Shown here in pieces: positions 1-64,000 of a stretch of DNA of 64,000 nucleotides. The DNA is from Nitrospirota bacterium. GTDB taxonomy: Bacteria; Nitrospirota; Thermodesulfovibrionia; Thermodesulfovibrionales; Dissulfurispiraceae. Each line of letters opens with the position of its first letter. Position 1 is the stretch's first letter. Position numbers and translations under genes: made by a program. The notes under the pieces were generated by a model. The model was not told the origin of the DNA. It did no database searches and worked only from the letters and a program-made list of their open reading frames with translations. The DNA lies in the NCBI GenBank assembly GCA_963710375.1, contig CAVPZX010000002.1:480001-544000 (forward strand), read 5' to 3'.

Positions 1-54
1 GAAGTTACGGGTCTTGACGAAACACAGCATGGCGAAAGGGCATATAACATATAA
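1..54 (+). CDS. amtB: Ammonium transporter, 3' end (partial)
   Basis: Frame 1 reads EVTGLDETQHGERAYNI*, the typical Amt C-terminal GLD..HGE.AY motif, directly upstream of a PII gene. Confidence 0.85.
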   Translation, partial: EVTGLDETQHGERAYNI

Positions 55-57
55 AAT

Positions 58-110
58 GCAGGCTGAGGTCAAGGTTCTGTAAACCTCAACCTCGGCCTTA
101 GCCTTAACTT
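58..110. repeat. Palindromic hexamer array (AAGGTT/AACCTT-like), copy 1
   Basis: ggctgaggtcaaggtt ... aacctcaacctcggccttagccttaac; similar arrays at 1655-1731 and 39831-39930. Confidence 0.6.
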
Positions 111-127
111 TAATACAGAGGAGATAA

Positions 128-469
<342 letters not shown>

Positions 470-592
470 AGAGGTTGTTTTTCCTGGTGTAACTGATTGT
501 CTGACTAAAGGATGGAGGTCCCTTTTATCGCCAAACTCCCTGTTTTTTAGGCATTGCAATTCTGTTACATCACTTGTTATCATAAGGCCCAT

Positions 593-1291
593 ATGTCTGT
601 CCTAATCTGCAAGAATATAGAGACGGAAGGTCCGGGCACTATTGGGGATTTCCTCAATGAAAAAAATATTAACTATGCTGTTCTTGAGTTGTCAAAGAGC
701 GCAGATATCCCCGACGCTGCTGATTTTGATACCCTGCTGATGATGGGTGGCCCCATGAGCGTAAACGAGGATGATATCTATCCCTATATCAAGAAAGAAG
801 AAAGGCTTGTAAGGGATTTTATCGCCCGGGACAAACGGGTCCTCGGGGTATGCCTCGGAGCTCAGATAATGGCAAAGGCTCTTGGGTCAAGGGTATATAA
901 GGGAGCTGAAACAGAGATAGGCTGGTACGATATCGACATTACCGAGGAGGGACTCAGGGACAATCTTATAGCGCGCCTTGCAACTAATCCTCAGAAAGGT
1001 GATATTTGGAGGAAATTCAAAGTCTTCCACTGGCACGGCGAGACATTCGATATACCGAAGGGTGCTGTCAGACTGGCAAGTTCGGCTCTTTATCCGAACC
1101 AGGCATTCAGGTACGGCAAAAATGCTTACGCATTTCAGTTCCATATCGAAGTGCAAAAGGCTATGGTTTTTGAGTGGCTGAAAAACGAGGCCATAGATCT
1201 CGATAAAATAAAAGCCGAAACAGAAGAGCTATATAATGTTTATAATACGCGGGCATATAAATTTTATGAACTATTTTTTCAAACTGTATGA
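593..1291 (+). CDS. Type 1 glutamine amidotransferase-like protein
   Basis: GGPMSV, GVCLGAQ nucleophile elbow, FHWHGETF, QFHIE; ATG at 593 preferred over TTG at 554. Confidence 0.88.
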   Translation: MSVLICKNIETEGPGTIGDFLNEKNINYAVLELSKSADIPDAADFDTLLMMGGPMSVNEDDIYPYIKKEERLVRDFIARDKRVLGVCLGAQIMAKALGSRVYKGAETEIGWYDIDITEEGLRDNLIARLATNPQKGDIWRKFKVFHWHGETFDIPKGAVRLASSALYPNQAFRYGKNAYAFQFHIEVQKAMVFEWLKNEAIDLDKIKAETEELYNVYNTRAYKFYELFFQTV

Positions 1292-1308
1292 AGATCTGCG
1301 GGAGGTGA

Positions 1309-1650
<342 letters not shown>

Positions 1651-1654
1651 ACTA

Positions 1655-1731
1655 AAGGTTAAGGTTGAGGGTAAGAACTGAAAATTTTTAAGATGTCTTA
1701 GCTTTCAAATCTCAACCTCTGCCTTGACCTT
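1655..1731. repeat. Palindromic hexamer array, copy 2
   Basis: aaggttaaggttgagggtaag ... ctcaacctctgccttgacctt. Confidence 0.6.
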
Positions 1732-1756
1732 ATCCTAATAAAATAAAGGAGGATTT

Positions 1757-3169
1757 ATGACACCGAAAGACGTAATCAAGATGGCCGAGGAGAACAAGGC
1801 AGTGATGGTGGACTTCAAGTTCCTTGATTTTCCAGGTCTCTGGCAGCACTTTGCAGCGCCGGTCAGCGAGTTAAAAGAGGAAGTATTCAGTGAGGGGCTT
1901 GGATTTGACGGCTCTTCAATCAGGGGATGGCAGGCTATCCACACCTCTGACATGCTAGTCGTTCCTGATCCCTCCACCGCAATTATGGACCCTTTTACAG
2001 AGCGCCCCATGCTGAGCCTGATCTGTAACATTGTAGACCCGATCACAAAAGAATCATACACAAGGGACCCAAGGTACATTGCGCAGAAAGCGGAAGCGTA
2101 TCTCAAATCGACAGGGATAGGTGACACGGCTTATTTCGGCCCTGAGGCTGAATTTTTTATCTTTGACGATATAATGTTCGACCAGAATTCTCACAGCGGT
2201 TATTATTTCCTTGATTCGGTTGAGGGCATCTGGAACTCAGGCCGCGACGAGAAACCCAACCTGGGCTACAAGCCGAGGCACAAAGAGGGATATTTCCCAG
2301 TGCCTCCGATGGACAGCCAGGAGGATTTAAGGACAGAGATGGTGGTTGAGATGCTGAAATGCGGCATCTATGTAGAAAAGGAACACCACGAAGTCGCCAC
2401 AGCAGGACAGGCTGAAATCGACATGAGGTTTGAGTCCCTGGTCAAGATGGCAGACTACCTGATGCTCTTTAAATATATAATCAAGAATGTAGCCAAGAGG
2501 CACGGCAAGACAGTGACCTTTATGCCGAAGCCGATATTCGGGGACAACGGTTCCGGGATGCACACCCATCAGAGCATATGGAAAAACGGCAAGCCTGTAT
2601 TTGCCGGCAACGGCTACGCAGGGCTCAGCGAGACCGCTATTTATTATATCGGCGGGGTTCTGAAGCATGCGAAATCCCTGGCGGCCCTAACCAACCCGAC
2701 GACTAACTCATACAAGAGACTGACACCTGGGTTTGAAGCTCCGGTGAACCTTGCCTATTCTGCGAGGAACCGCTCGGCATGTGTAAGGATACCCACATAC
2801 TCAGCCAGCCCTAAGACAAAGAGGGCGGAAGTGCGGTTCCCTGATCCATCGTGCAATCCTTACCTGGCCTTTGCCGCGATGCTGATGGCAGGTCTTGACG
2901 GGATCGAGAACAAGATACATCCTGGCGAGCCGCTTGACAAGGACATCTATGAACTCGGCCCGGAGGAACTTGCCTCAGTGCCGACCATGCCGGCAAGTCT
3001 GGAAGAGGCACTCAACCATCTTGAGGAAGACCATGAGTACCTGATGAAAGGGAACGTATTCACCGATGATGCCCTTGAAACATGGATCAGCTACAAGAGA
3101 TCCAAAGAAGTAGATGCCCTCAGATTGAGGCCCCATCCTTATGAGTTCTTCCTTTACTACGATATATAG
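1757..3169 (+). CDS. glnA: Glutamine synthetase type I
   Basis: FDGSSI, HHEVA, TFMPKP, NGSGMH, KRL.PGFEAP, adenylylation loop DKDIY. Confidence 0.97.
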
Positions 3170-3189
3170 AATAGAGTTTCAAAAGTAAT

Positions 3190-3224
3190 AAAAAGGGGGG
3201 ACTCTATCGAGTCCCCCCTTTTTT
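3190..3224. terminator. Bidirectional intrinsic terminator between glnA and cheW
   Basis: AAAAAGGGGGGACTC-tatc-GAGTCCCCCCTTTTTT. Confidence 0.9.
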
Positions 3225-3240
3225 CTATTAATTGATTGGT

Positions 3241-3771
3241 TTATTTATTTTCAATAGCTTTTGTTGCGACCGCTGCCATTTCCTCCTCTTCAACCTTGCC
3301 AAGCAGTCTGTCCATATCCAGCAATATAATAAGGCGTTCTTCCACTTTGGCTATGCCTTTTATGAACTCGGCGGCAATATTGGATGCCATCGGGGGGGTA
3401 GGCTCAACCGTCGTAGAAGGAATTCTCAGCACTTCCGATACTGAATCAACAACAAGACCCATGGTAATGCCCTGTATATCCATAATCATTATCCGTGTCT
3501 GCTCGTTGTTCTCCTTACTTTCCAGGCCGAACTTCCTCCTGAGATTCACAACAGGTATCACCTTGCCCCTCAGGTTAATAACGCCCTCCACATAAGGCGG
3601 GGAGTTCGGCACCCGTGTAATTTCCTTCATCCTGTTAATCTCCTGCACCTTGAGGATAGCCACAGCATATTCCTCGCTGCCCAAATTAAATGTAACCAGT
3701 TGCAAAAGCTCCTCGCCCACTGCTGACTTTATTGCATCTGCGGAACCCTTTGTCTCTACCAATGCGCCCAT
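3241..3771 (-). CDS. cheW: Chemotaxis coupling protein CheW
   Basis: QLVTF, ITRVPNSP.YVEGVINLRGKVIPVV, GLVVDSV. Confidence 0.93.
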   Translation of the reverse strand: MGALVETKGSADAIKSAVGEELLQLVTFNLGSEEYAVAILKVQEINRMKEITRVPNSPPYVEGVINLRGKVIPVVNLRRKFGLESKENNEQTRIMIMDIQGITMGLVVDSVSEVLRIPSTTVEPTPPMASNIAAEFIKGIAKVEERLIILLDMDRLLGKVEEEEMAAVATKAIENK

Positions 3772-3858
3772 ATGACACCTCCACCTAAAAAAGTAGTCTT
3801 TAATTATGGCGTAGAATTTCTATATTGTTTCTCATTATACCGAATTGCGCCGTTTTTT

Positions 3859-6702
3859 TCATTCCCCTAAGCTCTTCCACATGCTGCTGACCAGCGCCTT
3901 CCTCCGGTTCAATGTTTCCAGAATGTCCTCACTGCTTAAATCAACGATATCGGCCAACCCCTGCAGGACGGTGCCGTTCCTTTTCAATGTCCCCTCATTT
4001 CTCAGTCGGAGCATCGTTTCAATATTCCGGTAAAAAACATACGTTTCGCTGAGCATAGTGGCATCGCTATCTTTCAAAATGCCTGCCCTATTGATGCGTC
4101 GTATCGCATCAATAGTATTCTGCACCAGAAGTTCAGGGTGACTTCTGCAGTGTTTCATCTGCAGATACTGAACGATAAATTCAAGCTCACCAAGCCCCCC
4201 CGTCCCCCGCTTTATATCATAGGCTCCCTCAGCCAACGATTCCCTTGAGAGTTCCTTTACGATCCTTTCACGCATTTTTTTTATTTCCGATACAGTAATG
4301 TCTCCGCCTCTGGCAAGCAAGACTTCCCTTCTCATGCTCATAAAAGACCTGTTCATATAGTTGTCGCCGGTAATGGGTCGGGCCTTAAGCAGGGCCTGCA
4401 GTTCCCACAACCAGGCGTGGTGCGTATAGTAAGCGGCCAGGCCATCCAGCGAGCTTACGAGCGGCCCCTTATTTCCGTCGGGACGCAGGCGAGTATCAAT
4501 GTTGTAAGCCATGCCGTCCTTTGTGTAAGACATGGCAAATCTCAGTACACGCTCTGCTGCTTTTATATCATCGGCCGACGGCTCATCGCGTGTCAAAAAT
4601 ATTATATCCAGATCAGAATTAAATGTAATTTCCCGCCCGCCCATCTTCCCATAACTGACTACGGAAAGTGATGGTGACGAATGGTCCTGCTCCAGTACAA
4701 GCAGTTCTATAATGGCCTCTGCAACCTTGCTCAGCGATTTCATAAGCTCCAGTACATCCATCCGCCTGTCCAAAAAAAGAATTCCGAGCCCGACCTCTTC
4801 GAGCCTCTTAAACAGACGTACAGCCGTATATGTCCCGTGCAGTCCGGCAAGCACCGTCAATTCTTTTTTCAGACTTGTGAGCCTCTTTTTCCTTGCCCCG
4901 CCTTCTGCAAGAGATTCCAGGTACACTGTATTGCTCATAAGTATTTTCGAGAGGTACTCGCTATGCGAGAAAATGAAAGTGAGGCTCGAAATTAATTCCA
5001 TCTGCTGGGCTATTGTTTCCAGATATGATTCTTTTCTCGCCATAAGCGCCGCAAAATCTACCAGATGAAGCAGTGCAAGGTCTGCGTCAGTGCTTTGCAG
5101 CGCCCCTTCAATGAAGCGGGGCAAAAGATCTTCGAGAAGCCTTCTACCCCGTATTGTCTGAAAAGAATTGACCGTATTCCTGATCTTCATTAAATAATGT
5201 ATTGCCCTCTTGGCATCCTTTATTCCTCTCTTTGAGAGCTCTTCCGTCAGAAGATGCTCATCAGGCATATCCATATCCCAGAACTCAGCGCTCAGGATGC
5301 CAAGATACGGCGACCCGGAAGCGTCTCCCACGAAAAGCAGTGAATCGTATATTGATCGCACCTTATGCCTTCTCTTTGTCATCTCTTCCAGGAAGGCTTT
5401 CCCGCTGCCAAAGCCCATCCGTTTGCCGAGGCTGTCAACCTCGTGTTCACCTGCAGGGACTGTGTGGGTTTGGATATCGTTCATCTGCTGGAGACGGTGC
5501 TCGAGCGTCCTCAGAAAAATATAGTTCTCAAACAGATGGTGAAAATCCTCGTAGCCTATAAGCCCCTTCTGCAAGAGACGGTGAAGGGTACGGAAAGTGC
5601 TCCTCTCCCTGATCAGCACTTCCTTCCCGCCGTAAATAAGTTGGAATATTTGTATGAAAAACTCTATTTCCCGTATGCCTCCGTAGCCCCTCTTTATGTC
5701 ACTGCTCAGCGTGGAACCCCCTAAAGTCGCGTGACTTTTGGGGGACCTTTTCCCGGATTTTATCTGTTCCACCTGGGACTTCATGCGTCTTATTTCGTCA
5801 ATTGCATCAAAGCCGAGATATTTCCTGTATACAAAAGGCCGTATCATCTCGAGGAATTCCTTTCCCAGGGCCTGGTCTCCAGCCACAACACGGGCCCTGA
5901 GAAGCGCTGCCCTCTCCCATAGTTGTCCCCAGGACTCGTAATACTCCTCATGCTCCCTTAACGATAGCGCAAGGCTGCCGCGCTGCCCCTGCGGCCTTAG
6001 CCGTAAATCGATACGGTACACAAAACCATCGCCTGTATTGGCGGAAAGAAAGCGCGTATAATCTTCCACAAGTTTCGAGTAATATTCAAGCGCGGTAATC
6101 TTGTTTATCGTGACACCCTGAACTGAAGTAATCCCGGCTGTTTCTCCTTCATCCCTGTAGACGAATATGATGTCAACATCGGAGCTGTAATTAAGTTCTT
6201 GTGCGCCCAGCTTACCAAGTCCTATTACAGCTAATGTGTTGCTCCCCGGACTTCCGTACCGTTTTGCAATAAAAGGCTCTACAAAAATCAGGGACTCATC
6301 CAATACCACATCAGCAAGATTGCTCATATCGAGCATCAATGATTGGAGATCAGCAAGCTTTAGAATATCCTTAAGGGTAATAATAAGAAACTTCTGCTTT
6401 CGGAAGCGCCGCACTGCGCTCATGCCGTCATCTATCGACGCACAGTCGCCTAATATGCTTCTTAGTTCATTCTGGAGATATGACTTTTCAAAAGATTCGT
6501 CCAGATTCTTGAGTGCATGGAATAATGCATCCGGGTACTGTATGGAGTAATTTGCAAGGAACTGGCTAAATGAAAACAACATGGCTGCCCGGGACAAGTT
6601 ATGCTTCAGTTTCCCCTCATACCCCGGGTTTTGAGAGAGGAAGGCTTTTATATTATTGCCGGCACGTTCAGGATCAGGACAGGATGTTAAGTACTTTTTC
6701 AC
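3859..6702 (-). CDS. glnE: Bifunctional glutamine synthetase adenylyltransferase/deadenylase
   Basis: Two nucleotidyltransferase domains (GLGKLG..ELNYSSDVD; GKMGGRE..NSDLD; D.RLRP.G). Confidence 0.92.
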   Translation of the reverse strand: MKKYLTSCPDPERAGNNIKAFLSQNPGYEGKLKHNLSRAAMLFSFSQFLANYSIQYPDALFHALKNLDESFEKSYLQNELRSILGDCASIDDGMSAVRRFRKQKFLIITLKDILKLADLQSLMLDMSNLADVVLDESLIFVEPFIAKRYGSPGSNTLAVIGLGKLGAQELNYSSDVDIIFVYRDEGETAGITSVQGVTINKITALEYYSKLVEDYTRFLSANTGDGFVYRIDLRLRPQGQRGSLALSLREHEEYYESWGQLWERAALLRARVVAGDQALGKEFLEMIRPFVYRKYLGFDAIDEIRRMKSQVEQIKSGKRSPKSHATLGGSTLSSDIKRGYGGIREIEFFIQIFQLIYGGKEVLIRERSTFRTLHRLLQKGLIGYEDFHHLFENYIFLRTLEHRLQQMNDIQTHTVPAGEHEVDSLGKRMGFGSGKAFLEEMTKRRHKVRSIYDSLLFVGDASGSPYLGILSAEFWDMDMPDEHLLTEELSKRGIKDAKRAIHYLMKIRNTVNSFQTIRGRRLLEDLLPRFIEGALQSTDADLALLHLVDFAALMARKESYLETIAQQMELISSLTFIFSHSEYLSKILMSNTVYLESLAEGGARKKRLTSLKKELTVLAGLHGTYTAVRLFKRLEEVGLGILFLDRRMDVLELMKSLSKVAEAIIELLVLEQDHSSPSLSVVSYGKMGGREITFNSDLDIIFLTRDEPSADDIKAAERVLRFAMSYTKDGMAYNIDTRLRPDGNKGPLVSSLDGLAAYYTHHAWLWELQALLKARPITGDNYMNRSFMSMRREVLLARGGDITVSEIKKMRERIVKELSRESLAEGAYDIKRGTGGLGELEFIVQYLQMKHCRSHPELLVQNTIDAIRRINRAGILKDSDATMLSETYVFYRNIETMLRLRNEGTLKRNGTVLQGLADIVDLSSEDILETLNRRKALVSSMWKSLGE

Positions 6703-7541
6703 TTTTCATTTTGCCACAGGCGCGGATCGAGTGCATCGCGCAACCCCTCGCCGACAAGATTATAACTGAGCACGGTAATGAGAATGGCAAGGCCGGGGAA
6801 TAGCGAAAGCCACCACGCAACAGTGATATAGTCCTTGCCGGACGTAAGGATATTCCCCCAGCTCGGTTCAGGCGGCTGCACACCCAGGCCGAGGAAAGAG
6901 AGGCCGGATTCCGTCAGGATCGCCCCTGCTATGCCGAACGTTGCAGCAACAAACACGGGAGAAAGGGCATTCGGGATAATATGCCTGAAGATAATACGGA
7001 AATCGCTCGCGCCGATAGCCCTGGCAGCCGAGACAAAGTCGCGCTCTTTGAGTGTCAAGAATTCGGCCCTTACAAGACGTGCAACATCCATCCAGCCGGT
7101 AAGGCCTATAATAATCATTATAGTGGATATGCTAGGCTCCACAATCGCGATGACCGCAAGGATCAGGAAGAATGTGGGGAAGGCAAGCATTATGTCGACA
7201 AACCGCATCAGCAGAGAATCTATCGTGCCCCCGTAGAACCCTGCTATTGAGCCGAGAACCGTTCCTATGGTTATCGCGATGCCCACGGCAATAAAACCGA
7301 CCTTAAGGGAAGCGCGGCTCCCCCATATAATTCGGGACAAAACATCCCTTCCCAGGTCGTCAGTACCTAAAAGATGCGCGCTATTCGGAGGTGAGAGAAC
7401 ATTATATACATTGATCGTTGCAGGTCCGTATGGCGCGATAAGCGGTGCAAACAGTGCAACCGTTGCCAGTATCAATATAATGATCAGTCCTGTAACTGAC
7501 AGAGGGTTTTCCCTGAATCGTCTCCACACTATCTGTATCAT
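6699..7541 (-). CDS. Oligopeptide/dipeptide ABC permease (OppC/DppC type)
   Basis: [14 protein letters not shown] loop, [23 protein letters not shown]. Confidence 0.92.
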
Positions 7542-8512
7542 TCCCTCACCCGTATTCTGGGGTCTACAAGTGCATAAGATATATCGGCAATCAGATTACC
7601 GATCAGCGTCAATATGGCGCCAATGACAAGTATGCCCATTATCGTAGGGTAATCCCTTGACATAGTGGACATCCAAAATAACTGTCCCATGCCCGGAATA
7701 GCAAAGATGCTTTCAAAGATCACCGAACCTCCGATAAGCCCCGGCACAGCAAGCCCAAGGATCGTTACAATAGGCATAAGGGCATTGCGGAGAGCATGGG
7801 TAATTATAATTTCTGACTCCTTCAGGCCCTTAGCACGAGCTGTCCTTATATAGTCTTGCCTGATCACCTCAAGCATGCTCGACCGGCTGTATCTGCTGAA
7901 GCCTGCAATACCCCCAAATGCGCTTAACAACACCGGGAGAATCAGATGTCTTGCCTGGTCAATTACCCTCTCAAGAAAACTCATACCGGATACATCGATG
8001 CTCTGAATACCTGAGATAGGGAGCAATCCAAGGGTAACTCCGAAAACGATCATCATGATCAAGGCAAGCCAGAAAGCCGGCGTTGAGAAGCCCAAGAACA
8101 CAAATAGTGTTGTCAATTTGTCAAAAAGAGAGTACTGTTTCACAGCTGACAGAATACCTACAGGAATTGCTATGATCATGATAAGAATTAAAGAAAGAAT
8201 ATTGATTTTCAGCGTAACCGGAATCCGTTCGCCTATTTTATCAGCGACCTTTTTACCGTCAACAAAAGACGTTCCGAAGTCCAGTTTCACAAACCTCTTG
8301 AGCCATTCAATATACTGCACATGCAGAGGCTTGTCGAGACCGTAAAGTTTCTTGAGATTCTCTCTAGCCTCAGCAGATGACTTGAGGGACATCTGGGCTT
8401 CAACCTCCACAGGGCCTCCCGGCGCAAGATGTATGACAATAAAGGTGATGAGCGTAATCCCGAAAATAAGGGGTACCATCGACGCAAGGCGTTTAAGGAT
8501 ATACAAAGACAT
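7538..8512 (-). CDS. Oligopeptide/dipeptide ABC permease (OppB/DppB type)
   Basis: [34 protein letters not shown]. Confidence 0.92.
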
Positions 8513-8562
8513 ATAACTAACTTAATGGAATGCGGGAGCAAAGTCAACAAATTGAGCCATTG

Positions 8563-8732
8563 GGTAGTGGGCCAGTTTGTTTTTGCTCTGTATCAATTAG
8601 CCGTTCAATTCAATCACTGGCCTGTATTGAGCATTATCTGTGGTCGCCATTTCTGTATATGTGGGCTCGGCGTTACTCGCCCTTTACTGATAACCCAGGT
8701 GATACAGAGCAAAAACAAACTGGCCCACTACC
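8563..8732. mobile_element. MITE, 170 bp, with 33-bp perfect terminal inverted repeats and 8-bp target duplication
   Basis: GGTAGTGGGCCAGTTTGTTTTTGCTCTGTATCA (8563-8595) inverted at 8700-8732; AGCCATTG at 8555-8562 and 8733-8740. Confidence 0.9.
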
Positions 8733-8776
8733 AGCCATTGCAGAACAAACAGACCTGCCGGCAATGACGATATCAT

Positions 8777-9514
8777 TCACAAGCTGCCGCTGTAGTAGCT
8801 TTGCATCTCATCAGTATAACTGCCGTCTTCATTATAGATAATAAGGGGTTTTTCTATTTTCATTCCAGCTCTGGCTCCCCTGGCCGCATCAATAAGAAGC
8901 ATCTTTGCATCAGAGGAAGCAGTGGAATGAACGCACCTGACCCGTTTTACTTCCAGCCCGTTGTCCCTCATAACACTTATAATCTCGGCCAACCGCTCCG
9001 GCAAATGAATGACGCACAGCCTTCCGTGATGCTTCAATAGGACCGAGCCTGCCTTTACCAAGTCCTCCAGGGAAAGCAGTATTTCATGCCTGGCGATTGC
9101 CTTTTCATCATCGGGATTGATCAACCCTGAGTTTATCCTTCTGTATGGCGGGTTTGAGACAACAAGATCGAAGGACGAGGGATGTAGCGCGGAGGAGCCG
9201 AATCCGTTGCCAGAGGACAGCGACCTTATATCCATTCTGATCACCCCGACCCGCTCCTCAAGCCTGTTCAATGCAATATTTCTCTCTGCAAGCCTGGCAA
9301 GGCTCTCCTGCAATTCGATCAGTTTGACCTTTGCTCCCGGGCATTTCATGGCAAGGAGCAAGCCAATAATGCCGGAACCTGTTCCGAAGTCAGCGATGTT
9401 CTTTGCTGCGGGCCGTTCGGAAAAAGAAGCGAGCAGCAAGGCATCAACCGAAAAACGGTAACCCTTTTTATTCTGGTGAATTTTGATATCCCTCAAAAAA
9501 TCCAGTGTAGTCAT
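8777..9514 (-). CDS. tRNA1(Val) A37 N6-methyltransferase-like SAM-dependent methyltransferase
   Basis: GYRFSVDALLL, DFGTGSG, VSNPPY, ARHE. Confidence 0.85.
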   Translation of the reverse strand: MTTLDFLRDIKIHQNKKGYRFSVDALLLASFSERPAAKNIADFGTGSGIIGLLLAMKCPGAKVKLIELQESLARLAERNIALNRLEERVGVIRMDIRSLSSGNGFGSSALHPSSFDLVVSNPPYRRINSGLINPDDEKAIARHEILLSLEDLVKAGSVLLKHHGRLCVIHLPERLAEIISVMRDNGLEVKRVRCVHSTASSDAKMLLIDAARGARAGMKIEKPLIIYNEDGSYTDEMQSYYSGSL

Positions 9515-9630
9515 ATGAAGATTATTGATAAAAGACGCTAAACATCATTCTATTTAATATTATTTACGCCGTTTTTGCCATCTCTCATTGAATTGTTTTA
9601 TAAGCTCTCAATTGCGGTTCTCAGGCCTCA

Positions 9631-9699
9631 AGGGTCTGCGAATAAACAACTTGCACATTGATACATCTCAGCTTCACGTCATCTTTGCCCGATGCTCAG
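9631..9699. mobile_element. Truncated left end of the MITE seen complete at 38391-38561
   Basis: agggtctgcgaataaacaacttgcacattgatacatctcagcttcacgtcatctttgcccgatgctcag aligns without gaps to 38391-38459 with few mismatches. Confidence 0.85.
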
Positions 9700-12600
9700 C
9701 GTGTGGCAGCCACTTTTCGAGCACCTTGGACAACTTCTTCGGCGAGATTGGCTTTGAGATATAATCGTCCATGCCCTCTTGCAGGCATTTCTCCCTGTCA
9801 CCCGTCATGGCATGGGCTGTCATTGCAATAATTGGAACATTTGGATTCGCTGCCTTTGTCTTGCCACTCCGGATAGCCATGGTAGCCTGATACCCATCCA
9901 TAACAGGCATCTGAACATCCATGAAGACTATGTCGTAAGAAGCAGCTTCCATCATATTGATCGCCTGCTGGCCATTGTCAGCGGTGTCAGCACTGAACCC
10001 CAATTTCCCCAGAATGCCCTCTGCCACCAGTCTATTCACTCTGTTATCCTCCACCAGTAGAATGCGCGCATTCTGCCTGGATGCCTCACGAAGCCAATGC
10101 TTCGTAATAATGGCGGCTTCCTGGGCCTTTTCATGCAGACTGCTCCCGCCAAGGACTGCGGCTATGCAGTCGTGCAGCTGGAACATCCTTACAGGTTTGG
10201 TTAGATATGCGGAAAATCCAAGGCTCGCAAGCCTCTTTGAATCTCCCCTCACTCCACTGGATGTCAGCATAATCAGCAAAGTATCCCTCAAAACTGGGTC
10301 TGCCTTGATGGCCCTGGCAAGGGCTTCGCCATCCATGCCAGGCATTTGCATATCAGTAACTACAACCCTAAAAGGGTCCCCTTCAGCTTGAGCGGCATGG
10401 AGCATCTCCATTGCCTTTAAAGCTCCCCCGGCCTCTGCATGGCGCACTCCCCACGACTTCATCTGCTCTGCAATTACGATGCGGTTCACCGCATTGTCGT
10501 CTACCGACAGTATCCTCACCCCGCTGATATCGGCAAATGGAGGCATTTCTCCCCTGTCCGGCTGACTCCCCTTATCGAACACTGCTGTAAACCAGAAGTT
10601 GGAACCCTTCCCTTCTATGCTTTCAACCCCTATCCTGCCGTTCATTAGCTCAACCAGACGTTTCGATATTGCCAACCCAAGGCCGCTGCCTCCAAACTTC
10701 CTCGATGTCGAGGCATCAACCTGCTGGAAACTGTCAAACAATAAAGGTACTTTGTCCTGTGGTATCCCAATGCCCGTATCCCTTATATTGAAGCGCACCG
10801 TAATTTGACCGTCTCTCTCATATTCCGTCACTGCTTCGATAACCACCTCGCCCACTGAGGTGAACTTGATGGCATTCCCTATCAGGTTCACTAATACCTG
10901 GCGAAGCCGGCCAGGGTCGCCTATAAGGAATGTGTGGACGCCAGGGTCTATCCGGCATATTAACTCAAGACCCTTTTCATAGGCCCTCAAGGCCATAAAC
11001 TCAGCAGTCTCTTCAAGCGTGTTTCTCAGATCAAACTCTATTGTCTCTATCTCCAGTTTGCCTGCCTCTATCTTGGAGAAGTCAAGGATGTCGTTGATCA
11101 GGCCCAGCAACAACTCGCCGCTTGAGCGCAGCATCTCGGCATAGTTCCTCTGCTCCTCAGAAAGCCCCGTGTCAAAAAGCAAACCGGTCATCCCAACGAT
11201 GCCGTTCAATGGGGTGCGGATTTCGTGGCTCATGTTTGCCAGAAACTCGCTCTTTGCCACATTCGCCGCTTCCGCAGCCGTCTTCGCCTTCTTGAGAGCC
11301 TCTTCAATCTGTTTTCGCTCAGTTATATCTTCATTGACCAGGATGTAATGAGTGATTTTACCCTCTTGGTTCAATACAGGAGCTATAGAGGAGTGCTCCC
11401 AGTATAACTCACCTTTTTTGTTCCTGTTGCATATCTCGCCGACCCACTCGTGCCCTGACCTCAAGGTCTCGAATATGGAATTGTAAAACTCATCGGGGTG
11501 AGTTCCGGATTTGAACATCATTGGGTGTTGCCCTAAAACCTCGCTTGCCGAATATCCCGTAACTTTTTCAGCCTGCGGGTTCACAAATTCTATTCTGCCC
11601 TCCGTGTCTGTTATGGTAACAGCAGATGCACTTTGCCGTAATGCTTGTGAAAGTTTCTGAAGCTCTTCCATTGTCCGTTTGCTATCAGTAATGTTCCTGA
11701 CCGTACAAACGGTGGCCATAATGCTCCCGCTGTTGTTTTTCATCGACGATGCAGATATGCTGAGGATTTGGGGGACATAGTCAGGTTGCATATAAGATAA
11801 TTCGTAACTTCGTACGCTATCGGATGATGCGCTGCCGTCAAGTACCGGTCGGGCACCCTCGCCGAAAATCATTGTAAACGGCCTTCCGAGAAGGTCCTCT
11901 TCCGACCGCCCTAACATCGCCGTGGCCGCACGATTGATCAGCCTGATAATACCCTCTGCATCAATTGCTATCATGGCTTCATCCATCGTATCAAGAACAC
12001 CCTGCGCCGCAAACGTAGGGGTGATATTAATAAGTTGGTTTTTTACCACGGCCCTATCGAGTATGACCAAGCAGACCAATACCGCAATGTAGCCGGCGGG
12101 ATATATGGCAATATCAAAGTGTACGAAATAATCAACGACCGACAATCCTCCGATACCAAAGGCAACGAGAAATGACCTGATACGAAGACGTTGTTTGTGG
12201 CTGTATATTTCTCGCTTATAGGCCGCTAGAAGTGCGTGGTAGCTAATCCCCAGGACAATCCCGAAAGGGATCAAGTACATTATGCCCCACGATGTGAACT
12301 GAGGTTCATACCCCCATGAAAAATGCTTTACCCTATTGATGACCAAGTCCGTACCTACCATGAGAATGGAAGAAAACAAGGATAATACCCATATTAGGGC
12401 ATTAAGCCGTTTGTGCTTTTGATAGATGTTCAATGCGGTGATGACAAACAAATAAAGAGCTGCGGGAATAAAAGGGATGCCGAAATGTGCTGCTTTTACC
12501 CACCAAAAAGCAACGTCTGTATTAGTTGAGTTGCTCCCAAAAAGAGCTGAGACCTGCCATATCAACACAAAGAATGTCAGCAGGTTGAACGTCAAGCTGG

Positions 12601-12727
12601 TCCGCTCAAGGCGCCCTAGATAAAAGAATTTCAGGGAAAGCGCTGCGAGGATGAGCACGACACAAGCAACGGGAATTGCCCATAAATTGAACGAGTAGCT
12701 GGATAGTTTAAAAACCGCCGGCGACAT
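9674..12727 (-). CDS. Hybrid sensor histidine kinase (7TM N-terminus, 2 PAS, HisKA, HATPase, 2 REC)
   Basis: Hydrophobic N-terminus; [32 protein letters not shown]; two receiver domains. Confidence 0.93.
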
Positions 12728-12770
12728 ACTCTTAGGCCAATACTATCACGGAGAAAATAGATTTATCAAT

Positions 12771-13838
12771 TTACTTGTTGGAAGCCTCATTAATCAATTT
12801 CATCAGCGCTTCAAGCAACTCCTCTTCTTTGACCTGACCCACTACTTCCCCATTTTTAAAGACAAGGCCCATGCCTTTGCCCCCAGCAATGCCGAAATCA
12901 GCTTCCCTCGCTTCACCTGGCCCGTTAACTACACAGCCCATGACAGCGACACAGATCGGCTCCTTAATGTCCTTAAGTGCATCCTCCACTTTTTGGGCAA
13001 GAGGCTTTAAATCGATACAACACCTTCCGCAGGTTGGACACGAAATTATTTCCGGGCCCCGGCGCCGCAAACCAAGAGATTTTAGAATTTCATATGCAAC
13101 CCTGATCTCTTCGGCCGATTCCGCAGTCAGTGAAATTCTCACCGTATCACCTATGCCCTGGGCTAACAGTATGCCGACGCCTACGGCACTCTTGATAATC
13201 CCGCTAAAGGGTGGGCCTGCCTCTGAAATGCCTACATGGAGCGGGTAATCATATTTTTCCGAAAACATGCGGTACGCCTCGACTGTCTTTGTCACATTCG
13301 AGGCCTTGAGCGATACCTTGATATTCTGAAAATTCAAGTCCTCAAGGATTTTGATATGGTTCTCGGCGCTCTCTACCAGTGCCTCAGGGGTCGGATGTCC
13401 GTATTTCTCAAGCACTGTTTTATCCAGAGAACCTGCATTGACACCTATCCTTATCGGCACAGAGCGTTCTGCTGCAGCAAGCACAACCTCTTTTATCTTC
13501 CAGGGTGCTCCTATATTGCCAGGGTTAAGTCTAAGGCCGTCCACTCCCTGTGCCAGGGTTTCAAGGGCTAATCTCCAATCGAAATGTATATCAGCGATAA
13601 TAGGGATAGTGACATCCTTCTTAATTAGACCCAGGGCGTGGGCCGCATCCATATCAGGAACAGCCAGCCTTATAATCTCACATCCCACCGACTCCAGATA
13701 CCGTATCTGTTCAACCGTTGCCTTCACATCGCGGGTATCGGTTTTTGTCATTGACTGAACAGAAATGGGCTCTCCACCGCCTACTGCAACGTTTCCGACA
13801 TATATTTTTCTAGTCTTTTTTCTATTAATTGCCGACAT
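12771..13838 (-). CDS. ispG: 4-hydroxy-3-methylbut-2-en-1-yl diphosphate synthase
   Basis: VQSMT, ADIHF, RIGVNAGS, SCPTCGR, MGCVVNGPGE. Confidence 0.96.
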   Translation of the reverse strand: MSAINRKKTRKIYVGNVAVGGGEPISVQSMTKTDTRDVKATVEQIRYLESVGCEIIRLAVPDMDAAHALGLIKKDVTIPIIADIHFDWRLALETLAQGVDGLRLNPGNIGAPWKIKEVVLAAAERSVPIRIGVNAGSLDKTVLEKYGHPTPEALVESAENHIKILEDLNFQNIKVSLKASNVTKTVEAYRMFSEKYDYPLHVGISEAGPPFSGIIKSAVGVGILLAQGIGDTVRISLTAESAEEIRVAYEILKSLGLRRRGPEIISCPTCGRCCIDLKPLAQKVEDALKDIKEPICVAVMGCVVNGPGEAREADFGIAGGKGMGLVFKNGEVVGQVKEEELLEALMKLINEASNK

Positions 13839-14892
13839 TCTTACTCATCCTTTCTGTCCTCACTCCAGAGGAAAGTTCCCCTGATTCTGTTTCCGGGGAG
13901 CCCATGCCTGACCGTATTCTCCTGATTGCAGCATTATGCTCGGCCAGTGTTTTTGAGAAGTAGTGAGTGCCGTTATTTTGAGACACAAAATACAGGTAAG
14001 GAACTTTTGCCGGGTTCAACGCCGCGATTATAGATTTTATTCCAGGGGATGCTATCGGTCCTGGAGGCAGCCCTTTAATTACATATGTATTGTAATCGGT
14101 CTTCTTTTTGAGGTCATTTCTTGTTATTTTATGTTTGCTGCTTTTTACACCGTAAATTGCAGTCGGATCTGACTGCAGGGGCATGCCCTGCTTGATGCGG
14201 TTATGGTATACGGCAGAAATGATCGGCCGTTCCTGGTCGGTTACCGCCTCTTTCTCTATAATGGAAGCAAGGGTCAAGACCCTGTTTTCGCTCCAGCCGA
14301 TTTCTTTCGCCCGCTTCCGCAGCTCGTCCGTATATGCTGCATTGAACAAAGAGACCATATCTTTCAGCACTATTTTCGGATTCACCCCTTTCGGGATTTT
14401 GTATGTCTGAGGAAAGAGGTAGCCTTCAATACTAGGGGCATCAATTCCCTGGAGCTTAAGAAAGTCCCTGTCCCTGACTAGTTGATTAAACTTGTCGATC
14501 GTCATGATTTTAGCTGCGGCAAGTTTAGGACCGATCTCATGCAGGCTATCTCCCTCAACGATAGTTACCTCATATTCTATAATTTTTCCCTCTTCCAAGT
14601 GCCTGAACACCTGAAACGGGCTCATCTTGCCCCAGAATGAGTAATATCCATACCGTATCTTCCGATCAAGGCCGGTCAGTCTGCCCATAATGATAAAGAT
14701 ATTTTTGTCCCGTATAAGGTTGTTCTTGTAAAGAATGTTAATGGCCTGTTTGTAGGTTGCACCCTCCGGTATTTGCACTTCCAGTTGTGTACTGCCAATG
14801 TAAGAAGGTATGAAAAGCTGCGAACCTATATATATCAGAGGCAGAAGAAAAAATGCAGCAAGAAATAATTTGATGTTAGGTCTCACGGTCAT
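13825..14892 (-). CDS. mltG: Endolytic transglycosylase MltG
   Basis: EGYLFP.TY, LASIIEKE, LQSDPT, YNTY..GLPPGPI. Confidence 0.93.
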   Translation of the reverse strand: MTVRPNIKLFLAAFFLLPLIYIGSQLFIPSYIGSTQLEVQIPEGATYKQAINILYKNNLIRDKNIFIIMGRLTGLDRKIRYGYYSFWGKMSPFQVFRHLEEGKIIEYEVTIVEGDSLHEIGPKLAAAKIMTIDKFNQLVRDRDFLKLQGIDAPSIEGYLFPQTYKIPKGVNPKIVLKDMVSLFNAAYTDELRKRAKEIGWSENRVLTLASIIEKEAVTDQERPIISAVYHNRIKQGMPLQSDPTAIYGVKSSKHKITRNDLKKKTDYNTYVIKGLPPGPIASPGIKSIIAALNPAKVPYLYFVSQNNGTHYFSKTLAEHNAAIRRIRSGMGSPETESGELSSGVRTERMSKNVGN

Positions 14893-14926
14893 CCTATTAA
14901 GAATAACAGATAATAATCATAAAATG

Positions 14927-14957
14927 AAAAATGGGGCGACCTTATTATGGTCGCCCC
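14927..14957 (-). terminator. Intrinsic terminator after groEL
   Basis: GGGGCGACC-ataataa-GGTCGCCCC followed by ATTTTT on the minus strand. Confidence 0.8.
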
Positions 14958-15030
14958 CGACTTCACCCCGTTATCCCGTGGACCGAACCGGCAGCATGCA
15001 GCCGGAAACGTGCCACGGTACTATTGTTTT

Positions 15031-16665
15031 TTAGTACATCCCTTCCATACCGCCGCCGCCCGGCATCTGAGGCATTTTCTTCTCCTCTTCAGGCATGTCG
15101 GTAATCATCACTTCTGTGGTGAGCATCAAACCAGCTACGGACGCAGCATTTTGAAGCGCCGACCTGGTTACCTTTGTCGGGTCAATAATGCCGGCCTTAA
15201 TCATATCGGTGTACTCCTCTTTATAGGCATCATACCCGAAATTAATGTCTTTTGATGCCCTAACCTTTTCGACTATAATTGCACTCTCGATGCCGGCATT
15301 CTGAATTATCTGCTTTATCGGCTCATCAAGCGCCTTTTTAATTATATTCACGCCGAGCTGCTGGTCCTGATCCAGTTTCATCTTATCCAGCGCCTTGATG
15401 CACCTGATAAGGGCAACTCCGCCGCCGGGCACGATACCTTCCTCGACAGCAGCCCTTGTCGCATGGAGGGCGTCCTCAACTCTGGCCTTTTTCTCTTTCA
15501 TTTCAGATTCGGTTGCAGCCCCGACATTAATGACCGCGACGCCGCCTACCAGTTTCGCAAGCCGCTCCTGAAGCTTTTCCTTGTCGTAATCAGAAGTGGT
15601 CTCTTCAACCTGGGCCTTGATCTGTTTTACCCTGCCCTGAATCTTTGCATTATCACCTGCTCCCTCGACAATGGTGGTGTTCTCTTTGTCGATGGTGATC
15701 TTGCGCGCTCTGCCCAAATCGTTGATCTTGACATTTTCGAGCTTTAGTCCGAGATCCTCCGAAATGACCGTACCTCCGGTCAGAACAGCAACATCCTCGA
15801 GCATTGCCTTTCTCCTGTCTCCGAAACCAGGGGCCTTCACTGCGGCAACCTGGAGGGTACCGCGCAGCTTGTTGACCACAAGGGTCGCAAGCGCCTCGCC
15901 CTCGACTTCCTCGGAAATGATAAGCAGCGGCTTGCCCATTTTTGCAATCTGTTCAAGAATCGGAAGGAGGTCTTTCATGATCGAAATCTTTTTGTCGTGA
16001 ATCAGAATGAATACGTCGTCAAGCACGCACTCCATCCTGTCGGGATCGGTGATAAAGTAGGGAGAAATATATCCTCTGTCAAACTGCATTCCCTCAACTA
16101 CATCAAGGGCTGTCGCCATGCTTTTAGCTTCTTCAACGGTAATGACCCCGTCCTTGCCGACCTTGTCCATCGCCTCGGCAATCAATTCGCCGATCGAGGG
16201 ATCATTATTTGCTGAGATAGTGCCAACCTGCGCAATTTCCTTTTTCTCGGCAACAGGCCTGCTCATAGCTTTTAACTCCGCGACCACTGTTTCGACTGCC
16301 AGGTCAATCCCCCTTTTCAGGTCAATGGAATTGGCGCCTGCGGTCACATGCCTCATGCCCTCTTTGTAAATAGCATAGGCCAGAACGGTCGCGGTTGTAG
16401 TCCCGTCACCTGCGACATCAGAGGTTTTGGAAGCTACTTCTCTCAGGAGTTGGGCACCCATATTCTCATACGGGTCTTTAAGTTCGATTTCTTTTGCAAC
16501 AGTCACGCCGTCCTTTGTTATATTTGGCGCACCAAATTTCCTGTCAATAATTACATTCCTTCCCCTCGGGCCAAGGGTCGCTTTTACTGCATCGGTGAGA
16601 ATAGTCACGCCCTTTAAAATAGTGTGTCTCGCCGCTTCGTCAAACAGAAGTTGCTTTGCCGCCAT
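15031..16665 (-). CDS. groL: Chaperonin GroEL
   Basis: [19 protein letters not shown]-terminal GGM tail. Confidence 0.98.
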
Positions 16666-16691
16666 AATAATCAGTCCTCCTTTTTTTCTTT

Positions 16692-16955
16692 TTATTCAAT
16701 TATTCCTAAAAGATCTTCTTCTTTTACTATCAAATACTCAAGGTTGTCGATTTTGATTTTCGATCCTGAGTACTTGTCGAAAAGCACCTGGTTCCCGGCC
16801 TTTACTTCCTTAACTTCTGAACCGACCGCTTCCACCGTGCCCTTTTGCGGTTTCTCCTTTGCAACATCAGGAACGTAAATACCGCCAGCTGTTTTTTCTT
16901 CCTGTTCCTCCGAGTACCTGATAACTACCCTGTCCTTAAGTGGCCTGATCTTCAT
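16692..16955 (-). CDS. groS: Co-chaperonin GroES (short form)
   Basis: [21 protein letters not shown]. Confidence 0.96.
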
Positions 16956-17035
16956 ACCAAACTAACCTCCTTTTAAAATAATTTTCAATCTTTAACAGAA
17001 AACCGTTAAAGGTATTGACCGGTTTAAACCGTTTA

Positions 17036-17062
17036 TTAGCACTCACCATCGTTGAGTGCTAA
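17036..17062. promoter_or_regulatory. CIRCE element (HrcA operator) upstream of groESL
   Basis: Perfect TTAGCACTC-N9-GAGTGCTAA. Confidence 0.97.
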
Positions 17063-17212
17063 TAATAACGTGAAAACGGAAGAGGTTGCAAGGCTTCAAA
17101 AAGACGAATAAAGCTTAATAGCTTTGAATATTAGCAATTTTCGGCTATTTTCGGCCTTTTTCTATCAAAATCTTATTTTTTGTGGCAAATGGAATCATGC
17201 TGTTGTTAGACT

Positions 17213-18079
17213 TTATAACAAACCGGTACTATGAAGCAGAAACACCATGACCGAAGCACATATGCAATATATTCCGAACAGATGCCAACGACCGCGCTCA
17301 AGCCAGTTTGAAAGCCAGCGAAGGGCCAGAATTCCCGAAATAAAGCTTAGTGCCATACCCAGCAGACTGGGATAAAAAAGACCCGCCATGCTTGCCGCAT
17401 TAAGTGAAGATGCATGGTGTGCCTTCAGCAATCTCAAGACCTCCCGGACAACCACAGGCGGCGTGAGAACAACAGCCAGAGCAAAGCTGAACTCCTCTAC
17501 TCTTATTTTTGCGATTCCGAAAAGAAGTCCTGTGGATATGGTTGCTCCTGAGCGCGAAAACCCTCGAAAAGGCATACAGATACCCTGCACTGCTCCTATC
17601 CAACAAGTTTCCTTCAAGCCCAACGTGGAGTTCTCACGGGGCAAATGACGGTTTTTCCAGCCGGCTAAAATAATTAACACTCCGACTGCCGCAAGGGAAA
17701 CTGAAATCAGAAACAAGTTCCCGAAAAGTAGTTCAATCTCGGCATGTGGAACATCTCTTAATATGAACACCTCGATTAGGTGTTTCAGTAATAAACCGAC
17801 AATAGCCGTCAGTAATGTAGCCGCTGCAATAAGCTTTACTGAATCCCGGAAAACTTTTCCTGAACTAAAAAAACTTTCTTTCCATGCATTCCAGAAAAAA
17901 AGGATTACCGCAAACATAGTACCGGTATGAAGCATAACAAGGAGAAGCGTCATTTCGGGACTCGTTGGGTCGAGTCCCAACAACTTCTCCGCTATGATAA
18001 CATGAGCGGAACTCGATACCGGCAATAGCTCAGCAGCCCCCTGAACTATAGCGAGAACAAGGATCTTCAATAAGGTCAT
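17213..18079 (-). CDS. uppP: Undecaprenyl-diphosphate phosphatase (BacA family)
   Basis: VQGAAELLPVSSSAH, LHTGT, GFSRSGATI; polytopic membrane protein. Confidence 0.9.
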   Translation of the reverse strand: MTLLKILVLAIVQGAAELLPVSSSAHVIIAEKLLGLDPTSPEMTLLLVMLHTGTMFAVILFFWNAWKESFFSSGKVFRDSVKLIAAATLLTAIVGLLLKHLIEVFILRDVPHAEIELLFGNLFLISVSLAAVGVLIILAGWKNRHLPRENSTLGLKETCWIGAVQGICMPFRGFSRSGATISTGLLFGIAKIRVEEFSFALAVVLTPPVVVREVLRLLKAHHASSLNAASMAGLFYPSLLGMALSFISGILALRWLSNWLERGRWHLFGIYCICASVMVFLLHSTGLL

Positions 18080-18088
18080 TGAAGGATC

Positions 18089-19201
18089 CTATGCCGAAAA
18101 CAAGTCTTTCAACTTGCTCTTGAACCCTTTTGCATCTTCGTGCGTCTCATCGCTTATGCTCGCAAACTCCTCAAGCAGTTCTTTCTGGCGGGGTGTAAGT
18201 TTTTTCGGGACATCAACATACACGCTGATGATCTGGTCTCCCCTCTGGTGGCTTCCCAGCCTTGGTATGCCTTTTCCCTTGAGATGGAAGCTCTTGCCTG
18301 ACTGAGTTCCGGAAGGCACCTTTAGCTTGGAAGTACCGCTCAGAGTGGGAACTTCGATTTCCCCGCCAAAAACCGCCTTCGGAAAGGAAATCGGGACCTG
18401 GCAATAAACATTGATGTCTTCGCGCTTGAAAAATGGATGTTCCTCAACCATTATGACTATATAAAGATCGCCGGCAGGCCCGCCATAGCTGCCGAAGTCT
18501 CCTTCGCCGCTCAGTTTCAGGCGTGAGCCGTTATCAACACCAGCCGGGATTTTTACTGAAAGTTCTTTATGCACCCTCATCTTCCCGTTCCCATTGCAAT
18601 TCTTGCAGGGATTGGTAATGAGCCTGCCTGTTCCGTTACACTTGCCGCAGGTCTTTGAAACACTGAAAAATCCCTGCTGAAAGCGTATTTGCCCTGCACC
18701 CTGGCACTGGGAGCATGTAACAGGCGGCTTGCCCGGCTCTGCACCGGAACCGCTGCATACTTCGCAAGACTGCCATCGCGGAATCTTTATGGTTTTTTCA
18801 GTGCCGAAGGCGGATTCTTCAAGGCTTAGGGACATATTGTAGCGAAGGTCTGAACCTTTTGTCGGCTTCGCCCTTTTAAATCCGCCAAAAGTGCCGAAAA
18901 AGTCATCAAAGATATCCTCAAAAATATCTCCGAATGGGGCTCCTGCGCCAAAACCGCCGAAACCAGGGCCTGCACCCGCGCCAAGCCCTTCCGTTGTGCC
19001 GTACCGGTCGTAATGGGCGCGTTTCTCGGGGTCACTGAGGCAGGTATACGCTTCGTTTATCTCTTTAAATTTTTCTTCAGACGCCTTTTCACCCTGATTT
19101 CTATCAGGGTGATGCTTCAGTGCGAGCTGTCTGAACGCCTTCTTCATGTCTTCCTGGGAGACATCGCGGCTGACTCCCAGGACTTTATAATAATCCTTCA
19201 T
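18089..19201 (-). CDS. dnaJ: Chaperone DnaJ
   Basis: HPD J-domain, G/F region, four CxxCxGxG repeats. Confidence 0.97.
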
Positions 19202-21120
19202 TTGTTCTTATTCTTGTCCACGTCCTCGAACTCTGCTTCGACGACCTCTTCCTCAGGTGATTTAGCCTTTGATCCCCCTCCATCCGACTCGGGACCGCTG
19301 CCCGGCTGTCCCTGGTCAGACTTGTATATATGTTCAGCAATCTTGTGGGACGCCTTAGTAAGCTCATCAACGGCAGCCTGTATATCAGAAACGCTCGTGC
19401 CTGCATCCTTTGCCCGCCTGCATTTCTCGAGGGCAGCCTCGATGTCCTTCTTTTCAGACTCTGAAACCTTGTCCCCATATTCCTTGAGCGATTTCTCGAC
19501 AGAATAGACAAGCGTGTCAGCCTGGTTCTTAACTTCGACAAGTTCCTTTTTCTTTTTGTCCTCATCTGCATGCGATTCTGCATCGCGCATCATCTTCTGC
19601 ACTTCTTCTTTCGAGAGGCCGCTGGATGCTGTAATCCGTATGGACTGCTCTTTGCCGGTGCCGAGGTCCTTGGCAGACACATGCAAAATGCCGTTAGCAT
19701 CAATATCGAACGTGACCTCTATCTGCGGCAAGCCCCGTGGCGCAGGTGGAATTCCCACAAGTTCGAAGACACCCAGGAGTTTGTTGTCGGCAGCCATTTC
19801 ACGCTCTCCCTGATGAATTTTTATCGTCACTGCCGGCTGGCTGTCAGAAGCGGTCGAGAAGATTTGAGATTTCTTGGTAGGTATAGTCGTATTCCTATCT
19901 ATGATCTTCGTAAAAATACCCCCGAGGGTCTCTATGCCAAGTGAAAGGGGCGTCACGTCCAGGAGCAATACGTCCTTCACCTCTCCTTTCAGAACAGCGC
20001 CCTGGATAGCAGCGCCTACGGCTACCACCTCATCAGGATTGACAGACCTGTTCGGCTCCTTACCAAAATAATTCTGCACTACCTGCTGCACTTTTGGGGT
20101 CCTTGTCTGTCCGCCGACAAGTATTACTTCGTCTATGTCGCTTTGTGAATATTTTGAATCTGCAAGCGCCTTTTTTAAGGGTTCGATCGTTTTATCGATA
20201 AGGTCACCGGTAAGCTGATCTAATTTGGACCTGGATAGTTTCATCAGCAGGTGCTTGGGCCCTGTGGCATCGGCAGTGATAAATGGAAGATTTATCTCTG
20301 TCTCAGATGCGGTTGAAAGCTCTATCTTGGCCCTCTCAGCTCCTTCCTTGAGCCTCTGGAGCGCCATTTTGTCATTCCTCAGATCAATGCCCTGCTCTTT
20401 CTTAAACTCATCAACCAGCCAGTCCATGATCCTCAGGTCAAAATCATCCCCACCCAGGTATGTATCGCCGTTGGTAGCCTTTACCTCGATAACGCCTTCC
20501 CCGATTCCGAGAATTGAGATATCGAATGTTCCTCCGCCCAGGTCATAAACCGCCACCTCTTCCTCTTTTTTCTTTTCGAGGCCGTAAGCAAGAGCCGCTG
20601 CTGTAGGCTCGTTGATGATCCTTAAGACATTGAGTCCGGCAATCTGTCCGGCATCTTTCGTAGCCTGGCGCTGGCTGTCGTCAAAATATGCGGGCACGGT
20701 AATGACCGCTTCGGTAACAGTCTCCCCCAGGTAATCCTCAGCCGCCTGTTTAAGCTTCTGAAGGATCATGGCAGAAATCTCCGGCGGAGAGTACTGCTTG
20801 CCCCTGATGTCAACATGTGCGTCTCCGTTTGCAGCTTCAACTATTTTATAGGGAAGTCTCTTCCTTGCATGTTCAACCTCGGGAGAATTGTACTTCCTAC
20901 CCATGAGCCTCTTGATCGAAAAAATAGTATTTTCCGGATTGGTAATGGATTGACGTTTTGCTATCTGGCCGACAAGCCGTTCCCCTTTTTCGGAAAATGC
21001 CACTACAGAAGGAGTCGTCCTAGTCCCCTCCTGATTGGGAATCACTACCGGCTCCCCGCCCATCACTACCGACACCACCGAATTTGTTGTACCAAGATCT
21101 ATACCTATAGCCTTTCCCAT
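19198..21120 (-). CDS. dnaK: Chaperone DnaK
   Basis: [28 protein letters not shown]. Confidence 0.98.
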
Positions 21121-21208
21121 TGTATCCTCCTCATTATATATTAATTACGAAATAATAATTATGGTCAAAACCATTAACTCCTAAACCTCAATTTGTGACT
21201 CTCACTTG

Positions 21209-21763
21209 TTATTTCTTCTTCGACACAGCGACGAGCGAGGGACGTAATACTTTGTCTTTGTAAAGGTACCCTTTCCTAAACTCATCAGTAACCGTATTAC
21301 TTTCCAAATCAGACCGTTCTATCTGCGACATCGCATGGTGGTATGCGGGATCAAACTGCTTGTTAAGCGCCTCAATCGCCGTAATGCCGAACTTCTCAAG
21401 TGTCCTGTTCATCTCCCTCAGGGTGTTCTCTACTCCCTGCGCAAGTGAGTCTGCTGTTTCAGTCCCCCCTTCGGCGGCGTGTTTTAACGCCATGTCAAGG
21501 CTATCCAGGACCGGCAAGAGCTCATAAGCAAGGCTTTCGTTTGAATACTTTGCAAACTCCTCCCTGTCCTTCTGGACTTTTTTCTTGTAATTCTCGAACT
21601 CTGCATAGAGCCTAAGGTATTTGCCTTTTATATCTTCGAGTTCAGCCTGTATCGATTCCATCTCTTTTATTGTTTTGTCCTCAAGTTGAACAGAAACTCC
21701 AGCTTCGCAGGGCTTTTCATCCTGCGCACCTGCAGGTTCCAGCGCTTCCCTATTTTCGGCCAT
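21209..21763 (-). CDS. grpE: Nucleotide exchange factor GrpE
   Basis: RLYAEFENYKK, FDPAYHHA, KGY..KDKVLRP.LV; ATG at 21763 follows GGAGG. Confidence 0.94.
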   Translation of the reverse strand: MAENREALEPAGAQDEKPCEAGVSVQLEDKTIKEMESIQAELEDIKGKYLRLYAEFENYKKKVQKDREEFAKYSNESLAYELLPVLDSLDMALKHAAEGGTETADSLAQGVENTLREMNRTLEKFGITAIEALNKQFDPAYHHAMSQIERSDLESNTVTDEFRKGYLYKDKVLRPSLVAVSKKK

Positions 21764-21863
21764 CTTCGCCACCTCCACCTCTAAATACCAATTATGAACT
21801 AAAAGATTAAGGACAGTTTTATTATTATTTCGAAAATTCCTAATTCGTAATTCTTAATTATGT

Positions 21864-22925
21864 TCAACTACCAAATGTACTGCTTACACAATGCGCGACC
21901 ATATCGACCATAGAAATCGCTTTAGCATAATTCATCCGTCTCGGACCGATCAGGGCTATAACACCAATCGGTCTGTCCCCTTCCTTGTATGTCGTTGTAA
22001 CCACACTCAACCCTTTGAGGTCCTCGATCGGATTTTCGTCCCCGATAACCACTTTGACACCTTCGCTATCGGAAAATTCCTCCAGCAGCTTCAGCATCAT
22101 ATGCTTGTCCTTGATGGCCCTCGACAGTTCTTTAATATGCGCTATATCGGAAAAGTCCGGGAGTTCCATCACGTCATATAAGCCTGCAACAAAGACGTCA
22201 TCTTCTGCAAAGTGCAGTGCCTGCTCACAGATTTCAATAGCTTTGGATACCAGCCGGTCCCACAAGACTTTTTCGTATTTCATGCGCTTTACGAGTGTTC
22301 TCTTTATTTCTTCAAGAGTACATCCCGCGTATTCCCCGTTTATATAATCCGCTATCCTGTTCAGATCATCCTGGGTAATAGCCTCCGGCACGGTCAGCAT
22401 CCTGTTCCTGAAAACACCCTCATCTGTCAGCAGTATGGCAACGATGATATTGCTTTTGTATTTGATCAATTCTATTCTGTTAAAAGTAGTATTCTCCGGT
22501 TTTGGAGGAAGCGCGATGCTCACATAATTTGAGAGCATTGAAAGCGTGGAAGTCACCTCTGAAAGCATCACCGACACATCGTCTTTTATTGCCTCCAGCT
22601 TCCTTGTAAACTGCCGTGAAAACTCCCTTGATATCTCACTCTGGCTCACGGACACTTCCGAATGCGGGAGGGAGTCCACAAAAAACCGGTATCCTTTGTC
22701 CGTAGGCACCCTGCCGGCCGAGGTATGAGGCTGGCTCAAAAACCCGAATTCTTCTAGATCGGCCATGATATTCCTTATAGTTGCAGGCGAGCATCCGAGG
22801 GCGTATTTCTTAGTGACAAAACGCGACCCTACCGGTTCCGGATTATTTATATAACTCTGGACCACAGCGTGAAGGACCTGCCTGCTTCTTTTATCAAGCA
22901 TATCAAATATCATCCTGACATGCAC
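21864..22925 (-). CDS. hrcA: Heat-inducible transcription repressor HrcA (true start may be 22913 or 22901)
   Basis: PVGS, SPATIRNIM, QPHTSAGRVPT.KGYR, GPRRMNY. Confidence 0.95.
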   Translation of the reverse strand: MHVRMIFDMLDKRSRQVLHAVVQSYINNPEPVGSRFVTKKYALGCSPATIRNIMADLEEFGFLSQPHTSAGRVPTDKGYRFFVDSLPHSEVSVSQSEISREFSRQFTRKLEAIKDDVSVMLSEVTSTLSMLSNYVSIALPPKPENTTFNRIELIKYKSNIIVAILLTDEGVFRNRMLTVPEAITQDDLNRIADYINGEYAGCTLEEIKRTLVKRMKYEKVLWDRLVSKAIEICEQALHFAEDDVFVAGLYDVMELPDFSDIAHIKELSRAIKDKHMMLKLLEEFSDSEGVKVVIGDENPIEDLKGLSVVTTTYKEGDRPIGVIALIGPRRMNYAKAISMVDMVAHCVSSTFGS

Positions 22926-22937
22926 CTCTCACTAGCG

Positions 22938-22964
22938 TTAGCACTCTCACACCTTGAGTGCTAA
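22938..22964. promoter_or_regulatory. CIRCE element upstream of hrcA-grpE-dnaK-dnaJ
   Basis: Perfect TTAGCACTC-N9-GAGTGCTAA. Confidence 0.97.
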
Positions 22965-23016
22965 TAATTTAACAGTTCATATTCGAACCTGTCAAGTTTA
23001 AGGCAAAAGGCAAAGC

Positions 23017-23142
23017 CGTGAAACGTGAATCGTGAAGCGTGAATAGAAAAAACAAAAAAATGTCGTAAAACGTAAGGACAGGAAAGCATTGTTTTTAAAA
23101 GCCTTTTACTTTGCGTTTCACGATTCACGACTAACCTTTCAC
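23017..23142. repeat. Palindromic heptamer array (GTGAA-core ... TTCAC-core), copy 1
   Basis: cgtgaaacgtgaatcgtgaagcgtgaat ... tttcacgattcacg. Confidence 0.8.
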
Positions 23143-23151
23143 TTCTGTAAA

Positions 23152-23988
23152 TTACCACTGCAACTTTCTCTGCATCAGTTTCTCATACATTATGGGCGGC
23201 ATAAATGCCTGTTGGTGTATTTCATCACTGTAATATTTTGTGTCGATAGTATACGGTCTTCTGATACTCCTCATGTCATGTCTCTTTGACGCAGCAGAAA
23301 ACGTCCACCAGTTGCCGGCATACGTTGCGAGCGTGGCAGTGTAAAGGTCAACTGTGGGGAAAATAAGCCTCATGGCCTCCTGCACTTCTATAACAATGTC
23401 CTTATGAAAATGGAGCGATTCTGAAAGGGTTACAAACATGCCTTCATCGGTGAGACAATCTTTGACAGACTTGAAGAACTCAACAGTAAACAAGCTTTTT
23501 GCAAACCCGATGATGTCGGTGGAATCAACAATAACCACATCGATATCGGAATCCCTGCCCTTAACAAATTCCGCTCCATCCATGCATTTTATCTCAACCC
23601 TGCGGTCATCAACTCCGCAGGCGACAGAAGGGAAAAATTGCCTGGAGATATTGATCACCTCTTCATCAATCTCAATAAAATAAACCTTTTCCACCGAGTC
23701 ATGCTTCAGCACCTCTCTTACCGCTCCTCCGTCACCGCCGCCGATGACAATGATATTCCTGGGGTTGGGATGCGCATGCATGAGCACATGCACCAGCATC
23801 TCGTGGTAGAAGAACTCGTCCCTTTCGGTTATCTGTACTACACCATCCAGGACAAGGACCTTCCCAAAATAGGGGTTTTCAATGACCATTATTTCCTGAA
23901 AGTCGCTCTTGCTCTTGTGCAATACTTTCTCCACGCCGTATACATACTGTATTGGAGCATATGGGTCCTTCTCGAAAAATTTAATCAT
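23152..23988 (-). CDS. speE: Polyamine aminopropyltransferase (spermidine synthase)
   Basis: LDGVVQ.TERDEFFYHEM, IGGGDGG, IVDSTD. Confidence 0.93.
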   Translation of the reverse strand: MIKFFEKDPYAPIQYVYGVEKVLHKSKSDFQEIMVIENPYFGKVLVLDGVVQITERDEFFYHEMLVHVLMHAHPNPRNIIVIGGGDGGAVREVLKHDSVEKVYFIEIDEEVINISRQFFPSVACGVDDRRVEIKCMDGAEFVKGRDSDIDVVIVDSTDIIGFAKSLFTVEFFKSVKDCLTDEGMFVTLSESLHFHKDIVIEVQEAMRLIFPTVDLYTATLATYAGNWWTFSAASKRHDMRSIRRPYTIDTKYYSDEIHQQAFMPPIMYEKLMQRKLQW

Positions 23989-24009
23989 AAGGCTATCCTC
24001 CTTAAATAA

Positions 24010-24113
24010 CGTGAAAAGTGAATGGTGAATAGTGAAATGTAAAAACAGAAAAACACTCTGTCTCTTTGGTCTTCATCCTTTCCCTTTTCACTATTCACTA
24101 TTCACGTTTCACG
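24010..24113. repeat. Palindromic heptamer array, copy 2
   Basis: cgtgaaaagtgaatggtgaatagtgaa ... ttcactattcactattcacgtttcacg. Confidence 0.85.
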
Positions 24114-24117
24114 GCTT

Positions 24118-25251
24118 TTATATCAGTATCGTTTTAGGAATAGAGAATCCGTTAAACTCAGAGGCATAGGATATGGTGTAAGCCCCGCTTGAGAGTATCA
24201 GAATGCGGTTGCCGGTCTCAGGCTCAGGCAGTTCCACATCACGGTCGATTACATCAAAGCTGTCGCAACTGGGTCCTGCAATTGTCCATTTTTTACTCTC
24301 GCTCCTGCTGCCCACAACATAGGTATATTTAATGCCGCCTATGCTTTCCATGAGGCCATTAAATACTCCCACATCAATATGAAGCCAGTTCTCATCCCCC
24401 CGTCTCGTCTTTCCGATAACGGTGGATACAAATACCCCTGCATCACCGACTACCGCCCTTCCAGGTTCGATGATTATTTCAGTGTCCTTTGGGAATTTCT
24501 GGTAAATGGCCTTATCTACCTTTTTCTCTATGGTTTTGATATCGACCACGCTCTTTGTATAGCGGATAGGATATCCCCCGCCAATATTGAGCAAGCTTAA
24601 TTTAATGCCGCTCTGCCCTGCGGTTTCCCATAAATCCCATGCCTTGTCAACAGCGGTGTTCCAGTTGTAGACATTATTGCACTGGGAACCGACATGGAAA
24701 GTAATGCCGACAGGGTTAAGCCCCTTTTCTTTTGCATATTCCAGCAGTTCAGCCGCCTCATCCATTTCAACGCCGAACTTCTTGCTTAAGGGCCACTCGC
24801 TCCCCTCATTCGGAACAGACAATCTTATGTAGACGTTACAGCCAGGCGCATACCGTGCAAGCTTGTCGGCCTCTGTAATAGAATCGAAGGCAAAGTAACG
24901 CACGCCATAATCAACGGCCTGACCGAGAAATTTAAATGTCTTTACCGGATTACTGGTAATTATCCTCTCAGGTCCCACGCCCAGAGAGGCGAGTATCTGA
25001 AGTTCGCCTTCGGAGGCGATCTCAAATCCTGTTCCAAGGCTGCTCATAAGTTTGAGCACTTCTTTGTCGGGATTGGCCTTTACCGCATAAAAAGTTTTCG
25101 AGTTCCTGATGCCCTTGCCGATTTGTGAGACCTTTTCAGTCACCACATCTCTGTCCATGAGCAAATATGGCGGCAGCTCATCACTCAGGGCAATGTAATT
25201 GAGCACCTTATTCCAGGTCTTTTTGCCTATAAATTCAGGGGTTGTTTCCAT
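24118..25251 (-). CDS. Type III PLP-dependent ornithine/lysine decarboxylase
   Basis: FYAVKAN, KFG, FHVGSQC, NIGGG, EPGR, GPSCDS.D, GAYT. Confidence 0.92.
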   Translation of the reverse strand: METTPEFIGKKTWNKVLNYIALSDELPPYLLMDRDVVTEKVSQIGKGIRNSKTFYAVKANPDKEVLKLMSSLGTGFEIASEGELQILASLGVGPERIITSNPVKTFKFLGQAVDYGVRYFAFDSITEADKLARYAPGCNVYIRLSVPNEGSEWPLSKKFGVEMDEAAELLEYAKEKGLNPVGITFHVGSQCNNVYNWNTAVDKAWDLWETAGQSGIKLSLLNIGGGYPIRYTKSVVDIKTIEKKVDKAIYQKFPKDTEIIIEPGRAVVGDAGVFVSTVIGKTRRGDENWLHIDVGVFNGLMESIGGIKYTYVVGSRSESKKWTIAGPSCDSFDVIDRDVELPEPETGNRILILSSGAYTISYASEFNGFSIPKTILI

Positions 25252-25485
25252 ATTCCGCTTATTGCTAACACTTCTGAACAGCCCGGCTTATACCGCCGTG
25301 TATACAGAAAATGCGAACGGTTATTATATACCAATTATAGCCACATTATACAACAACGCATGAACTTCCGAAGCGGGTCAGTTTGAAAAATAGTCGGGTT
25401 AGTCCCAATATTTGCATCCACTTCTTGACACCCCCCTTCTTGACCAATATAATTTAACAAAAAACAGCATGCAGGATAAAAAATA

Positions 25486-25938
25486 ATGTTCGCCGGACAG
25501 GATGAGAGAACGAGAACAATTGCCGTGGCCTCGGATCATGCGGGGTACGAGCTGAAAAAAGTGATTCTGGCCCACCTCAGATCTAAAGGCTACACCGTGA
25601 AAGACTTCGGTACGGACAGTGACCAGCCGGTAGACTATCCCGACTTTATCAGACCAGCGGCAATCAGCGTCGCTGCAGGAGAGAACGACGCGGGCGTTGT
25701 CATAGGGGGCAGCGGAAATGGTGAAGCGATAGTCGCCAATAAAGTACGCGGGATCCGTTGCGCGGTCTGCTGGAATACAGACTCCGGGCGACTTGCGAAA
25801 GAGCACAACGACGCAAACATCATCTCCCTTGGAGCCAGGCTGATAGGCGGGTCTCTGGCGTTAGAGATCGTTGACACATGGTTGAACGCAGAGTTTCAGG
25901 GCGGTCGTCATTCGCGGCGGATCGGGAAGATCGAATGA
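25486..25938 (+). CDS. rpiB: Ribose-5-phosphate isomerase B
   Basis: ASDHAG..LK, DYPD, GGSGNGE, ANK, HNDAN, GGRH.RR. Confidence 0.93.
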   Translation: MFAGQDERTRTIAVASDHAGYELKKVILAHLRSKGYTVKDFGTDSDQPVDYPDFIRPAAISVAAGENDAGVVIGGSGNGEAIVANKVRGIRCAVCWNTDSGRLAKEHNDANIISLGARLIGGSLALEIVDTWLNAEFQGGRHSRRIGKIE

Positions 25939-25979
25939 AGCGGAATGGTTATTCCTGAGAGAATGACCTCAATGAAAAA

Positions 25980-26708
25980 TCATACTCTCATATAAATCAG
26001 ATATTCTATATTACCCTTCTGCCCCTGCACAGGCGACTGCATTACGCCGATTATCCTGAGACCCAAAGATTGCATGGCCTCTTTCACCTGGCTGACAGCC
26101 CGCTCGCGTTTGGCAGCATCTCTAATTACGCCGCCCTTGTCCACTTCTCCTTTGCCCACCTCGAACTGAGGTTTAATCAGGGCAATCACCTCTCCTGCGG
26201 GCTGCAGGAACTCCAGCACCCTCGGCACAACTTTGACAAGGGAAATAAACGATACATCAATAGTAGCAAGCTCTACAGAATCCGGAATTTTTTCTTTTTC
26301 AAGGTACCGGATATTTGCCCGCTCGATGATAACGATTCTCGGGTCCTGCCGCAGTTTCCACGCAAGCTGGCCATAGCCGACGTCGATGCAATAAACTTTT
26401 GCCGCCCCGTGCTGGAGCAGACAGTCGGTAAAACCTCCTGTAGATGCGCCTACATCCATTGCAATCTTGCCGACCGGAGATATATTAAAACACTTGAGCG
26501 CCGCTTCAAGTTTGAGGCCGCCCCGGCTGACATAAGGGATTTCCCCGCCGCTTACCTCCACAGGAGCATCAGGGGCTACCATCGTGCCAGCTTTTGTAAC
26601 AGGCACCCCGCTCACGAACACCTTGCCTTCCATGATCAGGGCCCGAGCCCGCTCGCGGCTTGAGGCGAGACCCCTATCGACAATAATATTATCAAGGCGT
26701 TCTTTCAT
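25980..26708 (-). CDS. tlyA: TlyA family rRNA methyltransferase
   Basis: S4 domain; YVSRGGLKL, DVGASTGGFTD, KPQFE, GNIE. Confidence 0.94.
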   Translation of the reverse strand: MKERLDNIIVDRGLASSRERARALIMEGKVFVSGVPVTKAGTMVAPDAPVEVSGGEIPYVSRGGLKLEAALKCFNISPVGKIAMDVGASTGGFTDCLLQHGAAKVYCIDVGYGQLAWKLRQDPRIVIIERANIRYLEKEKIPDSVELATIDVSFISLVKVVPRVLEFLQPAGEVIALIKPQFEVGKGEVDKGGVIRDAAKRERAVSQVKEAMQSLGLRIIGVMQSPVQGQKGNIEYLIYMRV

Positions 26709-26775
26709 ACGTTAACCTATATAGTGCGTTCGCCCCGAAAACATAATGAAGACATGAGAAGTGGAGGGTATAATT

Positions 26776-28719
26776 TTATTGGTGAGTTCCTAATTCAACA
26801 GGTTGACCGGCTGTTTTCAGGAAAGCAGTTGCAGCTCTGTATATTCCATCTTCATCGAGACCGTATTGTTTCCTTAACTGCGCCTGAGAGCCGTGCTCCA
26901 CGAACTCATCACCAATGCCGATCCGGTGTACTGCCACATCGGAGATACCCTCACGGTTCAGATATTCAAGCACCGCAGAGCCGAAGCCCCCTGCAAGAAG
27001 GTTCTCCTCCACTGTGATTATCCGTTTCGCCCTTCCACAAAGCGCCCTTATCCCCTCCTCATCGAGCGGCTTAATAAAGCGGGCATTGACTACGCAAGCA
27101 TCGATGTCGTCCTTTTTCAGCATTGCCGCAGCTTTCATCGCTGGATACACTGCATTGCCGACTGCAATAAAGGCGAGGTCTTTTCCATCAACGATGATTT
27201 CCGATTTCCCCATTTCAAGTACAGTGTGCCCTACACCGAAACTGGCATAAGGACTGACCTTCCCCCTTGGATACCGCAATGCGGCCGGACCCTTATGAGC
27301 TAACGCGAGCTTAAGCATTTCTTTCATCTCATAACTGTCTTTAGGGGCCATTACGATCAGATTGGGAACATGCCGCAGGAACGATATATCGAACAATCCC
27401 TGATGGGTTGCGCCATCCTCTCCCACAATGCCGGCCCGATCAATGGCAAACACGACCGGAAGGTCCTGAAGGCAGACATCGTGAATTATCTCATCATAGG
27501 CCCGTTGCAGGAATGTGGAGTAAATCGCCACCACAGGCTTGAGCCCCTGGCTCGCAAGCCCTGCCGCAAACGTCACAGCGTGGGGTTCTGCGATGCCTAC
27601 ATCGTAGAAGCGATCGGGGAACTTCTCTGCAAAGACCGCAAGGCCGGTACCCTCCTTCATAGCCGCACTGACCGCAACGATATCCTTATCCTCAGTCGCT
27701 ATCTCGGTGAGTGCATTGCCGAAGATATCACAAAATGCTATACACCCGTCATGCGCCTGAACACTTCCTGCGGATGCCTTTTCAGCCTGCGTTACCCCAG
27801 TATCTACCTCAAAGGGACCGATACCGTGAAAAATACAAGGGTCATCCTCTGAAAATTTATAACCCTTGCCTTTCTTGGTAACAACATGGATGAGAATAGG
27901 CTCGCTAGCGTTCCTGATCCTGCTGAATGTCTCAATAAGGAGAGGGACATCATGCCCGTCAATCGGGCCCAAATAGTTAAACCCAAGGTCCTCGAACAGC
28001 CCGCCGGGAAGGAAAAAACCTTTGAGGCTCCCTTCGGCCCGTTGGGCAATTTTCGCGACCGACTCTCCGATCCGAGGGATCCCTTCCAGAAGGGCCTTGG
28101 TCTCTTTTTTAAACCTTTGATAGAATACCCCGGTCAATACCCTATTCAGGTAATTCGAAAGCGCACCGACATTTGGGGAAATCGACATCTCATTGTCATT
28201 CAGGACCACGATAAGGTCTTTCTTCAAATGCCCTGCCTGGTTAAGCCCCTCAAAAGCCAGGCCCGATGTCAGAGCACCATCACCAATCACAGCGATCACC
28301 TTGAAGTGTTCGCCTTTCCTGCACCTTGCTTCAGCGATTCCGAGCGCCGCTGATATGGAGGTGGAACTGTGGCCAGTGCCGAACGCATCATGCGGACTCT
28401 CGGCCATTCTCGGGAACCCGGATATGCCCTTGTATTTCCGTATCGTGGGAAAGTCTTCGTACCTTCCGGTCAAAAGTTTATGAGAATAAGACTGGTGGCC
28501 GACGTCCCATATTATCTTATCAACAGGGGAATTAAAGACATAATGGAGCGCAATCGTCAATTCAACCACTCCTAGGTTAGAAGCCAGATGTCCGCCATTA
28601 ATGGATACCCTTTCGATAATCAGGGTGCGGAGTTCCTCCGCAAGGGCAAGCAGTTCTTCCTGTTTCAGCGATTTCAGATCAAGCGGCGATTTTATATGTT
28701 TTATGAGCATTCTTTCCAT
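26776..28719 (-). CDS. dxs: 1-deoxy-D-xylulose-5-phosphate synthase
   Basis: GGHL..NLG, WDVGHQ, GHSSTS, GDGALT, DVGIAE.HA, DRAG. Confidence 0.97.
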   Translation of the reverse strand: MERMLIKHIKSPLDLKSLKQEELLALAEELRTLIIERVSINGGHLASNLGVVELTIALHYVFNSPVDKIIWDVGHQSYSHKLLTGRYEDFPTIRKYKGISGFPRMAESPHDAFGTGHSSTSISAALGIAEARCRKGEHFKVIAVIGDGALTSGLAFEGLNQAGHLKKDLIVVLNDNEMSISPNVGALSNYLNRVLTGVFYQRFKKETKALLEGIPRIGESVAKIAQRAEGSLKGFFLPGGLFEDLGFNYLGPIDGHDVPLLIETFSRIRNASEPILIHVVTKKGKGYKFSEDDPCIFHGIGPFEVDTGVTQAEKASAGSVQAHDGCIAFCDIFGNALTEIATEDKDIVAVSAAMKEGTGLAVFAEKFPDRFYDVGIAEPHAVTFAAGLASQGLKPVVAIYSTFLQRAYDEIIHDVCLQDLPVVFAIDRAGIVGEDGATHQGLFDISFLRHVPNLIVMAPKDSYEMKEMLKLALAHKGPAALRYPRGKVSPYASFGVGHTVLEMGKSEIIVDGKDLAFIAVGNAVYPAMKAAAMLKKDDIDACVVNARFIKPLDEEGIRALCGRAKRIITVEENLLAGGFGSAVLEYLNREGISDVAVHRIGIGDEFVEHGSQAQLRKQYGLDEDGIYRAATAFLKTAGQPVELGTHQ

Positions 28720-28728
28720 TTATTAATA

Positions 28729-29619
28729 TCAACTCTTCCTTTCAAGCATGAGCTGAGCAATAGCGCGCAAGGGGTCAGCTTTTTCATCAAAAACAGTCAA
28801 TGACCCAACCGCATCATCAATCAATCCTTTTGCCTTCCTTTTGGATTCTTCTATACCATAAAGTTTAGGATAGGTCATCTTCTTTTTCTTCTCGTCAGAG
28901 CCGGCTGTTTTGCCCAACACTTCCGTTTGTCCCTCCACATCCAGTATATCATCAATGACCTGAAATGCGAGGCCCGTACTCTGTCCGTAGCTTGCCAGAC
29001 CGGCCAGCCGCTCATCACTGCAGCAGGCCAAAATGCCGCCGGTTTTTACCGCAGCTGTTATAAGTGCAGCGGTTTTACATCTGTGAATAAAGAAAAGGGT
29101 TTCGGGATCAGGCTCTTCGTTTTCGGACAGCAGGTCTTGCGCCTGGCCGCCTACCATGCCGTACATGCCAGACCCATCGGCAATTTCATTAATTGCCCTG
29201 ATAATCGCTGAATGGGGGATGGAGGCTACTGCATGCCGTTCATTAGAGAGCAGATAAAATGCCTCTGTCAGGAGGGCGTCCCCGGCAAGGATTGCCATGC
29301 CCTCACCAAAAACCTTGTGGTTTGTCGGCTTGCCGCGCCTCAAATCGTCATCGTCCATAGCTGGCAGGTCATCGTGGATCAATGAGTAGGTGTGGATCAG
29401 TTCGAACGCAGAAGCATAAGGCACCACGTCATCAGCCTTTCCTCCACAAGCCTCGTATGAGGCGAGACAGAGAATAGGCCTTATCCTTTTACCACCCGCG
29501 GAAAGTGAATAGGTCATTGACTTATAGAGCGCATCTGGAACAATGGCCCGGGAGAAATATTTGTCCATGAACGAATCGATCAGAACTTTCTTCTCTTGCA
29601 TGTACTTTGCTATATCCAT
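28729..29619 (-). CDS. ispA: Farnesyl/geranylgeranyl diphosphate synthase
   Basis: GGKRIRP, SLIHDDLPAMDDDDLRRG, FQVIDDILD. Confidence 0.93.
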   Translation of the reverse strand: MDIAKYMQEKKVLIDSFMDKYFSRAIVPDALYKSMTYSLSAGGKRIRPILCLASYEACGGKADDVVPYASAFELIHTYSLIHDDLPAMDDDDLRRGKPTNHKVFGEGMAILAGDALLTEAFYLLSNERHAVASIPHSAIIRAINEIADGSGMYGMVGGQAQDLLSENEEPDPETLFFIHRCKTAALITAAVKTGGILACCSDERLAGLASYGQSTGLAFQVIDDILDVEGQTEVLGKTAGSDEKKKKMTYPKLYGIEESKRKAKGLIDDAVGSLTVFDEKADPLRAIAQLMLERKS

Positions 29620-29630
29620 AGTTTAAACAC

Positions 29631-29730
29631 CGTGAATAGTGAATCGTGAATAGTGAATCGAAAAATAAAAGCCTTTTAAGAAAGTGTTCATCTGCTTTTG
29701 CGTTTCACGATTCACTATTCACGATTCACG
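29631..29730. repeat. Palindromic heptamer array, copy 3
   Basis: cgtgaatagtgaatcgtgaatagtgaatcg ... tttcacgattcactattcacgattcacg. Confidence 0.85.
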
Positions 29731-29735
29731 TTTTT

Positions 29736-31277
29736 TTACTCCCACTCTATGGTACCGGGCGGCTTTGACGTTATATCGTAGACCACCCTGTTGACACCCT
29801 TTACTTCGTTGATTATTCTGTTAGCTATCCTCTCCAATATTTCAGAAGGGATCCTGGCCCAGTCAGCTGTCATACCATCGAGGCTTGTCACAGCCCGGAC
29901 TGCAACTACATTTTCATAGGTCCTTTCATCGCCCATGACGCCGACGCTCTTAATTGGAAGGATTACAGCAAATGCCTGCCATATGTCCCTGTACAGTCCT
30001 GCCAGCTTTATTTCCTCAAGTACGATAGAATCAGCGTCCCTCAGCATATCAAGTTTGTCTGCCGCAGCTTCGCCGATACATCGTATGGCAAGCCCCGGGC
30101 CGGGAAAGGGATGCCTCCAGCATATCTCCTCAGGAAGGCCCAGTGCCTCACCCAGGACACGCACTTCATCTTTAAAAAGCTCCCGCAGGGGCTCAATAAG
30201 CTTTAACTGCATCACTTTGGGCAGCCCGCCGACATTATGATGACTCTTAATAACTGCCGACGGCCCTTTGAAAGAAACGCTTTCAATAACATCGGGATAC
30301 AGCGTCCCCTGTGCAAGAAATTCGGCATCAGTTATCTTTCTTGCCTCCTCTTCAAAAATCGAGATAAATTCATTGCCGATGACCTTTCTCTTCCGCTCCG
30401 GCTCAGTGACCCCGGAAAGTTTTTCGAGGAATCTCGCCCGCGCATCCACATAGTCGAGCCTTATTCGAAAATGGCCTTCAAAAGTCTTTCGCACTTTCTC
30501 GGTCTCACCTTTCCTCAGAAGACCGTTATCAACAAATATACAGGTGAGTCTGTCGCCGATTGCCTTATGAATAAGTAAAGCAACAACAGAAGAATCGACA
30601 CCGCCGCTCAATGCGCAGACCACTTTTTTAGTGCCGACCTTTGAGCGTATGTCGGCTACCGCCCATTCGATAAAGGATGACATCTCCCATGTGGGTCTGC
30701 AACCGCAAATAGTATAAACAAAATTCCCTAGTATTCTTGACCCTTCGTCGGTATGGGCCACCTCTGGATGAAACTGAAGGGCGTAAAGTTGCCGTTCCTT
30801 ATTCGCCATGGCAGCTATCGGCGAATTGTCAGTATGGCCCGTAATGGAAAATCCTACCGGCAGAAGCTCTATCCTGTCTCCATGGCTCATCCAGACTTTC
30901 GACTTCTGCGTTACGCCCCGGAGGAGGTCTGTTTCATCATCGATTATGAGTTCGGCTTTGCCGTATTCTCTTTTTGCAGCCCTGGCCACTTTCCCTCCCA
31001 GGCAGTGTGCCATCAACTGCATCCCATAACATACGCCGAGCACCGGGATACCGAGACTGAACACCTTCAGGTCAGGAATAGGAGACCCACTGTCATACAC
31101 ACTGGAAGGCCCTCCGGAAAGGACAATTCCTTTCGGCTTAAAGGATCGTATCTTCTCAATGGATGCATTAAAGGGAAATATCTCGGAATAGACTTTGCCC
31201 TCACGTATCCTTCTCGCTATAAGCTGGGTATATTGCGAACCGAAATCGAGGACTAATATTTTATCGTCATGCGTCAT
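29736..31277 (-). CDS. guaA: GMP synthase (glutamine-hydrolyzing)
   Basis: [37 protein letters not shown]. Confidence 0.98.
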
Positions 31278-31286
31278 AACTAAACC

Positions 31287-31379
31287 CGTGAAAAGTGAAT
31301 CGTGAATAGTAAATACAGGGGAAAAACTTTATTATAAGACTTTTACCTTTCGATTCACTATCCACTATTAACGTTTCAC
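31287..31379. repeat. Palindromic heptamer array, copy 4
   Basis: cgtgaaaagtgaatcgtgaatagtaaa ... cgattcactatccactattaacgtttcac. Confidence 0.75.
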
Positions 31380-31384
31380 AGCCT

Positions 31385-32845
<1,461 letters not shown>

Positions 32846-32918
32846 TCAGCTGCTCCTCATTAATTAGTGCTTGTGATTATACCATTTCTAGAACGCCCCA
32901 GGCAAAAATTGAAAACAG

Positions 32919-33020
32919 ACTGTGAATAGTGAATGGTGAATAGTGAATAGTTAAAAACCAAAGATTTTTTGTTTTGAGTTTTGCCTTGAGCTGTTCACGA
33001 TTCACTATTCACAGTCACAG
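32919..33020. repeat. Palindromic heptamer array, copy 5
   Basis: actgtgaatagtgaatggtgaatagtgaatag ... ttcacgattcactattcacagt. Confidence 0.85.
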
Positions 33021-33024
33021 TTTG

Positions 33025-33691
33025 TCAGGAAATGAGGTCTGCATTAATTTTTACATGCATCGTCTGCCTGATGCCGTTGACATATGATCCAAACGACTCA
33101 TGCCGGTTGCTCGATATTATAGCCTGCAATTTTTCATTAATAGTCTTCTCGTCGTCCGAAATATTCTTGAGATCAATAGGGTTTACCTCGGCAGAAGACC
33201 AGATAAGCTGTCTCATTCTGTCTGAAAGAAGCTGCTGACGCAGAGAACTTTCGAACATCTCCGGCGTTTGCCGCTGCAGACTGCAGAGCCCTGAAGTACA
33301 TATCACGATTGAAGACTCCGTTCCTCATAAAAGCCGGTTCGTGTATGATGACGTCCTGGAGTTCCTCGTCGGTTACCGTCAATCCGATGTCACCGGCAGC
33401 GACCGCGAGGACCCTGTCCGCTATCAAGCTGCTGAGCACCGCCTCTTTCAACTTAAGTTTCTTTTCCATCTCCTCGTTAAACTGGTCCTTGTATGTCTCA
33501 CGTAACTTCGTTCTCATCTGATCATATGCCTGCCAGTATTCTTCGGCGGTAATCCTTTCCTTGCCGATTTCAGCAACACTGGGCGCGCCGGATTTATCGA
33601 CCGTGCCTACCCCCCAGAATATAAACGACAGTATAACGATTATGAAAAGTACATAAAAAAACCGTGCATGTTTGCGCATCGACTTAAGCAT
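33025..33691 (-). pseudogene. SurA/PpiD N-terminal-domain membrane chaperone, frameshifted near 33280 (pseudogene or sequencing error)
   Basis: MLKSMRK..ILSFIFWGV signal anchor; removing one base in CTGCAG-T-CTGCAG joins ORF 33173-33691 to ORF 33025-33306 (...RALQLQRQTPEMFE...). Confidence 0.8.
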
Positions 33692-33784
33692 TTATTTAAT
33701 ACCTCCCTGAAAAATAATCTTCAAGAATATTACCGTGGTCAAATCAGTAGTAAGAAGAGGATTTTTTAACGCGAACATTTGCCT

Positions 33785-34027
33785 TCAGTTGCTGTCGGTC
33801 GTCTCGATTTTCAGCTCCACGCTTTTTTCGGGCACAATGGTGGACACAGCGTGCTTGTAGATGAGTTGTTCATTCACGTCCTTGAGCAGAATAACAAAAC
33901 TATCGAATCCTTTTACAATTCCCTTTAATCTCACTCCGTTAGTGAGATAGAGTAATACCGGGATTTTCTCTTTCCTCAACTGGTTAAGGAAAAGATCCTG
34001 AAGCCCCTGCCCCTTGCCGTTTCCCAT
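33785..34027 (-). CDS. hfq: RNA chaperone Hfq
   Basis: [30 protein letters not shown]. Confidence 0.96.
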
Positions 34028-34045
34028 GCACCCTCCCTACTTAGA

Positions 34046-34119
34046 AATGTTGGATGTTGAATGTTGAATGTTGAATAAAAAGTCCATAATTTAACATTCA
34101 AAATTCAAAACTTAACATT
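34046..34119. repeat. Palindromic heptamer array, ATGTTGA type
   Basis: aatgttggatgttgaatgttgaatgttgaa ... aacattcaaaattcaaaacttaacatt. Confidence 0.65.
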
Positions 34120-34233
34120 TGTTGTTTCAGTAGTGACCCTTTTACCATAAAGCATTTTTTCCAATAATTCAAGCACTATGTGCAACGCGGTAACGCATGT
34201 GCCATGCGGCTTGTGCAACAACGAACTGAAGTG

Positions 34234-34435
34234 AATTCAGACAGTGTAATGAAGGATATGTCTCTTGCGCTCAGGCGCTACGTCCTGACAGTTCTAACGG
34301 CTTGTTCGCTACAGTCGCAAAACTCGCCCTTCGGGCTCAGACATTGCGCCTGTTAGACGCTCACTTCGCCGAGAACTGTTACCAGGACTCCGCGATTCGC
34401 TTCAGAGACACATCCTTCATTACACTGTCTGAATT
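34234..34435. repeat. ~200-bp fold-back element (MITE/REP-like)
   Basis: AATTCAGACAGTGTAATGAAGGATATGTCTCT near-perfectly inverted at 34404-34435; nested inner arms and apical GCCC-TTCG-GGC hairpin. Confidence 0.8.
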
Positions 34436-34527
34436 GCGGCCATATGGAACCTGTCATTACTCTTCACTGCACCCTATGTTATAATAAAAAGCAGATGTAT
34501 TAGTTAGTATCCAACGGAGGTTTAAGT

Positions 34528-34731
34528 ATGCCTATTTTTGAATATACATGCGGAAAATGCGGACGGGATTTCGAAACGCTCGTTTTCGGCAACCGGAAAG
34601 TGACCTGTAGCGCATGCGGGTCTGAAGATGTAAAAAAAAGGTTTTCAGTATTCGGAATGAGCGGAGTAGAGCATCCCGCATCTTCCGGGTGCTCTTCCTG
34701 CAGTTCGGGTTCATGTAGTTCCTGCAAATAA
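34528..34731 (+). CDS. FmdB-family zinc-ribbon protein
   Basis: MPIFEYTC..CG..FE, CSACGS, Cys/Ser-rich tail; GGAGG RBS. Confidence 0.88.
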   Translation: MPIFEYTCGKCGRDFETLVFGNRKVTCSACGSEDVKKRFSVFGMSGVEHPASSGCSSCSSGSCSSCK

Positions 34732-34735
34732 AAAC

Positions 34736-34829
34736 AATTACGAATTAGGAATGAGGAATTAAGAATTTGAGGATTAAAGACAATAGTATTTTTCCACAAT
34801 TCTTAATTCCTAATTCCTAATTCGTAATT
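34736..34829. repeat. Palindromic heptamer array, AGGAATT/AATTCCT type
   Basis: aattacgaattaggaatgaggaattaagaatt ... aattcttaattcctaattcctaattcgtaatt; a half copy lies near 21835-21860. Confidence 0.75.
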
Positions 34830-34838
34830 AATTTAATT

Positions 34839-35147
34839 ATGGGCAACCAGACATTTGAAGCCGGTACCGAGGTAGATACCCGCCGGGAAACAAAAAAGCC
34901 GTCTCTTTACAGGGTAGTGCTTCTGAACGATGATTATACTCCGATGGACTTTGTAGTCCACATACTTGAGTCCGTGTTTCACAAGTCCACTATAGAAGCC
35001 ACTCAGATAATGCTGAACGTGCACAAAAAAGGTTCTGGACTGGCAGGCGTTTATACCCGTGAGATAGCCGAAACAAAGGTCAATACCGTCCAGGAACTTG
35101 CCCGCAAAAGCAAGTTCCCGCTAAAGTGCATCATGGAGAAAGAATGA
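34839..35147 (+). CDS. clpS: Clp protease adaptor ClpS
   Basis: [31 protein letters not shown]. Confidence 0.96.
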
Positions 35148-35149
35148 TT

Positions 35150-35273
35150 GACGGTTTCGTAAAAAGCCCATATGCTGCGTTGCGCTGCACTCTTCGTCAC
35201 TGCGGCGTACCAAAAGTACGCCTCATTCCTCAGAATTTGCGCGCCTTGCCTATGGACTTTTTACGAAACCGTC
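35150..35273. mobile_element. MITE-like element between clpS and clpA
   Basis: Terminal inverted repeat GACGGTTTCGTAAAAAG ... CTTTTTACGAAACCGTC; internal GGCGTAC-caaaa-GTACGCC hairpin. Confidence 0.8.
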
Positions 35274-35300
35274 CGCTTTGTGACTTTCTACGAGGTCGAC

Positions 35301-37565
35301 ATGATCAATAAGGCATTGGAGATGATACTCGAAGCCACAGTCCGTGATGCCGAAAAGAAGAGGCATGAGTACCTGACCGTGGAGCACATACTCTTCGCTG
35401 CGCTTCACGATGAATGGGGAGTTGAAATCATTTCCAGCTGCGGTGGCAATGTCGAACGCCTGAAGTCTCAAATCGAGAATTTTTTTGACGTCAATATTCC
35501 CAGGCTGCCGGACACTCAGGACGTATATTCAAAACCGACCGTTGCCTTTCAACGAGTTATTCAAAGAACCCTGAGCCATGTGCAATCAGCAGAAAAACAG
35601 GAGGCTGATGCCGGAGATATAATATCCTCGATTTTTCTCGAAGAGGACTCGTTCGCCGTCCACCTCCTGGAATCGGAGGGTATTACACGGTTTGATGTGC
35701 TCAATTACATTTCTCACGGAATATCCAAAATCCATGATGAATCCGGCAATGAAGGCGAAAATGATGATGAGCAGTCGCCCGATGCCTCGCCGAAAAGAGA
35801 CACCGAATCTCAGGCAAGAGATCCCCTCAGTCAGTTTGCCGTGGAATTAGTGGAGAAGGCCGCGCAGGGCAGGATAGATCCTCTGGTAGGCCGCGAGACC
35901 GAACTGAAGCGCACTATTCAGGTCCTGTGCAGGCGGAGAAAAAATAATATTATTTTTGTCGGCGAGCCCGGTGTGGGTAAAACAGCAATCGTCGAGGGGC
36001 TGGCGCTGAACATACAACAGGCGAAAGTTCCCGAGGCGCTCAAAAAGACAAAGATTTTTTCGGTTGACATGGGAGCGTTGCTTGCAGGCACGAAATATCG
36101 GGGAGACTTTGAAGCCCGCCTTAAAGCAACACTGAAACGTATCGAAAAAATTCCGGATGCTATTCTTTTTATTGATGAGATCCATACCGTAGTCGGGGCC
36201 GGCGCTACCAGCGGCGGTTCCATGGATGCCTCCAATATATTGAAGCCGTTGCTTAACTCGGGTGCGCTGCGTTGCATAGGGGCCACCACCTATGAGGAAT
36301 ACAAAAACCATTTTGAAAAAGACCGCGCCCTTTCGAGGCGGTTCCAGAAAATCGAGATACAGGAACCCGGTATAGATGAGACGGTACTAATCCTCAACGG
36401 TTTAAAAGACTATTATGGGGAATTCCATGGCGTTACATTCACCAGGAACGCTCTCAAAGCCGCAGCCGAGCTTTCTGCCAAATACATTAATGACCGCTAT
36501 CTTCCTGACAAGGCCATTGACGTTATTGATGAAGCAGGAGCAGCGCTGAAACTTGATCCTGCTTATAAGAACAAGCATTCAATCGGCGTTGCAGATATAG
36601 AAAAAGTGGTCTCAAGGATAGCAAGAATTCCTTCACGGTCTATTTCCGCATCGGACATGGACAGACTTAGAATGCTTGAGGACGAACTAAAGCAAGCGGT
36701 ATTCGGCCAGGATGATGCCATACACTCTCTTGCGTCCGCTATTAAGCGGGCACGGGCCGGATTAGGTTCGCCTGAGAGCACTATAGGGTCATTTTTGTTT
36801 ACGGGTCCTACGGGGGTAGGAAAGACAGAGGCTTCAAAACAACTGGCTTCAGTGCTCGGCGTCCAGTTCATCCGCTTTGATATGAGTGAATACATGGAAA
36901 AGCATACAGTAGCGCGCTTGATAGGAGCACCCCCTGGATATGTCGGGTTTGACCAGGGTGGGCTGCTGACCGACAGTATCAGGAAGCACCCTTACAGCGT
37001 TCTGCTCCTCGACGAGATCGAAAAAGCACACCCCGACATTTTCAGTATTCTCCTTCAGGTAATGGACTATGCGACATTGACCGACAATAACGGAAAAAAG
37101 GCTGATTTCAGAAATGTCATTCTTATTATGACCTCCAATGCAGGCGCTAAAGATATGGCAAAAAGCTCTATCGGCTTCGGCGACAGAAGCAAAGACACGC
37201 AATCAAAAAGCAAAGAGGCAATTGATAAATTATTCAGCCCTGAATTCAGGAACCGGCTCGATGCCATTATCAGCTTTGCCCATCTCACACCGCAGATAAT
37301 GGAAAGGGTAGTGGACAAATTCATAAAAGAACTCGAACGCCAGCTCAGCCGGAAAAAGGTATCTATCTCCCTTTCCCCTGATGCCCGACACTGGCTTGCC
37401 CAAAAGGGACATGACAGTATCTACGGCGCCCGGCCACTGGCACGGCTCATACAGACCGAAATAAAAGACATCCTGTCGGAAGAAGTTCTTTTCGGCAAAC
37501 TGAGCAGGGGCGGTACAGTGAGTATAGGCCTGGCTGAAGACCGTCTAACCTTCAACTACTCGTGA
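35301..37565 (+). CDS. clpA: ATP-dependent Clp protease ATP-binding subunit ClpA
   Basis: HEYLTVEH, two Walker A motifs (GEPGVGKT, GPTGVGKT), RFDMSEY, IGF loop; ATG at 35301 (the upstream extension is MITE sequence). Confidence 0.96.
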   Translation: MINKALEMILEATVRDAEKKRHEYLTVEHILFAALHDEWGVEIISSCGGNVERLKSQIENFFDVNIPRLPDTQDVYSKPTVAFQRVIQRTLSHVQSAEKQEADAGDIISSIFLEEDSFAVHLLESEGITRFDVLNYISHGISKIHDESGNEGENDDEQSPDASPKRDTESQARDPLSQFAVELVEKAAQGRIDPLVGRETELKRTIQVLCRRRKNNIIFVGEPGVGKTAIVEGLALNIQQAKVPEALKKTKIFSVDMGALLAGTKYRGDFEARLKATLKRIEKIPDAILFIDEIHTVVGAGATSGGSMDASNILKPLLNSGALRCIGATTYEEYKNHFEKDRALSRRFQKIEIQEPGIDETVLILNGLKDYYGEFHGVTFTRNALKAAAELSAKYINDRYLPDKAIDVIDEAGAALKLDPAYKNKHSIGVADIEKVVSRIARIPSRSISASDMDRLRMLEDELKQAVFGQDDAIHSLASAIKRARAGLGSPESTIGSFLFTGPTGVGKTEASKQLASVLGVQFIRFDMSEYMEKHTVARLIGAPPGYVGFDQGGLLTDSIRKHPYSVLLLDEIEKAHPDIFSILLQVMDYATLTDNNGKKADFRNVILIMTSNAGAKDMAKSSIGFGDRSKDTQSKSKEAIDKLFSPEFRNRLDAIISFAHLTPQIMERVVDKFIKELERQLSRKKVSISLSPDARHWLAQKGHDSIYGARPLARLIQTEIKDILSEEVLFGKLSRGGTVSIGLAEDRLTFNYS

Positions 37566-37704
37566 AAAGTGAATAGTGAATAGTGAATCGAAAAAAAGGC
37601 CGTGAATGGTGAATAGTGAATGGTCAACATATGGTCACGATATTTGTATCTGTCTCTTTGTTTTTGTTCTTTTTCTATTCACTTTTCACTATTCACGTTT
37701 CACG
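37561..37704. repeat. Palindromic heptamer array, copy 6 (contains the clpA stop codon)
   Basis: cgtgaaaagtgaatagtgaatagtgaatcg ... ttcacttttcactattcacgtttcacg. Confidence 0.85.
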
Positions 37705-37713
37705 GTTTTTTAA

Positions 37714-38409
37714 TTGCCTGTCTTTAAGCTGACAGATGATTTGATTTTTCCGCCTCCTGAACTCGCTGAAAGAGATGGCCTGCTCTGTGTTGGCGGAGAT
37801 TTGAGCGAGAGGCGTCTCTTACTCGCGTACTCAATGGGAATTTTCCCCTGGTATTCAGATGGCGACCCCATTTTATGGTGGTCACCCGACCCGCGTCTTG
37901 TCTTATTTCCCCGGGAATTAAAAGTTTCGAGAAGCCTCAGGCAGGTGCTCAAAAATAATATTTATGAAATCACCATGGATGCCGCATTCCCCGAAGTTAT
38001 CAGGAACTGTGCCGGTGTCCCAAGGCGGGGCGAGGCGGGCACATGGATTACGGCGGAAATGACCGATGCCTACATTCAACTGCACCGCTCAGGCCTTGCA
38101 CATTCCATCGAAAGCTGGCAGGACGGCGAGTTGGCAGGAGGGCTTTACGGGGTGGCGCTGGGGGGCGTATTCTTTGGGGAATCGATGTTTACGAAAAAAA
38201 ACAATGCCTCCAAGGTTGCTTTTGTGGCCCTTGTGCAGCAGTTGATCAAATGGGATTATGCCCTGGTCGACTGCCAGGTAACTACCAGACACCTTATAAG
38301 CTTCGGAGCGCGGGAAATCCCACGGGCTGAATTCATCCGGAAAATGAGAAAAGCACTCAAAATGCCGGGGGAAAAAGGCAACTGGCACAAAGGGTTCGCG
38401 AATAAATAA
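37714..38409 (+). CDS. aat: Leucyl/phenylalanyl-tRNA--protein transferase
   Basis: GGDL, AY..GIFPW, WWSPDPR, TWI, GGLYGV, FFGESMF, DCQ. Confidence 0.95.
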   Translation: MPVFKLTDDLIFPPPELAERDGLLCVGGDLSERRLLLAYSMGIFPWYSDGDPILWWSPDPRLVLFPRELKVSRSLRQVLKNNIYEITMDAAFPEVIRNCAGVPRRGEAGTWITAEMTDAYIQLHRSGLAHSIESWQDGELAGGLYGVALGGVFFGESMFTKKNNASKVAFVALVQQLIKWDYALVDCQVTTRHLISFGAREIPRAEFIRKMRKALKMPGEKGNWHKGFANK

Positions 38410-38561
38410 CTTGCACATTGATGCATCTCAGCTTCAGGCCATCTTTGCCCGATCCTCAGTCTCAAAATCCTCAACGTAGCTGTGCTACGCCTGCGGTTTT
38501 GCTCAGTCGGATCAGCCAAATCTGAGCGCCTGAATGTACGAGTTATTTATTCGCGAACCCT
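38391..38561. mobile_element. MITE, 171 bp, with 21-bp terminal inverted repeats
   Basis: AGGGTTCGCGAATAAATAACT ... AGTTATTTATTCGCGAACCCT; internal CGTAGC-tgt-GCTACG hairpin; partial second copy at 9631. Confidence 0.85.
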
Positions 38562-38608
38562 AAAGAATCTTCCGCACTTGACGATATGTAAGGTGAAAGG
38601 GGGCCGAC

Positions 38609-38773
38609 ATGGAACCGAGAAATCTCACTCCTTATGAGAAGCTTGCTATGCGCATGTTCGATGATTACGGTGTACTGGCTTGCAGCGGCTTTATGTACAA
38701 CTGCAAGCTGATCGTTAACCGTTCACCAAGCAATCTCGACATTAATTGCATCACGTGGGTGGGCATGAATTGA
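38609..38773 (+). CDS. Putative 54-aa small protein (not in ORF track)
   Basis: AAGGGGG RBS then MEPRNLTPYEKLAMRMFDDYGVLACSGFMYNCKLIVNRSPSNLDINCITWVGMN*; fills the intergenic gap. Confidence 0.5.
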   Translation: MEPRNLTPYEKLAMRMFDDYGVLACSGFMYNCKLIVNRSPSNLDINCITWVGMN

Positions 38774-38785
38774 ATAGCATGGCGG

Positions 38786-39214
38786 CTATTCGGGATATTT
38801 GAAGGGATTTGCCCTTAAAACGGCATCTACCTTCAAAGGCATGCCCTTTAAGACAAAGACAGCCATTCCCCTCTCTTGTGTCTTCTTTCCGTCCTTTGTC
38901 CAGGTCCCGGTCCATGAGACATTGTAGTTCACGGTGCCTTCCTCTATCTCAATCAACACAGGATTAAACTCCAGTTCGGCCGAATCAAAACTCTTCATAA
39001 GGCTGCTGATTTCCCTGAAACCATCCTTTGTCGTGTTATTCTCAATTTCTGACAGATCCTTATGAATGTATGCCTTTTTTATTGCATCAACTACAGCAAA
39101 GCTTTCTGTAGCTATTTTTGAATCTTCCGACACCCTCTTGACCGCTTTTTTCCCGCATGAGGCGGCAAGTACAGCCATAATGAGAACGACAGCCACAAAA
39201 AGAAGCCTTTTCAT
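38786..39214 (-). CDS. Hypothetical lipoprotein
   Basis: Signal peptide with lipobox LAASC; GGAGG RBS. Confidence 0.8.
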   Translation of the reverse strand: MKRLLFVAVVLIMAVLAASCGKKAVKRVSEDSKIATESFAVVDAIKKAYIHKDLSEIENNTTKDGFREISSLMKSFDSAELEFNPVLIEIEEGTVNYNVSWTGTWTKDGKKTQERGMAVFVLKGMPLKVDAVLRANPFKYPE

Positions 39215-39385
39215 ATAAACCCTCCGCCCAATATTGCGTTATAGCGTTCTGTGTTCAAAATCAGCGATAGAATACACAGCCGTCATGAATTATAGACGAT
39301 TTGCACCACTTTATTAAAGGAAAAATAAAGACAACCGGCCTTTTAACATTTGCCTTTAGCCTTTTGCCTTTACTATCATACGATT

Positions 39386-39838
39386 ATGAAATTAGTGGCC
39401 CAGAACAAAAAAGCCTACCATGACTACAGCATTGAAGATACCTTTGAGGCAGGCATGCAACTAGTTGGGACAGAGGTCAAATCGCTCAGAGACGGCAAGG
39501 CCAATCTGAAGGATAGCTACGTCCTAATCAAGGATACTCAGGTGTTCCTATTTAATTGCCACATCAGCCCATATGCTCACGGCAACATTATGAACCACGA
39601 ACCCCTCAGAACAAGGAAGCTCCTCCTCCACCGTAAGGAAATAGAAAGGCTGAAAGGCAAGGCACAGTTAAAAGGATATTCCCTTATACCGCTCAAAATC
39701 TACTTTAAGGGGCCTTTCGCAAAAGTGGAAATAGGACTCGGGAAAGGCAAAAGAGAATACGAGAAGAGAGAAACCATTAAAGAGCGCGAGGCAAAAAGAG
39801 ATATAGAGCGGGCCATGAGAAGCAAAAATAAAGGCTGA
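39386..39838 (+). CDS. smpB: SsrA-binding protein SmpB
   Basis: [27 protein letters not shown]; adjacent to tmRNA. Confidence 0.97.
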
Positions 39839-39930
39839 GGGTTAGGTTAAGGTTAAGATTTATGCTATAATATTATAGAAGTTGGGTCGAGTCTGTGTGT
39901 TATTCTCAACCTTAACCTCAGCCTTAACCT
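39831..39930. repeat. Palindromic hexamer array, copy 3
   Basis: aaggctgagggttaggttaaggttaag ... ctcaaccttaacctcagccttaacct. Confidence 0.65.
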
Positions 39931-39941
39931 GCTTTTACATC

Positions 39942-40288
39942 GGGGGCGATAGGACTCGACGGGGGTTATGAGGCTCAAGTGGCATGCCGTGGCTCCATCA
40001 CCACGTAAAAAGGTGGAACAAACACAAACGCCAACAACGAACTGGCACTCGCTGCTTAACCAATAGCAGCACGCTCCTTTAGCGATGCCTGTGCGCTGAA
40101 AAGAGCGTCATACAGCAGGATGCCGCCGGAAGGGGTTCCCTTGATTCCGGCGAAAGACTAAAGGGATAGGATATCAGCAGGCCTGCCTGGCGGCAGACTG
40201 ATACCCGAGAATTAATAGACAGGATACGCATGTAGAAGCTTGAGAGTAGTGCTTTCGGACGCGGGTTCGATTCCCGCCGCCTCCACCA
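39942..40288 (+). ncRNA. ssrA: tmRNA; tag peptide ANNELALAA at 40030-40059
   Basis: 5' GGGGGCG pairs with 3' CGCCTCC-ACCA including a G3-U wobble; T-arm GCGGGTTCGATTCCCGC; internal tag ORF ending LAA*. Confidence 0.97.
40263..40288 (+). repeat. attL core (tmRNA 3' end), 26-bp direct repeat
   Basis: GGGTTCGATTCCCGCCGCCTCCACCA identical to 47378-47403. Confidence 0.95.
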
Positions 40289-40425
40289 AAAATATCTTTA
40301 TATTTCAGCATCATGCTGGCATATTATGTTGAAAACTTCCGTCATCAAACTGTCATTCGTTTTCCCCGCCGGACTGATTCTTTTGTGAGCTTTCGTTCAT
40401 GTGCTTCTGCGCGGAGGGGCTTCTA

Positions 40426-41130
40426 ATGTTGTCCTTCCGTACATTCAGGCACAAAGTTACAGGGCAAGTCCTCAGAATCCCTGCCGGGCGGTATGGCAAC
40501 TTTCAGAACGCAATTAAAAAAATCGTCAATTATGTCCATTACAATTATCGAAAATTTTATATTGTCCACCTGACCCTGACGGTTGCTGAGAACACTTCCG
40601 ATCTCGATTATAAGAATCTCCACAGGGTAGATACCTTCATCAAACAGCGCTTAAAGCGTGCCGGTGCAGAATGTAAGAATATAGCAGTGAAGGAACGCCA
40701 GGAAAGAGGAGCGGTTCATTATCATGTCCTCTATATTTACAACAGGCCTTATGTTTTTCCTTCGGTGCAGGAGATAGAGAAATCCTGGGGGTTGGGGTTC
40801 GTGAAAATATCAGCGCCGAAAATTCGCATGAGGCTCCGGAAAATAATAAATTATATCGGGAAGTATATCGGCAAGGGGTACGAGTTTGAGGCGCTCAATT
40901 TCAAGAAATCCTTCTCGGCAAGCCAGATAAAACAAATATACAAGCTTACTCCTCAAAGGCTGGCTCATGTTATGACCCAATTCGGCAAAGAGAGGGCTGA
41001 GGAACTAAGATGCACTTATAGGAAAGTCTTTGAGATAGTCACTATGGCTCCATTCCGGCCCTTTAAAAGTGTAATAATAGAGTTTCCAAGTGAATGGGTG
41101 TATGAGGGGATTTGTGATGAACCATTCTGA
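40426..41130 (+). CDS. HUH rolling-circle replication initiator
   Basis: Motif I HLTLT, motif II RGAVHYHVL, motif III YIGKYIGK (two Tyr); GGAGGGG RBS before ATG 40426. Confidence 0.85.
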   Translation: MLSFRTFRHKVTGQVLRIPAGRYGNFQNAIKKIVNYVHYNYRKFYIVHLTLTVAENTSDLDYKNLHRVDTFIKQRLKRAGAECKNIAVKERQERGAVHYHVLYIYNRPYVFPSVQEIEKSWGLGFVKISAPKIRMRLRKIINYIGKYIGKGYEFEALNFKKSFSASQIKQIYKLTPQRLAHVMTQFGKERAEELRCTYRKVFEIVTMAPFRPFKSVIIEFPSEWVYEGICDEPF

Positions 41131-41142
41131 ACGGCTAAATCC

Positions 41143-42047
41143 TCAAGGTCTTAAGCCAGTGGGTGAGAGAGTTGGAAGTGACAATAATCCTGGGTTACGT
41201 AATACTGCGATTACAAAATAGTTGTCACGCAGTCCAAGTGTAGTGTCCGGCTTTACACTTATTCCGTTGCCCCAGCGTCCCTGTTGCATTAACGCTTTTG
41301 TGAGTGCACAAATAGCAGTGTTATCATCTGTACCATAATCGCAAATCTTTTTGCTTATGATTTCTATACCAGTTGTGCTATTTTTGATATTTAATAGTAG
41401 GTTTGAATCATTAATTTTAACGAAAGAAATCGGTTTTACCATGGTGACTGTCCATCCGGCCTGTATAAGCAGAGACAATATGTCGTGCACAAAAATAAGG
41501 GACTCTGGATCGTCGTCTTGGTACCATAGCTCTGCGGTGCCTTTGGGCTTCTCCTTTAATATGTCCAGAAATTGTTTTTCATCCAGAGTGCGTCGTCCAA
41601 GTTTTGAAGTTACAAAATTTAAATATTCCTTAAGGGCTAATTGGGACTTAATTTCCTCTGTCAGTGCGTATGCAGTTTTCTCGCCTTTCTTCATAAGGCT
41701 ATCTAATTTATCACTCTGATGCTCAAGTTTCTTTTGAGTATCCCCCGCACTGTAATCAAATCTCTTATTGATTTTTTTTGAATACCTATTTGAATTTCCA
41801 TCTGTTTTTTAAAATCATCGATAGTTGAATTTTTAATAGTTGTTACGTCACGTTGGAAATTTTCTATTTCAAAACCGCTCCATTTCAATTTCGCGATAGA
41901 ATTGATGTTTGTCATCAGGGCAAAGGCAACAAGTGAGAATGTTAGAAGAATAATGGTCAATGCGTTGGATATCTTCTTCGCTATCGCTAATGCCATTGCT
42001 CCAAAAGCAACAATTATAAAGAAGATGTAAGTGGCAACTTCTCTCAT
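41143..42047 (-). pseudogene. Hypothetical membrane protein (2 N-terminal TM helices), split by a frameshift near 41750-41780
   Basis: ORFs 41703-42047 and 41143-41694 join into one ~300-aa frame by adding one base; GAGGAG RBS only before the first part. Confidence 0.6.
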
Positions 42048-42188
42048 AATCTCTCCTCAGTAAATCTACAGTTTTGGTGCAATCGATGTCAATGAGAGCT
42101 TTAGGGAGTGTCGATTTGCCTCATCGGAAATCTATTCTAAAGTGAATATTGCTTAGTCCCAAAGCAAACTGTTAAACTTAGAGTCAAA

Positions 42189-43358
42189 ATGGGAACGGTT
42201 AATAAAAGCGAGCCGGGGTCAGCAAAGTTATTTTATCGTACACGACATGGGCGCATTTTCCTCGGCGATTCGTTAGCGGTTTTGCGTGATGAAATCACCC
42301 CTCATACAGTTGACCTGATAATGACCAGTCCGCCTTTTGGTTTGGTTAGGAAAAAAGGGTACGGCAATGTGGCCGCCGACAAGTATGTTGAATGGTTTCG
42401 ACCATTTGCTAAAGCGTTTCACAGGGCTTTAAACCCGCATGGGTCATTGGTCATAGATATTGGCGGCTCTTGGATTCCTGGCCAGCCAACACGAAGTCTT
42501 TATCATTATGAACTTTTAGTCATGTTGTGCCGGGAATTTGGCTTTCATCTCGCGCAGGAGTTTTTCTGGTGGAATCCCGCTCGCTTGCCTACCCCGGCAG
42601 AGTGGGTAACGGTGCGTAGGATTCGCGTCAAAGACGCCATTAACTGTATATGGTGGCTTTCTCCGACCCCCTGGCCAAAAGCAAGTAATCGGCGCGTTTT
42701 GCAGCCCTATTCCGAAAGCATGAAGGAACTTCTGGTCAAGGGGTACAAGCCGAAAATGCGACCTTCAGGTCACGATATTTCGAATAAGTTCGGCACAGAT
42801 AACGGCGCTTCTATCCCGCCTAATCTGCTGGCTCTTGCCCACACTGAGAGTAATTCGCTCTACATTCGCTATTGTAAGGAACACGAAATAAAGCCTCACC
42901 CCGCCCGTTTCCCTGTAGATTTACCGGAATATTTTATCAGAATGCTGACTGACGCTCAGGACTTCGTTGTCGATCCATTCGCCGGCAGCTGCGTTACCGG
43001 CGAAGCCGCTGAAAAAACGAATCGCAGATGGATATGCTGTGAGCTTGTTCCTGAATACGTGGAAGGAGCCTTGGGCCGGTTCCAGCCCGGAGCAGAAAAT
43101 CGAACAACAAAAGTCGCGGAGGGCCAAGCGGAGAATTTTTACAGGGCTTTCAAGCTCGGGTTTAAGTGGAATGGCGCTGATGACGCTCTTCTTCCGGAAG
43201 ATGGTGGGGCGAAAAGGGTACCGCGGGAAAAAACCTCTGTAGGTTCAACAAACAAGTATAGGCCCAAAGAAGAAAAGCCAGCGCAGATGAAATTGCTGGA
43301 GAGTCGCAAGGCTTACGTCGCTAAGCAGCGCAGCGTGAAGAAAACTGGTGTCGATTGA
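42189..43358 (+). CDS. Beta-class amino-DNA methyltransferase, M.PvuII-like (probable m4C)
   Basis: MTSPPF before VVDPFAGS; NP..LP.P.EWV..R.IRVKDA, RPSGHDI, SIPPNLL and HPARFP recall M.PvuII (from memory, not aligned computationally). Confidence 0.88.
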   Translation: MGTVNKSEPGSAKLFYRTRHGRIFLGDSLAVLRDEITPHTVDLIMTSPPFGLVRKKGYGNVAADKYVEWFRPFAKAFHRALNPHGSLVIDIGGSWIPGQPTRSLYHYELLVMLCREFGFHLAQEFFWWNPARLPTPAEWVTVRRIRVKDAINCIWWLSPTPWPKASNRRVLQPYSESMKELLVKGYKPKMRPSGHDISNKFGTDNGASIPPNLLALAHTESNSLYIRYCKEHEIKPHPARFPVDLPEYFIRMLTDAQDFVVDPFAGSCVTGEAAEKTNRRWICCELVPEYVEGALGRFQPGAENRTTKVAEGQAENFYRAFKLGFKWNGADDALLPEDGGAKRVPREKTSVGSTNKYRPKEEKPAQMKLLESRKAYVAKQRSVKKTGVD

Positions 43359-44362
43359 TGCCTGCCCGTTTAGGAAAAGAAGACCTCTTACAGCTGGTGC
43401 TTGCGGCTGTCCGGTCGTCAGGATGGAATGCTATTGTTCTGTCTCCAGCTTCACCTTTCCGACTGTCGATTTTTGAGGGCAATACCACTATTGTAGTCCT
43501 CTGCTACATCTGGAACATGACCCACGGAGGATTTCCGAGAAACCCTAATGAGCTTAGAATCCAGATTACTGGTGTCGATCGGTTCCAGGTCGAGGCCGGA
43601 GTCAAAACATTACTTCTTGGCTGGAGCGAGGAAGAAAAAATGTTTGCCGGTTTCGATGTCACGAAGCATCTCATTTCAATGAAGGGAAGATCACCCTCCC
43701 TTCAGGTGAGGCGCGAGACTTTGCAGACAGCAAAGATCAAGGACTTTTTCCCTCAGATTAGGGGTAATCAGGAAAATGTAATCGCGTTCAGACCGGAGTT
43801 CTTTGTAACCTATGTGCAGGAACTTGAGGACCTTCACGGTGCGGCGCAGCGCCCTGTTGACATAAAACGTCTGGAAAAGCTCGCAACGAGTGATATTGAA
43901 TGGCGGGTCAAAGATCTGCCTGCTGGCCCACGAAGAACAATCATGGAGAAAATAACGAGAAAAGTTCGCGACGCAAGGTTCAGAAAGAATGTTCTTGCAG
44001 CTTACGGATTCAGGTGTGCCATGAGCGACATACAACTCGATTTGCTCGATGCTGCGCATATTATTCCAGTGGAGCACCAGAAAGGCACGGATGAGACCAA
44101 GAACGGCCTGTGTCTGAGCGCACTTCATCACAGGGCTTTTGATCAAGGTCTTATCGGGATAAAGCGAAACTATTCGATAATTTTTAATGAAGAACGTTTC
44201 GGTCGTCTGAGAGCGCTTGGGTGGGATGGCGGAGAATCTGAGTTCAAAAAAACCTGCCGCGATGCGATAAATCTTCCTAAACGAAAAGAGTTTTATCCTG
44301 ATCGGGATTATTTGATTTTAGGACAAATCCTTCGTGGTTGGAATGCAAAAGTATTCACGTAG
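43355..44362 (+). CDS. HNH endonuclease with a distinct N-terminal domain (YIWN.THGG...ELRIQIT)
   Basis: RDARFR..V..AY..RCA, LDAAHI, NGLCLSALHH.AFD; overlaps the methyltransferase stop. Confidence 0.85.
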   Translation: MMPARLGKEDLLQLVLAAVRSSGWNAIVLSPASPFRLSIFEGNTTIVVLCYIWNMTHGGFPRNPNELRIQITGVDRFQVEAGVKTLLLGWSEEEKMFAGFDVTKHLISMKGRSPSLQVRRETLQTAKIKDFFPQIRGNQENVIAFRPEFFVTYVQELEDLHGAAQRPVDIKRLEKLATSDIEWRVKDLPAGPRRTIMEKITRKVRDARFRKNVLAAYGFRCAMSDIQLDLLDAAHIIPVEHQKGTDETKNGLCLSALHHRAFDQGLIGIKRNYSIIFNEERFGRLRALGWDGGESEFKKTCRDAINLPKRKEFYPDRDYLILGQILRGWNAKVFT

Positions 44363-44410
44363 TCTGGAATTTACGACGTGTGCTGACGTGGTTGAGCCGG
44401 ATTAAGCGTA

Positions 44411-45094
44411 ATGAGTCAGACATATGCCCCAGAAGTAGAAAAGGTGGCGCTTAAATTAAGGAAGGAATATGAGGACTTTGCCCACCATAACAAAAAGAAC
44501 CCCTTGGACGAACTATTCTTTATTCTGTGCAGTGTAAAAAGAAGCGAGAAGGTCTATCTCAAAGCCTACAAGTCTATAAAGCGAAACTTTCCAAGATATG
44601 AGCTGCTTGCCACGTCGTCCACTAAAAAGATAAGTAAAACTGTTTCTTGGGGCGGTCTGCAAAATCAAAAAGCAGCTATAGCCAAGGAAATTATCAGACA
44701 GCTGATAGTGAGTTTCGGAAAGCCAACTTTGGCCCCGCTCAAGAAAATGTCAGATGAAGAATGTGAGAGTTATCTTATGAGTCTCCCTGGCATAGGGAAA
44801 AAAGTCGCTCGATGTGTAATGCTTTATTCGCTTAATCGGCGAGTTTTCCCCGTGGATGCACACTGTTGGAGGATTTCACGTAGGATAGGATGGAATGTGA
44901 CGGGCCGGAACACCGACAGTTGCAGTAACAGAGCCATGGATCACTTGCAAGCGCGTATCCCTCCTGCACTGCGGTTTTCTTTACACGTAAACATGGTTTC
45001 ACACGGTCGCAAAATATGCACTGCCAGCAAGCCTAAATGCGGTGAGTGCGTCATAGTGTTTTTCTGTAAAAAGATCGGAGTAGCAAAAGGTTAG
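44411..45094 (+). CDS. Endonuclease III-like HhH-GPD DNA glycosylase with [4Fe-4S] cluster
   Basis: HhH LPGIGKKVA, FPVDAH, C-x6-C-x2-C-x5-C (CTASKPKCGECVIVFFC). Confidence 0.87.
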   Translation: MSQTYAPEVEKVALKLRKEYEDFAHHNKKNPLDELFFILCSVKRSEKVYLKAYKSIKRNFPRYELLATSSTKKISKTVSWGGLQNQKAAIAKEIIRQLIVSFGKPTLAPLKKMSDEECESYLMSLPGIGKKVARCVMLYSLNRRVFPVDAHCWRISRRIGWNVTGRNTDSCSNRAMDHLQARIPPALRFSLHVNMVSHGRKICTASKPKCGECVIVFFCKKIGVAKG

Positions 45095-45231
45095 CGAGCC
45101 TTATTCTGAAGGACGAAGGCTTTCTATGCAGACGTTGTTAACTTGCAGTGGTTATCATCTGGAGCCAAATCCATGCTTAACATAGCTTCTTAGGATAAAT
45201 CCGTTTAACCTGACGCCAAACTGAGCGCAGC

Positions 45232-45305
45232 GAAGGCGGGAGGGAGGCAGGCACGGCGGCAGCCGGCCTGCCTCCCTCCCGCCTTCTGATAACTTGATAT
45301 ATATT
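45232..45305 (+). other. Candidate double-strand origin: 21-bp perfect hairpin followed by AACTTGATA
   Basis: GAAGGCGGGAGGGAGGCAGGC inverted at 45266-45286, then TGATAACTTGATAT resembling the phiX174/pC194-type CTTG^ATA nick site. Confidence 0.6.
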
Positions 45306-45336
45306 GGTTATAACTGCAACATGACTTCAAAATAAC

Positions 45337-45365
45337 TTGACATAATTTATTAACTATAGTAATAT
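45337..45365 (+). promoter_or_regulatory. Sigma70-type promoter for the HTH-HTH-integrase operon
   Basis: TTGACA-17 bp-TAATAT just before ATG 45372 (possibly leaderless). Confidence 0.55.
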
Positions 45366-45371
45366 TTAAGC

Positions 45372-45755
45372 ATGGTTAAGAGAATAATAGCTAAGATAAA
45401 TGAGGGGCAGGAAAGGACGCGATGGGGCAAAGGGACTATTGTATGTAAATCCATGGAAGAATTTGACAAGTATTTAAATCAATTTAAAGGGCAAATGGTC
45501 TCTCCTGGAACCGCTGCCTCAAGGTTAGGTGTTTCCCGTGCTTACATTAATCAGCTCGAAAAAGAGGGAAGAATAAGAGCGTATAGAATATGGAATGAAG
45601 ATATACATTGGGACAGTCTGCCTTTGAAGTGGAGGCCGTTTGTCGCTGTAAGGGATGTTTATATTTACATTCCTGATGAGGATATCGAGAGGATTAGAGA
45701 GGAGTTAATAAAAAAGGCCGAGAACAAGCTAAGAAAACTTAGAGGGAAAAAATGA
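45372..45755 (+). CDS. Small HTH-like DNA-binding protein (regulator/excisionase candidate)
   Basis: VSPGTAASRLGVSRAYINQLEKEGRI resembles a MerR/Xis-type HTH; upstream of the integrase. Confidence 0.7.
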   Translation: MVKRIIAKINEGQERTRWGKGTIVCKSMEEFDKYLNQFKGQMVSPGTAASRLGVSRAYINQLEKEGRIRAYRIWNEDIHWDSLPLKWRPFVAVRDVYIYIPDEDIERIREELIKKAENKLRKLRGKK

Positions 45756-46117
45756 ACGAGCGCCATCTTACATATGAACTTGCTGAGAGGTTGAAAGTAT
45801 CTACTGAAACAAATATCTTCAGCAGGGGGACTATTGTTTGTAATTCCTGGGAAGAATTTGATGAGGCTATTAAGGATGTTGACTGTGGGCTTGTATCTCC
45901 GGGCGGCGCCGGTTTGCCGCGTTCTTATATTCATCAGCTTGAAAAAGATGGCTCGATAAGGGTGTTCAGAGTGATAGTTGATGGCAAGAGCTTTAAATAT
46001 TACCCTTCGCATGTACGCTTTTTGTATCCATCCAAAGATGTTTATGTTTTCATACCGGTGGATGATATTAACAGAATAAAAAGCATGATGAATAGGACGG
46101 AGGTGTCTTATGCCTGA
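45752..46117 (+). CDS. Paralogue of the preceding HTH-like protein
   Basis: Shares GTIVC.S.EEFD, VSPG, R.YI.QLEK.G.IR and DVY..IP..DI.RI with 45372-45755. Confidence 0.72.
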   Translation: MNERHLTYELAERLKVSTETNIFSRGTIVCNSWEEFDEAIKDVDCGLVSPGGAGLPRSYIHQLEKDGSIRVFRVIVDGKSFKYYPSHVRFLYPSKDVYVFIPVDDINRIKSMMNRTEVSYA

Positions 46118-47345
46118 AGGACAAGGCATAATAAGAGTTCCCAATAATCAGCGATGCCCTAAATGTAACGGAGTTTTCAAGCGCGTTATAGTGAAGGGCG
46201 CTTCCGGCATAGCCTATAGATGTCCTGATTGTTTGACCTTTCCTGACCGTTATTACCTGGATGTGCATCATAAGGGCGAAAGAATCCGAGTTTTTAGCGA
46301 TAAGCAGGGGAAGCCTTTAGATGCATTTCAGCGGGCCGTTGACCTTTTGAGTCATATTAATTATGAAATTGAAAATCATATTTTTGATTTTTCCAAATAT
46401 AAGAAATCGGAACAAAAAGAGTTTTATGTCTGTACGAAGCTTGATGAATATCTGGATCATAAGATAGACTCTCTTGCTCCGAGCTATCAGGCAGATTTTA
46501 GGAGGTATGTCGGCATTGCTAAAGACTTCTTCAAAACGACTGATGTCAGAGAAATAAAGAAGATCGATGTTATTAATTATCAAAAATATTTGAAGGAGAG
46601 TTTTAACATAGGCAATAAGACGATTAAAAATAATATCGATGTTTTTAAGGCTTTCCTAAACTATCTTAAAAACGATTTGGAAATAATATCCATTGTTCCA
46701 AGGTTTCCCGATATTGATATAGATATAAAACCTTTTAAATGGCTGACGCAAGAAGTACAGGTTAAGGCATATGAGTTGTGGCCTGATACTGATAAACCTA
46801 TCTTTGCTTTTTTAATGTTGCACGGTTGCCGTCCATCAGAAGCACGGGCTTTAAAATGTAAAAATATTGATCTTCAAAATCATACCATTACAATATGTGC
46901 GACCTTTTCAGGACATGTTTACAGGGAAAAAAGGAAGGGCAAAAAAGCGAGATTTGTAACAGTTCCAATTCATCCGGAATTATATGGATTCATTGTTGAG
47001 AGAGTTAAAAATAATTTACCTGAGGCTTTTGTTTTTATAAATCCTAATACCGGCAAGCATTATTGTGAAAATAGTTTACGGATCATATGGGCTACTGTTC
47101 GGAAAAGTACGGGACTCGATAATAGTGTCCGTTTGTATGATGCCACAAGGCATTCATTTGCAAGCAACCTTGTAAATAGTGGATCGTCTATATACAAGGT
47201 TTCAAAATTGCTTGGTCATAGCTCGGTAAAGATGACAGAGAAATATGCGCATTCAGAGATTGAGAGTCTGAGGGTTGATATAGAAAAGCTATCATTAAAC
47301 TGTCATCCTACTGTCATCAAAAAGGTTTCAGGTGATAAAAAATAA
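46110..47345 (+). CDS. Tyrosine integrase with N-terminal zinc ribbon
   Basis: GCRPSEARAL, LYDATRHSFAS, LLGHS, TEKY; CPKC...CPDC at the N-terminus. Confidence 0.93.
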   Translation: MPEGQGIIRVPNNQRCPKCNGVFKRVIVKGASGIAYRCPDCLTFPDRYYLDVHHKGERIRVFSDKQGKPLDAFQRAVDLLSHINYEIENHIFDFSKYKKSEQKEFYVCTKLDEYLDHKIDSLAPSYQADFRRYVGIAKDFFKTTDVREIKKIDVINYQKYLKESFNIGNKTIKNNIDVFKAFLNYLKNDLEIISIVPRFPDIDIDIKPFKWLTQEVQVKAYELWPDTDKPIFAFLMLHGCRPSEARALKCKNIDLQNHTITICATFSGHVYREKRKGKKARFVTVPIHPELYGFIVERVKNNLPEAFVFINPNTGKHYCENSLRIIWATVRKSTGLDNSVRLYDATRHSFASNLVNSGSSIYKVSKLLGHSSVKMTEKYAHSEIESLRVDIEKLSLNCHPTVIKKVSGDKK

Positions 47346-47377
47346 TTACAATACAATTAGTTATATTTGGTTGTTGG

Positions 47378-47403
47378 GGGTTCGATTCCCGCCGCCTCCA
47401 CCA
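47378..47403 (+). repeat. attR core, duplicate of the tmRNA 3' end
   Basis: Identical 26-mer to 40263-40288. Confidence 0.95.
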
Positions 47404-47458
47404 TAACTTTTTGATAGCAGTAGATTAATTTAACTCCTGATAGCTTTATTTGGATAAC

Positions 47459-47488
47459 AAAAAAGCCTCCGTTCCCGGAGGCATTTTT
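47459..47488. terminator. Intrinsic terminator (probably bidirectional)
   Basis: AAAAAAGCCTCCG-ttcc-CGGAGGCATTTTT. Confidence 0.75.
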
Positions 47489-47536
47489 ATGTATTGCATT
47501 CCTGCTGCTGAGATGCTTACTTTTAGAATGGAAATG

Positions 47537-47971
47537 TTATTTTACTACTGGATACCCTGCTTCTTTCCAGGCCTTGAGTCCTCCAGTCATATTTACAGCA
47601 CTTTTATACCCAAGGTCATTCAGCGTCTTTGTCGCCAACGGGCTTCTGCGGTCCGTCCCGCAATATACAATAATTTTTGCGTTTTTATCGGGTATGATTG
47701 TGGCCGCCTTAAACTCCAATGTGCCACGTGAAATATTTATCGCCCCGGGTAGATGTCCTTGTTCAAATTCCTGCTTGTCAGTTACATCAAGGAGCATGAT
47801 GTTCTCTTTTGACTCAATCATTTTTTTGACATTGTCTATTGATACTTCCGCAATCGACGCCTTTGCCTCCTTTACCAGTTGTTCCGGCGTCATATCTGCG
47901 GCCAAGGCAGGACTGATCATCGAAATCGCGAAAATCACGGCAACCAAAACCAGCGTTACTCTTTTAAGCAT
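47537..47971 (-). CDS. Secreted rhodanese-domain protein
   Basis: Signal peptide ending PALA; LLDV, GHLPGA, VYCGTDRRS, GGLKAW; GGAGG RBS before ATG 47971. Confidence 0.87.
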   Translation of the reverse strand: MLKRVTLVLVAVIFAISMISPALAADMTPEQLVKEAKASIAEVSIDNVKKMIESKENIMLLDVTDKQEFEQGHLPGAINISRGTLEFKAATIIPDKNAKIIVYCGTDRRSPLATKTLNDLGYKSAVNMTGGLKAWKEAGYPVVK

Positions 47972-48143
47972 GTTTGCCTCCTTTAAAGTATTTGTTTCAA
48001 TAGTATCAGAATTGTGCGATTCCAACCACCTCCACCAAAGCTACCTGTCCGCTTTCTATCCGAAATTAAACATGCCGGCTGGCTTAGTGCAGATCAATTC
48101 TCAAGAAAAACAGCATTCGGCTTCTTCATATCCGTACCACAGG

Positions 48144-48788
48144 TCAAGTTTTGAAAATAGTTATCGCTTTTGCCGCCAAGCCCGCGTGAGCGACATCTTC
48201 CGGGGTAGTATTGGTTATGGGTATGTCATTGCCAAGGAAATCCCTTCCGGCTTCTTTGTAACAATACCGCACAAAACCACTGCAGTAAGTGGCGTGAGGA
48301 TCGTTCATGGGATTTTCCTGCCACTGCTTCTTGGTGATAATTGAGAACCACGTACCCATGAGTTCCTGTATCGGATAGAGAACCTGTTCGTTAACGAGTT
48401 CCAGCGCTGTAGCGAGAACTTGGTGCAGCTGGTCATCGGCGAGGCCGAAATCGATTGCTGCAGCATTTTCGACCTTGGAGTCGCTCCATTTGCCTATCCA
48501 GTTTTCCTGTGCTCCGTTTCTGACCTGGGGCTCGAAAAAGTTAATCTTCAGGTCGCTTTCGAATAGATAAGGGCTTTTTGTTACTGATTTACCTGGTCCG
48601 TGCCTGTCGAGCCGCAAGTCTCCCATGATGAAGCAGTGTGACCACAAAGATGGGGAATGGTCAGACGTAATAGCCCTTTGCGCATCCCTAATGGCAAGCC
48701 CCACGGCGTCTTTGGTGCCCACAAGACCGATGAGCCCCGGCTTATAATGAGCAGTGAAGAATTCAAGCAAAGCATCGTCAACTGCCAT
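48144..48788 (-). CDS. Permuted papain-like (NlpC/P60, YiiX/YebB-type) thiol hydrolase
   Basis: His before Cys: LWSHC ... TYCSGFV..CY, TPED. Confidence 0.68.
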   Translation of the reverse strand: MAVDDALLEFFTAHYKPGLIGLVGTKDAVGLAIRDAQRAITSDHSPSLWSHCFIMGDLRLDRHGPGKSVTKSPYLFESDLKINFFEPQVRNGAQENWIGKWSDSKVENAAAIDFGLADDQLHQVLATALELVNEQVLYPIQELMGTWFSIITKKQWQENPMNDPHATYCSGFVRYCYKEAGRDFLGNDIPITNTTPEDVAHAGLAAKAITIFKT

Positions 48789-48919
48789 GGGACCCTCCTG
48801 TTATGATCTCGAAGTTCAGGTCAACTGCAAACCTGCGAACAAAGCCTTATCCTTGATGATGCAGAAAGTGCCAGATTCCTAGAAACAAAAAAAGTTTTGA
48901 TTAATCCGGTTTCATTCCG

Positions 48920-49312
48920 CTATATAGGGGAATGCCTGTACGCTTTTCCACCTAATGCCGAATTAACGATCCTGACAATATCTTCAGGTTTAAATGGCTT
49001 ATTGACGCAATCTACCGCGCCAAGGTCTCTGGCAGCCTGAAAAAAATCCATATTGCCCTGGTAGAAACCTGACATCGCAATAATTTTTGCTTCAGGAAAT
49101 TCTCTCATGATCTCGCGTATAGTTTCCAGCCCGTCTTTTCCCGGCATATATATGTCGGCAAGAACGATGTTTGTATTGGTTCGGCGGTAGGACTCTACGC
49201 CTTCTTTGCCGTTGGAGGCTACATAAACTTCATAATTCAGATGTTCGAAAATCTCTTTTAGAAGATTTCTCAAAGAGATGTCGTCGTCAATGATGAGGAT
49301 GCTTTTTGCCAA
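48920..49312 (-). CDS. Single-domain response regulator
   Basis: ILIIDDD, LADIYMPGKDG, IAMSG, KPF; TTG start at 49312 after GGAGG. Confidence 0.9.
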   Translation of the reverse strand: MAKSILIIDDDISLRNLLKEIFEHLNYEVYVASNGKEGVESYRRTNTNIVLADIYMPGKDGLETIREIMREFPEAKIIAMSGFYQGNMDFFQAARDLGAVDCVNKPFKPEDIVRIVNSALGGKAYRHSPI

Positions 49313-49344
49313 TACCCCTCCTTGCCGAGTGAAATCAGTTAACT

Positions 49345-49392
49345 TTTTATAACAGATGCCTTGTATGGAAAACAATTACCCGAAAGTAGTAT
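49345..49392 (-). promoter_or_regulatory. Conserved 18-bp box plus extended -10 (copy 1)
   Basis: ATTACCCGAAAGTAGTAT at 49375-49392 (+ strand); TGTTATAAAA on the minus strand at 49354-49345. Confidence 0.7.
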
Positions 49393-49469
49393 ATGCTTGG
49401 AAATGCACTACGCGTTTTAAAAAAATCCCCACAAATTTGCAACTTCGCAATAATGGGAGCGCAGGCATT

Positions 49470-50042
49470 TTAATGCTTATCAGGTTGAATAATTCCCAGG
49501 CTAATAGCAGTATTCATGGCCTGGGCCCTGTTTGTGACATGAAGTTTCTTATATGAATGCTTCAGGTGGGCCTTTACAGTCGACTCGGATATGTTCAATA
49601 GTTCCCCTATTTCCTGATTGTTTTTACCCTCTTTGACCCAGCGTAAGATTTCAACCTCACGAGGGGAAAGGACGCCCTTGCAGGAATTTTCTATTGCTTT
49701 CTTTATCAGTTCCACCAATTCATCGTATGGAGCAGTTTTTTGTATGAAATCAAGTGCTCCTCCATGAACAGCTTTAACAGCATCGGGGATAGTACCATAA
49801 GCCGTGAGCATTATTATCGGCACACTGCTATTGATATGCTTTAATGCCTTAACTGTATCGATACCGTTTATCCCCGGTATTTTCATGTCTACAATGGCCA
49901 AATCAGGAATGAACTCCTTAAAAGAGTCTATAGCCTCAAATCCGTTCTTAGCCTCCAGCACCTTAAACCCCTCAAGCTGGAAAACTAACCTGGCCGCCCT
50001 TCTGAAATCATCGTCGTCATCAACGATCAGAATACTATGCAT
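49470..50042 (-). CDS. Response regulator, REC + LuxR/NarL HTH
   Basis: ILIVDDD, IVDMKIPG; LSPREVEIL..V.EG..N.EI...L.ISESTVK.H. Confidence 0.93.
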   Translation of the reverse strand: MHSILIVDDDDDFRRAARLVFQLEGFKVLEAKNGFEAIDSFKEFIPDLAIVDMKIPGINGIDTVKALKHINSSVPIIMLTAYGTIPDAVKAVHGGALDFIQKTAPYDELVELIKKAIENSCKGVLSPREVEILRWVKEGKNNQEIGELLNISESTVKAHLKHSYKKLHVTNRAQAMNTAISLGIIQPDKH

Positions 50043-50058
50043 AATCTCTCCCTTTCTT

Positions 50059-51435
50059 TCAGGCATCATTTTCAGTCTTCTGAGTCAGAAGTGGCAAATA
50101 TACTTTAAACGACGCACCCTCTCCCCTGATTGAATCGACGTTTATAAAACCATTGTGCTCTTTTATTATACCGTATACTATGGCAAGGCCTAGTCCCGTT
50201 CCCTTACCCATCTCTTTTGTTGTAAAAAACGGCTCGAATATCTTTGATTTTATTTCAGCGTCAATGCCCTCTCCGGTATCCTGTACCGTGATACAGGCAA
50301 AGCGTCCGCCTGCCCTCAGTCCGAACTTCTCTGCATCTTTCCTGTCAATAGTGACTTCCTCTGTTTGGATGGTAAGGGTGCCTCTCTTACTCATGGCATC
50401 CAGTGCATTGTTGACAAGGTTCATCACTACCTGTTCGAGTTGCAGCCTGTCTCCCTTAATCATAACATCCCCTTCAGACAGTATTTCTCTGTATTCATGC
50501 CGCTCTGCAATAAGCGGCTCCACCGTTTGTCTGAGCGATTTCACCACGCTGTTTATATCAAGAATAGCAAATTTGTTTCTTTCCGTGTTGCTGAAAGCCA
50601 GCAGGGATTCAACGAGTTTCTTCGCTCTATCAAGAGAGCCCTCGGTAAATGTGACGTATTCAGACAGGTTATTGTCTTGCAGCTTCTTTCTCAACACGTA
50701 CAGATACCCCTTTGCAGCACCCAAAACGCTGTTGAAGTCGTGAGCGATGCCGCGCGCAAGAGTCCCGACAGCTTCCATTTTTTCCATCTCAGCCATTCTG
50801 CGTTCGAACGGCACTGTAATTCTCTTAACCGTAAAATAAATTCCCAAAGCTATCGAAACAATGAAAAGAACAGCAATAGCAGCGTTTAACAAAAGCACCT
50901 TTTTTAGAGCGGCATTTAATTTTACCTTATCAATAACAAGATACACGTAACCAATGGTCTTTTTAATTTTTTTGGATTTTTCGGCGAAAAGGGCTACCTC
51001 GCTGTTATCGGGGACTTCAATTGCTATAGACCTGTTGAATTCAAAAAAATTCTTCGACTCTGTCATGGAGGACACGGGGGGGAAAGGCGCGCAGCTGCCA
51101 GCATGCCCATGCATTTTGCTCCATAGGAAAAGGACTTTGCCGTTGTCATTTAAAACAGTTACGGACACGACGCCTTCCTGCATAATAATTCCCTGCACAA
51201 CTGTTTCGATCATCCCTTTATCTTCAGCAAACACCGCAGTCCTAAGGCTTTCGGAGCATATAGCCGCAAGCGACAGTCCTTCTTTGATCAATGATTCCTT
51301 TATCTCGTCCTGCTCCCTGTGCACTATAATGACTGTAGAAAGTATAGACAAAAGTATCGTAATCGATGTCAACCATATAAAGAGCCGCAAACCGATACCA
51401 TGGCGGGATGAACGTGCACGGCTATCGGTCCTCAT
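50059..51435 (-). CDS. Membrane sensor histidine kinase (2 TM, periplasmic domain)
   Basis: LARGIAHDFN, QVVMNLVNNA.DA, DTGEGI, FEPFFTTK, GTGLGL. Confidence 0.93.
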   Translation of the reverse strand: MRTDSRARSSRHGIGLRLFIWLTSITILLSILSTVIIVHREQDEIKESLIKEGLSLAAICSESLRTAVFAEDKGMIETVVQGIIMQEGVVSVTVLNDNGKVLFLWSKMHGHAGSCAPFPPVSSMTESKNFFEFNRSIAIEVPDNSEVALFAEKSKKIKKTIGYVYLVIDKVKLNAALKKVLLLNAAIAVLFIVSIALGIYFTVKRITVPFERRMAEMEKMEAVGTLARGIAHDFNSVLGAAKGYLYVLRKKLQDNNLSEYVTFTEGSLDRAKKLVESLLAFSNTERNKFAILDINSVVKSLRQTVEPLIAERHEYREILSEGDVMIKGDRLQLEQVVMNLVNNALDAMSKRGTLTIQTEEVTIDRKDAEKFGLRAGGRFACITVQDTGEGIDAEIKSKIFEPFFTTKEMGKGTGLGLAIVYGIIKEHNGFINVDSIRGEGASFKVYLPLLTQKTENDA

Positions 51436-52403
51436 TGCAAGACCTCCGTCTTTCTAAAAACACGGTTAGGGATCCGTATGCCGAGTTTTGAAGCTATTTT
51501 ATGGTTAATGACCAGGAGCGCCTTTCTTGCATAGTAAACAGGGGCGGGCTTCACATCACCGTTTTTAAGAACGGACCATGCCATCTCCCCGGTCTGTTTG
51601 CCTATGTCAAAAGGGTCTATCTCAAGGGACAAAAGTGCACCCATTTCGAGAAATTTGCGGGAAAAAGTCATCAGCGGTATTTTGTTTTGATAAGAAAACG
51701 AAACCATTGACAGTACAGAATCATCAGCGGCAACAGTGGTGTCCGGTATCATCATAAGAAGGTCTACCCTTCCTGTAAGAGATGTGAGCGCGGCAGGCAC
51801 ATCTCTTGCCGAAGGTACGTCTTTCAGAATAATTTGCAGCCCTTTTTCTCTTCCTGCTTTTAACAGCTCTTGCGAATAAGCTCCGGACAGTGCGGGATTG
51901 ATTATGAGCCCTATCCTGCTGATGTGAGGTAAAATCTCAGCAGCGGCATCCAGATATTTGTCAGGGTCGACATCTGTGCTGACCCACCATATGTTATCTT
52001 CTTTGGCCTGCTTGTAAGGATAGACAAGCATTGTGAAGAGGCGGACCGTTTTTAATGATTTGACTGCTTTGTATGCTTTAGACCCGATGGCGACCACTGC
52101 ATCAGGGGACGAATCGAGGATATTGCCCACAATATTATTGACGTTTCCCCTCGAAAGATCGATGACTTTGACAGAGCAGTTGCAGGAGTTTTCAAATCCT
52201 TCAAGGGCATCATTATACAGTTTGATATTATCGCTTTTTACTACGGTTATATCGTAAGCGCTAGCCTCCCCTGCCGCAAGAACCTGCAAAAGCAGACATA
52301 TTGCACAGAATGCAATGGGGAAGGCCCGGTGAAGGGCAAAAGGTATCTTACCGATGTCTGAACTCGATATCCTGCAAAACAAACGCCTTAAGAGAAGCAT
52401 CAT
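51432..52403 (-). CDS. Periplasmic ABC-type substrate-binding protein (no permease nearby); start uncertain
   Basis: Signal peptide ending AGEASA; VVAIG, RIGLI.NP, MIPD.TV, GALLS, G.Q.G, LVIN.K.A..LGI. Confidence 0.82.
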   Translation of the reverse strand: MMLLLRRLFCRISSSDIGKIPFALHRAFPIAFCAICLLLQVLAAGEASAYDITVVKSDNIKLYNDALEGFENSCNCSVKVIDLSRGNVNNIVGNILDSSPDAVVAIGSKAYKAVKSLKTVRLFTMLVYPYKQAKEDNIWWVSTDVDPDKYLDAAAEILPHISRIGLIINPALSGAYSQELLKAGREKGLQIILKDVPSARDVPAALTSLTGRVDLLMMIPDTTVAADDSVLSMVSFSYQNKIPLMTFSRKFLEMGALLSLEIDPFDIGKQTGEMAWSVLKNGDVKPAPVYYARKALLVINHKIASKLGIRIPNRVFRKTEVLQ

Positions 52404-53637
52404 AATAATCCTTGCGGCAGTCTACTCCGGCAACGTCTCCTTTCGCAATAAAGCGCATATACCTGCAACCGCCGAAGCAAAGCGGGAGATAGCAGCATGA
52501 AAGGCACTGCTCATTTTTCCAGATGTCCAGCGCATAAGTATCATTGTATTTTTTGCACCCTTCTTTCAACGTTCCTATCTTAAAGTCTTCCCTCCCGATA
52601 AAACCAGGACACTTATAGAGGTCGCCGTTATAGTTGACTACAAAAAAATTTCCGCTCTCTATCACACACAGGGACGGCTTGATAAATTGTGTTTTGAAGC
52701 CGCGTTTCATTATGGCTTCCCTCAAAAAAACGCCTGCTTCAATTACCCATTGCTCACTATTGGACGTGCACCACTCGGCGTAGTCCGGAATAACAAATGC
52801 CTTGTTAACTGCTGTAACAGGGTCGAATTTAACAGATTTGATTACATCGGGCGTAAGCCCTTCGTCAATAAGATAATCGAGCAGTTTGGGGAATTCAGTA
52901 TAATTGTTGCGGGCATAATTACCGCCGATCTGTATGCTGATATCCCGGCAAACCTGCTTGAGATTCTCAATAATTATATCAAAAGAGCCCTTGCCTGATC
53001 GAAAGGGGCGTGAAACATTATGGGTGGCACGGGGACCGTCGAGGGTCACCTTTGCTCCCACAAGTCCCAAAGGTTTTAGCTGCTGCACAACCTGGCTGGT
53101 CAGCAGTGTGCCGTTTGTTACAAGATTAAAGCTGTAGCGCAATCCCTTATTTGCCGCGAGGTCTTTGAGCCCACCGGACATGCGGACTATCGATTTAATG
53201 CTCAATAGCGGTTCTCCGCCGTAAAAAGTTACGAAGATCTCTTTCTTATTATCATCAATGTTTGCTTCGATAAAGTTGACTAAATCACTCTCTGTCTCCT
53301 CTGACATAAAGTGGTGGCCTTTGACAGCGCCTTCGAAACAATAAGGACATGCCAGGTTGCAGGATAGGTTCAAAACCACGATTAGCGAGAGTTTATTGTT
53401 CAACTCATCGCGACCCTTCATGTAATCCTTCATTGCCGCTGATTCCTGCTCAATGCTGGGCACCATGAAGCCAAGCCTATCCAGAGCAGAGCGGATATCA
53501 GGGCTTACGTCACCGCCGAGCACATCCTGAAGAACAGAATCTTTGAGCGCTATGGTTGCTGCATTCTTTGTGGAATAAAGAATGTTGCGGTCTTCTTTAA
53601 GACTATAAATTTTGCAATATTGGGATAGTTCGCTCAT
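52348..53637 (-). CDS. Radical SAM/SPASM peptide maturase (geopeptide-maturase-like)
   Basis: CNLACPYC, FYGGEPLL, VTNG, TLDG; SPASM C...GDLYKC and CLSCCYLPLCFGGC...C. Confidence 0.9.
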   Translation of the reverse strand: MSELSQYCKIYSLKEDRNILYSTKNAATIALKDSVLQDVLGGDVSPDIRSALDRLGFMVPSIEQESAAMKDYMKGRDELNNKLSLIVVLNLSCNLACPYCFEGAVKGHHFMSEETESDLVNFIEANIDDNKKEIFVTFYGGEPLLSIKSIVRMSGGLKDLAANKGLRYSFNLVTNGTLLTSQVVQQLKPLGLVGAKVTLDGPRATHNVSRPFRSGKGSFDIIIENLKQVCRDISIQIGGNYARNNYTEFPKLLDYLIDEGLTPDVIKSVKFDPVTAVNKAFVIPDYAEWCTSNSEQWVIEAGVFLREAIMKRGFKTQFIKPSLCVIESGNFFVVNYNGDLYKCPGFIGREDFKIGTLKEGCKKYNDTYALDIWKNEQCLSCCYLPLCFGGCRYMRFIAKGDVAGVDCRKDYYDASLKAFVLQDIEFRHR

Positions 53638-53648
53638 AAAAATTAGAG

Positions 53649-53672
53649 TGGAGGGGCGCTATGGCCCCTCCA
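53649..53672 (-). other. Stem-loop between peptide gene and maturase
   Basis: TGGAGGGGC-6 nt-GCCCCTCCA without an adjacent U-tract; likely mRNA-stabilising or attenuating. Confidence 0.65.
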
Positions 53673-53682
53673 GAATTCTTTG

Positions 53683-53772
53683 TTAATCAAGAAGTGGCAC
53701 CAGAGATCCTACGCAGCAAAACTGACCAGCATCGATTTGCTCCTTTGTATAACCCTCGAATAACACCTCCAT
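53683..53772 (-). CDS. 29-aa putative RiPP precursor MEVLFEGYTKEQIDAGQFCCVGSLVPLLD (not in ORF track)
   Basis: AGGAGGG RBS upstream; directly 5' of the rSAM/SPASM gene; Cys-Cys core. Confidence 0.85.
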   Translation of the reverse strand: MEVLFEGYTKEQIDAGQFCCVGSLVPLLD

Positions 53773-53822
53773 GTGATATCCCTCCTGCTATTGAACTGGT
53801 CCTTCTAATGAAGGACTTGAGG

Positions 53823-55703
53823 CTAGAACGACATCCTTACCCCTCCCTCCACCCAGCGGTGGGGGTTTCTGTACAAACCGATAGCATATTGGTCGCCGTT
53901 AAATATATTGTTTACTGCAAAGAATCCCTCCCAGACAACCCACTTGTTTCTTGCCAATACTTTTGATATATTGGCATCCACGATTAGGGCATTATAATTG
54001 CCGCCATTTGAAGCTTCAGAGGTCCACCAGATGTAGTGTCCCTTCACCAATGCTTTCAGGGAATCCCTATCATCGTATTTCAGTCCAAAATCGTACGTAC
54101 ATGTAGGCGTATTCAGGATAATGGAATTGGTGTTGATATTACGGGCCCCGATAAAAGAGGCGCCTGCTGTAAGGGAGATATTATAGATTGGCGTTGTGCT
54201 GATCTCGGATTCTATGCCTTGCCGCCTGTCCTTGTCCCTGTTGACTAACACCGATGTGGTGGAAGTCACAGGCTCTAAGGCAATGGCATTGCTGACTATG
54301 TGGTGGAACATCATCACCTTCAAATTCGTGAAAGGGATAACTGTGGTCTCAATCCCGGCCTGGTAGGAAGTGACCCCCTCAACTTTGAGATTAGGGTTTG
54401 AAATGATAGAACTGCCATTGCCATATGTGTAAGACAACGGGGGCACATTAAACCCCCTGGCAGCATCCGCGCGCAGAAGGAAAACATCGCTAAACTTGTA
54501 TGTCGCGCCGAATGAAGGGCTTATAAAATCGCCGTTGGTGTTGGTGTAGTCATATCGAAGGCCGGGCGTAACAGTAAGACGGGGAACTGCCGTGATAGAA
54601 TCATTTACGAACACGGCGGCCTTGTCAAGGCCCTTCTTAAGACCTGATACGCCATTCGAACGAAGTATGCCGGAGTCATAATCACTGCCAAAAACAACAT
54701 TATGGACATCGGATTTCCAATTAGCTTTAATGGTACCCCCTATATCGGTATCATTGAAGTAATTTCTCAGAATATCCTGACCCGATGAAATGAGGGAATA
54801 GTCCTGGTGGCGCTGCTGCTTCAAGGCATGCAGGGCGAGGCTGAAATCGATACTGTCGGCCACTTTTGTATTGAATGACAGAGACGAACGCAGGTAAGTG
54901 AAAGCGTCTCCAATATCCAGTCCGTCTGGTTGATCTTCCAGGATGCCGCGGCTTCCCTCAGTGTAGCTCAAGCTAAGGACCACATCAGAGACGCCTTCAT
55001 GATAACTTAATTTTGTGAAAACATTGTTATTCTCAGTTGCATTGTTCAGCCTGAACCCGTCTGATACAAAGCGGCCGGCGTAAAAATAGTAGCCGAATTG
55101 CGAGAGCCTGCCATATATTTCGGCCCGCGAATCGTTAGTGGTGCGTTCCCCGTACATAATGTCAAGCTCGCCTTTCGCTTTCTTTGTGGTGTCAGCCGAC
55201 TTTGTTATGATGTTGATAATTCCACCAAGAGCAGAGCCCCACGCCGATGATGCAGGCCCCTTGATGATCTCGATACGCTCGATATTTTGAACAGGGATCG
55301 CAGCTATGTCAGCAGTGTTATCCGATAAATTATTGATAATCACACCGTCTATTGCTACAGTGACGTGCCTCGAATCAGAGCCCTGCAAAGACACTGATGC
55401 AATACTGCCGGGCCCTCCCGTAACCAGGACCTGCACACCTGTTATGTTATTAAGCACATCGACGAGAGTATGCGCCCCTGACAGTTTAATGTCCTCAGCG
55501 GTAATAACAGTCACATTCTCGGCTGTCTGTGACAGCGGTTTGGATGATCTTGTAGCGGTTACAACAGACTGGTCACTAAACATGCTGACAAAGGCCTTTT
55601 CCTGCTCGTCGTCAGTCTGCGCTAATACATGCATCGGAAGACCTATATGAAGCACTAATAATAAAAAGAGCGAAAGGGTAAAAGGCGACACACCCGACTC
55701 CAT
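53823..55703 (-). CDS. TonB-dependent outer-membrane receptor (start uncertain, 55691-55820)
   Basis: Plug VVTATRS, TVITAEDI, IERIEIIKGP.S.AWG..LGGIINIIT; GLRYD, NPNLK.E; terminal Phe. Confidence 0.92.
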   Translation of the reverse strand: MESGVSPFTLSLFLLLVLHIGLPMHVLAQTDDEQEKAFVSMFSDQSVVTATRSSKPLSQTAENVTVITAEDIKLSGAHTLVDVLNNITGVQVLVTGGPGSIASVSLQGSDSRHVTVAIDGVIINNLSDNTADIAAIPVQNIERIEIIKGPASSAWGSALGGIINIITKSADTTKKAKGELDIMYGERTTNDSRAEIYGRLSQFGYYFYAGRFVSDGFRLNNATENNNVFTKLSYHEGVSDVVLSLSYTEGSRGILEDQPDGLDIGDAFTYLRSSLSFNTKVADSIDFSLALHALKQQRHQDYSLISSGQDILRNYFNDTDIGGTIKANWKSDVHNVVFGSDYDSGILRSNGVSGLKKGLDKAAVFVNDSITAVPRLTVTPGLRYDYTNTNGDFISPSFGATYKFSDVFLLRADAARGFNVPPLSYTYGNGSSIISNPNLKVEGVTSYQAGIETTVIPFTNLKVMMFHHIVSNAIALEPVTSTTSVLVNRDKDRRQGIESEISTTPIYNISLTAGASFIGARNINTNSIILNTPTCTYDFGLKYDDRDSLKALVKGHYIWWTSEASNGGNYNALIVDANISKVLARNKWVVWEGFFAVNNIFNGDQYAIGLYRNPHRWVEGGVRMSF

Positions 55704-55841
55704 CGAAAGTGACGTTGAAATCATTAATATGATACATGTTCCCCACCGTAAAAGTATATGTACTCTTTTTTTAAAAAACTGTACAGTCAAACCCCTTATT
55801 TTACAGCAAAATTCCACCACTTTTAACCATATTAATAGTTA

Positions 55842-55889
55842 TTTTATAACACATCGAATGTCCATCTGGATATTACCCGAAAGTAGCAT
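55842..55889 (-). promoter_or_regulatory. Conserved 18-bp box plus extended -10 (copy 2), upstream of the TonB receptor operon
   Basis: ATTACCCGAAAGTAGCAT at 55872-55889; TGTTATAAAA on the minus strand at 55851-55842. Confidence 0.7.
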
Positions 55890-55910
55890 GCCAAATAAGA
55901 TTTAACATCC

Positions 55911-55958
55911 ATAGTACTTTAGGGTAATTGTTTTCCATACTGAAAACCTGTTATATGT
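55911..55958 (+). promoter_or_regulatory. Conserved 18-bp box plus extended -10 (copy 3), driving the divergent small gene
   Basis: ATAGTACTTTAGGGTAAT at 55911-55928 (reverse complement ATTACCCTAAAGTACTAT); TGTTATATGT at 55949-55958. Confidence 0.68.
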
Positions 55959-56046
55959 TAACAAACCGGCAAATGATGGGAACTGCCGGATAATGGGCAT
56001 TTCGAGAAACGAGCAAAAACCGGGTATTAAGTTTGAGGAGGTTCTC

Positions 56047-56211
56047 ATGATAGTTGAAAGGGTATTAAACGACATTCCAGACAGTGATGTGGCTCAGGTA
56101 GTAATTAATATTGAGAGTGAAGGTTGCAGTGCAATTAAGATACAACAAGCAGATGGAAATTGGACAATAATAGCTACCTGTCCAGTAAATCAGCATCCAA
56201 CAACGCGCTGA
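56047..56211 (+). CDS. 54-aa hypothetical protein
   Basis: GAGGAGGT RBS before ATG 56047; MIVERVLNDIPDSDVAQVV...GNWTIIATCP. Confidence 0.7.
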   Translation: MIVERVLNDIPDSDVAQVVINIESEGCSAIKIQQADGNWTIIATCPVNQHPTTR

Positions 56212-56347
56212 AGATAGCTGACCACTATATGATATGTCTTTTACCGGAACACTGCTGCTTTTTTGCTATTGGGATTAGTTGGTTTGATTACCACCGCCAG
56301 CACCAATAATCTGATTATAAATCTATACAATTTCAGCTTTCCCTTAA

Positions 56348-56384
56348 CGCTGAAAACCGCGTGACCCGTATGCGGTTTTCAGCG
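56348..56384. terminator. Hairpin after sodC
   Basis: CGCTGAAAACCGC ... GCGGTTTTCAGCG; weak U-tract. Confidence 0.55.
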
Positions 56385-56397
56385 CTGCTACCGAATA

Positions 56398-56919
56398 TTA
56401 TTTAATGACACCGCAGGCAACACGGTCACCACCGCCGCCAAGTTTTTGAGGGCTGTCGGAGTAATTGTCGCCGCCGGCGTGTATCATAAGCGCGCGGCCC
56501 TTGAGATCATCTAATTTCAGGCGCGGAGCAAGCACCGGTAGAGTCGCATTCCCCATGGCATCGACACAGAGCGCCGGGAGATCGCCGAGGTGTCCCTCTC
56601 CATAAGGGCCCTCATGTTTGCCCGTTCCGGCAGGGTCATAGTGGCCGCCTGCAGCCATGCCGACCATTTTTTTGCCGTCTTTTTCGACCATACCGCAATC
56701 AGCGTTTTGATGCACATGGAAACCGTGCAAGCCGGGGGTAAGACCGCTCAGTTTGGGACTGAAAATAATGCCGTAAGGACTTTCAGACGCGGTCACCGTA
56801 CCTATAGGCTTGCCGATCCCCCCGCTGTCGATCAGATTAACCTGGATCACCATATCTGCCGCGTAAGCCGAAACAATACCCAGAAGCAAACAGAGCACAA
56901 TCAATAACACTGTCTTCAT
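56398..56919 (-). CDS. sodC: Periplasmic Cu/Zn superoxide dismutase
   Basis: [36 protein letters not shown]; signal peptide. Confidence 0.95.
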
Positions 56920-57031
56920 AATTATACCCTCCTTTTTTTCGCCCTTGCGTGTTATAAGGCGCTCTTTGACAATTGTACAGCAATCCCGGGACGAAATCTA
57001 TTCAGCTGGTTGCCTCATCAAAAAAAATCAT

Positions 57032-58201
57032 TCAGCTCGCCCTCAAGGCATCCACAATATTCATGCGTGACGCCCTGACAGCCGGCAGCACACCGCCCAC
57101 GAAACCCATTATAAGCGAAAAAAACATGGACTGATAAATGATCTTTATAGTCAGTGAGAAGGAGAAAGCAAGCTCTGAAAAGGTTTGGAAATTCATGGTT
57201 GAAATCGTAATTAGCTGCATAAAAGAAGCGAAAAACAGCCCTATGCAACCGCCGGCAAGGCCTAGCAGCAGGGATTCCATGAGAAAGGCAGTTAGGATAT
57301 TGCGCCTTTGAAAACCGAGGGCCCTCAATGTGCCGATTTCATTGGTCCTGTTCGCCACCGCAGCATACATGGTTATCATTGCGCCGATTGTGGCCCCTGT
57401 CGAAAATATGATTGTTAGCGAGAGCCCCAGAACTCTGAGAAACTTCGCCATAACCCTGGATTGCTCTTCATAATACACACTCTCCCTTTTCACCTCGACA
57501 GTCATGCGTGGATCATTCTCGAGGCGTAACTTAATCTTGTCGAAATCCGCGGGATCACTCAACTTAAATGTAACCGAGGAATAGACAGGCCTGCGAAAGG
57601 CTTGCATGAGCTGGTCCACATCTCCCCATATTTCGGAGCTGAAACCGGTGTTTCCTGCGTCGAATATGCCTACGACATTCCAGTCCCGCATGCCGAAACG
57701 GAGTGTTTCGCCAAGGCCTCCTCCCTTGAACCTCCTGGCTATACTTTGTCCAGCCATGATTTCTGAGGAGCCCGGTCGCGGCATGCTCCCTGCCGCGAGT
57801 TTTACCTGTGGTCTCAGCAAGAGTGAATTTTCAGTTGTCCCCCTTATAACAACATTGGACGGTTTGTTGCTGCCGCGTTTAGGAAGGTTTATAAGCACAA
57901 CCAATTCCCTGGCAACCAGGCGGTTGCCGTTCACCCCTATGGCTATTTCAGGCTGCGTCTCGACTATGGAAGCGGAAAGTCTGTCAATCCCGCTCTGCAC
58001 CTCGGAATCTGACCCTTTTCTGATAACTATGCAATTGTCATAGGAGCCCGTATTTACAAGGGTTTTCTTCAGCCCCTCGGCAAGCATCAATATGGAAGCA
58101 AAAACAAATACCACAAGCGCCATGCCTAATATCGTAAGCACATTCGTCAGCCTTCGCGTCCAGAGGTTGCGGATACTGTATGAAAAAGGGATTCTCCCCA
58201 T
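57032..58201 (-). CDS. ABC exporter permease (MacB/FtsX type)
   Basis: One TM, large periplasmic domain, RTNEIGTLRALGF, PAVRASR. Confidence 0.9.
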   Translation of the reverse strand: MGRIPFSYSIRNLWTRRLTNVLTILGMALVVFVFASILMLAEGLKKTLVNTGSYDNCIVIRKGSDSEVQSGIDRLSASIVETQPEIAIGVNGNRLVARELVVLINLPKRGSNKPSNVVIRGTTENSLLLRPQVKLAAGSMPRPGSSEIMAGQSIARRFKGGGLGETLRFGMRDWNVVGIFDAGNTGFSSEIWGDVDQLMQAFRRPVYSSVTFKLSDPADFDKIKLRLENDPRMTVEVKRESVYYEEQSRVMAKFLRVLGLSLTIIFSTGATIGAMITMYAAVANRTNEIGTLRALGFQRRNILTAFLMESLLLGLAGGCIGLFFASFMQLITISTMNFQTFSELAFSFSLTIKIIYQSMFFSLIMGFVGGVLPAVRASRMNIVDALRAS

Positions 58202-59359
58202 TTAGCCTATACTCCTCAGTCCGTCAGCTATACGTATGTGTACGCAACGCCAGGCCGGCACAATAGCAGCGACCACCCCAACCAGCAGCGCGGCTGCGAT
58301 ATCCATATAAATAGTTGTGGTTGCCACATTGAACACCGGGAAATAGTCGCCCATGGCCTCGCCGAACGCCTTAGCAACAGGAAATGTGGCTGCAATGCCT
58401 GCTGCGCCGCCTATAATAGCGATGACGATTGATTCTCCAAATATCAGGCCGGCCAGGTGCGATCCGCCGAACCCGAGTGCTTTAAATACTGCATATTCCC
58501 CAAGCCGCTCGCGGGCATTCATAGCCATTGTATTAGCCATAACAGCCATGATTATAATGATTACCACAAAGGACACTAACTGGATAGCAACGACTATAGC
58601 CTCCGACATGGAGATAAACCCCAGCGCGAAAGCCTTTTCCGTTTCGGTCAATGTTTCTGCAAGTGAGTTTTTGAACATTTTATCTACTGTCTGTGAGACC
58701 TCGGCTGCAAGGCCGGGGTTTTTAATACCGATCAAATAGAAACCGACCTGATCTGCTCTGAGCGACGCAGTTTTTTTGAGTGATTCATTGAGATAATCCC
58801 AGTGGAACAGGAATTCCGTTTCATCAGTGCTTTTTTCCCTGCCGTGATAAATGGCACGCAGCACAAATTCCCAGTTGCCTGGGAAGATGGTACCCTTCAG
58901 CGTAATCGTATCACCTATTTTCCAGTGGTATTTCTCTGCGATTTTTCGGCCGGCGACCGCGGCCTTGCGGTCCCGGACAAAAGCCTCCTGCTGGTCAGGG
59001 GGGATCAAAAACTCGGGGACCAGCGCGAGATAGCTTTTAGGTTCTACAGCGAAATTAGGGAAAAAGTGTTTCTCGTCAATGTAAATACCGCCAAACCAGT
59101 TTGCACGTGCCACGGTTTTCACTCCCTGTACATGGCTAATCTGTTCCTCATACGAGAGGGGAAGCGTAAAGACCAGTGAGATCGCATTCCTTGTTACAAG
59201 ACGGGTCGCCGAAGAGGCCTCAACTCCTGCATACCAGGCGCTTACAACTGTCCTGAGAAGACCGAAGGCAAGTATGGCGACAGTGATGCCGACAATAGTG
59301 AGCCATGTCCGGAGTTTGTGACGAAAAGCGTTCTTAAAAATGAGCTTCAGGATGAACAT
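58202..59359 (-). CDS. ABC exporter permease (MacB/FtsX type)
   Basis: RHKLRT.LT, RER..E.AV.KALGF, PAWR. Confidence 0.9.
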   Translation of the reverse strand: MFILKLIFKNAFRHKLRTWLTIVGITVAILAFGLLRTVVSAWYAGVEASSATRLVTRNAISLVFTLPLSYEEQISHVQGVKTVARANWFGGIYIDEKHFFPNFAVEPKSYLALVPEFLIPPDQQEAFVRDRKAAVAGRKIAEKYHWKIGDTITLKGTIFPGNWEFVLRAIYHGREKSTDETEFLFHWDYLNESLKKTASLRADQVGFYLIGIKNPGLAAEVSQTVDKMFKNSLAETLTETEKAFALGFISMSEAIVVAIQLVSFVVIIIIMAVMANTMAMNARERLGEYAVFKALGFGGSHLAGLIFGESIVIAIIGGAAGIAATFPVAKAFGEAMGDYFPVFNVATTTIYMDIAAALLVGVVAAIVPAWRCVHIRIADGLRSIG

Positions 59360-60038
59360 TTAATACACCTTTTTCCAGATGCTTTATTACATGGGCCTTT
59401 TCAGCAGCTCGAGGGTCGTGCGTTACCATGACGATAGTCTTGCCTGACTCGGCATTGAGGCGTTCCATCAAATCAAGTATCTCTCGTGCGGAAACACGGT
59501 CAAGATCACCTGTCGGCTCATCGGCCACTAGTATGGCCGGGTCGGTTATTACGGCACGTGCTATGGCTACGCGCTGCTGCTGACCGCCGGAGAGCTGTCC
59601 CGGGTAGTGGTCCATCCTGTCGGCAAGACCTACTATTGAAAGAGCGACTTCCGCATGTTCGCGCCGCTCACTTCGCGAGAGCCCGGTCAACAGAAGCGGC
59701 AACGCAACATTCTCGAAAGCGGTAAGAACCGGGATAAGATTGTAAAACTGAAAGATAAAACCCACATTGTCAGCCCGCCAGCGTGCAAGCTCAGTTTCGG
59801 TCAGAGTCGTTATATCGATAGCTCCCACTTTGATAGTACCGCTGTCAGCCTTGTCAATGCCGGCAATAAGATTGAGCAGGGTGCTCTTGCCGGAGCCTGA
59901 CGGTCCCATAAGAGCCAGGAACTCGCCGTCTTTGATATCAAATGTGAGGTCGTTCAGCACAGGCACTATTTGGGAGCCTTTATGGTATGATTTGCTCAGA
60001 TTCTGTATTTCAACAATCGGCCGTGGTTCTGCTTCCAT
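59334..60038 (-). CDS. ABC transporter ATP-binding protein (LolD/MacB type)
   Basis: GPSGSGKST, LSGGQQQRV, ADEPTG.LD, VTHD. Confidence 0.95.
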   Translation of the reverse strand: MEAEPRPIVEIQNLSKSYHKGSQIVPVLNDLTFDIKDGEFLALMGPSGSGKSTLLNLIAGIDKADSGTIKVGAIDITTLTETELARWRADNVGFIFQFYNLIPVLTAFENVALPLLLTGLSRSERREHAEVALSIVGLADRMDHYPGQLSGGQQQRVAIARAVITDPAILVADEPTGDLDRVSAREILDLMERLNAESGKTIVMVTHDPRAAEKAHVIKHLEKGVLNVHPEAHF

Positions 60039-61256
60039 CTATTTTTCTACAACTTTTATCTTCGTGCCGTTTCTTAATCCGGACGGCGGATTGGCTGCTA
60101 ATTTGTCCCCTGCCTGTACTCCTCCGGTCACCTCCAGCATATCGCCTCTCTTCGCGCCGATCGTTACCGGAGTCTCTATCGCCCGGTTGCCCCTGATAAT
60201 AAAAACAACCTTTCGATCAGAACGGCTTACAACGGATGCAGGGTTAAGGGCGGTGAACGGCGTTTGCTCATCCCGTCCTGCCGGCCTGGAGAGAAATGCG
60301 ACTTTCGCGCTCATTTCCGGCAATATGCGTTTGTCCTCGTCAATAAAACGCACCTTCACCAATACGGTCGCCTTGCTCCGGTCAGCGGTAGGGACAACCG
60401 TGCTGACCTCTCCCCTGAAGCGGGATTCCGGCAATGCATCGAGCTGAAGCACGCACGGCTGTCCCACCCTGACCTGCTGCAGGTTGGATTCCGATACATC
60501 AGCCTCCACTTCGAGAGAACTCATATCAGCAATAGTTACCACTGCGGCCTTCGCATTTACGGCAGCACCTATCGGAGTAACGATATCACCTACATCGGCA
60601 TCTTTCGTTAAAACCACAGCATCAAAAGGTGCGCGTATCAGCGTGTATTCAATAGCAACGTTCGCGCCGTTGAGCGTAGCGATTGCAGCCTTGATGGCAG
60701 CTTCAGCACCTTCCACCGCAGCCTTTGCCTTCTTGTATCGAGCTTCAGCAGTATCATAGTCAGCCTGGGCCACGTACCCTTTTGACAGAAGATCCCGCTC
60801 TCTGTTCAGCTCGAGCGTTGCATCATTCAATTCCGCCTTCGCCTGTTCAAGGTTTGAGCGGGCAACATTAAGATTGGCAGCAGCCTGGTTCTTTTGAGCA
60901 GTAACGTCCTCGTTCTCGAGTCGTGCGATAAGCTGACCTTTTTTCACTACACTACCTTCCTGAACACCCAGCCATACCAGTGTGCCGGTGACCTTTGAAG
61001 CAACAGCAGCTTTGCGTTGGGCCACTACATAGCCGCTTGCATTTAAAAGCGTAAAGGCCTGAGATGGATACATCTTTGACACTGTCACCGCCTCTACTTC
61101 CACCGACGGGGTAAGAGCTCCCTGAAAATAGAGGAACAACAATACAAAAAGCACAACCACAGCTGCTATCAGGGCAGGAGGAATCCTGCGCCGTGAGCGT
61201 CGGGGCGTTTCAGCAACCTTTTGTATCTTCAATTTTGAGAGATCTTCCTGCGCCAT
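60039..61256 (-). CDS. Efflux periplasmic adaptor (MacA/HlyD type)
   Basis: N-terminal TM, ASGYV, V.EG..V.KGQ, alpha-hairpin, IRAPFD. Confidence 0.92.
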   Translation of the reverse strand: MAQEDLSKLKIQKVAETPRRSRRRIPPALIAAVVVLFVLLFLYFQGALTPSVEVEAVTVSKMYPSQAFTLLNASGYVVAQRKAAVASKVTGTLVWLGVQEGSVVKKGQLIARLENEDVTAQKNQAAANLNVARSNLEQAKAELNDATLELNRERDLLSKGYVAQADYDTAEARYKKAKAAVEGAEAAIKAAIATLNGANVAIEYTLIRAPFDAVVLTKDADVGDIVTPIGAAVNAKAAVVTIADMSSLEVEADVSESNLQQVRVGQPCVLQLDALPESRFRGEVSTVVPTADRSKATVLVKVRFIDEDKRILPEMSAKVAFLSRPAGRDEQTPFTALNPASVVSRSDRKVVFIIRGNRAIETPVTIGAKRGDMLEVTGGVQAGDKLAANPPSGLRNGTKIKVVEK

Positions 61257-61341
61257 TGTCAGTTATTATATCAAAGGTTATAGATAATTAGGTTACCTAT
61301 TGCCTATTGTCAACCGGACACTGTCTATATATTTGATAACT

Positions 61342-61370
61342 TGTAACCTTTCCGAAGAAATCTACGACTA
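61342..61370 (+). promoter_or_regulatory. Putative ECF-sigma autoregulatory promoter
   Basis: TGTAAC-17 bp-CGACTA upstream of the ECF sigma gene. Confidence 0.55.
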
Positions 61371-61557
61371 AAATATCAAGAAGCAAGGCAAAGCATAACA
61401 AAAACAGGTGTCCCCCTGGTTGAGCCAGGAGGGAGGAGGTGTTTTTCCTGGCGGCCATGAATGCCCGGTTGCTGATATTTGTCCTATGAGTTATGGTACA
61501 GTGAAAACAGAGGGATTACAACAATCTTTCTCATTATTCCTAGGGGTGCAGCATACA

Positions 61558-62152
61558 TTGGACGATCGGAACGACAATGAGATAATCAAAAGCATTTTGA
61601 GCGGTAACACAGACGAATTCGAAGTTATTTTAAAGCGGTATGATCAATATATATTTAATATTATATCAAAGCATTTACCACGGGAAATGGTTGAGGAGGC
61701 GGCCCATGAAGTCTTTATCCGGATTTATAAGGCGCTGCCTTCGTTCAGGGCCGAGGCACCTTTTAAGTATTGGATCTCTAGGATAGCCGAGAGATACTGC
61801 TATGATTATTGGAGAGAACATTACAAATCGAAAGAGATGCCCATGGCCTCAGCTGACGGATGATCACAGCCAATGGGTTGAGACAGTCATATCAGAGCAA
61901 TCGCAGAAATATTTTGAAAAGGAACAGCTGCTAAAGGAATCAAAAGAGGTACTGCAGTGGGCCCTTAATAAGTTGACAGCAGAGGATAGGATGGTAATAA
62001 CATTGCTATACTTGCAAGAACTTTCGGTAAAAGAAGCTGCCGATCTCCTGGGGTGGAGCATTATCAATGTTAAAGTGAGAGCCCACCGTTCACGGAACAA
62101 ACTTCGCAAGATAATATCGTCATTGTTAGGGCGGGAAGGGGGCCACCAATGA
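61558..62152 (+). pseudogene. ECF RNA polymerase sigma factor, frameshifted near 61850 (pseudogene or sequencing error)
   Basis: Region 2 (EEAAHEVFIRIY..L..F...FKYWI.RIA) in ORF 61408-61863 and region 4 (L..EDR..I.L...ELSVKE.A..LG.S...VKVR.HR) in ORF 61802-62152; removing one base joins them. Confidence 0.85.
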
Positions 62153-62469
62153 AACCACATGATGAAAAAGTAGAGAAAATCGAAAAGGCATTGAAATCCG
62201 CTTACAGAAATAGCGGCCAGATTCGAGTGAACCCCGAATGGGAAAGAGAGGTCATGTACCATATCCTTAGTCTCCCCGCAACCCCGTTGCGTACTATTAC
62301 CATATGGGATGGCCCCGCTATGTGGAGAACAGCAACAGCGGTCAGCATAAGTGCGCTTATTTTGCTATTCTTCACGTTCATTAACAATATCGGCCCTGAA
62401 TTTGAGGCAGCACGTTTAATGCTTGAAGATCCTTCGGGATTTACATTTGCTCAGCTTTTGTTCCCATAA
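62149..62469 (+). CDS. Putative membrane-anchored anti-sigma factor
   Basis: Translationally coupled to the ECF sigma; single TM helix. Confidence 0.65.
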   Translation: MKPHDEKVEKIEKALKSAYRNSGQIRVNPEWEREVMYHILSLPATPLRTITIWDGPAMWRTATAVSISALILLFFTFINNIGPEFEAARLMLEDPSGFTFAQLLFP

Positions 62470-62504
62470 GACAGGCAATAGGTCATGGGTAAAAGGAGTT
62501 AACT

Positions 62505-62906
62505 ATGAAAGCATGGAAAACCTGGTTGGTAATAGTAGCCGTATTCGTCTCAGGGGTTATCATAGGCGCCGCTGCCGGGGGATTATATATGAAGCACAGA
62601 ATCGGCGGTATCCTTCATGGGGGCCTGCCGGCTATGCGGAAGGTTATCATGAAAAATCTGACTGCTGAATTAAACCTGACAGCCGACCAGCAGGATGAGA
62701 TAGAAGAAATCGTAGAGGAAACGCAATTACAGCTCCAGCAGCTTCGTGCCCAATACCGTCCCAAAATGGAAGCCATAGTCAACACAGGCGTTGCCACTAT
62801 GAAGACAAGACTTTCAGAAGAGCAGCAAAAGAAACTGGACGCACTCTATGCGAAAGTGAAAAAACGCTGGAGCATGAGAAGAAGCATGGGAGAGAGTGAA
62901 CATTAG
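62505..62906 (+). CDS. Periplasmic helical protein (Spy/CpxP/heavy-metal-sensor-like)
   Basis: N-terminal TM; ELNLTADQQ and RLSEEQQ LTxxQ-type motifs; third gene of the ECF module. Confidence 0.75.
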   Translation: MKAWKTWLVIVAVFVSGVIIGAAAGGLYMKHRIGGILHGGLPAMRKVIMKNLTAELNLTADQQDEIEEIVEETQLQLQQLRAQYRPKMEAIVNTGVATMKTRLSEEQQKKLDALYAKVKKRWSMRRSMGESEH

Positions 62907-62958
62907 ACATATGTCTCTTTTCTCTTGCTTTTGCACCCTTTTTGTTTCATAATTTTGC

Positions 62959-64000
62959 ATGGTAACAACGTTCGTGTGGGCTGGAAAGACATCTTCAGGC
63001 GCAATCAGAACCGGCGAGATGCCTGCCGGCAGCAAGGATGAACTAATCTCTCTCCTCAAAAAACAGGGAATAATACCGACTTCCATCTCTGAGAAAAAAG
63101 CGGGTCTTAAACTCTTCGGTCACAAAAAACGAAAAATAACCGAGAAGGACCTTGTGATCTTTACCAGGCAATTTTCGACCATGTTCACTGCAGGCATTCC
63201 CATTGTACAGGGCCTTGAAATTTTAGCAAAGCAGATTGAGAACAGATCTATGGGAGAGGTTATAGGCCAAATTAAGAGCGATGTCGAAACCGGCTCAAGC
63301 CTTGCCGATGCCCTGAAAAAACATAAAAACCTTTTTGACGATCTATATGTAAACCTTGTCGCGGCGGGAGAAGTAGGCGGAGTTCTTGACGACGTCCTCC
63401 TGAGACTCGCGGGGTATATTGAAAAAAATATGAAGCTGAAGAAAAAAGTGAAAGGCGCAATGATCTACCCGATTATCGTTATGTCGGTAGCCGTATTGGT
63501 AATCGCTATAATAATGGTATTTGTTATCCCCGTCTTTGCCAAAATTTTTGCCGATATGGGTGCCAAGCTCCCGGCTCCGACAAGGAGCGTTATCTGGCTG
63601 AGCCACTTCCTGGTCGGTATTGGTGGAGTCAGCCTGGGCAGCGGGCTTCTCGCCGGAAGTTTCTTACTTAAACGATGGAGAAAAACCGAGGCCGGACATA
63701 AAAAAACTGACGAGATCATGCTGAAGCTCCCCATCTTTGGTGATTTATTAAAAAAGGTAGCTGTAGCCCGGTTTACAAGGACACTGGGCACGCTTTTGAC
63801 CAGCGGTGTTCCAATCTTGGACGGTCTCGAGATATGCGCCAAATCATCGGGAAACAAGGTCGTCGAAGAAACCGTTATGGGGGTCAGGGGTGATGTCGCC
63901 GCAGGCAAAACGGTTTCCGAGCCCCTTTCACAATCGCCGGTGTTCTCTCCCATGGTCTGCCAGATGATAAGCGTCGGCGAAGCAACAGGCGCACTCGACC
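62959..64000 (+). CDS. pilC: Type IV pilus / type II secretion inner-membrane platform protein PilC (partial, runs off window)
   Basis: FTRQFSTMFTAGIPIVQGL, VETGSSLADAL, AGEVGGVLD, AMIYP, ARFTRTLGTLLTSGVPIL, VGE.TG.L. Confidence 0.92.
   Translation, partial: MVTTFVWAGKTSSGAIRTGEMPAGSKDELISLLKKQGIIPTSISEKKAGLKLFGHKKRKITEKDLVIFTRQFSTMFTAGIPIVQGLEILAKQIENRSMGEVIGQIKSDVETGSSLADALKKHKNLFDDLYVNLVAAGEVGGVLDDVLLRLAGYIEKNMKLKKKVKGAMIYPIIVMSVAVLVIAIIMVFVIPVFAKIFADMGAKLPAPTRSVIWLSHFLVGIGGVSLGSGLLAGSFLLKRWRKTEAGHKKTDEIMLKLPIFGDLLKKVAVARFTRTLGTLLTSGVPILDGLEICAKSSGNKVVEETVMGVRGDVAAGKTVSEPLSQSPVFSPMVCQMISVGEATGALD

Follow-up and report, generated by a model that had tools for sequence, protein, structure and literature searches.

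We identified, on the minus strand of the window (the whole 64,000-nt stretch of DNA analysed here), a gene cassette that probably encodes an autoinducing peptide quorum-sensing circuit of a bacterium with an outer membrane. In this circuit, a Cys-Cys peptide, predicted to be cross-linked by a radical SAM enzyme, would leave the cell by a putative export route and likely re-enter through a TonB receptor; a binding protein would then likely hand the product to a histidine kinase, and the phosphorylated REC-LuxR regulator is predicted to bind an 18-bp box that the operon's promoter shares with other promoters. Because the gene set is conserved and its own promoter carries a lux-related box, the cell likely produces the peptide, takes it back up and responds to it as a cell-to-cell signal, in a manner that would depend on cell density. 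The box in the cassette's own promoter and a related palindrome before luxI/luxR both support autoinduction, which makes peptide quorum sensing our lead reading. Below, G-numbers denote sampled genomes (G000 being that of the window) and L-numbers cassette or maturase loci.

ORF calls and domain searches recovered the gene set in the order, and all on the minus strand, that a first-pass annotation of this DNA had claimed. It comprises a TonB-dependent receptor (53823..55820; PF07715 Plug and PF00593 barrel; true start uncertain, likely near 55724), a 29-aa precursor peptide, MEVLFEGYTKEQIDAGQFCCVGSLVPLLD, with an AGGAGG ribosome site and one Cys-Cys pair (53683..53772), a geopeptide radical SAM/SPASM maturase (52348..53637; TIGR04280), a periplasmic binding protein of type I fold (51432..52403; PF04392), a non-hybrid membrane histidine kinase (50059..51435; HisKA/HATPase), a REC-LuxR (REC-GerE) regulator (49470..50069; likely start 50042) and a lone receiver-domain (REC) protein (48920..49312). 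The gene overlaps were borne out as well (56 nt between maturase and binding protein if the first ATG is used, and 4 nt between binding protein and kinase), and the operon indeed contains no permease, ATPase, exporter or peptidase. A 9-bp GC-rich hairpin in the sequence between the peptide and maturase genes (53649..53672, minus strand) would raise the peptide transcript relative to the downstream genes. The lone REC gene lies where it had been placed, but a box-bearing promoter of its own precedes it and the 84%-identical cassette L001 lacks it; it is thus likely a target gene outside the core operon. The position given as the end of the system, 56211, proved to be the stop of a divergent plus-strand ORF of 54 aa (56047..56211; GAGGAGG site), which has no family match and no homologue among the loci fetched and is likely a box-controlled accessory gene. 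The operon is not a piece of the tmRNA island, which ends at 47403. The earlier annotation mentioned neither a promoter box nor the named geopeptide family.

In a profile search the maturase scored 539.5 bits against the TIGR04280 cut-off of 400, and its alignment revealed the radical SAM motif CX3CX2C at 93/97/100 and seven invariant SPASM cysteines. Judging from its sequence, the enzyme is a member of the database-named but uncharacterised geopeptide family, represented in NCBIfam by TIGR04280 and TIGR04229, hypothetical equivalog models to which no function is given, and present in 32/301 and 22/301 sampled genomes of two phyla. The system shares its over-cut-off maturase with the NCBIfam geopeptide system, whose models, as shown, include none of the receptor, sensor or box found here. 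Our search returned no publication on the geopeptide system or on TonB–binding protein–kinase peptide signalling, and subscription journals and supplements, which lay outside it, may describe the family. The closest solved relative of the maturase profile was PDB 5WGG (CteB; E 7.7e-40). The maturase resembles this thioether-forming enzyme in the seven SPASM cysteines and in an extension at the N-terminus, the expected place of a leader-binding domain, whereas its substrate offers a Cys-Cys pair without a conserved acceptor residue. A SPASM maturase with auxiliary-cluster cysteines is thus combined with a Cys-bearing substrate, as in ranthipeptides and sactipeptides, and thioether chemistry would be the predicted modification.

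Family peptides align as a short leader, which would be removed, followed by an invariant Cys-Cys and a variable hydrophobic tail; a Cys-Cys small ORF is present at 70 of the 77 maturase loci, and the tails are hypervariable, differing even among close relatives. The window peptide does not match the precursor model TIGR04229, which matches 9/28 aligned family peptides at E values up to 1 and gives a second peptide of G000 10.1 bits against a cut-off of 30. Because the window peptide aligns with family peptides at the leader Leu/Gly and at Cys-Cys, we regard it as a divergent family relative rather than a member of the model. G000 also carries a second cassette, with another peptide and a YfiR-type sensor.

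The earlier annotation had named a lack of conservation of the peptide and maturase genes with the receptor and kinase genes as grounds against its proposal. This was not seen: across two phyla they remain linked to the genes for receptor, binding protein and kinase, and at 34 of the 42 maturase loci with complete flanks these three lie within 6.5 kb. Consistently, the sequence distances of maturase, receptor, binding protein and kinase sensor correlate over 39 loci (r 0.44–0.75, p 0.003), while those of the kinase catalytic part do not (r 0.03–0.11). The anticipated co-variation of peptide tails with binding protein and receptor failed to appear, with r of 0.05 and 0.00, respectively, once the maturase was held constant, and so nothing beyond shared descent; tail class clusters on the binding-protein and maturase trees alike, as shared descent predicts.

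The missing tail co-variation would suit a different, rather unlikely scenario, in which the receptor–binding protein–kinase unit senses an unrelated outside molecule and peptide and maturase are co-regulated cargo, such as an antimicrobial, under the same promoter. It would also accommodate the cassettes with receptor, binding protein and kinase yet no peptide or maturase (L150, L152, L154), one peptide-less receptor cassette lying in a 100%-complete genome without a maturase; a related unit in G009 that sits with thiamine-diphosphate and FabH-like enzymes; the maturases at L039 and L104, which have no nearby binding protein or kinase; and box-bearing genomes without a maturase (see below). 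However, the peptide gene keeps its place immediately after the receptor gene despite many rearrangements of gene order, the best-scoring receptors and binding proteins are mostly found at maturase loci, intact or frameshifted, neither an immunity gene nor an exporter accompanies the putative cargo, and receptor-only units fit eavesdropping equally well.

Cassette loci contain no conserved exporter or peptidase. A half-size MFS gene follows the maturase at only 9/73 loci and has no close homologue in G000; this gene and the ABC/efflux genes of the window (57032–61256) were ruled out as the exporter because they are not conserved. Elsewhere in G000, unlinked to the cassette, lies a single 193-aa frame with a C39 domain. 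A scan for viral copies yielded none above 34% identity among the best 80 matches listed. The lack of any evident signal peptide, exporter or peptidase would be compatible with a peptide that stays in the cell, in the periplasm or cytoplasm, where it would serve the binding protein and kinase as an internally made probe of, for instance, redox, iron-sulfur or envelope state, and maturation by an iron-sulfur enzyme would report cell state. We consider this very improbable, as it leaves unexplained both the lux-like box and the outer-membrane receptor encoded at 40 of 42 flanked loci.

Quorum sensing by a re-imported peptide, our preferred reading, gains support from the binding protein, which has no ABC permease or ATPase beside it; no permease was found in the cassette loci examined. 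Its best Foldseek matches were 3LFT, 3LKV and 6HNI/J (E 1e-17 to 1e-20), with a weaker match to LuxP (E about 1e-9). With the PF04392 amino-acid binders SP1069, VC1101 and CD0873 it shares the type I periplasmic fold at about 20–23% identity, but it differs from them in having no ABC transporter. Moreover, two specificity residues of these closest solved amino-acid-binding relatives are not retained, Glu263 and Tyr279 of CD0873 aligning to Ser248 and Pro264 (with an inferred numbering offset). The modified peptide would be the ligand. In the kinase, two hydrophobic segments flank a periplasmic sensor of ~140 aa that carries the family motif GVFAEN, EExLYF, and binding-protein distances track those of the sensor (r 0.56). 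LuxP/LuxQ is a binding protein-assisted kinase, and the arrangement here, a type I periplasmic-fold protein without an ABC transporter that would contact a kinase and present the ligand to it, is alike.

The window receptor belongs to a receptor clade that scores far above ordinary BtuB-like receptors. Among named models, those for B12, heme and siderophore receptors come nearest to it, each scoring far below its cut-off. Since TonB receptors normally import nutrients, one might suppose that the peptide gives rise to a scavenger or cofactor that is secreted, binds metal or acts as a cofactor and returns via the receptor, the loaded form inducing its own synthesis via the kinase. The invariant Cys-Cys could bind metal, a self-inducing uptake loop would be expected of metal or cofactor scavenging too, and a peptide-derived product encoded beside a TonB receptor is the layout of methanobactin and PQQ, known RiPP systems. 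This explanation nonetheless seems unlikely to us: the locus encodes other enzymes than those systems and a kinase in place of an inner-membrane importer, the peptide tails are hypervariable, a simple consensus scan found no Fur-like site in the 77 upstream regions (best at least 5 mismatches) and no cobalamin-riboswitch motif, and no Rfam match was obtained. Neither do the promoters described next head metal enzymes, and the neighbouring sodC is not retained in L001.

New here is an 18-bp box that heads the operon and other promoters and is followed, at a fixed distance of 20 nt, by an extended -10. The receptor operon carries it at 55872..55889 (minus strand), with the extended -10 TGTTATAA 20 nt downstream at 55851–55844, and it occupies the same position in L001, L042 and L120. 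A divergent copy with 2 mismatches faces the small ORF (55911..55928, plus strand; -10-like element at 55949–55956), and an exact consensus copy heads the lone REC gene (49375..49392, minus strand; extended -10 at 49354–49347). These 3 matches at up to 2 mismatches compare with 0.00 expected in the window, and none of 100 shuffles reached 3. Besides the operon and the lone REC gene, five other promoters of G000 are headed by the box. Its exact 13-mer occurs in 6, 18, 7 and 15 copies in G000, G001, G008 and G009, respectively, among 41 genomes scanned; it is found once each in two further genomes, inside ORFs, and is absent from 35, and the reversed 13-mer was found in 0/41. The four box-rich genomes are exactly the relatives that carry a REC-LuxR of this kind, and the DNA-binding part of the regulator has matches only there; all four belong to one genus and are therefore not independent.

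The extended -10 lies exactly 20 nt past the box at 34 of 48 sites, which centres the box near -43, where class II activators sit. This fixed spacing, together with flanks at background identity (0.28 upstream, 0.27 downstream), rules out the end of a mobile element, and a shared spacer identity of 0.47 suggests that box-bearing promoters spread by duplication. Targets comprise signalling, chemotaxis-like, CRISPR and unknown genes; in G001, lone REC paralogues lie downstream of boxes at 5 sites. The proposed activation of the operon by its own LuxR regulator thus gains independent support from the position and distribution of the box, to which binding is predicted. This support does not reach most cassettes, because a box heads the receptor at only 9/77 upstream regions and no sigma-54 promoter was found at the 12 sigma-54-type cassettes. 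Likewise, generality of the LuxR output is not supported, with a LuxR-type gene at 14/42 flanked loci and a sigma-54 type at 11/42. Overall, the first interpretation is partly supported: sequence comparison speaks for synteny and LuxR autoregulation, but not for peptide co-variation or a general LuxR output.

In a tree, the helix-turn-helix of the REC-LuxR groups with the AHL-LuxR type and not the NarL type (support 85/81, unstarred, on 58 columns), whereas the four other full LuxR-family proteins of G000 are NarL-type. In a second lineage, the palindrome CTACCCGAACGGGTAG lies upstream of the receptor, 22 nt before the -10, at 5/5 loci with the same helix-turn-helix type and at 0/9 other LuxR-bearing loci. 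In G044 this palindrome lies ahead of luxI (PF00765, 61.6 bits), next to which an autoinducer-binding LuxR (PF03472, 84.7 bits) is encoded, and it matches at 14/20 bases the lux box of Nitrospira NspI/NspR1, which was established by reporter and gel shift (PMC8553950). This second box was found in 17/301 genomes and its reversed control in about 50, so that the count is weak and only position and multi-copy cases carry weight. Speaking against the signal reading, G062, G148 and G266 have 3–5 copies of it but no over-cut-off maturase. The window box is not a symmetric lux box: compared with the symmetric 20-bp form, its promoter-proximal half is identical to the G044 box and its distal half is shifted by 2 bp, so the match is limited to the proximal half, although the position fits a lux box near -42. 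Binding by an AHL LuxR is ruled out for this clade, since an autoinducer-binding LuxR and an over-cut-off LuxI were found in 0/4 box-rich genomes (three of them 74–88% complete). The circuit shares with LuxI/LuxR systems, such as NspI/NspR1 (PMC8553950), the helix-turn-helix type, an activator box near -43 and its place in the promoter of presumed signal-making genes, the relative G044 having a related box before luxI; it differs in having no LuxI, no autoinducer-binding domain, an asymmetric box and, as predicted, a phosphorylated receiver as input.

Several features recall peptide signalling elsewhere. Agr and Com are Gram-positive peptide quorum-sensing systems, and modified-peptide quorum sensing has mainly been characterised in bacteria without an outer membrane. 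As in Agr and Com, the operon's own promoter holds a candidate regulator site, whose predicted binding is backed by position and distribution; unlike them, the locus has no AgrB/ComAB-type processing exporter, and the signal would have to pass an outer-membrane receptor and a soluble binding protein before it reaches the kinase. SCIFF ranthipeptides have also been linked to quorum sensing (PMC8102284, citing Chen 2020), and these systems and ours have in common a ribosomal precursor, a modifying enzyme and a two-component system in one operon, and variable peptides.

More tentatively, the cassette may represent a LuxI/LuxR-style circuit rebuilt on a non-diffusing signal, with the lux-box-binding domain fused to a receiver, a peptide modified by a radical SAM enzyme in place of the AHL, and a modular unit of TonB receptor, binding protein and kinase that takes the signal across the outer membrane. 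This unit could be paired with other signal-making enzymes, as in G009, or with none, in eavesdroppers, and would then amount to a quorum-sensing architecture, general but as yet undescribed, in Nitrospirota and Geobacter-related bacteria, controlling chemotaxis-like, CRISPR and other accessory genes. The box makes the signalling idea directly testable without culturing the host. If true, the circuit would show how peptide signals can work in diderms, assign a role to a RiPP family that has a name but has gone unstudied, and exemplify a lux regulon whose input has been switched to a two-component system.

All seven genes that the first-pass annotation had placed in one orientation were found on the minus strand and in the order it gave: TonB receptor, Cys-Cys peptide, radical SAM/SPASM maturase, PF04392 binding protein, kinase, REC-LuxR regulator and lone REC. 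The peptide ORF (53683-53772, minus strand) has a strong ribosome site, and a hairpin lies between it and the maturase. The latter scores 539.5 bits against TIGR04280, the 'geopeptide radical SAM maturase' model (a hypothetical equivalog; cut-off 400), and thus belongs to the geopeptide maturase family. It has the SAM-cluster motif and seven SPASM cysteines that are invariant in an alignment with 44 relatives, the closest named record is from a Nitrospirota MAG (84% maturase identity), and the top solved relative is PDB 5WGG, which we take to be the thioether enzyme CteB. The window peptide failed the test with the geopeptide precursor model TIGR04229, giving no match; of the 28 family peptides aligned, 9 are hit by that model (E up to 1). 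The same genome encodes a second geopeptide cassette (G000:C2:1055994-1064476), whose 30-aa Cys-Cys peptide differs from that of the window. Its other genes encode a YfiR/DUF4154 protein, a 778-aa hybrid kinase, a receiver and a sigma-54 domain read from two frames, a TonB receptor and a maturase (581 bits). A 214-aa ORF (48144-48788) without a Pfam or NCBIfam family lies downstream of the lone REC. A tmRNA gene and then a 7-kb integrated element occupy 39942-47403; the element carries integrase PF00589 and, by inspection, replication-like, DNA methyltransferase-like, HNH-like and glycosylase-like genes, and its last 24 bp (47380-47403) repeat the tmRNA end.

Maturases over the TIGR04280 cut-off occur in 10 of 41 relatives, in 32 of 301 genomes of the organism's phylum and in 22 of 301 in the phylum of a Geobacterales MAG, and a protein search yielded 1461 clusters with E no higher than 1e-100. 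By BLAST against the proteins of the window's own genome, 73 loci were mapped, leaving out L040, a duplicate of L001. Among the 42 fully flanked loci, the receptor lies within 6.5 kb of the maturase in 40, the binding protein in 36 and the kinase in 38 (raw counts; the limit overlooked a YfiR gene at L035), and all three do so in 34, which bears out the proposal that these genes are conserved together. Gene order varies, but the peptide adjoins the maturase: a Cys-Cys ORF is present at 70 of 77 loci and a Cys-Lys-Cys at one, and no peptide ORF was found at the other six, of which three are flanked and three truncated. All family peptides combine a short leader with the Cys pair and a variable tail of 5-13 residues. 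Across the 39 complete loci, the distances of maturase, receptor, binding protein and kinase sensor intercorrelate, no correlation with other cassette proteins was found for the kinase catalytic part, and the output regulator is of LuxR type, of sigma-54 type or absent. By these comparisons, the input side is passed on as one unit and the output is exchanged.

Some loci depart from the common form. In f22, a family of another class, precursors at L092, L096, L109-L111, L116 and L149 carry long lysine/alanine repeats (KKKAT-like) that lie between the start and the Cys-Cys pair. Certain maturases (L135, L136, L147; P0017, P0032) are fused to a ~300-aa helical domain without assigned family or to methyltransferase domains, and others are frameshifted (L046, L149, L161, L163).

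On the receiving side, the binding protein has a confident predicted structure (pLDDT 90.8) with a type I fold, nearest to Trp/Phe/Tyr binders. Two residues determine specificity in CD0873, according to the available text of PMC6816091; by alignment, with an inferred numbering offset, these become Ser and Pro in the window protein. The kinase has a periplasmic domain of ~140 residues with family motifs and a weak CHASE8 match, and TonB is encoded in the genome. Close receptor and binding-protein relatives sit mostly at maturase loci, some frameshifted, and four receptor-binding protein-kinase cassettes show no peptide or maturase (L150, L152, L154 and L159, the last stopping at a contig edge). 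The receiver is modular, which is compatible with signalling, but the ligand in the window is not necessarily the peptide. The expected co-variation of the peptide with its receivers did not emerge: the tail weakly follows the maturase (r 0.24), and nothing was added for binding protein or receptor, the nine-residue tails giving little power. Searches of the cassette regions turned up neither a Fur-like site nor a riboswitch or Rfam family.

No exporter or peptidase is conserved among the cassette loci, and the single C39 domain of the window's genome is unlinked to the operon. A half-size MFS protein (~190 aa) lies directly 3' of the maturase in 9 of 73 loci (L002, L003, L036, L039, L104, L130, L135, L146 and L147), the window locus not among them, and is a candidate exporter for this subset of cassettes.

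In a repeat scan, three copies of a single 18-bp sequence stood out around the operon (0.00 expected), one directed towards the receptor gene, one towards a divergent small ORF and one towards the lone receiver gene. The genome holds seven copies of this box, with a distinct score gap beneath them; a weak box-like site upstream of the second cassette (score 10.7) has no -10 at the usual distance. In a set of 41 genomes, G000 (the window's genome), G001, G008 and G009 carry the exact 13-bp core 6, 18, 7 and 15 times, respectively, two others carry it once each, within ORFs, and the remaining 35 lack it. The DNA-binding part of the regulator matches in the same four genomes only, and in all four the box precedes the receptor (the G001 and G009 cassettes are split across contigs). 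As the four belong to one genus, this match counts as a single evolutionary event. An extended -10 lies exactly 20 nt downstream of 34 of 48 distinct sites, is 1-3 nt off at four and lacking at 10, and the sequences flanking the 48 are unrelated to one another. This layout is that of an activator site centred near -43. By eye, a shared ~35-nt A/T-rich stretch lies 20-60 nt upstream of some boxes (L048, L051, L055, L060, L072, L182), and tandem boxes of 16-bp period, of the window or f22 type, occur at L170, L176, L001, L091 and L099.

Other putative targets of the box in the window's genome (G000:C2:65577, 449686, 773812; C7:1758) are a REC-sigma-54 activator heading a receiver/MCP-like/CheY-like operon, a 272-aa unknown, a CRP-family regulator and a PilZ protein. 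In relatives (L060, L171, L173, L175), boxes upstream of Cas6, a Cas3-containing operon, a TIR-domain gene and a large repeat protein suggest that the box-reading regulator may also target defence genes. In G009 (L123 / L203, G009:C177:4389-12604), a TonB receptor lies behind this box, and a separate copy leads a binding protein and hybrid kinase together with a thiamine-diphosphate enzyme; a FabH-like gene stands between the two. This unit is a candidate small-molecule counterpart of the circuit.

In f22, five cassettes have a regulator of the window's helix-turn-helix type, and in all five the palindrome CTACCCGAACGGGTAG stands upstream of the receptor, 22 nt ahead of a -10. Its proximal half is identical to that of the window box, whose distal half is offset by two bases. 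Across 77 upstream regions (two mis-cut at contig starts, one short), the palindrome was missing at nine other LuxR-bearing loci, mostly of NarL type, and 12 sigma-54-type loci showed neither it nor a sigma-54 promoter. Three f22 genomes have several boxes yet no over-cut-off maturase; one of them has a regulator behind the box, the cassette being absent from the 12 kb seen. In the relative G044 (L217:8131-9756), the palindrome, perfect over its full 20 bp, precedes luxI, paired with an autoinducer-binding LuxR, and is shared with a divergent PAS hybrid kinase gene; 14 of its 20 bases equal those of a Nitrospira lux box, which the available text of PMC8553950 describes as demonstrated by reporter and gel shift.

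A 58-column tree groups the window regulator with the G044 LuxR and the f22 regulators, separate from NarL types (support 85/81); three further regulators inside this group are without a box of either kind. No autoinducer-binding LuxR and no over-cut-off LuxI was found in the four box-rich genomes, and the remaining LuxR-family proteins of the window's genome are of NarL type. On this evidence the operon's own REC-LuxR is the best candidate reader of the box, and the operon is likely, by prediction, to activate itself.

No published study of a geopeptide receptor-kinase system was found in the literature search, subscription journals and supplements lying outside its coverage. A monoderm precedent is offered by the SCIFF ranthipeptides of clostridia, whose loss alters agr and sporulation genes according to the available part of a review (PMC8102284). 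We consider it fairly probable that the Cys-Cys peptide is an autoinducing, re-imported signal sensed via the kinase. In its predicted operation the system resembles a hybrid of Gram-positive peptide autoinduction and the lux regulon, but it has neither an AgrB/ComAB-type exporter, and so is not a member of the former, nor LuxI, and so is not a member of the latter.
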